Virus record (IMG/VR): IMGVR_UViG_3300025035_001128 | DNA from: a virus | DNA length: 46,544 bases | Strand: one strand, 5' to 3' | In this document: positions 1-46,544 of the stretch, one piece after another | Position numbering within the stretch: the first letter of the stretch is position 1 | How the letters are laid out: the number at the start of each line of letters is the position of its first letter | Translations under genes and position numbers: made by a program | Notes under the pieces: generated by a model | Told to the model about the DNA's origin: nothing | The model's database searches: none | The model's input: only the letters and a program-made list of their open reading frames with translations

Positions 1-378
1 ATGAACCAAGAAGAATTTAAAAATTTATCTATTGAAGTTATTAATAGCAATACAAAAGCTTTTATAGAAATGATTGAACTAATTGATACCCCATTTCAAA
101 AAGAAATAATTGAATTCTCAAAAACAAATAAAAATGTTTTTGACTTTTTTGTTATGTTGGTTTTAACCTCTTATTCTTTAACCGCTTTTAATGGAACAAA
201 AACAGAAAGAAAAGACACAAGAACAAAGATTCAGGAATTAGTTGTTGCTCACCCTATATTAAAAGAATGTTTATCTTCTTATTTACAATTAGTGAAAGTT
301 ATAGACATCAATCCATCACTTTCACCTAAAGATGCAATAAAAAGCCAAAAAAATCTAGAAGAAATTCTTTTAAGTTAA
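1..378 (+). CDS. hypothetical protein (may be 5' truncated by window edge)
   Basis: 125-aa ORF followed by a hairpin at 390-417. Confidence 0.6.
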   Translation: MNQEEFKNLSIEVINSNTKAFIEMIELIDTPFQKEIIEFSKTNKNVFDFFVMLVLTSYSLTAFNGTKTERKDTRTKIQELVVAHPILKECLSSYLQLVKVIDINPSLSPKDAIKSQKNLEEILLS

Positions 379-389
379 CTTACAAATAA

Positions 390-417
390 ATAATCCTCAT
401 TAAAAAATGAGGATTAT
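390..417. terminator. bidirectional terminator-like hairpin
   Basis: ATAATCCTCAT-TAAAAA-ATGAGGATTAT between convergent genes. Confidence 0.7.
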
Positions 418-434
418 TATTAATATTCTATTTA

Positions 435-1367
435 TTATTTAGGTTTTGGTGAACTTTGTGAAGATATTGGAACTTGAATTGTTGCACTTACCTTACCTTG
501 TTCCATTGCTTTAGTTCTTTGAAACTCCATTACTTGATTAAAATTAATGTCATTATCTTTTGCAACCTTTTGATAACCTGCTATTTCTTTAGATAAAACT
601 TTGTTTCTTAAATCAAGAATTCTTTCAGTTGCATTAGATCTAGCTTCTTCAGCTTTAATTTCTTCAACTGCCTGAATCTTTTGTTCTATAGCTTCTGATA
701 ATTTAACATTAGCTATCTTTATATCTGTTACAGTAAATGTATCCTTACCATACAATTTATCTAATTGTGCTTGTAAGTCACCCTTTATTGTATCTTCTAC
801 TTCTTGTTGTTTATCTATTAATTCTTCTGATTTAAATTTTCTAACTGTTTGAGAAACTGATGATCTTGCTTCTTTAATTATATAAGATTGCCCCAACACA
901 AATACACCAATCTCTCTATTGTAGACAATATCTCCAGTTTTAATTAGAAAAGGTACTGCATTGTTTTTATTTACTTTAATTCCAACATTTAAATCCAAAT
1001 CTTTTAACATAACTCCATCTGAATCTTTAGGTGTTACATCTTCTATTTTTACTAACGACTCTTTCCCATAAATTTCAAAAATTTTATCAAACACATTCAG
1101 TTTTATACCATTATTTAAGGTTTCTGTATTATATGTTCCATCAAAATATTGTTCAACTCCAAAGTTTCCTTCTGAAATTGTTTGAGAGTTAAATACTGAC
1201 GTAACTGCACCTAAAGCTAGCACTACTGCCATTATGGTTGCTCCTGTCTTCATTGCCATTACCAATGATTCTTTTCTTTCGCTTTTCTTCCTCTCCAATT
1301 CAAATTTCTTATCTCTATTTTCTTTTTCTAGCCTGTTCTTTTCTATCTCTTGCTCGTAATATTCCAT
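435..1367 (-). CDS. SPFH/band-7/prohibitin (HflC-like) membrane protein
   Basis: N-terminal coiled coil, one TM helix, then SPFH-like text (ISEGNFGVEQYFDG, KDSDGVMLKDLDL, IANVKLSEAIEQKIQ); start moved to ATG 1367, which has an AAGGA RBS. Confidence 0.85.
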   Translation of the reverse strand: MEYYEQEIEKNRLEKENRDKKFELERKKSERKESLVMAMKTGATIMAVVLALGAVTSVFNSQTISEGNFGVEQYFDGTYNTETLNNGIKLNVFDKIFEIYGKESLVKIEDVTPKDSDGVMLKDLDLNVGIKVNKNNAVPFLIKTGDIVYNREIGVFVLGQSYIIKEARSSVSQTVRKFKSEELIDKQQEVEDTIKGDLQAQLDKLYGKDTFTVTDIKIANVKLSEAIEQKIQAVEEIKAEEARSNATERILDLRNKVLSKEIAGYQKVAKDNDINFNQVMEFQRTKAMEQGKVSATIQVPISSQSSPKPK

Positions 1368-1438
1368 ATATATTCCTTTAAAAAAATCTTTGTATTTATA
1401 TTTTACTAAAATTAAAGATAAAGTCAAAAATAACAAAT

Positions 1439-2236
1439 CTATTTCCAACCAATTTCTATATTATTAAAAACTAATTCAAACTCTTTATTTGGATTATCTG
1501 CAAACACAACGGCAAGAGTAAAACCAGTTAATTCATTATTTATTAAATCTTTTTCAGGATTAGATCTGTAATTATCTATTACTTCTTTCCCTCCACCAAC
1601 AAGTATATTTTTCATGTCTCTAATTTCATAATACCAAGAATTATTATTTCCTGAATATACTTCCACTTGATATTTCTGATTATCTCCTAATACTGAACCA
1701 CAGTTACTTCCACCCCATACATAGTTTCCTTTTGAATGCCATGTTTCTGGTGCTGAAGTTATTGCTCCTTTACATCCATCAAAACCATTTTGATTATTAA
1801 AGTCTAAATTTCCAACAATAAAACCACGTCCACGATTCCAATTAGCACCACCTTCATGCTTAATAGCTACAGCAAAATGAACTCCTGGATTTGTTGTGAA
1901 TAAACCTTTTGATTCAAAAGTAAATTTGGCATACTGAGTGTTTAATAATTTATCTTTTTTTAATATTCTAAAAATATCAAATATGAACTCCGAACTCGAC
2001 CCATTTGCAACAGAATGACTCGGTAGAATTTGCTCTCCCCAATCATAAGTTATTTTTGTTCTATTTCTCGTTATATTTGAATTTGCTTAAAAATATCTTG
2101 AAAAAACAACCTTCATTGGATTTTTATATTCCTCAAAAACTTGTGGTGTTGCCGCATTAGCATTAGAAATTCCACCACAACCAACCAATACTATTCCATT
2201 TACCAACAGAAGCAAATATATCAAAAAATAACGCAT
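1439..2236 (-). pseudogene. predicted lipoprotein interrupted by one in-frame TAA (2087-2089)
   Basis: ATG 2236 gives MRYFLIYLLLLVNGIVLVGC (lipobox LVGC); the same frame stays open to 1439 except for one TAA. Confidence 0.65.
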
Positions 2237-2392
2237 AAAATCCTTTATTTGTGTTTATCTTAAAGATTACACAAACAAAAACACTTATGTCAATATTTTT
2301 TAAACCTTAAAAAACATAAAGCCAAAATATTTGGGCTTTATAATCTTTTTCTTAATGCACCATTAACGATGCACTATCTATTTAATATGCGA

Positions 2393-3571
2393 CTAAAGAT
2401 GCAAAATAATCATTGAACCATACTTTTCAAATAACATAGATAATCCAAATAAACTTCCACCAAGTAATGCTGAACCCAAAATTACACTGCCCTTATAACC
2501 AACATAACTAACCCACTCTAAAACAAACAAAGTAAAAAAGATAAAAATAATACTTGCAATAACTTTAAAATCGTAAAAAAAGTAACCCAATGTTGCCAAA
2601 CAAGCTAGGAAAATAAAGATTAAAGTATAACCAATAGCTGAATCACTTCTATAAAATGGTGAAGAACCTGTTAATAAAGCAACACAAATAGCAATGGTGC
2701 AATAGTATTGAATACCATCATTAAAATATGATGTATATTCTGGCACCATTTGAAAAGCAAAAACATAACCAATTAGCACAAAAATATGACCAAATACAAC
2801 TGAAGAAAGCATTTCCTCTTTAAAATAAAGGGTAAGAACACCGGGCCGATAAGACAATCCAAAAGAAAACACACCAGAAATACATACTGCCGCAAAGAAA
2901 CCAAAAATAGATGATTGATATACCATAGCTAAAATTCCAAAATATAACATTCCCCCAAAGCTAATAACACAACCAATAGGAATCCCCCAATTAAAAATTC
3001 TTTTAATTAAAAGTTGCAATTTTGGATGAGAAGTAATAATCCAACCCAAAACCATAATATTTGCAAAAGAAGAAAATAAGGCAATATAAAATGATTGAGA
3101 TTCCCAAATTAATGTTGGGTAAATAATCCCCAACAAGCCACAGCTAATGAATGTTCCTTGGTAAATAATCACAGGAATGGCTACAATAAATTTCCAAAGA
3201 CCATAAATGATTTTTTTAATAACCCCACCAAATGCTAACAATAGGAAAATAACACCGACTACCTTCATGAAATTAATCCAAGAAAAGTATTGACTCCAAC
3301 TCACAGAACTTTTTTCTAATTCCTTAATTTGTTCTTTAGTTTTAGGCTTGGACGAATCAACTTTTGTCAGTAATGTATTTTTATCAATTTCAGTAATATA
3401 TTTTTGAGCAACCTCTCCAGCCATTTTTTGACTTAAATATCCATCTTTTTCCATGGATGAAATAAGACCTGTTTTAATATCTGCTGGTGTCAATAAAGAT
3501 GTATCCGCAGCAAAAACTGGTAACATGCAAAAAAATGACAATAGCCAAACTACAAAAATTTTATATTTCAA
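2393..3571 (-). CDS. multi-pass membrane protein, unknown function
   Basis: 392 aa, signal-like N-terminus and about 10 hydrophobic segments. Confidence 0.75.
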   Translation of the reverse strand: MKYKIFVVWLLSFFCMLPVFAADTSLLTPADIKTGLISSMEKDGYLSQKMAGEVAQKYITEIDKNTLLTKVDSSKPKTKEQIKELEKSSVSWSQYFSWINFMKVVGVIFLLLAFGGVIKKIIYGLWKFIVAIPVIIYQGTFISCGLLGIIYPTLIWESQSFYIALFSSFANIMVLGWIITSHPKLQLLIKRIFNWGIPIGCVISFGGMLYFGILAMVYQSSIFGFFAAVCISGVFSFGLSYRPGVLTLYFKEEMLSSVVFGHIFVLIGYVFAFQMVPEYTSYFNDGIQYYCTIAICVALLTGSSPFYRSDSAIGYTLIFIFLACLATLGYFFYDFKVIASIIFIFFTLFVLEWVSYVGYKGSVILGSALLGGSLFGLSMLFEKYGSMIILHL

Positions 3572-3721
3572 AATGTGCTCCGATTATTTAATAAGTTAAC
3601 ATTATACATTGAATTTAGTTACTTTAAATTTGATTTAATCAAGGTTTATGTTTTAATTTTTAATCAACTTTGCTATAATCTTATTATAAATTAATTAAAA
3701 GATAGATACCTAAGGATACAT

Positions 3722-4060
3722 ATGAAAATTAAATGGCTTGTTCAAAATGTTGGATTTTCTACAACCAATTTAGACTTAACAGAAGACACTCTTAAACGAA
3801 TGGAATTGCCATATGAATTGTTTGGAATTTCTCGTTTATTAAATTTTGTTATAAATTTAGAAAATATTCTAATCAATCCAGAGGAACAATTTATTATTCG
3901 TGGTGGAACATCTTTATTATCTTTATTAAATAAAGTAGAAAACTTGAAAGAAGTTAATCCAAATTTGTCTGAAGAACAGCTACAACTTTCTGACATCTAT
4001 ATCAAAAATTACTCCGAATGGCATAATTTCTTTCTTTTTCACCAAATCAAAAACAATTAA
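3722..4060 (+). CDS. hypothetical, possibly a truncated N-terminus of an ATP-grasp-type phage protein
   Basis: TGCTATAAT promoter and AAGGA RBS; KWLVQN start resembles phage ATP-grasp proteins; overlaps the 3' end of the convergent ORF. Confidence 0.4.
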   Translation: MKIKWLVQNVGFSTTNLDLTEDTLKRMELPYELFGISRLLNFVINLENILINPEEQFIIRGGTSLLSLLNKVENLKEVNPNLSEEQLQLSDIYIKNYSEWHNFFLFHQIKNN

Positions 4061-4291
4061 TTGAGGCTCCATTGCTTTCGTTATATGAATAATTTTTGTT
4101 GCTACACCAACAGTAATATTTTCAATTTCATTTGAAACACAAATAACCAATGTATTTAGTTTTAATTGCAGTTCAATTTCTTTACATTCTTTTTTCCTTA
4201 AATCTTCCTGCCTTTTACTTTCAGCCCATTCAACATAGACCTCAGCTTTAGCTTCATCTATTTTCTTTTTACAATTAAAAATTCCAAACAT
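3980..4291 (-). CDS. hypothetical protein
   Basis: 103-aa ORF with upstream AAAGG. Confidence 0.55.
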   Translation of the reverse strand: MFGIFNCKKKIDEAKAEVYVEWAESKRQEDLRKKECKEIELQLKLNTLVICVSNEIENITVGVATKIIHITKAMEPQLIVFDLVKKKEIMPFGVIFDIDVRKL

Positions 4292-4427
4292 TTTTTACCT
4301 TTAAAGATGTTGTTTCCACAGTTAGAGCATAACACTTTTAGACCAATATCTTTTGTTTTAACAAAATAATTATTTATTTCTATATCGTTATTTTTGTTTC
4401 CATATTATAATTAACCATCAATAATTA

Positions 4428-5312
4428 ATGAGATATAAAATGAACTTTTTAATTGGCTTTGAATTTGAATTTGGTTGGCTACCAAATATTTTACTTGATG
4501 GTGCAATTGAATCAAAAAAGGTTACAAAAGGTGCCTATTTTGATACTTATGTATATAAAGATGTTAGAAAAAGCTTAAAAAACTTTCTTGGCTCTGAATT
4601 TAAGAATATTAGAGAAATAACTGAAGACCCTAGCCTTTCTTTTGCCAATCATTATGATGATGCACATTTTGGTGTTGAAGTTATTTCTAAACCTATGGAA
4701 GATTCATTAGCTATTAATTTTTGTAAATTAATTTTAAAATGGATGAAACAACACCCACAAATTATAACCAATTTAACATGTAGTCTTCATGTTAATATTA
4801 GTTCTTCTGATAAAGAAACCAATAAAAAATTAGATTATTTTTCCATTTTATCTAATACCCCTCAAGAGGAAATTCTAGAAAGATTTAAACGAACATCAAA
4901 TAAGTATTGCCAATCAACCAATACTAAAAAATTTGGTATTGCAATTGATTCAAGGATTACGAAACAAAGGACTATTAATTTTTGGCTAAAAAGAACACAT
5001 CAAAAATCAATTTCTGTTATTACAAACAATTCAAGTATTTTAAATCGGTTTTCTAGTAAAGATTTACTACCTAAGGTAGAAACCCTATATTTTAACAATC
5101 CTGAAAACGCCAAAGAACTTATTAAAGGGTTTTTTATTGATCATCTTTCTATTTCAAAAAAAGACATCTCTATTGTTGAAAAACTTAGTCCAACAAATAA
5201 AAGATATTTTGAATTTAGAATGATAGGAAACACTGATTATCATCTTCGTATACCTGAAATAATGTCTACAATTAAAAAATACAAAAAAGCATTAAAAAAC
5301 AGTATCAAATAA
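4428..5312 (+). CDS. putative amidoligase (COOH-NH2 ligase-type)
   Basis: motifs GFEFEF, EDPSL, GVEVISKP, CSLHVNIS, YFEFR. Confidence 0.65.
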   Translation: MRYKMNFLIGFEFEFGWLPNILLDGAIESKKVTKGAYFDTYVYKDVRKSLKNFLGSEFKNIREITEDPSLSFANHYDDAHFGVEVISKPMEDSLAINFCKLILKWMKQHPQIITNLTCSLHVNISSSDKETNKKLDYFSILSNTPQEEILERFKRTSNKYCQSTNTKKFGIAIDSRITKQRTINFWLKRTHQKSISVITNNSSILNRFSSKDLLPKVETLYFNNPENAKELIKGFFIDHLSISKKDISIVEKLSPTNKRYFEFRMIGNTDYHLRIPEIMSTIKKYKKALKNSIK

Positions 5313-5318
5313 TAACCA

Positions 5319-5348
5319 TTGATTTTATTATTTCCTTAATGTTATAAT
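5319..5348 (+). promoter_or_regulatory. sigma70-like promoter
   Basis: TTGATT-18 nt-TATAAT with extended TG. Confidence 0.65.
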
Positions 5349-5354
5349 CAAAAT

Positions 5355-5623
5355 GTAAAAAGTGTAGGATGGATGGAAACATAATCAATTTCCACAAAGA
5401 TTAACTGTGTGATTTATTACACAACTCTCGTATTGGTGCGGCTGAAGATAAAAAGCTTAATCCATAAAGTCTGGGTAACCACAGCCTAGCAACTAAGATG
5501 ATTCGATTGTGAGTGAAAAACGGATCATGCTGCCTATTTATTTAGGTTTTGCGGTTAGCAATGGTAACAGAGACTCATATAACATATTTAGTTATGTTCA
5601 AAAAGGTGTTTCGGCACTTTTTT
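5355..5623 (+). ncRNA. candidate structured non-coding RNA, family unrecognised
   Basis: promoter upstream, terminator 5600-5623, locally higher GC, several stems and a potential pseudoknot, no RBS-led ORF. Confidence 0.6.
5600..5623 (+). terminator. intrinsic terminator
   Basis: AAAAGGTG-TTTCGG-CACTTTTTT. Confidence 0.75.
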
Positions 5624-5710
5624 GTTTATTAAAATCAAAAACTAAAATTTTTTTGCTATATTTAAAATTTTTTATATAATAATAAATTAAATATTAAACA
5701 ACCATAATAT

Positions 5711-5935
5711 ATGAATACAGACGAATTAACCTTATTTATTGACCTTACTCAAGCACAACAACAAACGATTAGTGTTTGGACTATGGATATTAATACACAT
5801 GTTATTGTTTATCCTAAAAAGCTATTTTGGGTTTTTTATAAAAATATTCCAATTATTGACGAGAATAGAAACATTTTAATATTTACTAAATTTAGTGATG
5901 CTTTAAATAAAATAAAAGAATTAAAAAACCAATAA
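5711..5935 (+). CDS. hypothetical protein
   Basis: 74-aa ORF with upstream TATAAT. Confidence 0.55.
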   Translation: MNTDELTLFIDLTQAQQQTISVWTMDINTHVIVYPKKLFWVFYKNIPIIDENRNILIFTKFSDALNKIKELKNQ

Positions 5936-5937
5936 CA

Positions 5938-6699
5938 TTATTTTCTTAAGCAAGTAATTTGTAAATCTTCTTTCATTTCATCCCAAGAACTATCAAAACT
6001 TATTGCCATAAAACTACATTCATATTTAGATAATTTTGATTTTTTAAATTTGTCGGGGTCATTGAATATATATGGTATAAATTTACTATGAGCTAAAACA
6101 TAAGAGTTTTTATCTTTAATAACAAAATCCATATACTTTAATGTTGATAGTATTTTTTCATCTAATTCTGCTTCGTTTGATTCAACAATATTAATTAGTT
6201 CCATTGCTTTTGGATTCTCTTTCTTTTTCATTGATTTTATTTCAACATCTAACATTGCTTTCTTTTCTTTATAATGCTCTTTAAACTTATTTATTGAACT
6301 TTTAATAATTTCTGTTTTTGAATCATCTGTTGTATCCATCAAGTAATTTTTTAATGCTGTTGTTAATGTTAAAATTGTTAGCCTTGTTTTAGCTTCATTT
6401 ATATCACTTGGCAATGTAACAATATTAGAATCGTTAATCATTGCTTCATTATATTTTACAAAGGCTACATCATCATGATTTTGGTCTAAACATTTTTTAT
6501 ATAAAAGACCACGCGTTGGACCTTCTTTCCATAAAAATTTTGTTATTAAATTTGGTTTAAATTCAGAGCAATCAAATTTAACCTCTTCCAATACAATATC
6601 TAATATTGGACGTGAAATGTCTACAATATCTCTTTCAGCATATGCATAAGTTTGATTTATTGCTATAAGTATCAAAACTATTAAATTTAATTTTTTCAT
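5938..6699 (-). CDS. hypothetical exported protein
   Basis: 253 aa, signal peptide MKKLNLIVLILIAINQTYAYA. Confidence 0.7.
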   Translation of the reverse strand: MKKLNLIVLILIAINQTYAYAERDIVDISRPILDIVLEEVKFDCSEFKPNLITKFLWKEGPTRGLLYKKCLDQNHDDVAFVKYNEAMINDSNIVTLPSDINEAKTRLTILTLTTALKNYLMDTTDDSKTEIIKSSINKFKEHYKEKKAMLDVEIKSMKKKENPKAMELINIVESNEAELDEKILSTLKYMDFVIKDKNSYVLAHSKFIPYIFNDPDKFKKSKLSKYECSFMAISFDSSWDEMKEDLQITCLRK

Positions 6700-7080
6700 T
6701 TTTGTTAGTAACTGTGCTATTTTTAATATTTAATATACTTATGTGAATCTTATTTTTTGAATATAATCATTCATATACAATAAAAATTTATTATTATTAT
6801 TACCCTGAAATCTATTTCAAATTTATTATTTTGTCAATTCAAATAGTAATAAATATTTCACTTTTACAAGTAACTAACTAATATTTTTAGGTTAATAAAA
6901 CAACCCATATATTTTAATCAATCAATTCATCCTCATTATTTCCTTTATAAAATAACTCTTTTAATTCCTCAATTAATTTATCACCTTTAAAGTAAACAAA
7001 ACCATTTTCATATTGTGCCAAATAGGTATATGGAAGCTTACGATTTTGCATCAAACCATATTTCAACAATAAACCTTGTA

Positions 7081-7337
7081 CAATAGGTTGTTTGTAGGTG
7101 AGTTGAAATGGAATGAAGTTTCTTCAGCTTTAGGAAAGAATAGAAATCATTGGTATAAAAACATAATGAATTATATTCAACCTACGGTAGTTAAACCTCA
7201 ATCTACTCAAGAGATTAATCCTTTTGAGTAGAACCAAAGCTAGCATAAGCTATCTTTGGAAGTGTAGGTTTATCAGCTTGGTTTAACAACCCCTACCAAG
7301 CGACTTGTTTTTCAACAAGGTTTCAGATGGGCTTGCT
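7081..7337 (+). mobile_element. 257-bp 3' remnant of a TnpB element (tnpB C-terminus plus right end/omegaRNA scaffold)
   Basis: near-identical to the reverse complement of 18452-18708; ends in GGGCTTGCT. Confidence 0.75.
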
Positions 7338-7443
7338 TAAAAGATGGCTAATAATTTTTAATTAATATTTAATTTGAACTTGTAATATTGTGAATTTTTG
7401 CTATTATATAAATAAATTAAAATTAAAATATGAGGAAGAAAAT

Positions 7444-7620
7444 ATGTCAAGTTCACCTAAAACATTAAAAGAAAGATTGGATTGTCTGGAGCAAAATGAT
7501 TTAATTTTCAAAAAAGGAAAACAGGCAGTTATGGAGACAATTCAGGAAATAAGATTAAAAATAAAGTTAAGCCAGACCCCAAAAAATTTGGACATAAAAA
7601 AACCACAAACTTTAATTTAA
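7444..7620 (+). CDS. small hypothetical protein
   Basis: GAGG RBS before ATG 7444. Confidence 0.5.
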   Translation: MSSSPKTLKERLDCLEQNDLIFKKGKQAVMETIQEIRLKIKLSQTPKNLDIKKPQTLI

Positions 7621-7636
7621 ATTTTGACTTGAACAA

Positions 7637-8279
7637 TTAAAGATTTTCTCTCCAAAATGATATCGCTCCAATTCTTTTATCTGTGTCTGACATTCTTGAA
7701 TGTAAAGCGAGGTATCTATATTTTTTAGTTTTTAGAATAATTAGAGTAACTATTTTTCTTAATTTGAATAGGAAGAACTTCTTCTTCATTTACGATAACA
7801 AAATCAATTCCAACAGCATCTAATTCTGCACTAGCTAAAACCTTCCAATTAAGTGATTCCTTTTCAATTCCTTGAACAGTTGCATAAACACATTGGGCTT
7901 CAGTTACAATTGAACACCATTTTTTATAGATTCTAGCTTTAATATGATTCCAAAATGCATGAGATTTATTGTTTCTCATTTTATTAATTGTTTTCTGACC
8001 CTCAGGGTCTTCACCAGGAAATAAATATTTTGACATTTGAGTAGCTAACTTCATTCCATGATTTTTCCTAAACCAAACCCAAAAGTCATGAAAACATGGA
8101 ATTTCTAAAGAATTTGATGGACTTAGCTTATACAATAAACTCATTTTAATATCTTCTTCAAGATTTGGAACCTCAAATCCACGATACATTGTAGTAAAAC
8201 CCATGTAATCTTGAAATGGATGAGCTAACAACATGGTTGAAAAATGCTTGATTTTGGATGGAATATTTTGGATTTGCAT
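7637..8279 (-). pseudogene. PD-(D/E)xK-like nuclease with an apparent frameshift near 7725
   Basis: ELDAVGIDFVIV...PIQIKK resembles the D...QxK nuclease motif; reading continues in another frame (KKYRYLALHSRM...) to 7637. Confidence 0.45.
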
Positions 8280-8439
8280 GATTTGACTCTATTGATTAAC
8301 TATTCAATGATTATATCACAAAAATCAGTGTCAATCCTTATCTTCACTAAGAAAATAATTTTTTTCATCTTATTTATTTTATTGCTTTTAAAAATTTTAT
8401 AGTTTATACTTCTTCTACTTCTGATACTTAAAATTATAT

Positions 8440-10203
8440 ATGACAACTAAAAATTTACAAAGTAACAAATTATCTTCTCAATTAGCTTCTATGTTTTTTG
8501 AAACATCTACAGAAGCTATTCTTATTTGTGATTCAAATAATATTATTATTAAAGTTAATAATGCTTTTGAAAAAACAACAGGATACTCTGAAGAAGAAGT
8601 GATAGGTAAATCACCAAATTTTTTAAAGTCTGGAAGACATGATCAAAGTTTTTATGAAAATATTTCTTTCTCTCTTATAAATAATGATTTTTGGTGTGGA
8701 GAAATTTGGGATAAAAGAAAAGATGGGACAATTTATCCAAAATCAATTGTTATGAATGTTATTAGAGATAACGATAAAAATATATTATATTATACTTCTT
8801 TATTTACCGACATTTCTCAAAGTAAGAAAAAGAACCAACATTTAAACATGTTATTAAAACGTGACTATTTGACTGGTCTTGACAACAGATTATCTCTAAA
8901 TTCTCTCCTTAATGAAGATATTGAATACAATGAACCTTTTGCTGTCTTATTTATGGACATAGATAATTTTAAATACATTAATGACACTCTTGGACACTCT
9001 ATTGGAGATAAACTCCTTATTTCTGTAGCCAATAGATTAAAATCATTACTTCGTGCCCAGGATACTATTGCCAGGTTAGGTGGCGATGAATTTGTTGTTG
9101 TATTAAGAAATTTTATCAATAAAAACAATATTGTTCTTGTTGCTAATAAAATTTTAGATTCTTTGCAGGAAGAATTTAAAATTTATAACAACAAACATAT
9201 TAAAGATGAGTTTTATCTAACTCTTTCTATTGGCATCTCTCTTTACGAAAAAGATGCAAAAACTGTGGATGATTTACTTAAATATGCTGACCTAGCTATG
9301 TATAATGTTAAATCTAAAGGAAAAAATGGATTTTTCTTTTTTAATGAAACTCTACTTGCTCATAATGAAGAAAAATATAATTTATTTTCATATGAACACG
9401 AGGTAAGATGTATTCTTAAAGATAAATCTATTTTCCTTAAAAATATAGATAAAACTTATTGTAATAGTGGACAAATTGTCCCATATTTTCAACCAATATT
9501 TAAAGTTGATAAAACCACTCAAGAAATAGTTAGTTATGAAGTCTTAGCTAGATGGATTCACCCAACAAAAGGATTAATTTCACCAGCTAAATTTATCCCA
9601 ATTGTTGAAGAATTTGAATTGATGACATCATTGTTTTTTCATATATTCCATCAAAGTCTTAAGTTTTTATCTAAAACAAAGAAAAAACTTTATTTTAATG
9701 TTTCACCAAAACAACTTAATGATCTTATTTTTTTTAATACTTTAATTAACAAAATTGATTATATTAAAAGCCATCCAGAAGAATATGGATTTAGTAAAGA
9801 CTTCAACATAATAGAATATATTGGGTTTGAATTTACTGAAGATTCATTTATGTATAATAATAGCTTTATTATTGATAAATTAAATCAAATTAGTCAACTT
9901 GGTATTGAGCTTGTTATTGATGATTTTGGAACAGGATATTCATCCTTTTCATATCTTAGCCAAATGCCAATAAGTAAAATAAAAATTGATGGTTCTTTTA
10001 TTAGAGAAATAAATAAAAATGTAAAAACCAATCAAATTATTTCTTTTTTAATTATTTTAGGTAAAAATCTTGGCATGAGTATTGTTTCTGAATGTGTTGA
10101 GAATCAAGAACAATTAGATTGGCTTATAGAACATGGTGGAATACTAATTCAAGGATTTCTACTTGGTAAACCTCTTCCTGCTGAAGAAATTATTATTAAT
10201 TGA
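8440..10203 (+). CDS. PAS-GGDEF-EAL diguanylate cyclase/phosphodiesterase
   Basis: PAS (TGYSEEEVIGKSP, WCGEIWDKRKDG), DIDNFKYINDTLGHSIGD, RLGGDEF, EVLARW, DDFGTGYSS. Confidence 0.95.
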   Translation: MTTKNLQSNKLSSQLASMFFETSTEAILICDSNNIIIKVNNAFEKTTGYSEEEVIGKSPNFLKSGRHDQSFYENISFSLINNDFWCGEIWDKRKDGTIYPKSIVMNVIRDNDKNILYYTSLFTDISQSKKKNQHLNMLLKRDYLTGLDNRLSLNSLLNEDIEYNEPFAVLFMDIDNFKYINDTLGHSIGDKLLISVANRLKSLLRAQDTIARLGGDEFVVVLRNFINKNNIVLVANKILDSLQEEFKIYNNKHIKDEFYLTLSIGISLYEKDAKTVDDLLKYADLAMYNVKSKGKNGFFFFNETLLAHNEEKYNLFSYEHEVRCILKDKSIFLKNIDKTYCNSGQIVPYFQPIFKVDKTTQEIVSYEVLARWIHPTKGLISPAKFIPIVEEFELMTSLFFHIFHQSLKFLSKTKKKLYFNVSPKQLNDLIFFNTLINKIDYIKSHPEEYGFSKDFNIIEYIGFEFTEDSFMYNNSFIIDKLNQISQLGIELVIDDFGTGYSSFSYLSQMPISKIKIDGSFIREINKNVKTNQIISFLIILGKNLGMSIVSECVENQEQLDWLIEHGGILIQGFLLGKPLPAEEIIIN

Positions 10204-10204
10204 A

Positions 10205-10603
10205 TTAGTTAAAACCAACTAATTTTACCTCAAAAACTAATGGTGTATTGGGTGGAATAATATTATTCATCCCTCTAATTCCATATGCTGTTTCTGATGG
10301 ACAATCTAATTTTGCTATGCCACTAACCCTCATAGCTTGAACCCCTGTTGTCCAACATGGTATTACCTGGTTTAAATTGAATTCAATAGGTGATGTTGAC
10401 TGATCAAATATTTGTCCATTTTTAAACATTCCTCTATATTCAACCTTTACAATTGAATCGTATTTTGGATGTTCTCCATTACCAACTTTTATATGAGTAA
10501 CTACAACACCACCAGCAAGATTTACACCATTTAATTCATTTACATTTATTTGAGCTATTGCTGATGTTGCAAACATTGCTGTTATAACTAATATTTTTTT
10601 CAT
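10205..10603 (-). CDS. FKBP-type peptidyl-prolyl isomerase, exported
   Basis: signal peptide; VKVEYRG, QVIPCWTTG, AYGIRG, IPPNTPLVFEVKL. Confidence 0.9.
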   Translation of the reverse strand: MKKILVITAMFATSAIAQINVNELNGVNLAGGVVVTHIKVGNGEHPKYDSIVKVEYRGMFKNGQIFDQSTSPIEFNLNQVIPCWTTGVQAMRVSGIAKLDCPSETAYGIRGMNNIIPPNTPLVFEVKLVGFN

Positions 10604-10731
10604 ATACTATCTTTTCAAAGTAATTTAAACATTAGTTCAACATGTATTTAATGTCAATTAAATTTAACCTTAATTGTATTGCTAACTTTAACTTAGTTTA
10701 ATTATATTAAACCAATTGTTTAAAAAATATT

Positions 10732-11538
10732 ATGATAACAAAAATAAAAACAAAAGAACTTTTAAAAATAATTAATCCAATAACTGATTTAATATCATTT
10801 GAAGGTGAAGATTTTAAAATAGATTTTTCTGAATTGAAAAAATATGTTGAAAAACCTAGACAACTTAATGTATTTAAGCCTTCTGAAAACAAAACAATTC
10901 AATTATATAAAGATTTAGCTCTTTATATAATAAATAGTAGTGAACCCAAAATTGTAAATATTGATTTAGATAATAATCAACCAATCAACTCAGGGGTTTA
11001 TGAATATATTAAAAACATTTATCAACAAGAAGAATACACCATGATTAATATTCCAGAAGATGGTAATAATTCTATTTTCATTAAAAGTAAAAAACTTTTA
11101 AATAATCCATTATTAAATATTGACGAAGCAAAAGATGTAACCTTTTCTAAACTATCTACTGTTTTTTTTAATTCTGAAAAAATAGTAGATAATGAAAAGT
11201 TTTTTTGGAAAGAAGAAAATAATGATGTTTATTCAAATCAAAATTTTGTTATTAAAAAATTTAATGACATAATAAAATCAAAAAATTCACTTGATGAAAA
11301 ATATTTATCTTTTATTTCATTAATTAAAATTACTGATCAAAATCTTCTTGATTCTGATAGTTTTAAAATTGCACTTATTGATATAAATAGTGAACCATTA
11401 AATAATTTGTTGATTAATAAAAAACATAAAATAAAAAATGAAAATTTTTCTATAGATTTTAGTTCTAAAGAAATTCATGACAAAATAATATCTAATATTA
11501 AACGAAGGAAAAACAACTATTCTAACCACCATATTTAA
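10732..11538 (+). CDS. hypothetical protein
   Basis: 268-aa ORF. Confidence 0.7.
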   Translation: MITKIKTKELLKIINPITDLISFEGEDFKIDFSELKKYVEKPRQLNVFKPSENKTIQLYKDLALYIINSSEPKIVNIDLDNNQPINSGVYEYIKNIYQQEEYTMINIPEDGNNSIFIKSKKLLNNPLLNIDEAKDVTFSKLSTVFFNSEKIVDNEKFFWKEENNDVYSNQNFVIKKFNDIIKSKNSLDEKYLSFISLIKITDQNLLDSDSFKIALIDINSEPLNNLLINKKHKIKNENFSIDFSSKEIHDKIISNIKRRKNNYSNHHI

Positions 11539-12937
11539 TGAATACAGAGAGAGTTTAAATTCTTTAATATATAGAGTTAAAAATTTGAAAAGCGATTAAA
11601 CTTCTTTACAAATTACAAATAGAAGACTTTAATAATAATTACTATATTGATATTAAAAAAATCATTAACTCACCTAAAACAATTGAATATCTAATTAATA
11701 AATATCATGCTTATTCTTCTAATGATAATGAATTATCTATAGTTTCTTGCTTTCATTTGCTCAGCAAAGACAATAAAGAAAATACAAAAATAATAGATAA
11801 ATATTTACAGTTAATTACATCAAAAAACATGAATGGTGAGGATTATATTAGCAATACTGCACTATTTAATCTACCTTTTAATTTATTTAATAAAAAACCA
11901 ATAATGAATAAAGTATTGAAACATTTAGATTTTGAAGTATTAAATCAACATATTAATGAAAAAAAATAAGTAATGAATTATTTATTAATACAGATTACAT
12001 TTTAGAAAGTATTAATATTGTTTCAACATATAAATTACATAAATTGTTAACTTTGTTGTTAAAACCAGATGATATTAATAAAGAATTTATTTTAAAAATA
12101 ATAAAGGTATCACCTTATTTTTACAAACACATTCAAGAGAACCCAAGAACATACAAGAATTTAAACAAAGATGAAGATATTATCTCCACTGCTATATCTA
12201 GTGGATTAAATTTAAAAAAAATAAACATTAATTCAATTAAAAATTTATTATTGTCAGATTCAAATGACAATCAAAATATTTGTGTGAAATATCTTATTGA
12301 AACAGATAACGTTAATGATTATTCTCTATTTCAAGATAAAGATGATATGCAAAAATTTAATTTAAAATATAAACATCTTGAATATTTGTTTTTCAATAAA
12401 GATAGCAATTATTCATATGAAAACAAAGATAGAAATAAAATGCTTTCAAAATTAAAAACAAAAGAGGAAGTTTTTGAATTATTTGAAAAAATTGACAACC
12501 TTAACTTTCCATATCGCATTAACAATATTGGTTTAATTGATGGACTACATCCAAAATTAAAATCAAACAATGTAATAATTGAAACAATAATTGAAAAACA
12601 TGGAATCATTCCATATTCAAAAATAGATTAATCTTTACAATTAAATTTTGATTTCACAATTTCCATATTAAAAAATAATCCTCTTTACATTAAGAATTTG
12701 CCACTAGAATTTTTTAATAATATTGATTTCTCTCTTTCTTTTTCTGCATTAATGGATAATGGAGTTTTTGATGAAAAACCTGAACTTATTCCAAATTTTG
12801 TATCTAAATTTTTTGAAAATCAGAATGTCACTTCAAACTTTCAAGATTATTTAAAAACTTATATTGAATATACAGGAATGAAAGAAACCCTACACACTAA
12901 CACTAACACTAAAATTTCTAAACGAATTAAAATTTAA
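11538..12937 (+). pseudogene. fragmented large hypothetical gene (weak DUF4116-like repeats)
   Basis: ORFs 11757, 12044 and 12698 join through a frameshift in the A-run near 11965 and an in-frame TAA at 12629-12631; TAATG-coupled start; ends KRIKI. Confidence 0.6.
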
Positions 12938-12983
12938 TAGTTTGCTTTACTTTTTTTTTCTCTTAAAATATATATAGTTACGA

Positions 12984-14363
12984 ATGAATATAATGAAAAA
13001 ACTAAATAGAGCTGGACTTAATGCAAGGGGATGGAATGATGAGGCTATAGATGTCCTATTGGGCAGACCAAACCATACTACAGAGACAGAAGAACTTTGG
13101 GATTTTAAGATATTTCAACCTAAAGAGCAGAACCTTTCTTTTAAAAAATTCACTACTGCTGATGATTTTTATAAAAGACAAGAACTATTTATTAAACAAT
13201 TAGAAGAACAAACCATAATTGGAATTAACCAAGTTAAAAATTTATCTATAGAATTTAAAGAACATGATTGCTTATTAAAAAATAGTAAAAAATATAACCC
13301 ATTTGAACCCATTCTTCATTATGTTCAAGATAACTTTAAACCTGACCCTAATGGCTCATATACCCTCTTTACTGATGGTTGCTTTAAGTCTATTGGTTCA
13401 CAAGCTTTTGCTAGCTGTGCGGGCTGGATTTTAGATAACAATACAAATAAAATTATTATTGAATTTACTAAAGTTGTTGAACTCAATGATGAAAATCCCA
13501 AAAGAAAAGGTATGCCTGATTTTGAATTAACAGGAATTAATGAAGGTGTTAAAGTTATTGAATTATTGGGAATTAAAAATGTTCAATGCTATACCGACTG
13601 TATGGGTGAAGCTAGAATAATTTTAGCTGCTGTTCACAATATCGGTGATAGTCGTATTAATACTGTTTCCTATTTATATTCTTCAATTATTGATACCCTA
13701 CAAAAAACTAATTCATCTATAGCTTGGATTCCAAGAGAATATAACTCTCATGCTGATGAATTAACTAAAGTTCCTCTAAATGCTTGGTATGATGCATATA
13801 AAAAATCTGTTGTTGAAATTAATCACTTTAAAGATAATAATTACATTGTAGATAGAGAGAAGGATATGTTCTTTCATAATGATAAATTCTCTTATTCAAC
13901 AAGAGATTCAGCTAAAGATAGATATCAACTTATTTATAACCAATCATTTGGGAAAGATTTTATATTAATTTATGATACTGTAAATGATAGCTTGGAAACT
14001 ATTCATGCTGAACCAAGAACATTTTCTCATATTCCTGAAGAATTAAATGACTCTATTAAAAGATTAAAAAAGAATAGTCTAGACGGAACCCATACTTTTA
14101 AATTAGCTAATGCAATAAAAGACTTTTATCATTTACCTAACTTAACAATTTGTGTTAGACCAGGAACAGTAGCAACTTGTAATAAACTTACTCCAATACC
14201 TACATTTTTACAAGAAGAGTATTTTGAATTACATAAATCCTTTAATGACTTTCCGGGTAATATAACCATTACTGATTTTGATAAAAAATTAGAAAAGAAA
14301 ATTAAAAACTTTCTTGAAAAAGAATTCTTCCCCAAACCTAAAAAAGTTAAGCCTTTTGCCTGA
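12984..14363 (+). CDS. RNase HI-like domain protein with N- and C-terminal extensions (paralog 1)
   Basis: LFTDG, FEL, YTD, WIPREYNSHADEL catalytic pattern; alignable with 34567-35925. Confidence 0.8.
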   Translation: MNIMKKLNRAGLNARGWNDEAIDVLLGRPNHTTETEELWDFKIFQPKEQNLSFKKFTTADDFYKRQELFIKQLEEQTIIGINQVKNLSIEFKEHDCLLKNSKKYNPFEPILHYVQDNFKPDPNGSYTLFTDGCFKSIGSQAFASCAGWILDNNTNKIIIEFTKVVELNDENPKRKGMPDFELTGINEGVKVIELLGIKNVQCYTDCMGEARIILAAVHNIGDSRINTVSYLYSSIIDTLQKTNSSIAWIPREYNSHADELTKVPLNAWYDAYKKSVVEINHFKDNNYIVDREKDMFFHNDKFSYSTRDSAKDRYQLIYNQSFGKDFILIYDTVNDSLETIHAEPRTFSHIPEELNDSIKRLKKNSLDGTHTFKLANAIKDFYHLPNLTICVRPGTVATCNKLTPIPTFLQEEYFELHKSFNDFPGNITITDFDKKLEKKIKNFLEKEFFPKPKKVKPFA

Positions 14364-14450
14364 ACTTAAATAGAAAAAATATATCACTTATATTGACTAA
14401 GTTGCTAAATTTAAACAAAAATAATACAATTACATCTTTTAAGGATTATT

Positions 14451-15410
14451 ATGTTAGGAGCTATTATTGGTGATATTATTGGTAGTGTTTATGAGAACAT
14501 TCCTAAACTTCCTATTCGTCAAACTGAGCAGATGACAGATGATTCATTTCTTACCCTAGCTGCATTGAATTGGATGACCGACTTAGACTTAAGTAAGTTT
14601 AAGTATCTTTTTGATAAAAACAAATCTCATCAAAACCGTGAATTTGTTCTTATAAAGCAAGAAATATTTAATAATGCTGAAAAAAACCTTTTGAAATGGT
14701 ATGACATTGGTATAAAAGAAAACATTAATCAGAATAACCTTATTCCAGCCTTTAGTCCTGGATTTGATAATTGGGTGCTTGCTAAAAATAATAAAATAAT
14801 TTCAAAAATAAAATACAATAGTAATACAAATGGTTGTTTGATGAGAAATTCTCCAATTTCATTTATCGGACACTCTAAATCTTTATCCCTTGAACATGTT
14901 CTAGAATTAACTAAGATTTTTTGTTTAACTACTCATACTCATGAAGATAGCCTTCATACAACAGAAATACATTCATCACTACTTTATTTGATTTATTCCA
15001 AGGTTATTAATAGCTCAAACATAAAAAACATTCTTAGTAAAGAGAATTCAATAATTACATCATTACATCCAAACTTAATTTCTATTAAACCTCTTGATTT
15101 TTGGATACCAAAAGAAAAAGATGTTTTAGATAATCCAAAATTAAAATTTCTTTGGGACTCTAAAAACTCTCTTAATATTGCTTTGTCTGCAATTTATTAC
15201 TCTAAGAGCTTTAAAGAAACTATGGACTTTTGTAATGCTACCAACATGGATACAGATACTTATTGTGCTATTGCTGGCCCCATTGCTGAAGGATTATGGG
15301 GGATTGATCTGATTAATATGGGAAAAGGTATGAAAATAATAAATTTAATTCCTGAAGCTAACCAATTAATCAATAAAACAATTAAAGTACATTATTTTAA
15401 CATTATTTAA
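14451..15410 (+). CDS. ADP-ribosylglycohydrolase (DraG/ARH family)
   Basis: MLGAIIGDIIGSVYE, MTDDS, NGCLMR, DTDTYCAIAG. Confidence 0.9.
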   Translation: MLGAIIGDIIGSVYENIPKLPIRQTEQMTDDSFLTLAALNWMTDLDLSKFKYLFDKNKSHQNREFVLIKQEIFNNAEKNLLKWYDIGIKENINQNNLIPAFSPGFDNWVLAKNNKIISKIKYNSNTNGCLMRNSPISFIGHSKSLSLEHVLELTKIFCLTTHTHEDSLHTTEIHSSLLYLIYSKVINSSNIKNILSKENSIITSLHPNLISIKPLDFWIPKEKDVLDNPKLKFLWDSKNSLNIALSAIYYSKSFKETMDFCNATNMDTDTYCAIAGPIAEGLWGIDLINMGKGMKIINLIPEANQLINKTIKVHYFNII

Positions 15411-15411
15411 A

Positions 15412-15807
15412 TTATTTCTTTTTCCAATATCCGCTACCAACATCGGTATACCCGTTTTTTTCTAAAAACTTACTTACTTCTCTTTCCCCAATATTATATG
15501 ACCTTTCACGGTTATATTTATCATCAGTTACAAATTCAGATTGAGCATCAACAGCCTTTTTAATTTCCTCATAGTCAACAGGAATACGACCTCTACGATC
15601 ACCTTCGGCAGATATAAAAATTAAATCTGTTGAAACATACTCTCCACAATTTCCCAAATCTGCTGCCGCTGTCATATATTTATGAGTAGATGATACCAAA
15701 GAACCTCTTCCAATAAATTTGTTGGCCGCATAAGCTTTTTTTAAATCTTTTGAAAAATAAGGATTGGTATTTTTAACTTTGCTTATACGTTCGTGTAGTG
15801 TTGTCAT
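15412..15807 (-). CDS. hypothetical protein
   Basis: 131-aa ORF with upstream -10 box. Confidence 0.65.
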   Translation of the reverse strand: MTTLHERISKVKNTNPYFSKDLKKAYAANKFIGRGSLVSSTHKYMTAAADLGNCGEYVSTDLIFISAEGDRRGRIPVDYEEIKKAVDAQSEFVTDDKYNRERSYNIGEREVSKFLEKNGYTDVGSGYWKKK

Positions 15808-15858
15808 AATGTTTATTTCGGAATTATATTGTTGATATTATAGCATATTAATGCTAAC

Positions 15859-16158
15859 ATGTCTAAAACCAATAGGGAATTTATGAATACTAAATTAAAA
15901 ATTTCAATAACAAATAAAAATCTTATTTCTATACTAGTTGACGACCTAGAATACTCACCTGAAGAAGTTGAAGAAATGAGTATTGATGAAAAAATAGATA
16001 GATTTGTAGGATCTGGTTATTTTGAAAATGAATTTGGTGGGGTGCTAGATAAAAAAGATGATAATTTTATTGACTTTGAAACCGTTTCAAATGTTACAGG
16101 AAATCCAGTATCATTAGATTCTTATTCACAACTTACACAAAAAAAACCTAAACCATAA
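15859..16158 (+). CDS. hypothetical protein
   Basis: 99-aa ORF. Confidence 0.6.
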   Translation: MSKTNREFMNTKLKISITNKNLISILVDDLEYSPEEVEEMSIDEKIDRFVGSGYFENEFGGVLDKKDDNFIDFETVSNVTGNPVSLDSYSQLTQKKPKP

Positions 16159-16164
16159 TTTAAT

Positions 16165-16413
16165 ATGCTCAATCCAAGAATTAAAACAAAAGAAATTAAC
16201 CTATGTCCAATGTGTGGAAGTCGGGCAGAAGTTTTTGCGACTGGCGCTGCTGAATGTTATGGCTATGCCTGGCAAAGCTATGGAGTTGAATGTAAAGATG
16301 AATTCCACAAGCATTGCGATATGAATTTGAGCATTAGTGCTGATTTTTTCAATCTTGATGTTCATAATGACACCTTAATTGATATGTGGAACAGCATTAA
16401 AACAAGAAAATAA
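16165..16413 (+). CDS. Lar-like zinc-ribbon protein
   Basis: LCPMCGS...VECKDEFHKHC...WN pattern typical of Lar restriction-alleviation-like proteins. Confidence 0.55.
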   Translation: MLNPRIKTKEINLCPMCGSRAEVFATGAAECYGYAWQSYGVECKDEFHKHCDMNLSISADFFNLDVHNDTLIDMWNSIKTRK

Positions 16414-16870
16414 ATAAATTTAAATATCTTCTATTGGTTCACTTACTTCTATAATCTTATTAATTCTTTCTAAATCTAATGCTCCAGATTTAACCTGTAT
16501 AACTCTTATTTTTATTTTTTCATCAACTCTCTATCTGAATTACATTCAAATGCTCTTATGTTTGGTGGATTTAATAGCGATAGCTTTAAAATTAAGTTTA
16601 AAAATCTTTCTAAACTTGGTTCTAGGATTTTAAATGATAAATATTTAACCCCAAAAATTAATAACAATAATAATAATAAAGGAAAGAATCATGTATAAAA
16701 ATGAATCTATTTTACAACCAATATGAATGACTTTAAAACAAAAAACCCAAAACAAATTTAACCAGGAGAATATCGTGTTATAGATTTTTAAACCACCATA
16801 ATAGTTTTATTATTTTGAAACTTAAACTAGAGGGTTACATATTTATTCATTTTTTAAATAAGGAGTTATT

Positions 16871-17212
16871 ATGAATACACAATTTGAAAGCAACGAGGCA
16901 CTACACACTAAAGAATTTATTTCTGTTTGGAAAAAAATTAGTAATGATGTGAGGATTAAACCAACATTTGATTCTTATCACAATAAAATAAAAGGATATA
17001 TCTACCCTGAACATCATATTCTATATAATATAGTTAGAGGTTTTCCTGCCAATAGAGGATTTACAGATGGAACTGAAGGATTTAAAAATGCTTTATCTTT
17101 TTTTAGTAAAAATTACTATTTAAATAAAATGTTTGAACCATTTGAAGGGCATCTATCTACTGAAGTATATAATGAAATACTAACTGAAGTTAAAACATTA
17201 CTTAATTCTTAA
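16871..17212 (+). CDS. hypothetical phage protein
   Basis: AAGGAG RBS, 113 aa. Confidence 0.7.
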   Translation: MNTQFESNEALHTKEFISVWKKISNDVRIKPTFDSYHNKIKGYIYPEHHILYNIVRGFPANRGFTDGTEGFKNALSFFSKNYYLNKMFEPFEGHLSTEVYNEILTEVKTLLNS

Positions 17213-17222
17213 TTCTAAATAC

Positions 17223-17246
17223 AAATGGCTGATAATTCAGCCATTT
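17223..17246. terminator. bidirectional terminator-like hairpin
   Basis: AAATGGCTGA-TAAT-TCAGCCATTT between convergent genes. Confidence 0.75.
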
Positions 17247-17288
17247 TATTTATCTATTTCACCTTATTCATTAGGTGATGTTAAAAAA

Positions 17289-17510
17289 CTAACACAACTC
17301 TTTTTGCTCTAGTTTTGAAATACCTTCTTTAATAATTTTTTGAATTTTTTCTTGATGATATTGAACTGTATCAAACCAACGGTAAGCCCCCTGTTCCTTG
17401 GTTGAATCGTTTTCCCACTTTTCAATACTACCATCCTTAAATACTCGGAACTCACCAATATCTGTTTCAACAACAGCATATGTTACCACTTGAGATGCAA
17501 AAATAGTCAT
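17289..17510 (-). CDS. hypothetical protein
   Basis: AAGGA RBS and TGTTATAAT upstream. Confidence 0.65.
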   Translation of the reverse strand: MTIFASQVVTYAVVETDIGEFRVFKDGSIEKWENDSTKEQGAYRWFDTVQYHQEKIQKIIKEGISKLEQKELC

Positions 17511-17665
17511 TTAATTTTCCTTAATTGTTTTGATGTATTTATTATAACACAATTATTTTTTCACATAATATAAGCAAGTTACGTCGTTATGTTATTTTGG
17601 CCTTTATTGACTTCACCCGTCATTATTCTACGATTTTGGTAACTTAGCTTTATAAAGGATTTAAA

Positions 17666-18011
17666 ATGCTTAATAAAAAAACCTCAATCATCAGTGTAGC
17701 TTTTCTAATATTATTTGGTATGTCTTCTATGGCTAAGGCCGAAGTAGATGTTGGAGCTGCGAAAACATTTAGCAAAAAGTAATTCTTGTTTTAAGTGTCA
17801 TTCTGTTGATAAAGAAAAAAAATGACTTTCTTTTCAAAAAATTTCATTAAAATATAAAAGTAAAGCAAATTCACAAATTCTAGTTTTTGATGCATTCACT
17901 AAAGATAGAAAAGTTAAATTTGCTGATGGTTCTGAAGATAATCATAAAATAATTGATACAACCGATGTGAATAGCAAAAATAATTTATCTAGTTGGATTT
18001 TGAGCCAATAA
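17666..18011 (+). pseudogene. class I cytochrome c, disrupted
   Basis: signal peptide, +1 frameshift near 17769, then AKSNSCFKCHSVDKEKK*LSFQKISLKYK...HKII...WILSQ (CxxCH); in-frame TGA at 17823-17825. Confidence 0.8.
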
Positions 18012-18202
18012 TTCACACAATTTAATTAATATAACTGACTTTTCTACTGAATTAAAATTGGAAAGAATATTAATTTAATTAGAGAAAACCAAAAACCAAA
18101 TAATATTCCCACATTTAAGCCTTAAATTTAAATTTCTTAACAAAGATTAATATCTTAATATTATATGTTATAATAAAACTTAAATAACCTAAAGGCATAA
18201 AT

Positions 18203-18397
18203 ATGTTTACACCACAAGAACTTTCAAAACTAGGATTCATTCCACAAACTAAGTATAAACAAGGGCTGGCTGTTTCAACTGGTATTACTGCACCACAAGA
18301 AATAACTGAAGAAATCTTTCGTAATATTCCATTACATATTCAAATTAGATATTCACCTTCATCAAATAATGGAATTCATCAATTAGCATACAAGTAA
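18203..18397 (+). CDS. hypothetical protein
   Basis: TGTTATAAT and AAGG upstream; 64 aa. Confidence 0.55.
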   Translation: MFTPQELSKLGFIPQTKYKQGLAVSTGITAPQEITEEIFRNIPLHIQIRYSPSSNNGIHQLAYK

Positions 18398-18451
18398 TTT
18401 TATAATAATACCATTAGGTATGGTTTAAAAATAAAGAAAAGCACTATTACT

Positions 18452-19398
18452 AGCAAGCCCCTCTGAAACCTTGTTGAAAAACAAGTCGCTTGGTAGGGGT
18501 TGTTAAACCAAGCTGATAAACCTACACTTCCAAAGATAGCTTATGCTAGCTTTGGTTCTACTCAAAAGGATTAATCTCTTGAGCAGATTGTGGTTTAACT
18601 ACCGTAGGTTGAATATAATCCATTATGTTTTTATACCAATGATTTCTATTCTTTCTTAAAGCTGAATAAACTTCATTCCATTTCAACTCACCTACAAACA
18701 ACCTATTGCTCTGCTTGGGTTGTTTGTGATAAGGGAATTTAATTTCTTCTTGATACATCTTCTTAAAACTTACATTATTTTCAGTTTTTTATTTACTTTA
18801 TTGTTAGCCTTAGTTAATTTTATATTTAAATAATATAATTTAGTTCTTAGTTTAGCTAGGTTATTTTTATCAACTACTGTTTAAATATAATCTTTCTTAG
18901 CCATTTTGATAACTAAATCAGATAAAGTTTTTTTTTAGATTTAATAGCTTTATATAAAGATAAAATATTATCTTTAGTATCTTCAATATAACCTTTATTT
19001 AACTCTAATACTGAATTAATTTTACCTGATAATTCAATAGAAATTGAATTATATTGTCTTGCATTAATTTGATATTTAGTTTGGTAACTAGACTTTAATT
19101 CATTAATCTTAGACTTAGGCAATATATCAACTTTATTCTTAATTTTATAAGAAATAATATCTTTATATAATTTACGTTGAATATAATTATGCAATACAAC
19201 AACTTTATCTAATTGAGTTTTAATTTCAATTAGATTATACTGATTTTCAAGTAATGTTGAAGTTAATGTTGTTTGCATTTAGTTTAAATATTTAACCAGT
19301 AATGTAAACTAAATCTATTGTTTTAGCAAGTTGTTTTATTTGTAAATTTATCAAATGAATAGGTTTGATTAACTTTTTCTATATCTGCAAGTTACCCT
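18452..19398 (-). mobile_element. non-autonomous, internally deleted IS200/IS605/IS607-type TnpB element (no tnpA)
   Basis: tnpB-like N-terminus, C-terminal stub and structured right end; left end near TAGGGTAACTTGC. Confidence 0.7.
18558..19278 (-). pseudogene. tnpB: tnpB-like gene with frameshift, nonsense codon and central deletion (no RuvC motifs visible)
   Basis: NELKSSYQTKYQINARQYNSISIELSGKINSVLEL resembles TnpB-related accessory proteins; frameshift in A-run near 18930, TAA at 18881-18883. Confidence 0.65.
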
Positions 19399-19449
19399 AA
19401 AAAAACAAAAGCATTGATATAGTAATGACTTTTGCCATTTTTTGTTTAT

Positions 19450-19695
19450 TCATGACAATTCCTTTAATTTAATTCCAAAACTAGCCCCTAACTTCTTTTG
19501 CCACATAATTATTTCTCTTAAACTAATAGTTCCATCCTCAGATGCATTTATATCCTTAATCATTAATCCACCAGCAATAATAATTTCTTTTGATAATAAT
19601 TGAATAAACATTTCTAACCAACCATCCTCATCTGCTTTACTTTCTAAGGTTAGTTCATTTGTTTTTTCAATAATTTTACCTATTTTTTCGTTCAT
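19450..19695 (-). CDS. hypothetical protein
   Basis: 81 aa, GAG RBS. Confidence 0.6.
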   Translation of the reverse strand: MNEKIGKIIEKTNELTLESKADEDGWLEMFIQLLSKEIIIAGGLMIKDINASEDGTISLREIIMWQKKLGASFGIKLKELS

Positions 19696-19943
19696 ATATA
19701 ACTCTCTTTTTAATAGGCTATTATTATGCCCTAGTTTGTAAAAAAAATAAACTATTTATTTAAAATAAATTTATTTTAGTAACACAGCCTTAAAATCAAT
19801 CATCATTTCTTTCATTGAACCACGGTAATACCAAATCAAGCCACACATTAAATAAAGAGATAATGATGCATGGGCATTTACTTCACGCATTAATTCAAGG
19901 GCCATAGGTGATTTAAAGCTCCAATATATCCAATAACAACCAT

Positions 19944-20276
19944 CTACAGCAAACTTAATCTAGTGCTGTGCTCTTCACCTGTCCATTCTTCTGGCGTTCT
20001 AATGTCGTCTCCGTAGTCAAGAATAAAAGGCTCGGTGTCACGCTCTCCAATCAGGAACTTTGCACACTCTGCTGCCCATGCAACACGATTCCAAAGCTCG
20101 CCTCGCGCAAGACTAATACCTCCACAGTTTCCGACTAGACCATCCCATTTATCTACTCGCACCAAAAGTGCTGTCCAATTTCGTTTCCCGTTGGACTCTG
20201 GAAAGCTAGTCAGCCGCACAGTCAATTTAGGTTGCACACCAATAGCCGACTTGAGAACGTCTTTCATATCTTTCAC
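19944..20276 (-). CDS. hypothetical phage protein, GC-richer than its surroundings
   Basis: 110 aa; many G/C-ending codons. Confidence 0.7.
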   Translation of the reverse strand: MKDMKDVLKSAIGVQPKLTVRLTSFPESNGKRNWTALLVRVDKWDGLVGNCGGISLARGELWNRVAWAAECAKFLIGERDTEPFILDYGDDIRTPEEWTGEEHSTRLSLL

Positions 20277-20319
20277 ATTTAACTTTCAACACATTATTCC
20301 GTAGATCCAAAATTAATAG

Positions 20320-20396
20320 TGGTGCGACATGCTGGGTTCGAACCAGCGACCCAAGGATTATGAGTCCTTTGCTCTAACCAACTGAGCTAATGTCGC
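20320..20396 (-). tRNA. tRNA with CAT anticodon (Ile2 or elongator Met), copy 1
   Basis: GCGACAT/ATGTCGC acceptor stem, AAGGA-CTCATAA-TCCTT, encoded CCA. Confidence 0.92.
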
Positions 20397-20462
20397 ATAA
20401 GATTTTACATTTCTGTAAGTGACCTAATTAAGATTATTATAGCATATATTGTCTATGTTTTT

Positions 20463-20981
20463 TTAAATACTATATGGATTTTTCTTCTTCTTTGTATTTT
20501 TATTTTGTTCTTTTTGCATTTCTGTTTCAATTTCTTTTGCATACTCTTGATTAGAATTGGCAATTTTAATTGGAAAAATAAACCCATAGCCGAAAAGTTT
20601 CTGATTAAGAGCAGCTGCATCTTTCCAATCTTCAACTTCTCCATCCGAAGAAATGGCAAAATGATTTGGAGCATGATGTTCCACAATCATTAATGTTGCT
20701 GTTACAGCTAAATCGTATGGGTTTTGTGCAGTTTTACAAAAATTAAATTGAGAATCAAATCCTTTACTAATAGCAAAGGTTTCATACTCTTCATCACCTA
20801 CACCATTAAAATTAATATAACCAGCAACTTCATCAACCATTACCTTACTAGGGTGATTGGAAGTAAGTTTAATTTTTGATTTTTTAAGACCACTAATAAT
20901 AACCTTTGTATCTTTGCAAATGTTGCTCCAAGCATCATCTGAAATTTCTTTTTTTTGTTGGAAGTAGTGAGTGTATCCCAT
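20463..20981 (-). CDS. conserved phage hypothetical protein
   Basis: MGYTHY...INFNG...FCKTAQNPYDLAV pattern. Confidence 0.75.
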   Translation of the reverse strand: MGYTHYFQQKKEISDDAWSNICKDTKVIISGLKKSKIKLTSNHPSKVMVDEVAGYINFNGVGDEEYETFAISKGFDSQFNFCKTAQNPYDLAVTATLMIVEHHAPNHFAISSDGEVEDWKDAAALNQKLFGYGFIFPIKIANSNQEYAKEIETEMQKEQNKNTKKKKNPYSI

Positions 20982-21055
20982 TATGTTTTCCTAAGTTTGT
21001 TTAGATGATTAATTATATCACATTATCTTTGTATTTTATGAATAATTACCTTTAA

Positions 21056-21232
21056 TCAGTCACTAAAAACTAAATTTTGTGGACCATAATTAAAAGAGGT
21101 TGGACTAATTTCCAATTTTGTTCCATCAGTGAAATGAAAGATACAAGTATGCACACTTCCATCTTCAAGAGAGGTTTCAGAAACATCAATAGTTTCAATC
21201 TTTTTTCCAACACAATCTAATAGAGTTTTCAT
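21056..21232 (-). CDS. small hypothetical protein (not in ORF track)
   Basis: 58 aa MKTLLDCVGKKIETIDV...; AAGGA RBS; directly downstream of tRNA copy 2. Confidence 0.6.
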   Translation of the reverse strand: MKTLLDCVGKKIETIDVSETSLEDGSVHTCIFHFTDGTKLEISPTSFNYGPQNLVFSD

Positions 21233-21252
21233 TTTTTTCCTTTAAAAATATT

Positions 21253-21329
21253 TGGTGCGACGTGCTGGACTCGAACCAGCGACCCAAGGATTATGAGTCC
21301 TTTGCTCTAACCAACTGAGCTAACGTCGC
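21253..21329 (-). tRNA. tRNA with CAT anticodon (Ile2 or elongator Met), copy 2
   Basis: GCGACGT/ACGTCGC acceptor stem, full cloverleaf, CCA. Confidence 0.92.
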
Positions 21330-21409
21330 ATAAGATTTTAAATTTCTGTAAGTGACCTAATTTAGATTAATTATACCTCAAAAATTACCCCTTTTTTATA
21401 ATTTCATAT

Positions 21410-21742
21410 TTAAATTTTAATTGTTTTTGTATTCACACCTAAATTAACATTTAACCTATCTTTTAAGGTATATAAATCATTTTCCATAACTAATTCCTCA
21501 TAAGTTTTAATAGGTTGATATTTCCATAACAATGGATTATCATTTAAAAAAATTATTTCATTAACTTCTTCTGGAATATAATATAATGTATTTAATTTGT
21601 TATAACTACAGTTAAAATGTCCATCAATTTTTTGTGGACAATACTTTAAACTTGTTAATTGATTATCCCCACAATTAAAACCACCAATTATCTTAGATTT
21701 ATTTAACCAGACTTCTATTTCTTGTTTTGTTTTAAATTTCAT
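21410..21742 (-). CDS. short leucine-rich-repeat-like phage protein
   Basis: GGFNCGDNQLTSLKYCP and GHFNCSYNKLNTL repeats. Confidence 0.6.
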   Translation of the reverse strand: MKFKTKQEIEVWLNKSKIIGGFNCGDNQLTSLKYCPQKIDGHFNCSYNKLNTLYYIPEEVNEIIFLNDNPLLWKYQPIKTYEELVMENDLYTLKDRLNVNLGVNTKTIKI

Positions 21743-21759
21743 TCTTTTATTAACAATAA

Positions 21760-22098
21760 TTAAATAAATTTTAGCTTAATATCTAGTCCTTTAGTGCGAG
21801 TTAGTTCAAAATTACCAATTAAACTATTAATAAAATTTAAATCTTCTTCTGTCCCCATTTGTCTAGCCATTTTAAAAATTTCAAAACTTATTTTTTTTTG
21901 CTTATTTAATTTGTTGATCGCTATGTTAATTGCAATGCGTTTATTATGAACATCCACACTTCTCTCCCGTAGTTCCTTGAGTTTCACCTCATCTTTTTCT
22001 TTTGGCATGCAAGCCTCACAAACCTCTTTTGAAATCTGTTTAAGAATTTGATTTGTATTCTCCCAATCCTTATGTATGTTGGAAAGTTCTGTGTTCAT
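21760..22098 (-). CDS. hypothetical protein
   Basis: 112-aa ORF. Confidence 0.6.
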   Translation of the reverse strand: MNTELSNIHKDWENTNQILKQISKEVCEACMPKEKDEVKLKELRERSVDVHNKRIAINIAINKLNKQKKISFEIFKMARQMGTEEDLNFINSLIGNFELTRTKGLDIKLKFI

Positions 22099-22113
22099 TT
22101 TTTCTTTCTACTT

Positions 22114-22727
22114 TTAATTTTTTAACAACTCTAACATCGCTTTTGTTTGGTTAGCTACATCTTCATATTCTTTTAGTTTATCTTCAAGAAATTTTTGAGT
22201 ATCAAAATTTAAACTACCGTGATTACTTGTAACCAACCTTTTACTCCCATTATCATTTACAACCCAAGCTAAAGAATCACTTTCCCAACCAGACCAAAGA
22301 ACATCACACATGGTTAATGCTTTAAACTGTTCTCCATTAACAGTAATATTTAATGCTTCCTGGAGTCTTTTTTCTTCTTTAATTTTATAAAACTTTTCTA
22401 TGTTTTCTTTATTAAAGTCTGAAAAACATTTAGTGCAAACAGATTCAAAAATTTCTTTATAACTTTTGACCAATTCTCTGTTCTCTTCCTTTTCTAAAGG
22501 GTCATCATTACTTCCATAAACATAATCACCACGAATTTATTTAATTAATTCAATAATAGGTGTATATTTTTCTTTATAGTAAGAAGCATATATTTCTTGA
22601 ATCCAACTATAAACATCTTCAACACTTTTATCTTTAATATAATTCAATTCAAAATAGAAGTCTCAGAAGCAATTGGTTCTTTATTAAAAAACTCGATACA
22701 AAACTTTTTATAATCTTTAACTTCCAT
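22114..22727 (-). pseudogene. hypothetical gene broken by a frameshift and an in-frame TAA (22537-22539)
   Basis: the frame of ORF 22114-22473 continues upstream across one TAA; ATG at 22727 lies in another frame. Confidence 0.55.
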
Positions 22728-22743
22728 AATTCGCTTTCTTTTT

Positions 22744-23277
22744 TTAAAATCTGATAATGTTTGCACTTAGAGCTTGGGAACTTTTCATACGATATTTATA
22801 ACCATCGCACTCTACCATATATCCACGACGACCAAGCACCTCATTCACTTTATAGTCTTTCCCATTGTAAAATAAATTCATGCCTTCTGTAATTTTAGGC
22901 TTATTTTTTTTGCTATAAATTTTTGAATTACAACGATTACGCCAATTAGTAGCATATTCATTATCTGTTGGTGTTAGAAGCTTAAGAATTCGTGCCGGAC
23001 AACTATCTTCATTTGGTCCCATTGATTCAGTCATGTCTTTATATCCAAAATTATAATAACCCTTAGCATAATTTAGCAAATAAACCACAGCAAAAACAGT
23101 GCGCTCTCCAGTTTTCAAATCAATCCGTTCAACAGCACCATAATAAGTCCTAAAACTCACAACTCCACCATCTAAAACTGTATATTTTGCATCAGGATTA
23201 TTCCAAACTAACAACTCTTTTGCAATGTATTTTCCAGCAGAAATATGTTTGTCTTTATTCAGATATGTCCAACCCAT
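22744..23277 (-). CDS. conserved phage/plasmid hypothetical protein (DUF6927-like, from memory)
   Basis: MGW..., YYGAVE, FGYKDMTESMGP..CPARILKLLTPT..A..WR. Confidence 0.6.
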   Translation of the reverse strand: MGWTYLNKDKHISAGKYIAKELLVWNNPDAKYTVLDGGVVSFRTYYGAVERIDLKTGERTVFAVVYLLNYAKGYYNFGYKDMTESMGPNEDSCPARILKLLTPTDNEYATNWRNRCNSKIYSKKNKPKITEGMNLFYNGKDYKVNEVLGRRGYMVECDGYKYRMKSSQALSANIIRF

Positions 23278-23409
23278 GATTGTCTCCTAAGTTTATTTCA
23301 ATGATTGAATTATACCACTATTTGAGAGGAAAATAAAAAATAATTTATCATTAAAATTTATAAAAAAACCTTAATTATGATATAATTAATTTTTTAAAAA
23401 AGAGGTTCT

Positions 23410-24093
23410 ATGTCTAGTATTGATGTTGTTGATAATGTTCATTGTGCTAATCTTCACTTGGAAAACTCTAATATTCCAATCTATTGGGTTCAAAGTGTTT
23501 TAAAACATGATAGAACAAAGTGTGATGTTACTCCAAAAGACTTAATGGTCGGCGGTGGTAGTGGTGAGCATCCAGCTTTGCACATTAAAAATGCAGATTT
23601 ACTTCCATTATGGTTGTTATTGAGAAATATGGAAAATGAAGATTGCTCATTAAGCAATGCAGAGTCTTTAGAACTAATGTTTTTTGATAAATTAAAATCA
23701 CGTGCAAAAACAACTATGGAACAAAAAAACTATGAAGATTTTCCATATCAATTTGATAATTTTATGTGCATTGCTGATTGGTCACTATCAACATTAGGTA
23801 AAGTGGAAAATACCTTTATTCAATCACCTATTAAGGATGAACTTTCATCTTATGCTGAAGTTTCCCTATTGGTAAGCTTGGCAATTTTTGTAATGTTTGA
23901 TATGCCAAAACAATTTTTTGAGGATGATGCATATGAAATTATGGAAAATCTTAAAAAAATCAATAAAAATAATTATTTAAGTATGTTTACTATTTCTTCT
24001 CCATTAAATAGTCAAAAAATGGGGCGCACTATTAAGAATGGAAAGGTTATTGGGGGATACTCTTTAACTGACTATTGTTCTATAAATCACTAA
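23410..24093 (+). CDS. hypothetical protein
   Basis: 227 aa, TGATATAAT and GAGG upstream. Confidence 0.7.
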   Translation: MSSIDVVDNVHCANLHLENSNIPIYWVQSVLKHDRTKCDVTPKDLMVGGGSGEHPALHIKNADLLPLWLLLRNMENEDCSLSNAESLELMFFDKLKSRAKTTMEQKNYEDFPYQFDNFMCIADWSLSTLGKVENTFIQSPIKDELSSYAEVSLLVSLAIFVMFDMPKQFFEDDAYEIMENLKKINKNNYLSMFTISSPLNSQKMGRTIKNGKVIGGYSLTDYCSINH

Positions 24094-24522
24094 CTCCTTC
24101 ACAATCTACTATGCATATTGTGATATAATTGCTTATCAAAAAATTCACTCAAGGATACACCATGTCTAATTCAAATACTTTATCAAAAAAAAAATTTTAA
24201 ATTTACGTTCTGGATAAACATATTGGGAAGTGAAAAAAAATCAATTTGGGCTATATCGTGTAATTAATTTATCTCCACTAGGGAAAAAAGTTAAAAGCTA
24301 TTTGAACCCATCATCAAACATTTTTTGTAAATGTTTATTTTTTAGTGCTGATAAAACAATCACTTTTTCCTCTGTGTCTCCATCACAGCTTTCAATTAAT
24401 TTAGCCTTATCAATATCCGATGCAGGATTTCCTCTTAATAAAATCCACATTAAACAAGCAGAAATTAGCATTACTAAAAAACACTCAGAATATTTTCAAA
24501 AATATACATATTTGTTCCTTTT

Positions 24523-24747
24523 TTAACGAAAATAAGAAATGTTATTTAATAATTCTTCTTTCATAATGCTTTTAGCTGAAGCTAAAGTATTTATTCCAGT
24601 ACATGCTTGAATCTTGTTTGTAGGAATATGATAAACGATATAGCCTTTATATCTTTTTTCAACCCTCCAATTTCCAGTTGAATCTGACCATGTTTGGTCT
24701 TTACCTTTTTTTAATCCTAATGCAGTTGCAATATTATTATTTGACAT
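24523..24747 (-). CDS. hypothetical protein
   Basis: 74 aa, AAGGG RBS. Confidence 0.6.
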   Translation of the reverse strand: MSNNNIATALGLKKGKDQTWSDSTGNWRVEKRYKGYIVYHIPTNKIQACTGINTLASAKSIMKEELLNNISYFR

Positions 24748-24923
24748 ATTTAACCCTTTTTAAAATATAGTAAATAAATTTGAGTAATGAAAATATTGAT
24801 TATTGATTCGTTTAAACTATACACGCATTATACGATAGTCCTAGGAGAATTACTTAATAAACGGTAAGCACGTCGAAAATTCTTTTATCTTATTTACAAT
24901 AATCAAAATCTTTTTTCTATTTA

Positions 24924-25040
24924 AACAGTTAGCAGGAATCGAACCTACATTTCAGGTGTTTACTAAATTGATAGTCTCTGTGTACTTTAGAGTAGTTCCA
25001 CTTGTTTCAACCCTGCGTCTTCCCATTGGACTATAACCAT
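24924..25040 (-). pseudogene. degenerate tRNA-like gene with a ~46-nt insertion in the anticodon loop
   Basis: D-arm GTC-CAATGGGAA-GAC, T-arm GTAGG-TTCGATT-CCTGC, anticodon stem CAGG/CCTG separated by the insert; no CCA. Confidence 0.65.
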
Positions 25041-25152
25041 AAAAAAGTGTTTTGTTTATATAGTAATTGGAAAACACTTTTTTATGAATATAACTTAGTC
25101 TATTATATAACAAACATTACTTTATTTGTTAGTTTTATTAAAAATAACTAAA

Positions 25153-25570
25153 TTAATCTTCCTCTATTAAAATTCTTTCAAACTTAATACTTCCATGAAT
25201 TCGTCGTTCAATTTGAAACCATAATTTTCGATGAATATTTTCAAAAACATGATGAACAACAATTTTCTCATCTTCATTAACTTTTTTAACAAAACTTTTT
25301 AATAGTAATTGTTCACTTTTAGTTGGCCGATAATTTTTTTCATTAATAATATCTTAAAGTATTGGATTTTGCCATTTTCTTTTTATGTGGAGTAGCACTT
25401 ATTGTTTTTGATGTATTACAAATTGGACAATTTACATAATAAATTTCACGATTTTCATATTCATCATAGTCTGGTAGTTCTTCTTTGTATTTTAGATCAG
25501 AATCTTCATATTCTGCAACACATCCACAGTTACGACAAGTAAATGTATTTTATGGTTTTGAAAGTATTTT
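25153..25570 (-). pseudogene. zinc-ribbon hypothetical gene with two in-frame TAA codons
   Basis: FTCRNCGC...VNCPICN; frame open except for CCA-TAA and CTT-TAA; start codon not evident. Confidence 0.5.
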
Positions 25571-25611
25571 TATAAATAATATCTCTTTACTTAATATTAT
25601 TAACTAATCTA

Positions 25612-25697
25612 TGGTGGACAGGGCTGGATTCGAACCAGCGTAGCCTTTCGGCGTCAGATTTACAGTCTGATGGTTTTAACCACTCACCCACCTGTCC
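25612..25697 (-). tRNA. tRNA-Tyr(GTA)
   Basis: TCAGA-CTGTAAA-TCTGA, long variable arm, CCA. Confidence 0.95.
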
Positions 25698-25993
25698 ATA
25701 TTGGTATTATAACATATATTTATGATATTTATGATATTTAATTTCTGTTACTCCAGGAACTGCACTTATATTTTTTGGTTCCTTATTTTATGTATAATTA
25801 AGCCAAAAGTCATGATTTTAATAAAAATGACTTAACTTCCCATTAATTAATAAATTTTAATTTAACACTTTAATTTTGAATTTATACTATTATTAACTTT
25901 TAAAGTTTTTTCTCTTAACTTGGTAACTTCTTCAACAATTAATTTTTTTACACCATTTGCTAATGAACCAAATATTTAATTAAGTTTATCATT

Positions 25994-26410
25994 TTAGTCT
26001 TCTTTTTTAATTAATTTCCAAATTTGTTTAGCTTTAGAAATTTGAATTGGTCCAGCACTATAACTATTTTTTGAAAAAAATGATAACTCACCATCACCAT
26101 ATGAATCTGTAACAGTTGATTGAATCATTTCTCCACCATATAAGAACAGATAAGATTGAATTTCATTTGTCTTAAAATTATTTACTTTTACTTCTTCTTT
26201 AGTAATCTCAACTAATTCAATGCTTTTAGAAAGACTTTCTTTGTAGTAATTAACTAAGTAAATAGCATCTTTTTCTTCAAAATTTAATTCATTAATTAGA
26301 AAATCTTCAGCCTTTTCAAAATCTTGTTGAGAAATCATAGCATTAAAACAGCTAATAATCATTGAATTACCTGCATATTTATTAAAAATTTCTCTTGTTT
26401 TTTCATTCAT
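25994..26410 (-). CDS. hypothetical protein
   Basis: 138-aa ORF. Confidence 0.65.
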   Translation of the reverse strand: MNEKTREIFNKYAGNSMIISCFNAMISQQDFEKAEDFLINELNFEEKDAIYLVNYYKESLSKSIELVEITKEEVKVNNFKTNEIQSYLFLYGGEMIQSTVTDSYGDGELSFFSKNSYSAGPIQISKAKQIWKLIKKED

Positions 26411-26468
26411 ATTTTCGCCCTAAAAGTGATTCCCAACTATTATTGTAGCATACTATTATTAAAATACC

Positions 26469-26693
26469 TTACCATTTTCCATATGGGTTTTCTTCCTCAT
26501 CGTCTTTATTAATTAATGTATTTGATTCTCCCCCTTTTTCATATATAGCTCCCTCTAAAAGCCCTTTTAAAATCATTAATTCTTGAAGGCTTGGGTCACG
26601 AAACCCATCAAACTCACCATATGAGTGATATAGACCATACTTTTTTACTTTTAATAAAAACTCTTGTGTAATTGGTGTAATTTCTTGACTCAT
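26469..26693 (-). CDS. hypothetical protein
   Basis: 74 aa, AAGGA RBS. Confidence 0.65.
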   Translation of the reverse strand: MSQEITPITQEFLLKVKKYGLYHSYGEFDGFRDPSLQELMILKGLLEGAIYEKGGESNTLINKDDEEENPYGKW

Positions 26694-26988
26694 TATTTTT
26701 TCCTTAAATATTTTAAAATATGCAATTTATTAAGCTAAGTAAAATTATAACATGCTTATTCTTTTTTTATTGAAAATAGTTAAATTTATTAATATTTCTA
26801 CTAAATCTGTGCTATAATCATGTCATGAATTAGAAATAATTCTTGGTGTCTCACCAGCAGTATTCCTCAAATGGCAAACGAGATTAGTTAAAAACGATGT
26901 TAGATTTACAACCAATTTGGTTGGCAATCAAATTAACGAGGAACGATTTGTACCGTAATGGACCAACCAATTTAATTGGAGAATTAAT

Positions 26989-27438
26989 ATGTCTAATATT
27001 TTAAAAACAAAAGCTAATTTCTTAAAATCTTTTTTAACTAAAAAAGGATACAAAGTAAAACATACAGAGTGTCTTGAAGCTTTATCTCATTTGGAAAATG
27101 GCTCTTGCTATAATGTTGCTAAAGAAAAAATTATTAGGATTTTAAAAGATGGAGAACATCTTACATTTAAAGAATTAAAAGAAAAAAACTTTACTGTTGA
27201 TGTTGTCATTAATATGGACATGGACACCATTATGTGCGGAATTGAAGCTGTTAACGAGGCTGCTTCTGATGCCGTTACTGGTTCTGATTATGCTCTCTGT
27301 GATCTATCCTATCAAGTTCATCCTTATTTTTATGGTGGTGGGGTTGCAATTCGTGTGACAGGATACATTGAAGACATTGAAACACTTTCTCATCTTAGTG
27401 ACTATGAAGAAGATGATGATGATGAAACTGATGATTAA
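26989..27438 (+). CDS. protein with a glyoxalase-superfamily (Glyoxalase_8-like) N-terminal helical domain
   Basis: KTKANFLKSFL...VKHTECLEALSHLENG..YN pattern; GGAG RBS; acidic tail. Confidence 0.55.
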   Translation: MSNILKTKANFLKSFLTKKGYKVKHTECLEALSHLENGSCYNVAKEKIIRILKDGEHLTFKELKEKNFTVDVVINMDMDTIMCGIEAVNEAASDAVTGSDYALCDLSYQVHPYFYGGGVAIRVTGYIEDIETLSHLSDYEEDDDDETDD

Positions 27439-27627
27439 TTAGTGTAAAAAAAACACCAAAATAATGCTATAATACAGCTATGAAAGTTGTCCCTACTCTG
27501 ACCTTTAATTTTCACTGCCACTCAGTTAATGCTATTGTTTTTTTAATATTCAACAATGCATAATTTAAAATAAAGAGTAAGGATTAGTACTTGAATGAAA
27601 AACTGTAATTTTAATAAGGAGTATATT

Positions 27628-27855
27628 ATGTCTAAACCAACTATTGAACAAATTGCAAAGATGGCAGAATTAGCATGTTTCTATATTGACCCACAAGGAT
27701 TGTGGCTTCGAATTGATTCTTGTGAATTGGAAGATGGATATTTCAACTGTCACAACGAAGACAGCGGAGAAGAATATGAAATCCCTTTTGATGAAATTAC
27801 TTTAGAAGGACAAGAATCCTTTCAAGAATTAGTAAAAATGGAGCTAAATGGTTAA
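27628..27855 (+). CDS. hypothetical protein
   Basis: AAGGAG RBS before MSKPT. Confidence 0.65.
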   Translation: MSKPTIEQIAKMAELACFYIDPQGLWLRIDSCELEDGYFNCHNEDSGEEYEIPFDEITLEGQESFQELVKMELNG

Positions 27856-27871
27856 AAAATAAACTAGCATT

Positions 27872-27902
27872 AAAAAGGATAAATTAAAACTTTATCCTTT
27901 TT
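27872..27902 (+). terminator. intrinsic terminator-like hairpin
   Basis: AAAAAGGATAAA-TTAAAAC-TTTATCCTTTTT. Confidence 0.7.
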
Positions 27903-28008
27903 AAATTTTTATAATATTAATAATATATTTATTTACTACTAATAACAATATTAATTTAAAAAATTTAATTATTCATGATATAATTGCAACTCTTAAGATA
28001 GGCAAAAC

Positions 28009-28380
28009 ATGACAAATTCAGAATACATCCTAAAAAAAATTGATTCTTTTTATTCTCCTAGAAATAGTAAGGTTAGAATTCCTTATTCTCTTCTTTGTGC
28101 AAATCATCTAACAATTATTGAATTATTAAATGATTTTTGGATAGATATTAAACTAAGTAAACCTGTAGATAAAGAATTTGTAATTTGCATTCAAGACTTA
28201 ACTCCAATTGGAAAAGGTAAGTTTGTTTGTGACTACTATTATGAAGATAATAATTTTGTTGCTAACTTAGGTGATTCTGATTCTTATGGATATATCACTC
28301 ATTGGATTTCATTTGAAAATATTAATAAATCAACCATTGATTTTAATGAAAAACTAAAAAACCTTACTCTTCCCATATAA
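28009..28380 (+). CDS. hypothetical protein
   Basis: 123 aa, TGATATAAT upstream. Confidence 0.65.
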   Translation: MTNSEYILKKIDSFYSPRNSKVRIPYSLLCANHLTIIELLNDFWIDIKLSKPVDKEFVICIQDLTPIGKGKFVCDYYYEDNNFVANLGDSDSYGYITHWISFENINKSTIDFNEKLKNLTLPI

Positions 28381-28396
28381 TAATTTAATATAGTAA

Positions 28397-29323
28397 TTAT
28401 TTTTTAATGAAGAAGTTTTAAAAGATGAAGAAATTTTTAACACATGTTTAATTAAAGATGCTCAAACATATACTGTTCTTAGATATAAATTAAAATTAAT
28501 TCCACAATACGGAACAAAAGAAAAAGCATTATTCTTTTTAGATTTAAATCCAGCAGTTTTTGAGTTTTTGGGAAGTAAATTTCAAGAGGATATTGATATA
28601 GCAAAAAAAGCCATTTCTATTAATATCAATAATGTTAAATATTTAAAAAAATCAATTAGTTCAAAAATTTTTAACAATAAGGAATTAAATGAAAAATTAT
28701 TAACTCATAATTTAGATTATTTTAATAAAATAAATAACAAATTTAGAGATAATGAAGAGTTTTTTACACACTATATCAAACAAAAACCAAGCTTAATTGA
28801 ATATGCAAGCAAAAGGCTTAAAAATAATAAAGATTTTGTCTCACTTGCATTAACAGCATATAATCTTCTTGAAAATATTCCAGATACATTTAAATCTGAC
28901 CAAGAAATGATGCAAAAACACATTTCTTCATGCCCTCACTCTATTTATGAAATATCAAAATTTCAAAATGTAAAACCTTTGATTATGAATATACTTCATG
29001 ATAAACACTATATTTATGAATACTTAAATAATGAGAGAAAAATGGATGATGATTATATTTATGCTGTATTAAATCACAACACTTTCTTTTAAAAAACAGA
29101 TGACCCTTTACATCCATATCAACAAGCTAGTATCTTTCAGATATTGCCCAAAATTTTACAAGAAAATATAATTAAAGAATATATCACCGAAGGATATGAT
29201 ATTAATCAAGAATTTGATACAAAAATATTATCTTATTCTAGAAATAAATATACAAATCTTTATTTGAGAAAAAATTTGAATAAAAAACTAGAAATTGTAG
29301 AGACAAAAAAAATTAAAATTTAA
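28397..29323 (+). pseudogene. DUF4116-like repeat protein, 5' truncated, with in-frame TAA at 29090-29092
   Basis: repeats such as IEYASKRLKNNKDFV and ENIPDTFKSDQEMM; frame continues past the TAA to ETKKIKI. Confidence 0.6.
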
Positions 29324-29689
29324 TTAAATTTGGTTAAGATTATTGACGTTTAAAGTTGGCATAGAATTTCCCCTTATATTTAATAACGAAGATTTAATGC
29401 TTTCATGATTTGGTATTTTTGTTATAGATTCTTGGATTCCAATGATTGATTCATTAAATTGAGGAAAATCTTCTTTCAATTTTTCAGCCAATATAATTCT
29501 TGATTTTTGTAAAACCTCATTTGGAAAACTATCTTTAGAGTCTGAACCCAACCTAGCTAAAATCAATAACCCTCCAAGCACACCACCAACAACAGCAATA
29601 TCTGGAAGCACAGTGCTTACTAATCCAACTACTGCAACAATACCAACGGCTAAGAAGGCAGCGAATTTTTTCATTCCACTTAAAGTCAA
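29324..29689 (-). CDS. hypothetical membrane protein
   Basis: two hydrophobic N-terminal helices. Confidence 0.55.
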   Translation of the reverse strand: MTLSGMKKFAAFLAVGIVAVVGLVSTVLPDIAVVGGVLGGLLILARLGSDSKDSFPNEVLQKSRIILAEKLKEDFPQFNESIIGIQESITKIPNHESIKSSLLNIRGNSMPTLNVNNLNQI

Positions 29690-30230
29690 TCCTGTTTTTT
29701 CAATTTATCTATGTATTTAGCTTCATTTTCTTCTGTAACTAAATTTATAAACCCAGTTATTTCAATTCTTCCTTCTAATTGATTAACTTTTAATCCAATA
29801 GCTTGAAGATTAGAAACAATTTTTTCTTTATCTAAACCTAAATCTTCATTTGAAACTTCAGACCTTGCTGTATCTGAAAGTGTAGTGTGACTAGTCCCAC
29901 CCATACTTGAAGATGTTCTTGCTATTGAAACCCTATAGTTTTTTTGAATTTTTTCAATTAGTTCAATATTTTAATAATCTATTCCAATGAAAAACAGATG
30001 ACCAGCAACCACATACCAATGAATGCCTGTTTTTTTTGATACGGTTGATATTACTGTAGTAGTTTTAACCTGGAATATATGGGTAATTATCTCTGATAAT
30101 TTTTTGCAGTATTAGTTACAATTTTTTCACATATAAGAATATTAAAAAATTAATTATACTTATAGTTTCCCAAAACATAAACCAGCTAAAATCTTCATGT
30201 CTTCATTTTGTTTTTCTTCATTTTTTAGTT
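29686..30230 (-). pseudogene. degraded hypothetical gene (ORF 29686-29904 is its 3' part)
   Basis: frame extends upstream across an in-frame TAA (29971-29973), then further stops. Confidence 0.45.
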
Positions 30231-30262
30231 TTTTTAAAAAAACATTATATTTTTAAAATATT

Positions 30263-30339
30263 TGGTGCGACCAGAGGGGTTCGAACCCTCGACCCAAGGA
30301 TTATGAGTCCTTTGCTCTAACCAACTGAGCTACAGTCGC
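30263..30339 (-). tRNA. tRNA with CAT anticodon (Ile2 or elongator Met), copy 3
   Basis: same D and anticodon arms; T-stem GAGGG/CCCTC; CCA. Confidence 0.92.
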
Positions 30340-30429
30340 ATAAGATTTTACCTTTCTGTAAGTGACCTAATTTACATTATTATACAACAAAATTAACCTT
30401 TTTTTAATAGTTTCACATTTAAATATAAT

Positions 30430-30640
30430 TGAAACAACCAGGATACTTCTCCTGAGTTTCTTACATAGAAAAAGTACCTTGAAAAATCAAGATGCTTTTG
30501 AATGATTACTTTTGGATGAAGCCTAGGAAAATGCCTGTGAGGCCATTTTGCCACTGTTCATAGTGATACTGGTGCAAGTTGAAACCACCCACGGTTTCTA
30601 TCAACATTCTTCTACGTCAGGTAACATTATTTACCATGAC
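30430..30640 (-). ncRNA. candidate structured RNA, unrecognised
   Basis: TATAAT at 30644-30649 followed by a run of hairpins; no RBS-led ORF. Confidence 0.45.
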
Positions 30641-30690
30641 TCTATTATACATCAATTAATATTGAACTTTATTAATCTTTAAAAAAATTA

Positions 30691-30805
30691 TAACAAAGGT
30701 AGGATTCGAACCTACAATTACCAGCGGTTTACGGGGAAGATTTTGGTGTCCTTCTCTAAGATAAATCCCCTAACCACATGTGTCTACCAGTTTTGTCACT
30801 ATGAA
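30691..30805 (-). pseudogene. degenerate type II tRNA-like gene with a ~40-nt hairpin insertion in the anticodon loop
   Basis: Leu-like D-arm AAACTGGTAGA, T-arm GTAGG-TTCGAAT-CCTAC, stem GTGG/CCGC split by the insert. Confidence 0.65.
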
Positions 30806-30822
30806 ATAATTTCTTTTAAATT

Positions 30823-30907
30823 TGGTGCCTAAGGACGGAATCGAACCGTCACGGATTTCTCCGGGGGATTTTGAATCCCCTGCGTCTACCAATTTCACCA
30901 CTCAGGC
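30823..30907 (-). tRNA. tRNA-Leu(CAA)
   Basis: GGGGA-TTCAAAA-TCCCC, variable arm, CCA. Confidence 0.95.
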
Positions 30908-30929
30908 TTTCACATTAATACAAAAACTA

Positions 30930-30995
30930 AACTATCAGTGAGATTCGAACTCACGACATTTACCAACAAAAGTCTACCAACTAGCCCACGATGTT
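30930..30995 (-). pseudogene. degenerate tRNA (loop TTGGTAA, Thr-like) with broken anticodon stem
   Basis: intact T-arm GTGAG-TTCGAAT-CTCAC and D-loop AGTTGGTAG; shortened; no CCA. Confidence 0.55.
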
Positions 30996-31087
30996 TAGTT
31001 AACTGTTTGGTGCAGTCTTTTTTATATTAAAGATATTATAACACTAAAATAAATCAAAACTTTACAAATTTTTATTTATTTCTTATT

Positions 31088-31161
31088 TGGAGCGGAATAT
31101 CAGAATCGAACTGATGACAACAGTTTGGAAAACTGTAGTTTTGCCATTAAACTAATCCCGC
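31088..31161 (-). tRNA. tRNA-Gly(TCC)
   Basis: ACAGT-TTTCCAA-ACTGT, T discriminator, CCA. Confidence 0.93.
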
Positions 31162-31372
31162 AAAAAATTTTACACATTGAAGAACTTCCATTCTTGCATT
31201 TAAACGGCGTGTCACCGTAACCATTTGTCTCGCCAGAGTTACTTTAAGATTATTGCCTTAAAGACTTATCATTAGGAATCGAACCTAACTCCCTTCACAA
31301 CAGCCCTCGGTTAACGAGATGGTTTTAATCCATCCTTTAGAAAAACTCTAGTCTTTCTAAAAGACAATTATT

Positions 31373-31445
31373 TGGAGCGGGGTAGAAAGAATCGAACTTC
31401 TATAAAAGCTTTGATGGCTACGTAATACCATTATACGAACCCCGC
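31373..31445 (-). tRNA. atypical Gly-backbone tRNA with loop CATCAAA (anticodon position TCA); possibly a pseudogene
   Basis: GCGGGGT/ACCCCGC-T-CCA acceptor; 3-bp anticodon stem, A at position 33, bulged T-stem. Confidence 0.5.
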
Positions 31446-31451
31446 AAAAAA

Positions 31452-31567
31452 TTAATCCATAGAGTCATCAGGATTATCTCTGTCTCTTACTCAAGATTAT
31501 CTGAGACAGTTTGATTGAATATCTAGTCAATCCTTCTAGTAATTCTGTTTTATCAGAATCTTATTTC
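31452..31567 (-). repeat. structured tRNA-array spacer, copy A
   Basis: differs from 32002-32118 by 7 substitutions and 1 indel. Confidence 0.9.
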
Positions 31568-31642
31568 TGGTCCGGCATGGAGGAATCGAACCACCATATA
31601 GACTTTAGAAGAGTCTTGTCCTATCCGTTGAACGAATGCCGG
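31568..31642 (-). tRNA. tRNA-Arg(TCT)
   Basis: AGACT-CTTCTAA-AGTCT, CCA. Confidence 0.93.
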
Positions 31643-31750
31643 AATATTTTTATCATATTTAAATACATTAAGTTTTTAATCTGAAACTCTGCAATCCTTG
31701 TTCAGCTTCAATTTAACTTTAACCTGGGGGCAAGCTAATGTATTTAAATA

Positions 31751-31834
31751 TGGTGCGAGAGGCGGGATTCGAACCCGCAAGCCTTTCGGCGGGAGATTTT
31801 AAGTCTCCTGTGTATACCGTTCCACCACACTCGC
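31751..31834 (-). tRNA. tRNA-Leu(TAA)
   Basis: GGAGA-CTTAAAA-TCTCC, variable arm, CCA. Confidence 0.95.
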
Positions 31835-31874
31835 TTTATTTACCATAATACTATTATAACATTAATTTATCTCT

Positions 31875-31920
31875 AATTTATTTAGATTAACTTTATTTAT
31901 TAAATTAATCTAAATAAATT
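31875..31920. repeat. perfect 16-bp inverted repeat abutting the tRNA-Gly CCA
   Basis: AATTTATTTAGATTAA-14 nt-TTAATCTAAATAAATT. Confidence 0.85.
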
Positions 31921-31994
31921 TGGAGCGGAATATCAGAATCGAACTGATGACAACAGTTTGGAAAACTGTTGTTTTGCCATTAAACTAATCCCGC
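31921..31994 (-). tRNA. tRNA-Gly(TCC), second copy
   Basis: one substitution relative to 31088-31161. Confidence 0.93.
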
Positions 31995-32001
31995 AAATTT
32001 G

Positions 32002-32118
32002 TTAATCCATAGAGTTATCAGGATTATTTCTGTCTCTTACTCAAGATTACCTAAGACAGTTTGATTGAATATCTAGTCAATCCACCTAGTAATTCTGTTT
32101 TCTCAGAATCTTCATTTC
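32002..32118 (-). repeat. structured tRNA-array spacer, copy B
   Basis: see copy A. Confidence 0.9.
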
Positions 32119-32193
32119 TGGTCGGTCTAGCAGGAATCGAACCCACATTCATTGCTTAGAAGGCAACTGCACTATCCGTTGTACTATAGACCG
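32119..32193 (-). tRNA. tRNA-Arg(TCT), divergent second gene
   Basis: GTTGC-CTTCTAA-GCAAT, CCA. Confidence 0.93.
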
Positions 32194-32241
32194 ATAATTT
32201 ATCATATTTAATAACACTATTATTAGTAGTAGTATTAAATA

Positions 32242-32328
32242 TGGTGCCTTGGGCCGGAATCGAACCGGCATGGAGTTTCCTCCGAGAGATTTTAAGTCTC
32301 TTGTGTCTACCTATTTCACCACCAAGGC
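32242..32328 (-). tRNA. tRNA-Leu(TAA), divergent second gene
   Basis: AGAGA-CTTAAAA-TCTCT, variable arm, CCA. Confidence 0.95.
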
Positions 32329-32335
32329 TAATTGA

Positions 32336-32412
32336 TGGTGCGACGTGCTGGACTCGAACCAGCGACCCAAGGATTATGAGTCCTTTGCTCTAACCAACTG
32401 AGCTAACGTCGC
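32336..32412 (-). tRNA. tRNA with CAT anticodon (Ile2 or elongator Met), copy 4
   Basis: identical to copy 2, but with a different leader. Confidence 0.92.
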
Positions 32413-32594
32413 ATTCATTTTTGTTAGGCTACTTTCGTTTCCTACCATGTCTGTATTATATATCAATTTTTTGATTTTGTACAGAATTTTTTAAAATCTT
32501 TTTGTATTTTTTGTTTTAATATCAATAACTTAATACGATATTTTAACCTAATACTTTAAGTTTATTTTTATATTCTAAATTTTAAAAGAGCAAA

Positions 32595-32624
32595 AAAAAG
32601 ACAGCCTATTTAGACTGTCTTTTG
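32595..32624. terminator. terminator-like hairpin
   Basis: AAAAGACAG-CCTATTTAGA-CTGTCTTTT. Confidence 0.6.
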
Positions 32625-33276
32625 TTTATTCTTGGTTACTTACTTATTTAACCCTTACGAAACACAAACAAAAGACTGTCCAGGAGATAATATTCTTATC
32701 CCTCTCAATCTTAAGCCTAATAATATAGTTGTGTGTTTCATTTAATTTCTTTTTACTTTTGTAACAATGAATGTATCATATCTCATTTATATTTTTTTGT
32801 CAATATTTTTAAAAAAATATTTATAAAAATAAAAATTTGACTTATTTCGATAATTATACAACAATTAATTTATGAATAAACATTAAAAAATTAATTTTCA
32901 AATAAGGCTTAAAAAATTTACGGGATTGGCTCGTCTATTGTTTTAAGTTTTTATAGGGAAATTAAAATGTTAAAAAACTCTCTACAACAGTTCATTAAAG
33001 AACAATCACCATTTTGTGCTATTTATTTAATTGGTAATAACTGACCAGTTAATTTAGAATTCAAAACATTAGACATTCACAATAATAGATTATTTTATAC
33101 AAATAAAACAATTAATGATGATTACTTTTTTATAAACAATATTAAATTATTAAACAAAGGTAAGAATGATTTCTTATTTTATATTCATAAAAATATTGCC
33201 CAAAAAGAAACATATAAAATTAATTCACAATTAAATCTTATTGTAACAATACCTAGTCTCTATTGGTTTGAATAAC

Positions 33277-33303
33277 TAAAAAAGCAGCAATCGCCGCTTT
33301 TTC
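33277..33303 (-). terminator. intrinsic terminator after the HAD gene
   Basis: minus strand AAAAAGCGGC-GATT-GCTGCTTTTTT. Confidence 0.7.
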
Positions 33304-33330
33304 TTTAAACTAAATTAACCGTTAACCGTC

Positions 33331-33762
33331 TTAATTATTCAGGAAATATTCCAATATTTTAATATCTCCATATGAGATGCCACTTTCACTATCTATTAGT
33401 AGTAAATTTTTATAATTTTTACTAAAAAATCTTTCCATATCATCTAATGCTATCCAAGATTTATTATCTATATTATTCTCTTTACAACACATTAAAATCT
33501 CTTCCTCTCTTCCTCCAATACCATATGTTTCTTTAATTATTGGAGTCACTCCTACTATTCTCTTTTGAATGTCTTTTTCAAAAAAAACCTTTAATTTCTC
33601 AATCGAATGTTCTTCTCTCCAGGAACTAGAGATAACAATATTAACATTATCTAAAAATGGTCTAATGGCAGAACAAAATAATGGAACATGTTCGAAAAAA
33701 CCTTTACCATTTATTCCCTCACCATGAAGAACACCATCAAAATCTAAAAATATTGTTTTCAT
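33331..33762 (-). CDS. HAD-superfamily phosphatase (Swiss-Army-Knife RNA-repair HAD-like)
   Basis: IFLDFDGVLH, IVISSSWR, WIALDD. Confidence 0.85.
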   Translation of the reverse strand: MKTIFLDFDGVLHGEGINGKGFFEHVPLFCSAIRPFLDNVNIVISSSWREEHSIEKLKVFFEKDIQKRIVGVTPIIKETYGIGGREEEILMCCKENNIDNKSWIALDDMERFFSKNYKNLLLIDSESGISYGDIKILEYFLNN

Positions 33763-34007
33763 TTAATTAATAGATTAAAACAATATACTAATTCAATAGA
33801 GTTGTTTTCTGTATATGGCAAATTAATGTTTCCCATATACATTTCATGGCCAAAAATATTAGTAAATTCCCATAATGGCATTACCACTTCATCTAGAACT
33901 TCTGTTTCTTTAGTTTTACCAAATTGTTCTAAATATTTTTTATAAACATCTTTACCATTTTTTGTGAACTTACATTTTATTTGTTGATTTAGATTTACTG
34001 TTGTCAT
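33759..34007 (-). CDS. hypothetical phage protein
   Basis: 82 aa, AAGGGG RBS, ATGA overlap with the HAD gene. Confidence 0.7.
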   Translation of the reverse strand: MTTVNLNQQIKCKFTKNGKDVYKKYLEQFGKTKETEVLDEVVMPLWEFTNIFGHEMYMGNINLPYTENNSIELVYCFNLLIK

Positions 34008-34566
34008 ATTTCCCCTTTAGTTAATTTTAAGTTATATTGAAATAATTAGACTATTTTATATTCAAAAGCAATAATAGTCAAATTATGGGGTTTTCCATTT
34101 TTGCACAAATCTACAGGTCACTTATTGACATATATCAATTATCACAAAATATTAACTGAAGTACAATTGATAATTCTCAACAACAATTCATTTTCATAAT
34201 ATTCCAGATGTTGACTCATATGATAAATAGCAAGATAATAACACACCAAGCTAATGATTATGAATTAATGGTTACACTAAAGATTATTTTTAAATTAAAA
34301 AGTCTAATCATTTTATTATTTGAGTTTAAAAGGAATTTATATGTTAATTTCTAAGGCAAAACTTCTATTTTTTTCATTTCAATGTGCAAAAACGAGTTAT
34401 GAACTGAATAAACTAATGACTCGCAATACTTGTCGGCGTAAAAACCCAAGATTTAATTCTGGACGAAGAGAAATTAACTTGTTGGTTTATTTAAAAAAAT
34501 TTACTTAGCTCTACCTCTAGTTTTTTATTTTTATTTTTATATAATTAAAATACAAAAGAAATAAAA

Positions 34567-35925
34567 ATGATAATTAAAGAAGAAAAAACTCTAAGCAAGG
34601 AAGACCTAATCGCAAGAGGTTGGACTGAAGATTTAATTGCCATATTAAGACCTCATCCTGTAATAATTGATGATTCTATATTTTGGAAATTTAATGATGT
34701 CTTGGCAAAAGAAAAATATGTCACATTTAAGAATTTTCAAAGTATTGATGAGTTTAATAAAATACAAACTGAATATCTAGAAAAATTTGAAAAGCAAACT
34801 GAAAATGGCATCAACTATGTTGAAAATCTTTCTATAGAGTTAACTAATGATAACTGCTTACTTAGTAACCTGGATAAATATAATCCATTAAAAAATATAG
34901 TTCATTTTGTGGATGACTTTGAAGTAAATGAAAATAGCTCTTTTACTTTATTTACTGATGGCTCATTTAAAAAGATTGGAAGAGAATGTTTTTCTAGCAA
35001 TGCCGGTTGGATAATAAATAATAAAACCAATAAAATTGTGGTTGAATTTTCTAATGTTGAACCAATAATAAAACAAAGGTATGCACATGAAAACACAATG
35101 CCAGAATTTGAATTAATTGGTATTCAAGCTGGAGTTAATTTAATTAAAATGTTAGGATTGAAAAACGTTCAATGCTATACAGATACAATTTCTGAAGCTA
35201 GCACAATAAGTTTAGCTCTCAATGGCTTTGGTAAAAGTAGACTTAATGAATTACAAGATATTTATAATCCAATAATAAAAATATTAAAAGAATCTAACTC
35301 ATCTATAGCTTGGATTCCAAGAGAATTTAATACTCATGCTGATGCATTAACAAAAATATCAGGAAATGCCTGGTTTGAAAAATATAAAAAAGATTTTATG
35401 AATGTAGATAGTATTAAAAATAATAACTATCAAATTGATAGAACAAAAGAGTTCTTTTTTAATCATGAAAAAATTAAATATTCAAGCACTAAAAAATTAG
35501 ATAATAATCCAATAGTTTTATATCATGGAACTGAAGAATTTGATTTTATTTTTATGTATCATGCAGATACTAATTCTATTGAATTAATTAAACACGAATC
35601 TGTTGACTTTTCACATATTGATGAATCATTACCCAAAGGTGTTAAAAATATTAAACGAAGTCAAAGATCAATTCACAACATACTTAAATTTCTTAAAGAA
35701 AACCATGAAGACTATAATCTTTCATTGAAAAATAGCGATGTATCAATATTAAGAAAATTAAGACCTATTGAGCCTCATTTACAAGAAGAATTTTTTGAAT
35801 TTCATAAATTTCTTGATCAAGCTAACAAAACTATTACCATAACTGATATTGAAGATTCAGTTAGAAAACTTATTAGATCAGAAGTTAAAGCATTAACAAG
35901 AATCTATTCACCCCCATCTCCATAA
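34567..35925 (+). CDS. RNase HI-like domain protein with extensions (paralog 2)
   Basis: LFTDGS, FELIG, YTD, WIPREFNTHADAL. Confidence 0.8.
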   Translation: MIIKEEKTLSKEDLIARGWTEDLIAILRPHPVIIDDSIFWKFNDVLAKEKYVTFKNFQSIDEFNKIQTEYLEKFEKQTENGINYVENLSIELTNDNCLLSNLDKYNPLKNIVHFVDDFEVNENSSFTLFTDGSFKKIGRECFSSNAGWIINNKTNKIVVEFSNVEPIIKQRYAHENTMPEFELIGIQAGVNLIKMLGLKNVQCYTDTISEASTISLALNGFGKSRLNELQDIYNPIIKILKESNSSIAWIPREFNTHADALTKISGNAWFEKYKKDFMNVDSIKNNNYQIDRTKEFFFNHEKIKYSSTKKLDNNPIVLYHGTEEFDFIFMYHADTNSIELIKHESVDFSHIDESLPKGVKNIKRSQRSIHNILKFLKENHEDYNLSLKNSDVSILRKLRPIEPHLQEEFFEFHKFLDQANKTITITDIEDSVRKLIRSEVKALTRIYSPPSP

Positions 35926-35932
35926 AGAATTT

Positions 35933-36157
35933 TTATTTTTTCTCTACTAAAATCAAATAACTTTGACCCTTACCACCACGTTTTAAACCAGTATTTTGAT
36001 TCCTCCCACATGGTGTTGCCCACTCATCTAAAGCCTTAATAAACTCACTATATACAGCATCTCTTTTTTCATTGTTGGAAAAAACCATTGTTCCTGAACG
36101 AGACTCTTCTTTGTTTTTTGCTCCAAGTAACCACAATCTTTCTGTTTGAATATTCAT
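35933..36157 (-). CDS. hypothetical protein, probably the 3' part of a longer gene
   Basis: frame is open upstream (…FKFIASNGYEVISRSR) to about 36238 without a start codon. Confidence 0.5.
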   Translation of the reverse strand: MNIQTERLWLLGAKNKEESRSGTMVFSNNEKRDAVYSEFIKALDEWATPCGRNQNTGLKRGGKGQSYLILVEKK

Positions 36158-36234
36158 TCTACTGCGAGAAATTACCTCATATCCATTACTTGCAATAAAC
36201 TTAAAATATTCACCATCATCATCTCCACAATATG

Positions 36235-36339
36235 TTACTTGAAAGAAGTATCAACTGAACCAATCGCTTCACTAGCATTAGCAATTCCAAGGCTTGAAGT
36301 AGCAAGAATTACAGACAATAAAATATTTTTAATTTTCAT
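36235..36339 (-). pseudogene. creA: truncated CreA-like N-terminal fragment
   Basis: signal peptide then SEAIGSVDTSFK (compare CreA EEIGSVDTVFK), then stop; AAGGA RBS. Confidence 0.5.
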
Positions 36340-36454
36340 GATTTCCTTTTTTATTAAATAAGAGTATATTACTTTGATGTATTTATTCTAACATGAATTG
36401 CATCTAAATAATTCAGTTGCTTGCAAGTATTTTTATTTACTAACAAGTAACATC

Positions 36455-36715
36455 TTAATCTTGTTCTTTTTCTTTTTTAGTTGAATTTTTTATTTCTTCA
36501 ATTTCTTTTTTTGAATATTCATAATTCCAACCACCATAATTCCAGGTGCTAAATGTTGCCTTTGATGTTGCAATCATATGATTTGGCATTTCTTTATGTG
36601 TTCCAGAAAACCATTCTTCCTCAAAAGCACATGACATTTTTGCAAGCTCATGCTCATAACTTAATTGATAAACCCACCAAGGTAATACATTATTAAAGCT
36701 CATTATTAATTCCAT
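36455..36715 (-). CDS. hypothetical protein
   Basis: 86-aa ORF overlapping the upstream gene. Confidence 0.6.
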   Translation of the reverse strand: MELIMSFNNVLPWWVYQLSYEHELAKMSCAFEEEWFSGTHKEMPNHMIATSKATFSTWNYGGWNYEYSKKEIEEIKNSTKKEKEQD

Positions 36716-37058
36716 TTTTAAAATATAGATATGGCAATCCGTGTTTATAACTTAAATATTCCCAATCACCATTGCAATCACTTCCATCCATAATCCAGAT
36801 TAATGCTCGTTCACGAGTAATTGCTCCGGTATCTTTGAACATCGCCACTAGCTTTTCAAATTCTTCAATGGCAATCTTTTCCCGATGAACATCTTCTTCA
36901 TTTGATAGTTCTAATGAAATTAATAAATTGTCCCACTTTTCTTGTTTTTTATCATCATTAGACTCTTTCCATTCACACCAAAAATCAACACTTGGACGAA
37001 ATCCAAATGCATCTTTATGTAAATCAGAAACAATATTATCATCAAAAGTATAAGTCAT
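36693..37058 (-). CDS. conserved phage hypothetical protein
   Basis: MTYTFDDNIVSDLHKDAFGFRP pattern. Confidence 0.7.
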   Translation of the reverse strand: MTYTFDDNIVSDLHKDAFGFRPSVDFWCEWKESNDDKKQEKWDNLLISLELSNEEDVHREKIAIEEFEKLVAMFKDTGAITRERALIWIMDGSDCNGDWEYLSYKHGLPYLYFKNGINNEL

Positions 37059-37224
37059 AATTATTTTTGTTCGTTGATATATTCTTATTATATCATTAAA
37101 CTTGAGTTCAATTAATCAAATTTAAAATTTAAGGCAAATATTTGTTTTATATATTTCCACTCTAATTGAAATCTCCAAAAAACTCCTTGTGTTATTGGTT
37201 GACGAATAAAATCAAAAGTCTCAC

Positions 37225-37494
37225 TTATATTTTTTGATGGAACAACATTTGTATCAATATCTGTTGATCTGACAAAAAGCTAGAAATTGCTACTGTTGTT
37301 TTTATATGACCAACAATTAAAATTAAACTTACTGAAATTGCTATTAATTTAATAATTATTCCATAGTTTTTTTCTTGAATGCTATCAAGCCAAAAACCTA
37401 AAACAAACAACAATAACATAAAGAAAAACTCTAATTTCACTAAAAGAATTGAACCCAATAGGACACCTAATTTATAACTTATATTCACAAGCAA
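37225..37494 (-). CDS. small membrane protein
   Basis: hydrophobic, 89 aa. Confidence 0.5.
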   Translation of the reverse strand: MLVNISYKLGVLLGSILLVKLEFFFMLLLFVLGFWLDSIQEKNYGIIIKLIAISVSLILIVGHIKTTVAISSFLSDQQILIQMLFHQKI

Positions 37495-37545
37495 ACTCCA
37501 TTAATTTATTAATATTCTATATCTATTACTTAAAACACGATTCAA

Positions 37546-38013
37546 TTAATTTTGCTCATAACCTAAATAATCATTATCATGATTTACACCTATAATTTTT
37601 TCTTTTGGCTGCCATGTAAATTGCCTACCTATCGTCATGTGTAGTCTAAAATCTGTGCGTAAATTTAACTCACGACGAATATCAACTAATTCTTTAGAAT
37701 ATACTGTTAAAGACCAAAATCCCAATGTCTTTCCAATTGTCCTGGATTATATCTTACCGTTAATTGTTTATTTTCATACTTTAACCCAACAGGATTTTCA
37801 CCATTAACCTCTTGTGGTCTAATTACTGTAATATGAGTTCCAAATAATGGAGATTGTAGCTTTAGCCAACCTCCATACTTCTTCTTAATTAACCATTGAT
37901 AATATTCAGTTAAATTTTCACCAGGTGTATCTAGAATTAAATTTTTTTGTTGATCTTCCCTGGTTAACACAGGTCTGACCTGGACTATAAAGAAGTGTGC
38001 CTTGAATTGATAA
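37546..38013 (-). pseudogene. 2H-phosphoesterase (Swiss-Army-Knife type) with two frameshifts
   Basis: first motif GTHITV lies in ORF 37707-37970; second motif RLHMTIG lies in another frame downstream; real start MLSIQGTLLYSP at 38013 is in a third frame. Confidence 0.7.
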
Positions 38014-38164
38014 CATATTAATAAGGTTAAAAATTATTTATTTAAACATTCCTCATCTACACCACAAACGTTGGATAACTCTGATAAATCAAAATAAGCT
38101 TCGTTGCTTTTTGTTTTTATAACATTTTTTAATGCATCAATAAATTTCATCTTTTTTCATCCAC

Positions 38165-38365
38165 TTATTTATTTCCAGATCTTATCATTTTTTTAACAAT
38201 TTCAATTTCAGATAACATATCTGATAATTTTGATTTCATTTTTTCATATGTAATATTATCTTCTTCATTACTTTTCCCAGTAACTATCTTAAAGTAAAAA
38301 CTACTACATAAATTCTTTTGCTTTTCTAATTCTTTTTCCATTAAAATTAATCTATCTTTCAACAT
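38165..38365 (-). CDS. hypothetical protein
   Basis: 66 aa, AAGGA RBS. Confidence 0.6.
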   Translation of the reverse strand: MLKDRLILMEKELEKQKNLCSSFYFKIVTGKSNEEDNITYEKMKSKLSDMLSEIEIVKKMIRSGNK

Positions 38366-38380
38366 ATTTCTTCCTTTATT

Positions 38381-38692
38381 TTATTCAAATTTAATTAAAA
38401 TAATACTATAATCACTAATAACTTCTAACCATTTTTGATTTCCAAAATCACGACCATATTTACAATTATTGATTTCAACAAGTAAATCTTCAAAATTTTT
38501 GATTTCACCTGTATTATCGTATCTACCACGAAATAGACACTTTTCTCCATCATAAGAAATCCACAAAGGACTTTTCATTCCTGTATTCATATCGTACCAG
38601 ACGATACCAGTACTTTTATCTTTAATCATCGTGATTTCGATTTCATTATCTAAAACATCTACTAACATTTCATCAAACTCTAATTTATTCAT
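38381..38692 (-). CDS. hypothetical protein
   Basis: 103 aa, own TGTTATAAT and AAGGA. Confidence 0.65.
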   Translation of the reverse strand: MNKLEFDEMLVDVLDNEIEITMIKDKSTGIVWYDMNTGMKSPLWISYDGEKCLFRGRYDNTGEIKNFEDLLVEINNCKYGRDFGNQKWLEVISDYSIILIKFE

Positions 38693-38743
38693 TTTAAATC
38701 CTTAAGTGTTAATATCCTAGACATTATAACATATTAAGTGTTT

Positions 38744-39070
38744 CTATTCTTCTTTTTTTGGTTTCCATAATTTTGCAAATTTTAGAACATTTGGTAAATT
38801 ACTATTTTCAACTGGACAAACAACAGCACAAGACTTACGAGCCTCTAGGGTATTATTTTCATGCCCTAAATGAACATTGGGTAGTTGTGATATCTTATCA
38901 AATTCTTTCTGATTAACTCTCACTACACATTTCTTAAATGATTCATTAAACCATCTCTTATACATAGAATCATCTTGAAATTTTATGTGGGCTGATAGTA
39001 TTGAATGTGCTACTAAAGTTGGTGTCATGTAATCAGGAAATTCATCCAATACTGCTATATAAAGTTTCAT
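38744..39070 (-). CDS. peptidyl-tRNA hydrolase PTH2-like protein
   Basis: KLYIAVLD...VAHS...W..ESFKKCVVRVNQKEF pattern. Confidence 0.55.
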   Translation of the reverse strand: MKLYIAVLDEFPDYMTPTLVAHSILSAHIKFQDDSMYKRWFNESFKKCVVRVNQKEFDKISQLPNVHLGHENNTLEARKSCAVVCPVENSNLPNVLKFAKLWKPKKEE

Positions 39071-39138
39071 ATTTTAATTCCAATGTTTTTGTTTCAAATA
39101 ATATACCATAACATTACAGATAATCAATACAATATTTT

Positions 39139-39363
39139 TTAGTATTTATAATGATTACAAATAAACTTAGTCATTGGTAGTAATTGAATATCATCTAACG
39201 ATTCTGCCCTTAACATATGAAGAGCTATTTGAGCATCAACCCAATCTTTACCCACTATTGGTAACATATAGAACTCAATTTCTTCAATATCTTCAAGATA
39301 CCACATAACATCTGCATGCTTCATTTGGTTATCTGTTAAATCATCAATTCTAATGTAGTTCAT
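39139..39363 (-). CDS. hypothetical protein
   Basis: 74 aa, AGGA RBS. Confidence 0.6.
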   Translation of the reverse strand: MNYIRIDDLTDNQMKHADVMWYLEDIEEIEFYMLPIVGKDWVDAQIALHMLRAESLDDIQLLPMTKFICNHYKY

Positions 39364-39407
39364 ATTTTTCCTGTAATTGTATTAATAAAAATTCTTACAA
39401 AATATAA

Positions 39408-39779
39408 TTAACGATAGTGGGTTAGTAGATAAAAATCCGGCTTCACATTTAAAGTCGTTCCAAAAACTTTAATGATTTCTCCTTCTACATTTTTCTTTAC
39501 TTTTGAACTTACCTTTGGCATTTTTGTTGTTTGAATATGCTCATAATTCTTGGATTTTTTAAAAATTTTACCAAAAAAATTATAGTTACCATCCATTCCA
39601 TCAGAAATAATAGAACAACCATTAATTTCTACAACTTTTTCATCAAAAGCTGAATCATGATATTTATCAAATAAATCATCTTTTTCATCCATAGAATACT
39701 TCTGATTTAATGCCAACTCTGAAGTGTTAAATGGTAACATATATCCATAACACAAATATTGATTTACTTGAACACTCAT
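39408..39779 (-). CDS. hypothetical protein
   Basis: 123 aa, AGGAG RBS. Confidence 0.7.
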   Translation of the reverse strand: MSVQVNQYLCYGYMLPFNTSELALNQKYSMDEKDDLFDKYHDSAFDEKVVEINGCSIISDGMDGNYNFFGKIFKKSKNYEHIQTTKMPKVSSKVKKNVEGEIIKVFGTTLNVKPDFYLLTHYR

Positions 39780-39793
39780 TTTTATCTCCTAGT

Positions 39794-40477
39794 TTATTTT
39801 CTACCGTAATCAGCAGGAATCTCACCCCATTGTTTTGTTTCCCATTTTAAAATTTCACCATCAGATATTAATTGTTGGTTTTCATTTAAAAACTTTTCTG
39901 CCTTGCTGATTAAGTCATCTAATTCATGTGTGGCTTTTCCTGTCTGATTAGCTGTTGTATTCGCTTTGCACTTACGACACCAAGCCATTGCTGTGACTGA
40001 ATCTGTATAAATCTTAATTGGCAAACCTTTATCTTTTAAATATTTAATAGAAAAAACTAAGCCTAAAAATTCAGCAATATTATTTGTTCCACCTTGATAT
40101 ACCTTTGATGAAAAAGCCCTTTCATTACTAGGATGCCACACTGCTTGAAACTCACAATTTAAACCATTAGATGCTCCATCTACAGTTAAAAAACCATCTA
40201 GTGGAACATTTTCTTGTTCCATACTTTTTACTTTTGTTATTTCTTCTTTTTTTGTTGAGCTTGAATTTTTACCATAATATCCAGAATTAAACTCAATTAA
40301 TGCTTGCTCTTTTGTAGGTGAAATTAACTTTTTGTATTGTGCTCCAGCAAATTTTTCTGTTTGCAATTTACAATCATTCCAATTGTCGTATACACCTGTA
40401 ACTCTACCAACCCAAACACCATAAAATTGTGCCATAATTAACTCACTATAAATAATATAGGGTAAATTATAGCTCAT
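39794..40477 (-). CDS. rnhA: RNase H1 with N-terminal hybrid-binding (viroplasmin-like) domain
   Basis: FYGVWVGRVTGVYDNWNDCK..F.GA.YK, TVDGAS, NNIAEFLG, YTDS, WGEIPADYGRK. Confidence 0.9.
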   Translation of the reverse strand: MSYNLPYIIYSELIMAQFYGVWVGRVTGVYDNWNDCKLQTEKFAGAQYKKLISPTKEQALIEFNSGYYGKNSSSTKKEEITKVKSMEQENVPLDGFLTVDGASNGLNCEFQAVWHPSNERAFSSKVYQGGTNNIAEFLGLVFSIKYLKDKGLPIKIYTDSVTAMAWCRKCKANTTANQTGKATHELDDLISKAEKFLNENQQLISDGEILKWETKQWGEIPADYGRK

Positions 40478-40514
40478 TTTTTATTTTTTGTCACTTAATT
40501 TAAAGCAACAGTTA

Positions 40515-40770
40515 TCATGGAAACCCATCATGTATCACACCATCCAAATAGCGACCACATGCTTTTTTACCAATATGAAACATAACTGTATCTACAAATT
40601 TACCATCAGGTTTACGACCATCAATTTCAACATAATGAATCTTGTTTTTACGTTCTTCATCCTCATTCAATTCAACATAAGCCCACTCTCCCCATTGTTT
40701 AAACAAAAATGGAACTCCGGCCTCATTACATTGATTTCTTAAGCTACGCCCCCAGCTTGGATTAAAGATT
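40515..40770 (-). pseudogene. C-terminal remnant of a phage Gp37/Gp68 (DUF5131)-like gene
   Basis: RSLRNQCNEAGVPFLFKQWGEW...GKKACGRYLDGVIHDGFP; N-terminal part missing. Confidence 0.7.
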
Positions 40771-40853
40771 TAATAGAAAGCCCCACAAAAATCAACAATA
40801 TTTCGGCTGTGCTTGTTTATTTAATGGCTTATTTGGAGTCGTTGATGATTTGT

Positions 40854-41414
40854 TTAAGGAATAATTGATTTTACTTTAATTGAAATAGGCTTAATACTTC
40901 CCAATTTCCCCCAAGTTATATCATAGGCATTAAACCCAATATGATAAACATAATTAAAAGCATGTAATCTTTCAACAAAATCCATCGGAACCATACTTTT
41001 TGTTTCATTAATAATATATTTCCACAAATCAGGATCTAAATCTTCCCAATCGGCTTCGTTATTTTTTTCATTAGTTAATTTTAAAGAACCAATTTTTGCC
41101 GCAAGTCGCAAGATTGCATGTCCTTCATCAACTCCTTTTTCTTCTCCCCAAAATTCTTTAATTGAAGAATTCTTGTTAATTTGTTTCCATACTGTGTGTT
41201 TTGAAAAATCAATTGTCATTCCAAGGGTTTTTGCTAGATTGTATTTTGCACTAATATTGGTTAGAGGATTCCACCAATCACTTCCAACTGCACCATTTGG
41301 TGCAATCCCACAACTCACTGTGTCATTACTATCTTTCCAATGTTGATATTCTCCTTTTATTCCAGCCGCATTAGCTGCTAGTTCTAAAAGTTCTTTATTA
41401 ACTTGATTAATCAT
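40854..41414 (-). CDS. phage hypothetical protein (ELLELAA..AG...WNPL family)
   Basis: motif shared with small proteobacterial phage proteins (from memory). Confidence 0.6.
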   Translation of the reverse strand: MINQVNKELLELAANAAGIKGEYQHWKDSNDTVSCGIAPNGAVGSDWWNPLTNISAKYNLAKTLGMTIDFSKHTVWKQINKNSSIKEFWGEEKGVDEGHAILRLAAKIGSLKLTNEKNNEADWEDLDPDLWKYIINETKSMVPMDFVERLHAFNYVYHIGFNAYDITWGKLGSIKPISIKVKSIIP

Positions 41415-41462
41415 AATAGCCCTTCCACAAAATTGTGTTGGTTTCTTAATTAGAAATTTAAT

Positions 41463-41612
41463 TTATTCAAAATCTTTTTTCTTATTTCCGTTTGCACGAG
41501 ATTGATGATGAAAATCTTGTTTTTTATTTTTACGATTTTTACAAATCCCATCATCAAATGCACGATTTTGCTTTTTTGTTTTAACGAATGATTCTGTATA
41601 AGATTGGTTCAT
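41463..41612 (-). CDS. small basic protein (not in ORF track)
   Basis: 49 aa MNQSYTESFVKTKKQNRAFDDG... Confidence 0.4.
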   Translation of the reverse strand: MNQSYTESFVKTKKQNRAFDDGICKNRKNKKQDFHHQSRANGNKKKDFE

Positions 41613-41743
41613 TTTGTTTAATTACTTTGTTTGTTGCGATAAATCTATTATAGCATCTTTTTTACATAATTTTTCTTCTTAGATTAATTTAGATAGTTTA
41701 TTTTCTTGATATTTCTCACACTTATTAATATAGTCTAGATTGA

Positions 41744-41962
41744 TTAGTTTAAATCAGCACATTCATCATACTCAAAAAATTCTCTAATTTTATTTCCAGG
41801 AGATGTATCGAAATGTTCTATATCAATTTGAATACATTTTTCAATAATTAACATTGCAAAATTTTCCATCATTGCTACGTATCTAGGTCCCAAATCTTCA
41901 AATGGTTGTAGTCCTGCGCGGGTTGCAATATCTATAAGTTGTTTATTTACAATATTCTCCAA
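41744..41962 (-). CDS. hypothetical protein
   Basis: 72-aa ORF. Confidence 0.55.
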   Translation of the reverse strand: MENIVNKQLIDIATRAGLQPFEDLGPRYVAMMENFAMLIIEKCIQIDIEHFDTSPGNKIREFFEYDECADLN

Positions 41963-42175
41963 TAATTTATATTATTTATTATTTTTATTTACTTATTTAG
42001 TTTTTCTTGATATTTTCTATGTTCTATAATGGCATTCTCTATTTTCCATTTCCCAAGCTCAAGGAATTTTATTGCTTCTTTTTCTGAAGCACCTGTTCTG
42101 AGACAAAACTATATTACATTAGCTTTGTTTTTTTCATTAGTTGTTCCTAACTATCACTATGGCTAACTTTAATTT

Positions 42176-42589
42176 TTAGTTAATATATTGATAAGGCTTA
42201 TCCCAATTACCAACATTAATTGAAAGATACCAACCAATATCAAAACAATCGCTTTGGATGTCGCTGTTATCATGGTTTCCAAGATTCATTGCTTCTTTCA
42301 AATCCATCATAAAATCTAATGCTGTTTCACTATAATTTTCTTTAATTGAAAATTCGTTAACTTGCATGTAAGTTGGCTTAACTTTATTCTTATCATAATA
42401 TGATTTTGGCTTTTTAATGGCAATATCATACATATTCCCAATTAGATCAATTTTGCCAGATTTGATGTTGCACACAAGTGTTGAATGATTTTTCACACCA
42501 ATTGTTCCTTTCATTCCGTACTTTTTTAGCACTTCCTTGATAGCAGGAGCAAGTTTTGCCTTAGTTTCTTGTGACATGTATGCCATCAT
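42176..42589 (-). CDS. conserved phage protein (LPD29-like, from memory)
   Basis: MAYMSQE.K..LAPAIK.VLKKY; NHDNSDIQSDCFDIGWY; own -10 and AAGGA. Confidence 0.6.
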   Translation of the reverse strand: MMAYMSQETKAKLAPAIKEVLKKYGMKGTIGVKNHSTLVCNIKSGKIDLIGNMYDIAIKKPKSYYDKNKVKPTYMQVNEFSIKENYSETALDFMMDLKEAMNLGNHDNSDIQSDCFDIGWYLSINVGNWDKPYQYIN

Positions 42590-42764
42590 TTTTCCTTGGT
42601 GTGTTTCTATGTGTTTATTATACTATACTTTTTTATAGTTTTTATTTATTTCCAATTATCTTTTTAATAGCATCAGGTAGATAGTCTCTCATTTTACTAT
42701 TTTTTTTGATTTAAAAAATATTTTTTGATATAATTACATTAGCCTAATAAAAAGATAATTACAA

Positions 42765-43871
42765 ATGAATGTTCATTCTAAATTTAATAATAAACTACTA
42801 GATTTCCTTAGCCGCAGTAATATAGGAGTTTTATATTTTTTTAAAAATGATACTGAACATTTATTTGTTGGTTCTATATATAGTGAACAATTTAAATCTT
42901 TTTTACCTCATCCTGAGTGTTTCAGTATTCAAAATAAATCTAGTGATTTTTTGTTTTCTAACTTAGATATTAATAAATCTTTATTTGAACAAAAAACTAA
43001 TTCAGGTAAAATTTTCAAACTTGGATTTGAAAATTCATTAATTCAGCCATTTATTAATAGTGTCTTAAATTCAGATGATACTGAAATTAAAGATTATTTA
43101 ATTGATAATGCTCACCTTATTGGTAGAAAAGATTTATTTTTATATAATGCAGATACGCCTAAGTCTTTAATAAGTATAATGAAAATGAAACATATTGATA
43201 CTAATGATTCAGGTAATAAAATATATAGAGCAAATGTTCTTAGTCTTCCTTTGTTTAATGTTGTTTTAGCTAAACTTAAATCAACGGATATAGATTTTAC
43301 TTCTCAGTTGAAATGTTTTTTAACTCCATATATTAATAATTTTAAGAAAGAAGAATATTCTAGTACAATTATTCTTTTAATTAAAGATAAGTTTCCTTTA
43401 CAAGTTGAAGAGTTTAAAAATTTTTTAAACATAAATAAAAAACCTAATTCTCTTATAAATATAAGCACCTCTCTCGTTTCTATTCAATATTCTAAAAAAG
43501 AACTATATAATTTGGCTAAAGTTAATAAAGTTATTAATAAAGACCAATTTTGGAATACTTTTAAATTAGTTGAAACTTTTTTGAATAAAAATAAAAAAGA
43601 AATTGGAATTAATTATGTTATTATTAATGGATATAAGGATACTGATGATTCTTTCAATATAATTATTGAAAAAAATGAAAAATTTAAAATTAGTAATTTA
43701 ATGACCAGTACTTTTTTATTGAAGGTTTACACTTTGTTTTTTGGTCATGAAAAATCATATAAATTAAATAAGTTAGATATAGATAATGGATTGTCTATTT
43801 TTAGGTATGTATCACTTAATAGTAATATGGATAACAATAATTCTAATCCTAAGATAATAGTTAAAATTTAA
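42765..43871 (+). CDS. hypothetical protein
   Basis: 368 aa, TGATATAAT upstream. Confidence 0.75.
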   Translation: MNVHSKFNNKLLDFLSRSNIGVLYFFKNDTEHLFVGSIYSEQFKSFLPHPECFSIQNKSSDFLFSNLDINKSLFEQKTNSGKIFKLGFENSLIQPFINSVLNSDDTEIKDYLIDNAHLIGRKDLFLYNADTPKSLISIMKMKHIDTNDSGNKIYRANVLSLPLFNVVLAKLKSTDIDFTSQLKCFLTPYINNFKKEEYSSTIILLIKDKFPLQVEEFKNFLNINKKPNSLINISTSLVSIQYSKKELYNLAKVNKVINKDQFWNTFKLVETFLNKNKKEIGINYVIINGYKDTDDSFNIIIEKNEKFKISNLMTSTFLLKVYTLFFGHEKSYKLNKLDIDNGLSIFRYVSLNSNMDNNNSNPKIIVKI

Positions 43872-43951
43872 AATTTAAATATTTTATTCTTCAAAGTGTT
43901 TTTTTATTACAACCCACACTTTTGATTTTTTTTAAAAGCAAAATTTATATT

Positions 43952-44185
43952 TTATTTCACTGCTAGAATGTCGGCAAGTATTCTTTTTAACTCATCAATG
44001 TTTATTTTTAGCATCTCAATTGTTACATGCCAAGTTTCGTATAGTTTTTGGTATGCATCCATTTCACGAGAAAGTGATTGTTGCATATCACTATAATTTG
44101 CAAGGAGAATATTCTTTCCTGCAATTGTGTTTTCAAGATTTGCAATAACCTTATTTAGTGTCATGTTTTCCCTTTGATTTGCCAC
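43952..44185 (-). CDS. hypothetical coiled-coil protein
   Basis: AAGGG RBS before MTLNK. Confidence 0.6.
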   Translation of the reverse strand: MANQRENMTLNKVIANLENTIAGKNILLANYSDMQQSLSREMDAYQKLYETWHVTIEMLKINIDELKRILADILAVK

Positions 44186-44220
44186 TATTATAACATAATT
44201 AATAGCCTAAATTAGAATTT

Positions 44221-45048
44221 TTACATTTTTGGCTTATGGAGCTTATCTTTTACTTCTACCTCTAATTGAAAACACTTATCGAAACTTATATTTTGAGATA
44301 AATCATATAGTTTACTCATGCCTCTTGGATTGCAGATAACATTTGTTCCTTCTACATTGTAGTTAAATGAACTATGAGTATGACCATGAACCCAATAGTC
44401 ACAGAACCCCATTAATTCTGGTAAGTTATTTACCCAATATGCACTAGTTAGAACATCTTTAAAATGTTTTGACAATGATTCTATATGTGGTGCAAAATGT
44501 GTTACAACAAATTTTGTATTTTCTGTTTCGTTTACCATTAGTTCATATTTAATAAAATTATAACTTTTTATAAATTCAGTTTCCATATCTTTTGGTGTGA
44601 TTGGAATATAGTTATTTTTTTCTATATCTGGATTCTTCTTATATATAGCATTGAAGTCCACAACATTTGTTTTGCACCAGGTCATAACCTCTTCTTTCCA
44701 ATTATAACCTCCACCTTCAAAATTACTCCACAGTGTACTTCCAATGAAATGAATTCCTTCTATATCTATGGATTCATTTTGAAGAACATGTATATTGGGA
44801 AATTCTTTTGTAATCTCTCTAAGTTTATTTATAACATCACTCATGCACTTACCTTCATATTCATGATTCCCTGGAACATAAATTACAGGCATATTTTCTG
44901 GAATATTGTAGTTGAAAAAGTTTGGCAATAAACTAAAGTCTTGGCTTATATCTCCAGCCAAAATTAAAACATCACAAGAAAGTTCTTCTAATTTCATATT
45001 AGAGACTTCTAAATGTAAATCACTTAGTATTCCTATTTTCTTTTTCAT
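44221..45048 (-). CDS. calcineurin-like metallophosphoesterase
   Basis: SDLHLE, LAGDI, PGNHEY, VTHFAP, HGHTH. Confidence 0.92.
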   Translation of the reverse strand: MKKKIGILSDLHLEVSNMKLEELSCDVLILAGDISQDFSLLPNFFNYNIPENMPVIYVPGNHEYEGKCMSDVINKLREITKEFPNIHVLQNESIDIEGIHFIGSTLWSNFEGGGYNWKEEVMTWCKTNVVDFNAIYKKNPDIEKNNYIPITPKDMETEFIKSYNFIKYELMVNETENTKFVVTHFAPHIESLSKHFKDVLTSAYWVNNLPELMGFCDYWVHGHTHSSFNYNVEGTNVICNPRGMSKLYDLSQNISFDKCFQLEVEVKDKLHKPKM

Positions 45049-45104
45049 ATTTTACTTTGTTTTATTATAGTGTAACACATTCAGTTATTTATTCCATACT
45101 TATG

Positions 45105-45635
45105 TTATATGTTATATAAAGTAGAAAACTGTTCATTTATTTTCTCTAATTTTGGTAATATTATACTTTTACTAAAACCATCGTTTGGATTTTTATTATA
45201 ATAGTTACAATCTGATTCTGGTGCAATCTTAAAAGTTTTTTGGTCTGCGATGTATTTTATTAATTTTGTCGTTACATCTGATTCAAATAATTTTTCTTTA
45301 TTTACTTCCTTTATTTTTTCTTCAGCTATAGTTTTTTGCTTATCTGTTTCATAAATTATTGATGAACGATGATAATAAGAAAAGCAATCTTTCTTTATCC
45401 AACTGTTCATTGTTGGATTATGTATGCTATAGAATATATTCAATATTTCTAATAAGCTTATTCCATCTTCATATTCTAATTTTACTGATTCTATTTTGTC
45501 TTCATCTCTAAATTTGAAATCATAATTGTGTAAATGGTAATAACCACTCTCTACACTTAATATTCCATTTATTTTTTGATAGACTGCCTCTAAAGACCAA
45601 AAGCATGTCCCACTCAATATTATTTGTTCTTTCAT
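45105..45635 (-). CDS. msrA: peptide-methionine (S)-S-oxide reductase MsrA-like
   Basis: SGTCFWSLE (compare GGCFWG), SVESGY, ESVKLEY, HNPT, YRS-like SII. Confidence 0.8.
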   Translation of the reverse strand: MKEQIILSGTCFWSLEAVYQKINGILSVESGYYHLHNYDFKFRDEDKIESVKLEYEDGISLLEILNIFYSIHNPTMNSWIKKDCFSYYHRSSIIYETDKQKTIAEEKIKEVNKEKLFESDVTTKLIKYIADQKTFKIAPESDCNYYNKNPNDGFSKSIILPKLEKINEQFSTLYNI

Positions 45636-45717
45636 TTTATCCTCATATATTTTTTTAATTTTAATCTCTTTATTAATTTTGTCAAAAAATTATTTATCTT
45701 TTTTTATTTTTTTATTC

Positions 45718-45746
45718 TTGACAGCAATTTAATATGGGCTTATAAT
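45718..45746 (+). promoter_or_regulatory. consensus sigma70 promoter
   Basis: TTGACA-17 nt-TATAAT, exact. Confidence 0.85.
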
Positions 45747-45778
45747 TCAGTTCCAATTAACTTTTAAAGGATTCTTTC

Positions 45779-45982
45779 ATGGCAACAAAGCAAAAAACCG
45801 CAGTAGCTTCTCCAACTAAATCTACAGGAAATACTATTAATCGCTTTCGTCGTAATGCGGCTACTCGTAAGTGTTTACCAAAACAATTTAAGGTTCTTTT
45901 TGCTGGTGCATCTCGACCTGAGTTTAAGGCTATGTTCCTTGCATGGCAAGATGGTCGCAAGAAAGTTAAAGCTACTGATTAA
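45779..45982 (+). CDS. small basic protein
   Basis: 67 aa, AAGGA RBS, consensus promoter, CGT/GCT-rich codons. Confidence 0.75.
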   Translation: MATKQKTAVASPTKSTGNTINRFRRNAATRKCLPKQFKVLFAGASRPEFKAMFLAWQDGRKKVKATD

Positions 45983-45992
45983 TTTTAATTTT

Positions 45993-46068
45993 CCTAGATT
46001 TTAAAATCTAGGTCTAGTAATTAAACAAAAAATAAGTAATGGATTTATTCTGTTACTTATTTTTTGTT
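45993..46068 (+). terminator. 20-bp palindrome plus a long terminator-like hairpin
   Basis: CCTAGATTTTAAAATCTAGG; AACAAAAAATAAGTAA...TTACTTATTTTTTGTT. Confidence 0.7.
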
Positions 46069-46315
46069 GCTTTAAATTTCATTTAAAAATTTACATAGAA
46101 ATTAATACCTATTATCTAAACATTTAATTTAATTTTGATACTTTTATTTCATTTCCTAATTTTTATTAGCAATCTTTTTTAAAAATATTGTTTATATATT
46201 CCTCAAGTATAAGAATATTTAATTCACTTTCATAAAGAATAAATATTTCTACCTAATGCAAAAAACATATAGGATTATAATTAACATTTCATCCTTAAAG
46301 TATTAGTTAATTTGT

Positions 46316-46491
46316 CTGTGTATATACAAAAAAAATATTTATCTAATTTTGTCTCATAAATCTCGGCATTTTAACCTTATTATTTATGCATATCCTCTGT
46401 ATATATACATTCTTCTTTTTTACAAAAAAAATCTATAATTAAGGAAAGAAATATCTTTATTTTCCTTGCTTTTATTGCTGTATATATACAT
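46316..46491. repeat. three palindromic CTGT(A/G)TATATACA(T/A) sites at exact 81-bp spacing
   Basis: sites begin at 46316, 46397 and 46478. Confidence 0.7.
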
Positions 46492-46544
46492 TTTATTTGC
46501 TTTACATATCTACTATCTTTATGTGACAATGTTTTATATGCCAT

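Follow-up and report, generated by a model that had tools for sequence, protein, structure and literature searches.

Stand-alone bacterial small RNAs that act in trans have their own sigma-70 promoters and Rho-independent terminators, lie between genes and are often species-specific. ROOL and GOLLD RNAs occur near tRNA arrays in phages. The locus described here lies in a 46,544-nucleotide stretch of DNA (IMG/VR virus record IMGVR_UViG_3300025035_001128), which is called the window below. It occupies a 398-bp gap between an Amidoligase_2-like gene, whose protein has 16 homologues, and a downstream open reading frame (ORF) of 74 amino acids (Table 1). Like a stand-alone small RNA gene, the studied unit combines a promoter of the genome's own type, an intrinsic terminator at the 3' end and a lack of protein-coding capacity. 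The first-pass annotation had proposed a stand-alone transcription unit free of ORFs at this position, and the genome-wide promoter pattern and the terminator both support that proposal. We put the chances at about even that the unit is an independently transcribed, ORF-less, lineage-specific non-coding RNA of ~270 nt, which would act as a regulator.

Table 1. Features of the locus and its neighbours; positions are those of the window.
Feature	Position	Strand	Remarks
Amidoligase_2-like gene	4428–5312	+	290–294 aa; Pfam PF12224, E=7.9e-4
TTGATT, weak -35-like hexamer	5319–5324	+	18 nt 5' of the -10 box
Extended -10 promoter TGTTATAAT	5340–5348	+	fits the genome's TGNTATAAT promoter pattern
Body of the putative RNA	5355–5598	+	~245 nt, 36% GC, without an open frame
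AGGA, Shine-Dalgarno (SD)-like	5366–5369 (feature 5366–5384)	+	17 nt 3' of the -10 box
Paired motifs TGGAAA / TTTCCA	5374 / 5389		
Paired motifs TGTGTGA / TTACACA	5406 / 5417		
Paired motifs GGCTG / CAGCC	5440 / 5482		
Predicted closed 3' domain	5468–5575	+	AGUCU/AGACU long-range helix; MFE and centroid structures agree
Paired motifs ATGATTCG / CGGATCAT	5498 / 5521		
Proposed pseudoknot partners TGTGAGT / ACTCATA	5508 / 5573		
Paired motifs CCTA / TAGG	5533 / 5543		
Paired motifs ACATA / TATGT	5582 / 5593		
Intrinsic terminator	5599–5630 (hairpin 5599–5624)	+	11-bp stem, UUCG loop, T-run
Separate TATAAT box	5675–5680	+	31 nt 5' of the 74-aa gene's ATG; TTGCTA-16-TATAAT
74-aa ORF, no assigned function	5711–5935	+	39% identity to L010 6025–6252

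The promoter belongs to a pattern that recurs across the window. The element TGNTATAAT is present in 25 copies, 24 of which are intergenic and directed at a gene or a tRNA. Most copies end 23–43 nt (most commonly 29–31 nt) before an ATG, or 9–40 nt before a tRNA, and the leaders that follow them typically carry TAAGGA ~8 nt 5' of the ATG; among words found upstream of ORFs, 7-mers of the box show the strongest enrichment. The promoter named in the first-pass annotation, TGTTATAAT, fits this pattern. It lies 28 nt past the amidoligase stop codon and is among the few sites of the TGNTATAAT type with no ORF behind them, the next ORF of at least 60 aa beginning 363 nt further on. A generic -35/-10 (sigma-70) scan shows no enrichment, with 126 sites over 20 kb versus 142 in shuffles, and is uninformative in DNA this AT-rich; the Mimivirus-type promoter AAAATTGA is likewise not enriched. 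Since a recognisable -35 element is lacking from most of the window's TGNTATAAT promoters, the TTGATT hexamer upstream of the -10 box is probably unimportant. The TATAAT box of the 74-aa gene stands at the commonest spacing among promoters in the window, and this gene therefore has a promoter of its own. The promoter pattern and the separate TATAAT box together are good evidence for a transcription start near ~5355, the coordinate itself being a prediction.

Further TGNTATAAT sites include those at 3671, 8310–8318, 15837–15845, 23378, 27976 and 42726. The same pattern is found in the related contig L008 (five sites in 5.9 kb), and it was not found in 10.8 kb of L010, a 2.23-Mb relative. At four further places in the window, a TGNTATAAT promoter is separated from the next gene or tRNA by a long leader (120–350 nt) or by tiny ORFs only: 26810–26988 and 27465–27594 on the plus strand, and 30340–30695 and 31035–31043 on the minus strand. 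These may be additional small-RNA or leader units, and none of the four is similar to the RNA at 5355–5625. The promoter at 30695 lies before what had earlier been noted as a second candidate ncRNA. The position of TGNTATAAT ~30 nt before start codons is the more reusable result of this analysis: the pattern calls ORF-less transcription units from sequence alone, and it points to a handful of further candidate units in the window as well.

At the 3' end of the unit, the hairpin and its T-run form the only terminator-like site within 4300–7000. This terminator, earlier described as clean, is among the three strongest in positions 1–20000, and the other two stand exactly at gene ends. The terminator scan found none between the amidoligase stop codon (5312) and 5599, and read-through from the amidoligase is therefore also possible. 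The 245-nt body is 35.9% GC, which places it at the 96th percentile of the window's 245-nt windows; GC is 19% and 14% in the two flanks, and the mean for coding sequence is 27.8%, so that the earlier remark on a GC content above the flanks (36% versus 14–19%) is borne out. Several coding regions in the window equal the GC content of the RNA body, and tRNAs and TnpB-end repeats account for several of the other non-coding islands of high GC. Four features of the unit are established: the promoter pattern, the terminator, the GC island and the lack of coding capacity. The two copies of an imperfect AT-rich direct repeat (5342–5360 and 5629–5647, matching at 16 of 19 positions), spaced 287 nt apart, flank the RNA body together with its terminator, and the first copy includes the -10 box. 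The match is probably due to chance in DNA of such base composition. A MITE-like insertion, of which this repeat would be the sole sign, was rejected, the repeat not being significant.

These features suggest how an RNA could be made from the locus. RNA polymerase carrying the housekeeping sigma factor would start at ~5355 from the extended -10 promoter, transcribe ~270 nt and stop at the intrinsic terminator, both ends of the product being approximate and its production and stability predicted from these signals. The 5' third of the product would be loosely structured and carry the SD-like AGGAUGGAUGGA, and the 3' part would fold as a modestly stable closed domain. Such an RNA may be a trans-acting regulatory small RNA that works through base pairing or through binding of a protein or the ribosome; the product is probably not a catalytic or elaborately folded RNA. 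Counting against this proposal, among other observations, is a target search over the window's gene starts, in which shuffled RNA reached the same best duplex energies. A role for the RNA as a trans-acting partner of two short tRNA inserts was rejected, the complementarity being weaker than in shuffles.

The lack of homologues and the absence of the locus in relatives also count against a regulatory RNA. Four contigs of the same species are 100% identical over window positions 1440–7197, RNA locus included, so that same-species copies carry no information on covariation or selection. These contigs are structurally different from 7198 on. The organism is present in many public samples, among them the sources of L001–L004. 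The protein cluster contains no variants, and identity to the closest of the other amidoligases is 54%. No match was found in a phage database at the DNA or protein level, and IMG/VR, searched by protein and with three DNA patterns, returned one random coding match only. Of two metagenome pattern scans, the first gave no match and the second two random ones. GTDB genomes scanned with the amidoligase alignment yielded none, and the same scan with an FKBP alignment recovered nothing but five distant MAGs of Gammaproteobacteria and Elusimicrobia (37–49% identity), with no match to the RNA. Searches with nhmmer, blastn and tblastx over all fetched loci of relatives found no homologue of the RNA.

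The surrounding genes form a block that is common to the relatives L005/L010 (the 2.23-Mb contig), L006, L007 and L012, where the order is 163 aa (-), 75 aa (+), 258 aa (-), TaqI (-), H-NS (+), amidoligase (+), FKBP (-), 112 aa and GGDEF-EAL. In the window, the amidoligase and the RNA unit sit between the homologue of the 163-aa gene (3980–4291) and the 74-aa gene. The RNA locus is missing in the relatives at both ancestral junctions. First, their amidoligase is followed by a 24-bp spacer with its own terminator and no comparable element. Second, the region upstream of the 75-aa gene, the homologue of the 74-aa gene, spans only 146–158 bp and has no RNA locus. In L008 and L033, the amidoligase is followed by a promoter, then a DUF6900 gene of 60 aa, then a terminator; the DUF6900 gene is unrelated in sequence to the RNA unit. 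Given this arrangement in L008, the position after the amidoligase is one that carries self-contained cassettes.

Other differences from the relatives accompany this block. Window positions 3980–10603 are rearranged relative to L005/L010/L012 (three related species): the amidoligase has moved beside the 163-aa homologue, FKBP now follows GGDEF-EAL, and neither H-NS nor the 112-aa gene was found there. A TaqI-like restriction endonuclease gene is split in the window (6962–8279, minus strand), the relatives' residues 215–258 corresponding to 6962–7093 and residues 1–184 to 7728–8279, with a 257-bp TnpB-end repeat (7081–7337) between the pieces. L010 has a relatively GC-rich spacer of 247 bp (5778–6024) between the convergent 258-aa and 75-aa genes, which abut in the window; its similarity to the RNA unit is at chance level.

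No protein is evident within the unit. All six frames of the RNA region are closed by stops, the longest stop-free run (60 codons) passing through the terminator. A Pfam search of frame fragments gave no match, and translated comparison with the window and with every related locus gave no similarity. The SD-like AGGA stands at the usual Shine-Dalgarno distance from the -10 box, as judged against the other 24 promoter leaders. The sole ATGs after it, at 5369 and 5373, open ORFs of 11 codons (to 5404) and 3 codons (to 5384), and their spacings of 0 and 3 nt from the AGGA are too short compared with ~8 nt in real genes. The first-pass annotation had noted that no ORF is led by a ribosome-binding site. 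An alternative genetic code as the cause of the low ORF density was unsupported.

The AGGA is also an expected residue of a decayed gene cassette, and its normal distance from the promoter counts against the regulatory RNA for this reason. The main alternative, possible though we think it rather doubtful, is that the unit is such a cassette, in which promoter, AGGA and terminator survive, the frame has been destroyed and any transcript is functionless. The distance from the AGGA to the terminator fits ~75 codons, a common gene size here, and an intact 60-aa cassette occupies the same position in L008. Decay of other genes in the window (for example the split TaqI-like gene), the lack of conservation of the unit in relatives and the equally high GC of several coding regions are all consistent with this explanation. 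However, no frame is open beyond chance, and the frame of the ATG at 5369 has 5 stops in ~90 codons. There is no translated similarity to the L008 DUF6900 protein, to the relatives' neighbouring genes or to the window. Decay sufficient to erase every frame should also lower GC toward the 14–20% of true spacers, yet the body remains at 36%. Specific origins as a remnant of FKBP, H-NS, the 112-aa gene, the neighbours of the 74-aa gene or the L008 DUF6900 gene were rejected in the absence of similarity, and a search with the proteins next to orthologous genes in relatives found no remnant at the RNA locus.

It is unlikely that the unit is a long 3' UTR of the amidoligase, possibly processed to a 3'-derived small RNA, with the terminator at 5599 belonging to the amidoligase. 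The stretch from the stop codon to 5599 contains no other terminator, and the relatives' amidoligase is directly followed by a terminator of its own, both of which favour this arrangement; a genome-type promoter so soon after the stop codon argues against it. Such a 3' UTR is also compatible with the regulatory RNA proposed above, the two overlapping rather than excluding each other.

It is quite unlikely that the unit works in cis on the 74-aa gene, as an attenuator or riboswitch leader, or that it is a micro-ORF unit encoding the peptide of 11 or 3 codons. The unit is upstream of the 74-aa ORF on the same strand, its terminator lies 86 nt 5' of that ORF's ATG, and ATG codons do follow the AGGA. 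Against a leader stand the -10 box of the 74-aa gene at standard spacing, the short upstream regions of its homologues, which hold no such element, and the lack of a riboswitch or T-box match in Rfam to the RNA region; the short AGGA-to-ATG spacings speak against micro-ORFs.

The first-pass annotation had favoured a ribozyme or other structured RNA from outside the recognised classes, with a pseudoknot. The promoter, stems and pseudoknot partners that it listed are all present, each within 1 nt of the position it gave. Their pairing was compared with a background of 1000 dinucleotide shuffles. The region contains 8 hairpins of at least 6 bp against a shuffle mean of 7.9, a stem of at least 8 bp is present in 71% of shuffles, and a 7-bp pairing of a hairpin loop with downstream sequence, of the kind proposed for TGTGAGT and ACTCATA, is present in 38%. 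The stems, the 8-bp hairpin and the pseudoknot pairing are thus all at chance level, which leaves the pseudoknot unsupported. The minimum free energy of the whole unit is -62 kcal/mol (z=-1.24), with z=+0.54 for the 5' half and z=-1.65 for the 3' domain (5461–5600), which 11 of 200 shuffles match or exceed; the minus strand folds no worse (z=-1.63). The 3' domain, in which the AGUCU/AGACU helix encloses the 8-bp hairpin (5498–5528) and a small hairpin (5533–5547), is the best-folding part but does not reach significance. Folding at the level of shuffles also counts against the regulatory RNA.

Comparison with described RNA families gave no assignment. At the gathering score, Rfam 15 identifies tRNAs only; relaxing the threshold to E<=10 on 5250–5720 adds just a spurious SNORA13 match (E=6), and at E<=5 on the whole window nothing appears in the RNA region. 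ARAGORN finds 12 tRNAs and no tmRNA, and the tmRNA models of Rfam have no match in the RNA region. The earlier statement that the unit is not a recognisable tmRNA, RNase P RNA or tRNA therefore agrees with both programs, and the covariance-model check that the first-pass annotation had suggested yields no family at the gathering score or at E<=10.

A new structured-RNA class or ribozyme with the proposed pseudoknot is very unlikely: a length of ~270 nt exceeding that of most regulatory small RNAs, the GC island, a 3' domain that is closed in both MFE and centroid structures, and look-alikes of RNase P CR-I/CR-V and group I R/S elements seen by eye (AAAGUCUGGG; ACAGAGACUCAUA) are outweighed by stems and pseudoknot at chance level, z scores from -1.65 to +0.54, no Rfam match even at E<=10, absent P4-type complementarity, group I-like elements in the wrong order, no homologue and hence no covariation, and the missing locus in the relatives' syntenic regions. 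That the unit founds a new structured RNA family, so far in one uncultured AT-rich lineage, is likewise very unlikely; one possible form of such a family would be a compact RNA with the AGUCU/AGACU helix and flanking purine-rich junctions as its functional core.

The first-pass annotation took the replicon to be a huge phage. The block around the RNA does not support this, syntenic as it is with bacterial-type contigs, although jumbo-phage-like genes do occur elsewhere in the window. On the phage side, the window is rich in ORFans and has a tRNA array, recorded contigs reach up to 221 kb, and several window proteins match jumbo phages best. A gene cluster at 22744–45048 has PHROG and jumbo-phage matches, including phrog_10415 (E=1.8e-36; 47% identity to Agrobacterium phage Atu_ph07), a metallophosphoesterase (phrog_1649, E=6e-45), and phrog_1818, 5086 and 21047. 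Phage-derived DNA may make up part of the window. On the bacterial side, the relatives' contigs with which the block is syntenic carry H-NS, GGDEF-EAL, TonB and a LytS-type histidine kinase as well as TatA, ClpS and HDOD genes, and one of these contigs is 2.23 Mb long. The RNA-bearing part is more likely to be the chromosome of a bacterium of an uncultured AT-rich lineage, perhaps with phage-derived segments. Directly after a tRNA-Met gene (20320–20396) lies an island of 50% GC (19765–20320) with a 110-aa ORF (19944–20276, minus strand) that has no Pfam or PHROG match; the island looks like foreign DNA inserted beside a tRNA gene.

Resemblances to catalytic RNAs do not extend beyond short motifs. 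By eye, AUAAAGUCUGGG resembles CR-I (GAAAGUCCGGG) of RNase P RNA (RF00010/RF00011), ACAGAG resembles ACAGAA of J2/4, and AGAUGAUU resembles CR-IV. However, no covariance model matches even at E<=10, and the strand after ACAGAG cannot form an 8-bp P4 with AAAGUCUGGG; only the 5 bp of AGUCU/AGACU pair, in another register than P4, and an S-domain and P1 are not evident. RNase P RNA was rejected on the lack of a model match and the impossibility of the P4 helix. Similarly, CAGAGACUCA is reminiscent of the R element of the group I core (CAGAGACUA) and can pair with AUAAAGUCU, which is reminiscent of the S element. Unlike in group I introns, the S-like element precedes the R-like one, the unit is not inserted in a gene and has its own promoter and terminator, its complementarity to the two short tRNA inserts of the window is not significant, and no intron model in Rfam matches. 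The reversed R/S order and the lack of a model match led to rejection of a group I intron.

Non-catalytic RNAs offer closer parallels in setting or composition. With T4 species 1 and 2 (rnaC/rnaD) and with ROOL and GOLLD, the unit shares the character of an orphan stable-RNA candidate in a region with a tRNA array and phage-like genes. It differs in lying 15 kb from the tRNA genes and in residing on a replicon that looks bacterial rather than clearly phage, and from ROOL and GOLLD also in being much smaller and in matching neither Rfam model. As in CsrB/RsmY, GGA motifs occur, three of them in the 5' AGGAUGGAUGGA and two of these in GGAUG context. However, only 4 GGA are present in ~270 nt, against ~3 expected (an estimate from base composition), they are not presented in repeated hairpin loops, and no Rfam model matches. 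If expressed, the RNA would be a species-specific regulatory RNA of an uncultured, ORFan-rich and very AT-rich organism, and it would help to annotate that genome without introducing a new principle. The stand-alone trans-acting small RNAs of bacteria are described above. Although the present unit, at ~270 nt, exceeds most of them in length and is a candidate by sequence alone, it shares with them a promoter, a body free of ORFs, an intrinsic terminator plus U-tail, an intergenic location, a GC content above that of the spacers of an AT-rich genome, and restriction to one lineage.

What the first reader, a model, noticed from the sequence alone, without database searches (positions are those of the whole stretch)
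31452..32118. Duplicated ~116-nt structured spacer that is far more conserved than the tRNAs around it
Seen: the array contains two blocks in the order Leu(TAA)-Arg(TCT)-spacer-Gly. The two spacers differ at only 8 of ~117 positions. The adjacent Arg(TCT) genes differ at about 26 of 75 positions, and the Leu and Gly-type pairs are also clearly different. In transcript sense the spacer folds into consecutive hairpins (AUUCUG/CAGAAU, GAUUGA/UCAAUC, CUGUCUC/GAGACAG). One substitution falls in a loop and one turns C-G into U-G. It starts exactly at the Arg CCA end, so tRNA processing would release it as a discrete RNA. Known analogy: the T4 tRNA cluster yields stable non-tRNA species of unknown function. 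Inference: either a selected small RNA processed from the tRNA operon or a mini-element that homes to tRNA-Arg 3' ends.
Basis: partly seen in the sequence, partly recalled or inferred. Interest (0 to 1): 0.7.

Follow-up and report, generated by a model that had tools for sequence, protein, structure and literature searches.

The report
Duplicated structured spacer after phage tRNA-Arg
A 116-base hairpin-rich spacer sits directly after two different tRNA-Arg genes in a phage-like tRNA cluster; it is a real, young duplicate with no relatives in the databases I could reach, and nothing shows it is a selected small RNA.

Summary
The two spacer copies ("E", 31452-31567 and 32002-32118, minus strand) are 109/117 identical. 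The tRNA-Arg(TCT) genes directly upstream are only 65-68% identical.

The contrast looks like a difference in age, not a sign of selection on E:
- **Arg genes are old.** Arg_A is 87% identical to Arg(TCT) alleles in unrelated viral contigs, and Arg_B is closest (77%) to a different allele group. They appear to be old, non-sister lineages.
- **E and Gly are young.**

E folds into four hairpins, and all 8 differences spare the pairing. That pattern is only marginally unusual (P about 0.05-0.15). Folding z-scores are weak and there is no covariation.

No homologue turned up in Rfam, the phage records, IMG/VR, the genome or metagenome collections, or 64 related tRNA arrays. Other arrays join Arg to the next tRNA with only 1-9 bases.

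T4 places its 119-nt stable RNA rnaD one base after tRNA-Arg(UCU). That is a close positional analogue, but a covariance model of rnaD does not match E.

Best reading: a co-transcribed structured inter-tRNA module copied by recombination within the array. A function as a small RNA is possible but unproven.

The parts
32002..32118 (-). Spacer module E, copy B (117 nt, four hairpins)
   Evidence: 93% identical to copy A. Minimum-free-energy fold has four hairpins. Scores 151 bits with model R1. GC 0.32.
31452..31567 (-). Spacer module E, copy A (116 nt, four hairpins)
   Evidence: Same evidence as copy B. GC 0.31.
32119..32193 (-). tRNA-Arg(TCT) B, directly upstream of E_B
   Evidence: ARAGORN; Rfam tRNA 58.8 bits. 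Nearest allele is L002, 77%, and it groups with L002 at 86/86 support.
31568..31642 (-). tRNA-Arg(TCT) A, directly upstream of E_A
   Evidence: ARAGORN; Rfam tRNA 54.1 bits. 87% identical to the Arg(TCT) of L055 and L064, and it groups with L030/L055 at 91/99 support.
32242..32328 (-). tRNA-Leu(TAA) B
   Evidence: 70-72% identical to Leu_A.
31751..31834 (-). tRNA-Leu(TAA) A
   Evidence: 81-82% identical to the Leu(TAA) of L016, L064 and L055.
31921..31994 (-). tRNA-Gly(TCC) B, 7 bases after E_B
   Evidence: 73/74 identical to Gly at 31088-31161.
31088..31161 (-). tRNA-Gly(TCC) A', the young twin of Gly_B, 286 bases beyond E_A
   Evidence: Identity stops within 3 bases of each tRNA end (family D2).
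31375..31447 (-). tRNA-like X (degenerate), 4 bases after E_A
   Evidence: Rfam tRNA 21.9 bits, below the gathering score, with mismatched D and anticodon stems. Not called by ARAGORN. Best blastn hits are phage Ala(TGC) tRNAs.
31649..31662 (-). 14-base leader motif with a -10-like hexamer, upstream of Arg_A
   Evidence: An exact 14-mer found only upstream of the two Arg genes. Part of a promoter-like site at 31679-31652.
32198..32211 (-). The same 14-base leader motif upstream of Arg_B
32455..32483 (-). Promoter-like site at the head of the array, upstream of tRNA-Met
   Evidence: 10 of 12 consensus matches.

Best explanation
E is a structured, co-transcribed inter-tRNA module specific to this lineage. 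It belongs to a cassette of the form leader motif, tRNA-Arg(UCU), E, Gly-type tRNA.

The two E copies, and the two Gly(TCC) genes, are young paralogues. They were made by segmental duplication or copy-paste recombination inside a recombination-prone phage tRNA array. The joints fall at the few bases that tRNA ends share, such as the Arg 3' end GACCA. The two Arg and Leu bodies come from older, separate allele lineages. That is why E looks 'more conserved' than its neighbours.

A plausible driver is dosage. AGA, TTA and GGA are the dominant or co-dominant codons of this 27% GC genome.

On the RNA level (inferred, not shown), the precursor would be cut by RNase P at the 5' end of the following Gly or X. 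An endonuclease would cut in the AU-rich single-stranded first 7-8 bases of E, and trimming would then proceed back to the encoded CCA of Arg. That would free a roughly 110-nt four-hairpin fragment. Its hairpins would keep the spacer from interfering with tRNA folding and could slow its decay. Whether it accumulates or acts in trans is unknown.
For: - **Young copies versus old tRNAs.** E is 93% and Gly 99% identical, against Arg 65-68% and Leu 70-72%.
- **Arg and Leu alleles are closer to other phages.** Arg_A is 87% identical to L055/L064 and Arg_B 77% to L002. The ML tree separates them at 91/99 and 86/86, and none of the bootstrap trees joins them. Leu_A also matches L064/L055 at 81%.
- **Compact junctions elsewhere.** L002 and L056 have Arg, 8 bases, then Gly(TCC). 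L055 and L064 have Arg, 9 bases, then Cys. Most other arrays have 1-9 bases after Arg(TCT).
- **Even spread of differences.** The 8 differences are spread evenly along E, with the longest identical run 30 bases. This fits one duplication followed by drift.
- **Codon demand.** AGA is 62% of Arg codons, TTA 50% of Leu and GGA 39% of Gly.
- **Hairpins are the rule here.** The other spacers in this array also start with a hairpin right after the CCA, with z-scores of -2.3 to -5.8.
- **Precedent.** Segmental amplification of a phage tRNA locus, with microhomology at a tRNA end, has been shown experimentally in T6 (PMC13096335).
Against: - The AU test does not reject Arg_A and Arg_B as one clade (p 0.22). 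The 'old, separate lineages' claim therefore rests on identities and bootstrap support from 75 columns.
- E has sharp ends on both sides. The 4-7 base linker to the next tRNA is much more diverged than E itself. A single neutral E+Gly duplication does not predict this.
- E is 31-32% GC, against 10-12% for the plain spacers of the array. All 8 differences spare the helices. Both points hint at some constraint.
- The 14-base leader motif before both Arg genes could mean that a whole block was duplicated and the tRNA bodies were replaced later.
- No relative's genome could be examined.
Confidence: 0.5

Rival explanations
1. E is a selected, stable small RNA released from the tRNA precursor. It would be a functional analogue of T4 species 2 RNA (rnaD) or of spacer-derived regulatory RNAs from bacterial tRNA operons. 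Both copies would be kept because the RNA does something, such as acting as a decoy or sponge, binding a protein, or guiding processing.
For: - T4 has the same layout: tRNA-Arg(UCU), 1 base, then the 119-nt rnaD.
- E has discrete ends on both sides.
- E is about 3 times as GC-rich as the neighbouring plain spacers.
- Seven differences are unpaired and one is C-G to U-G, which is compatible only with the tRNA-sense strand. The simulated P is 0.048.
- A 3'-terminal hairpin would protect the fragment.
- GATT/AATC words are enriched: 6 against a window mean of 1.6 per 116 bases, and only 0.6% of equal-sized windows reach 6.
Against: - Folding z-scores are only -1.9 and -1.2.
- There is no compensatory change.
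- P rises to 0.145 when the test allows for the fact that the fold was derived from these same sequences.
- No homologue was found in any collection or in 64 related arrays.
- The rnaD model does not hit E, and the E model does not hit T4.
- E lacks the tRNA-like 3' end of rnaD.
Confidence: 0.3
2. A whole block (Leu, hairpin and leader, Arg, E, Gly) was duplicated in tandem. The Leu and Arg bodies of one block were later exchanged for foreign alleles by recombination with co-infecting phages. The spacers remain as the only visible trace of the duplication.
For: - The order Leu(TAA), Arg(TCT), E, Gly-type occurs twice.
- The ends of the Leu-Arg spacers and an exact 14-base leader motif are shared by the two blocks, although the tRNA bodies differ.
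- Syntenic arrays in other phages carry very different Arg(TCT) alleles at the same position.
Against: - It needs two precise replacements of 75-87 base bodies with no flanking homology to the donor. In donor-type arrays, Leu and Arg lie 2 bases apart, not 48-108.
- A near copy of the leader motif also stands before tRNA-Tyr, so the motif may be shared for function rather than by descent.
Confidence: 0.12
3. E is a non-autonomous mobile mini-element (MITE- or IS200/IS605-PATE-like) that inserts 3' of the tRNA-Arg end.
For: - Both copies abut the same five bases, the Arg 3' end GACCA.
- E carries subterminal hairpins.
- Compact 'empty' Arg-Gly junctions exist in other phages.
Against: - No terminal inverted repeats or target-site duplication at the ends.
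- Only two copies in 46.5 kb, both in the same context.
- No similarity to the TnpB-remnant repeat at 7081-7337 / 18452-18708.
- No copy in any public collection searched.
- No transposase was identified.
Confidence: 0.08

Closest known systems
Bacteriophage T4 species 2 RNA (rnaD), and species 1 RNA (rnaC), in the T4 tRNA cluster
   Same: A non-tRNA unit of about 119 nt encoded in a phage tRNA cluster. It begins 1 base after the CCA of tRNA-Arg(UCU) on the same strand. E is 116-117 nt and begins 0 bases after tRNA-Arg(UCU). The function of the T4 RNAs is unknown (my own knowledge).
   Different: No sequence or structure homology in either direction: the rnaD model built from 8 T-even phages does not match E, and the E model does not match T4. 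rnaD ends in a tRNA-like acceptor and CCA end and rnaC has a T-arm, while E has neither. rnaD occurs once and is followed by rnaC, whereas E occurs twice and is followed by a tRNA. In several T-even relatives rnaD follows a coding gene, not tRNA-Arg.
Spacer-derived regulatory RNAs of bacterial tRNA operons, such as the 3' external transcribed spacer of glyW-cysT-leuZ, which acts as an sRNA sponge
   Same: A transcribed spacer within a polycistronic tRNA unit that could be released by normal tRNA processing. The concept appears, for example, in PMC9514646, which I saw only in the list and did not read. The details are from my own knowledge.
   Different: No target, no Hfq-type features and no transcript data for E. 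The similarity is one of position only.
Segmental amplification of phage tRNA loci (SegB-driven tandem repeats in T6)
   Same: Duplication of a unit inside a phage tRNA cluster, with the joint at microhomology to a tRNA end and selection acting on tRNA dosage (PMC13096335).
   Different: No homing endonuclease gene lies in or beside this array (ORF list). The copies here are 7% diverged and mosaic, not fresh identical tandem repeats.

Membership tests
T4 rnaD (species 2 RNA) family | Matches the sequence and structure profile of rnaD homologues | tested here: not met
   Model R2, built from 8 T-even phages, was run with filters off over 29500-33500. It gave no hit on either E copy. The E model R1 gave no hit on rnaD in T4.
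T4 rnaD (species 2 RNA) family | Lies in a phage tRNA cluster directly 3' of tRNA-Arg(UCU), about 119 nt long | tested here: met
   In T4, tRNA-Arg is at 71173-71247 and rnaD at 71053-71171. Here, Arg is at 31568-31642 and 32119-32193, with E directly following.
T4 rnaD (species 2 RNA) family | tRNA-like acceptor-type 3' end with CCA | tested here: not met
   rnaD ends in an acceptor-like stem followed by CCA. The E 3' end is a hairpin with no CCA.
T4 rnaD (species 2 RNA) family | Accumulates as a stable RNA in infected cells | not testable with these tools
   No expression data are available.
tRNA (Rfam RF00005) or tRNA-like | Cloverleaf match | tested here: not met
   cmscan at E-values up to 10 gave no tRNA-clan hit on either E copy. 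ARAGORN found none.
Any curated Rfam family | Match to one of 4227 covariance models | tested here: not met
   Only a chance-level hit overlaps E_A (PVT1_5, plus strand, E-value 7.9).
MITE or IS200/IS605-derived mini-element | Terminal inverted repeats or target-site duplication, or ends matching a resident transposon | tested here: not met
   The ends and flanks show neither. blastn of E against the window gives no hit in the TnpB-remnant repeats.
MITE or IS200/IS605-derived mini-element | Several copies in unrelated contexts | tested here: not met
   Only two copies in the window, both after Arg(TCT). None in the public collections searched. The rest of the genome was not available.
Spacer-derived sRNA of a tRNA operon | Co-transcribed with tRNAs and released by RNase P or RNase E | not testable with these tools
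   The position fits: same strand, between tRNAs, with promoter-like sites upstream. Processing is inferred only.

The most novel reading that the evidence does not exclude
E is a new phage small RNA that is cut out of the tRNA precursor next to tRNA-Arg(UCU). It would be an independent invention of the T4 rnaD arrangement. It could act in trans or on tRNA-Arg maturation, for example as a protein or nuclease decoy during the conflict over tRNAs. Selection for the RNA would keep both copies.
Probability: 0.25. Interest if true: 0.6.

Novelty: new member of a known kind. Interest (0 to 1): 0.35.

Why it matters
Non-tRNA RNAs in phage tRNA clusters have been known from T4 for decades, and their function is still unknown. 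A second, unrelated module of the same size at the same place, directly after tRNA-Arg(UCU), would suggest that the position itself matters. It would also offer a second system for asking what such RNAs do.

If E is only a passenger, the locus is still useful. It shows that a phage tRNA array is a mosaic of units of very different ages. It also shows that 'spacer more conserved than tRNA' can arise without any selection on the spacer.

Tried and rejected
**Searches for homologues of E, all empty**
- Rfam at E-values up to 10.
- blastn against 50,697 phage records, which gave only two chance hits at E 0.3.
- Exact 30-mer and 20-mer scans of IMG/VR.
- A 20-mer scan of the genome contigs and of the metagenome contigs.
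- blastn and covariance model R1 over 64 IMG/VR loci that share the Gly(TCC) tRNA.
- The earlier-findings index, by sequence and by relatives.

**Searches for relatives of the genome**
- The RNase H-like neighbour at 34567-35925 has a 72% relative and a cluster seen on 44 contigs of up to 221 kb.
- The search for related loci gave one 39% locus without tRNAs. It gave nothing in the viral or genome contigs.
- tblastn against phages and plasmids was empty.
- An Arg_B 25-mer and the tRNA(CAT) leader 20-mer are absent from IMG/VR.
- No whole genome is held for this window.

**Ideas rejected**
- E as a tRNA or tRNA-like RNA.
- E as an rnaD homologue.
- E as a transposon-like element.
- E as coding sequence. 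Only a 9-codon frame exists in one copy, and its start codon is lost in the other (read).
- An 8-base motif shared by E_A and the Leu_A-Arg_A spacer, which is not enriched in the window.
- An internal sigma-70-type promoter in E. The only candidate scores 9 of 12 and is weakened in copy B.

Full report
**What is there**

The window is AT-rich (27% GC) and looks like part of a jumbo phage. It has many small orphan ORFs. Its metallophosphoesterase is about 31% identical to those of jumbo phages. Twelve tRNAs are called, and several tRNA-like sequences are not.

No whole genome is held. A neighbouring protein belongs to a cluster seen on 44 public contigs of up to 221 kb.

The finding lies in a minus-strand tRNA array. 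In transcript order it reads: Met, Leu(TAA)_B, Arg(TCT)_B, E_B, Gly(TCC)_B, Leu(TAA)_A, Arg(TCT)_A, E_A, tRNA-like X, a 213-base GC-richer stretch, then Gly(TCC)_A'.

**Check of the observation**

- E_A (31452-31567) and E_B (32002-32118) are 109/117 identical. The within-window E-value is 2e-37.
- The Arg genes differ at 26 of 75 positions. The Leu genes are 70-72% identical.
- E starts at the base after the encoded CCA of Arg and stops 4-7 bases before the next gene.
- Both copies fold into the same four hairpins.

One point was missed. Gly(TCC)_B has a 73/74 identical twin at 31088-31161, and that identity stops within 3 bases of the tRNA ends.

**Why the spacer looks more conserved than the tRNAs**

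A 22-base word of the Gly tRNA retrieved 64 IMG/VR loci with tRNA arrays, and I compared the tRNAs with those.

- Arg_A is 87% identical to the Arg(TCT) of L055 and L064, down to a U-U mismatch in the T stem.
- Arg_B is closest to L002 (77%) and to L005/L010 (76%).
- The two are only 65% identical to each other.
- Leu_A likewise matches the Leu(TAA) that sits next to that Arg in L064/L055, at 81%.
- An ML tree puts Arg_A with L030/L055 (91/99) and Arg_B with L002 (86/86). None of 200 bootstrap trees joins the two.
- The AU test on 75 columns does not reject a joint clade (p 0.22), so this point is likely but not proven.

The array is thus a mosaic. It has old, separate Arg and Leu alleles, a young E pair (7% diverged) and a young Gly pair (1%).

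**E is an insertion relative to other arrays**

In the other arrays, Arg(TCT) is followed by the next tRNA after 1-9 bases in most cases. L002 and L056 have Arg, 8 bases, then Gly(TCC). L055 and L064 have Arg, 9 bases, then Cys.

Nothing like E occurs in these loci, by blastn or by a covariance model of E (R1).

**Is E a structured RNA?**

For:
- The four hairpins are kept in both copies.
- Seven differences are unpaired, and one is C-G to U-G. That change is tolerated only on the tRNA-sense strand.
- E is 31-32% GC, while the plain spacers of the array are 10-12%.
- GATT/AATC words are enriched.

Against:
- Folding z-scores are -1.9 and -1.2, and the opposite strand folds about as well.
- There is no compensatory change.
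- A simulation of 7 substitutions plus 1 indel leaves all 26 pairs intact in 4.8% of trials. It leaves the four-hairpin minimum-energy fold essentially intact in 14.5%. Because the fold was derived from these same two sequences, the evidence is suggestive at best.

Structured spacers are also the rule here. The spacers after Leu_A, Leu_B and Gly_B each start with a hairpin right after the CCA (z -3.2, -2.3 and -5.8). 'Starts exactly at CCA' is therefore not special to E.

**Comparison with T4**

The T4 record shows tRNA-Arg at 71173-71247, rnaD (species 2 RNA, 119 nt) at 71053-71171, and rnaC at 70908-71046, all on one strand. The T4 Arg has anticodon UCU.

It is not homology:
- A model of rnaD from 8 T-even phages finds nothing on E.
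- The E model finds nothing on rnaD.
- E lacks the acceptor-like CCA end of rnaD.
- In several T-even relatives rnaD follows a coding gene rather than tRNA-Arg.

**Mobile element?**

- E has no terminal inverted repeats and no target duplication.
- It has only two copies, in one context.
- No copies turned up in the phage, IMG/VR, genome or metagenome collections.

Both copies do abut the same five bases. Those bases are simply the end of tRNA-Arg.

**How it most likely works**

*Shown:* the order, the strand, the identities, the folds, and the promoter-like sites. The promoter-like sites are the head of the array at 32483-32455 and a 14-base motif with a -10-like hexamer 7-9 bases before each Arg.

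*Inferred:*
- E is transcribed with Arg and the following Gly-type gene.
- RNase P cutting at the next tRNA sets the E 3' end, just beyond its last hairpin.
- 3' maturation of Arg, by an endonuclease in the AU-rich first 7-8 bases followed by trimming back to the CCA, sets its 5' end.
- The result is a four-hairpin fragment of about 110 nt.

*The duplication:* the most economical account is recombination or segmental duplication inside the array, with joints at the short identities that tRNA ends provide. This has been seen experimentally in T6 (PMC13096335). It would be favoured because AGA, TTA and GGA are the most used or co-dominant codons (62%, 50% and 39%).

A 13-base direct repeat flanks the 284 bases (X and the stretch beyond it) that separate E_A from Gly_A' (family D10). 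This fits one E+Gly copy that was later split by an insertion.

The sharp 3' end of E, the shared leader motif and the GC content leave room for two rivals: a selected RNA, and a block duplication followed by replacement of the tRNA bodies.

**Limits**

With only two copies, neither covariation nor presence/absence can be judged. The verdict between 'passenger' and 'selected RNA' therefore stays open, at roughly 5 to 3.

Noticed in passing
window 31375-31447 (-): tRNA-like X directly after E_A. It scores 21.9 bits on Rfam tRNA, with mismatches in the D and anticodon stems and a bulged T stem, and ARAGORN does not call it. Its best blastn matches are phage Ala(TGC) tRNAs, although its acceptor ends look Gly-like. 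It is either a decaying tRNA or an unconventional one.
   Followed up: partly
window 31162-31374 (-) and 30920-31015 (-): Two further stretches carry a T-arm-like hairpin and acceptor-like ends, and no tool calls them as tRNAs. The first is 36% GC. The second matches the T arm of phage Ser tRNAs.
   Followed up: no
window 31861-31920 (-); also 31643-31750 and 32194-32241: Spacers begin with a long hairpin at the very first base after the CCA. These include a perfect 19-pair A/U hairpin after Gly_B (z -5.8) and a 15-pair stem enclosing about 60 GC-richer bases between Leu_A and Arg_A (z -3.2). They may be processing sites.
   Followed up: partly
window 31649-31662, 32198-32211, 25728-25741 (-): An exact 14-base AT-rich motif with a -10-like hexamer sits 4-6 bases before both Arg genes. 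A one-mismatch copy lies about 31 bases before tRNA-Tyr. The spacing would place transcription starts at or near the mature tRNA-Arg 5' end.
   Followed up: partly
loci L002-L065 (IMG/VR): The adjacency of Leu(TAA) and Arg(TCT), 2-7 bases apart, recurs in many otherwise different phage tRNA arrays. Syntenic arrays carry strongly different Arg(TCT) alleles at the same position.
   Followed up: partly
phage records H64-H88: In most T-even genome records the rnaD region is annotated as, or overlapped by, a 'hypothetical protein' CDS rather than an RNA gene. The stable RNA is probably being mis-annotated routinely.
   Followed up: no
window 34567-35925 (+): The RNase H-like 452-aa protein has no tblastn match in 50,697 phage records or in the plasmid records. 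It does belong to a cluster seen on 44 public contigs of up to 221 kb. The genome type is well sampled in metagenomes but absent from curated phage collections.
   Followed up: partly
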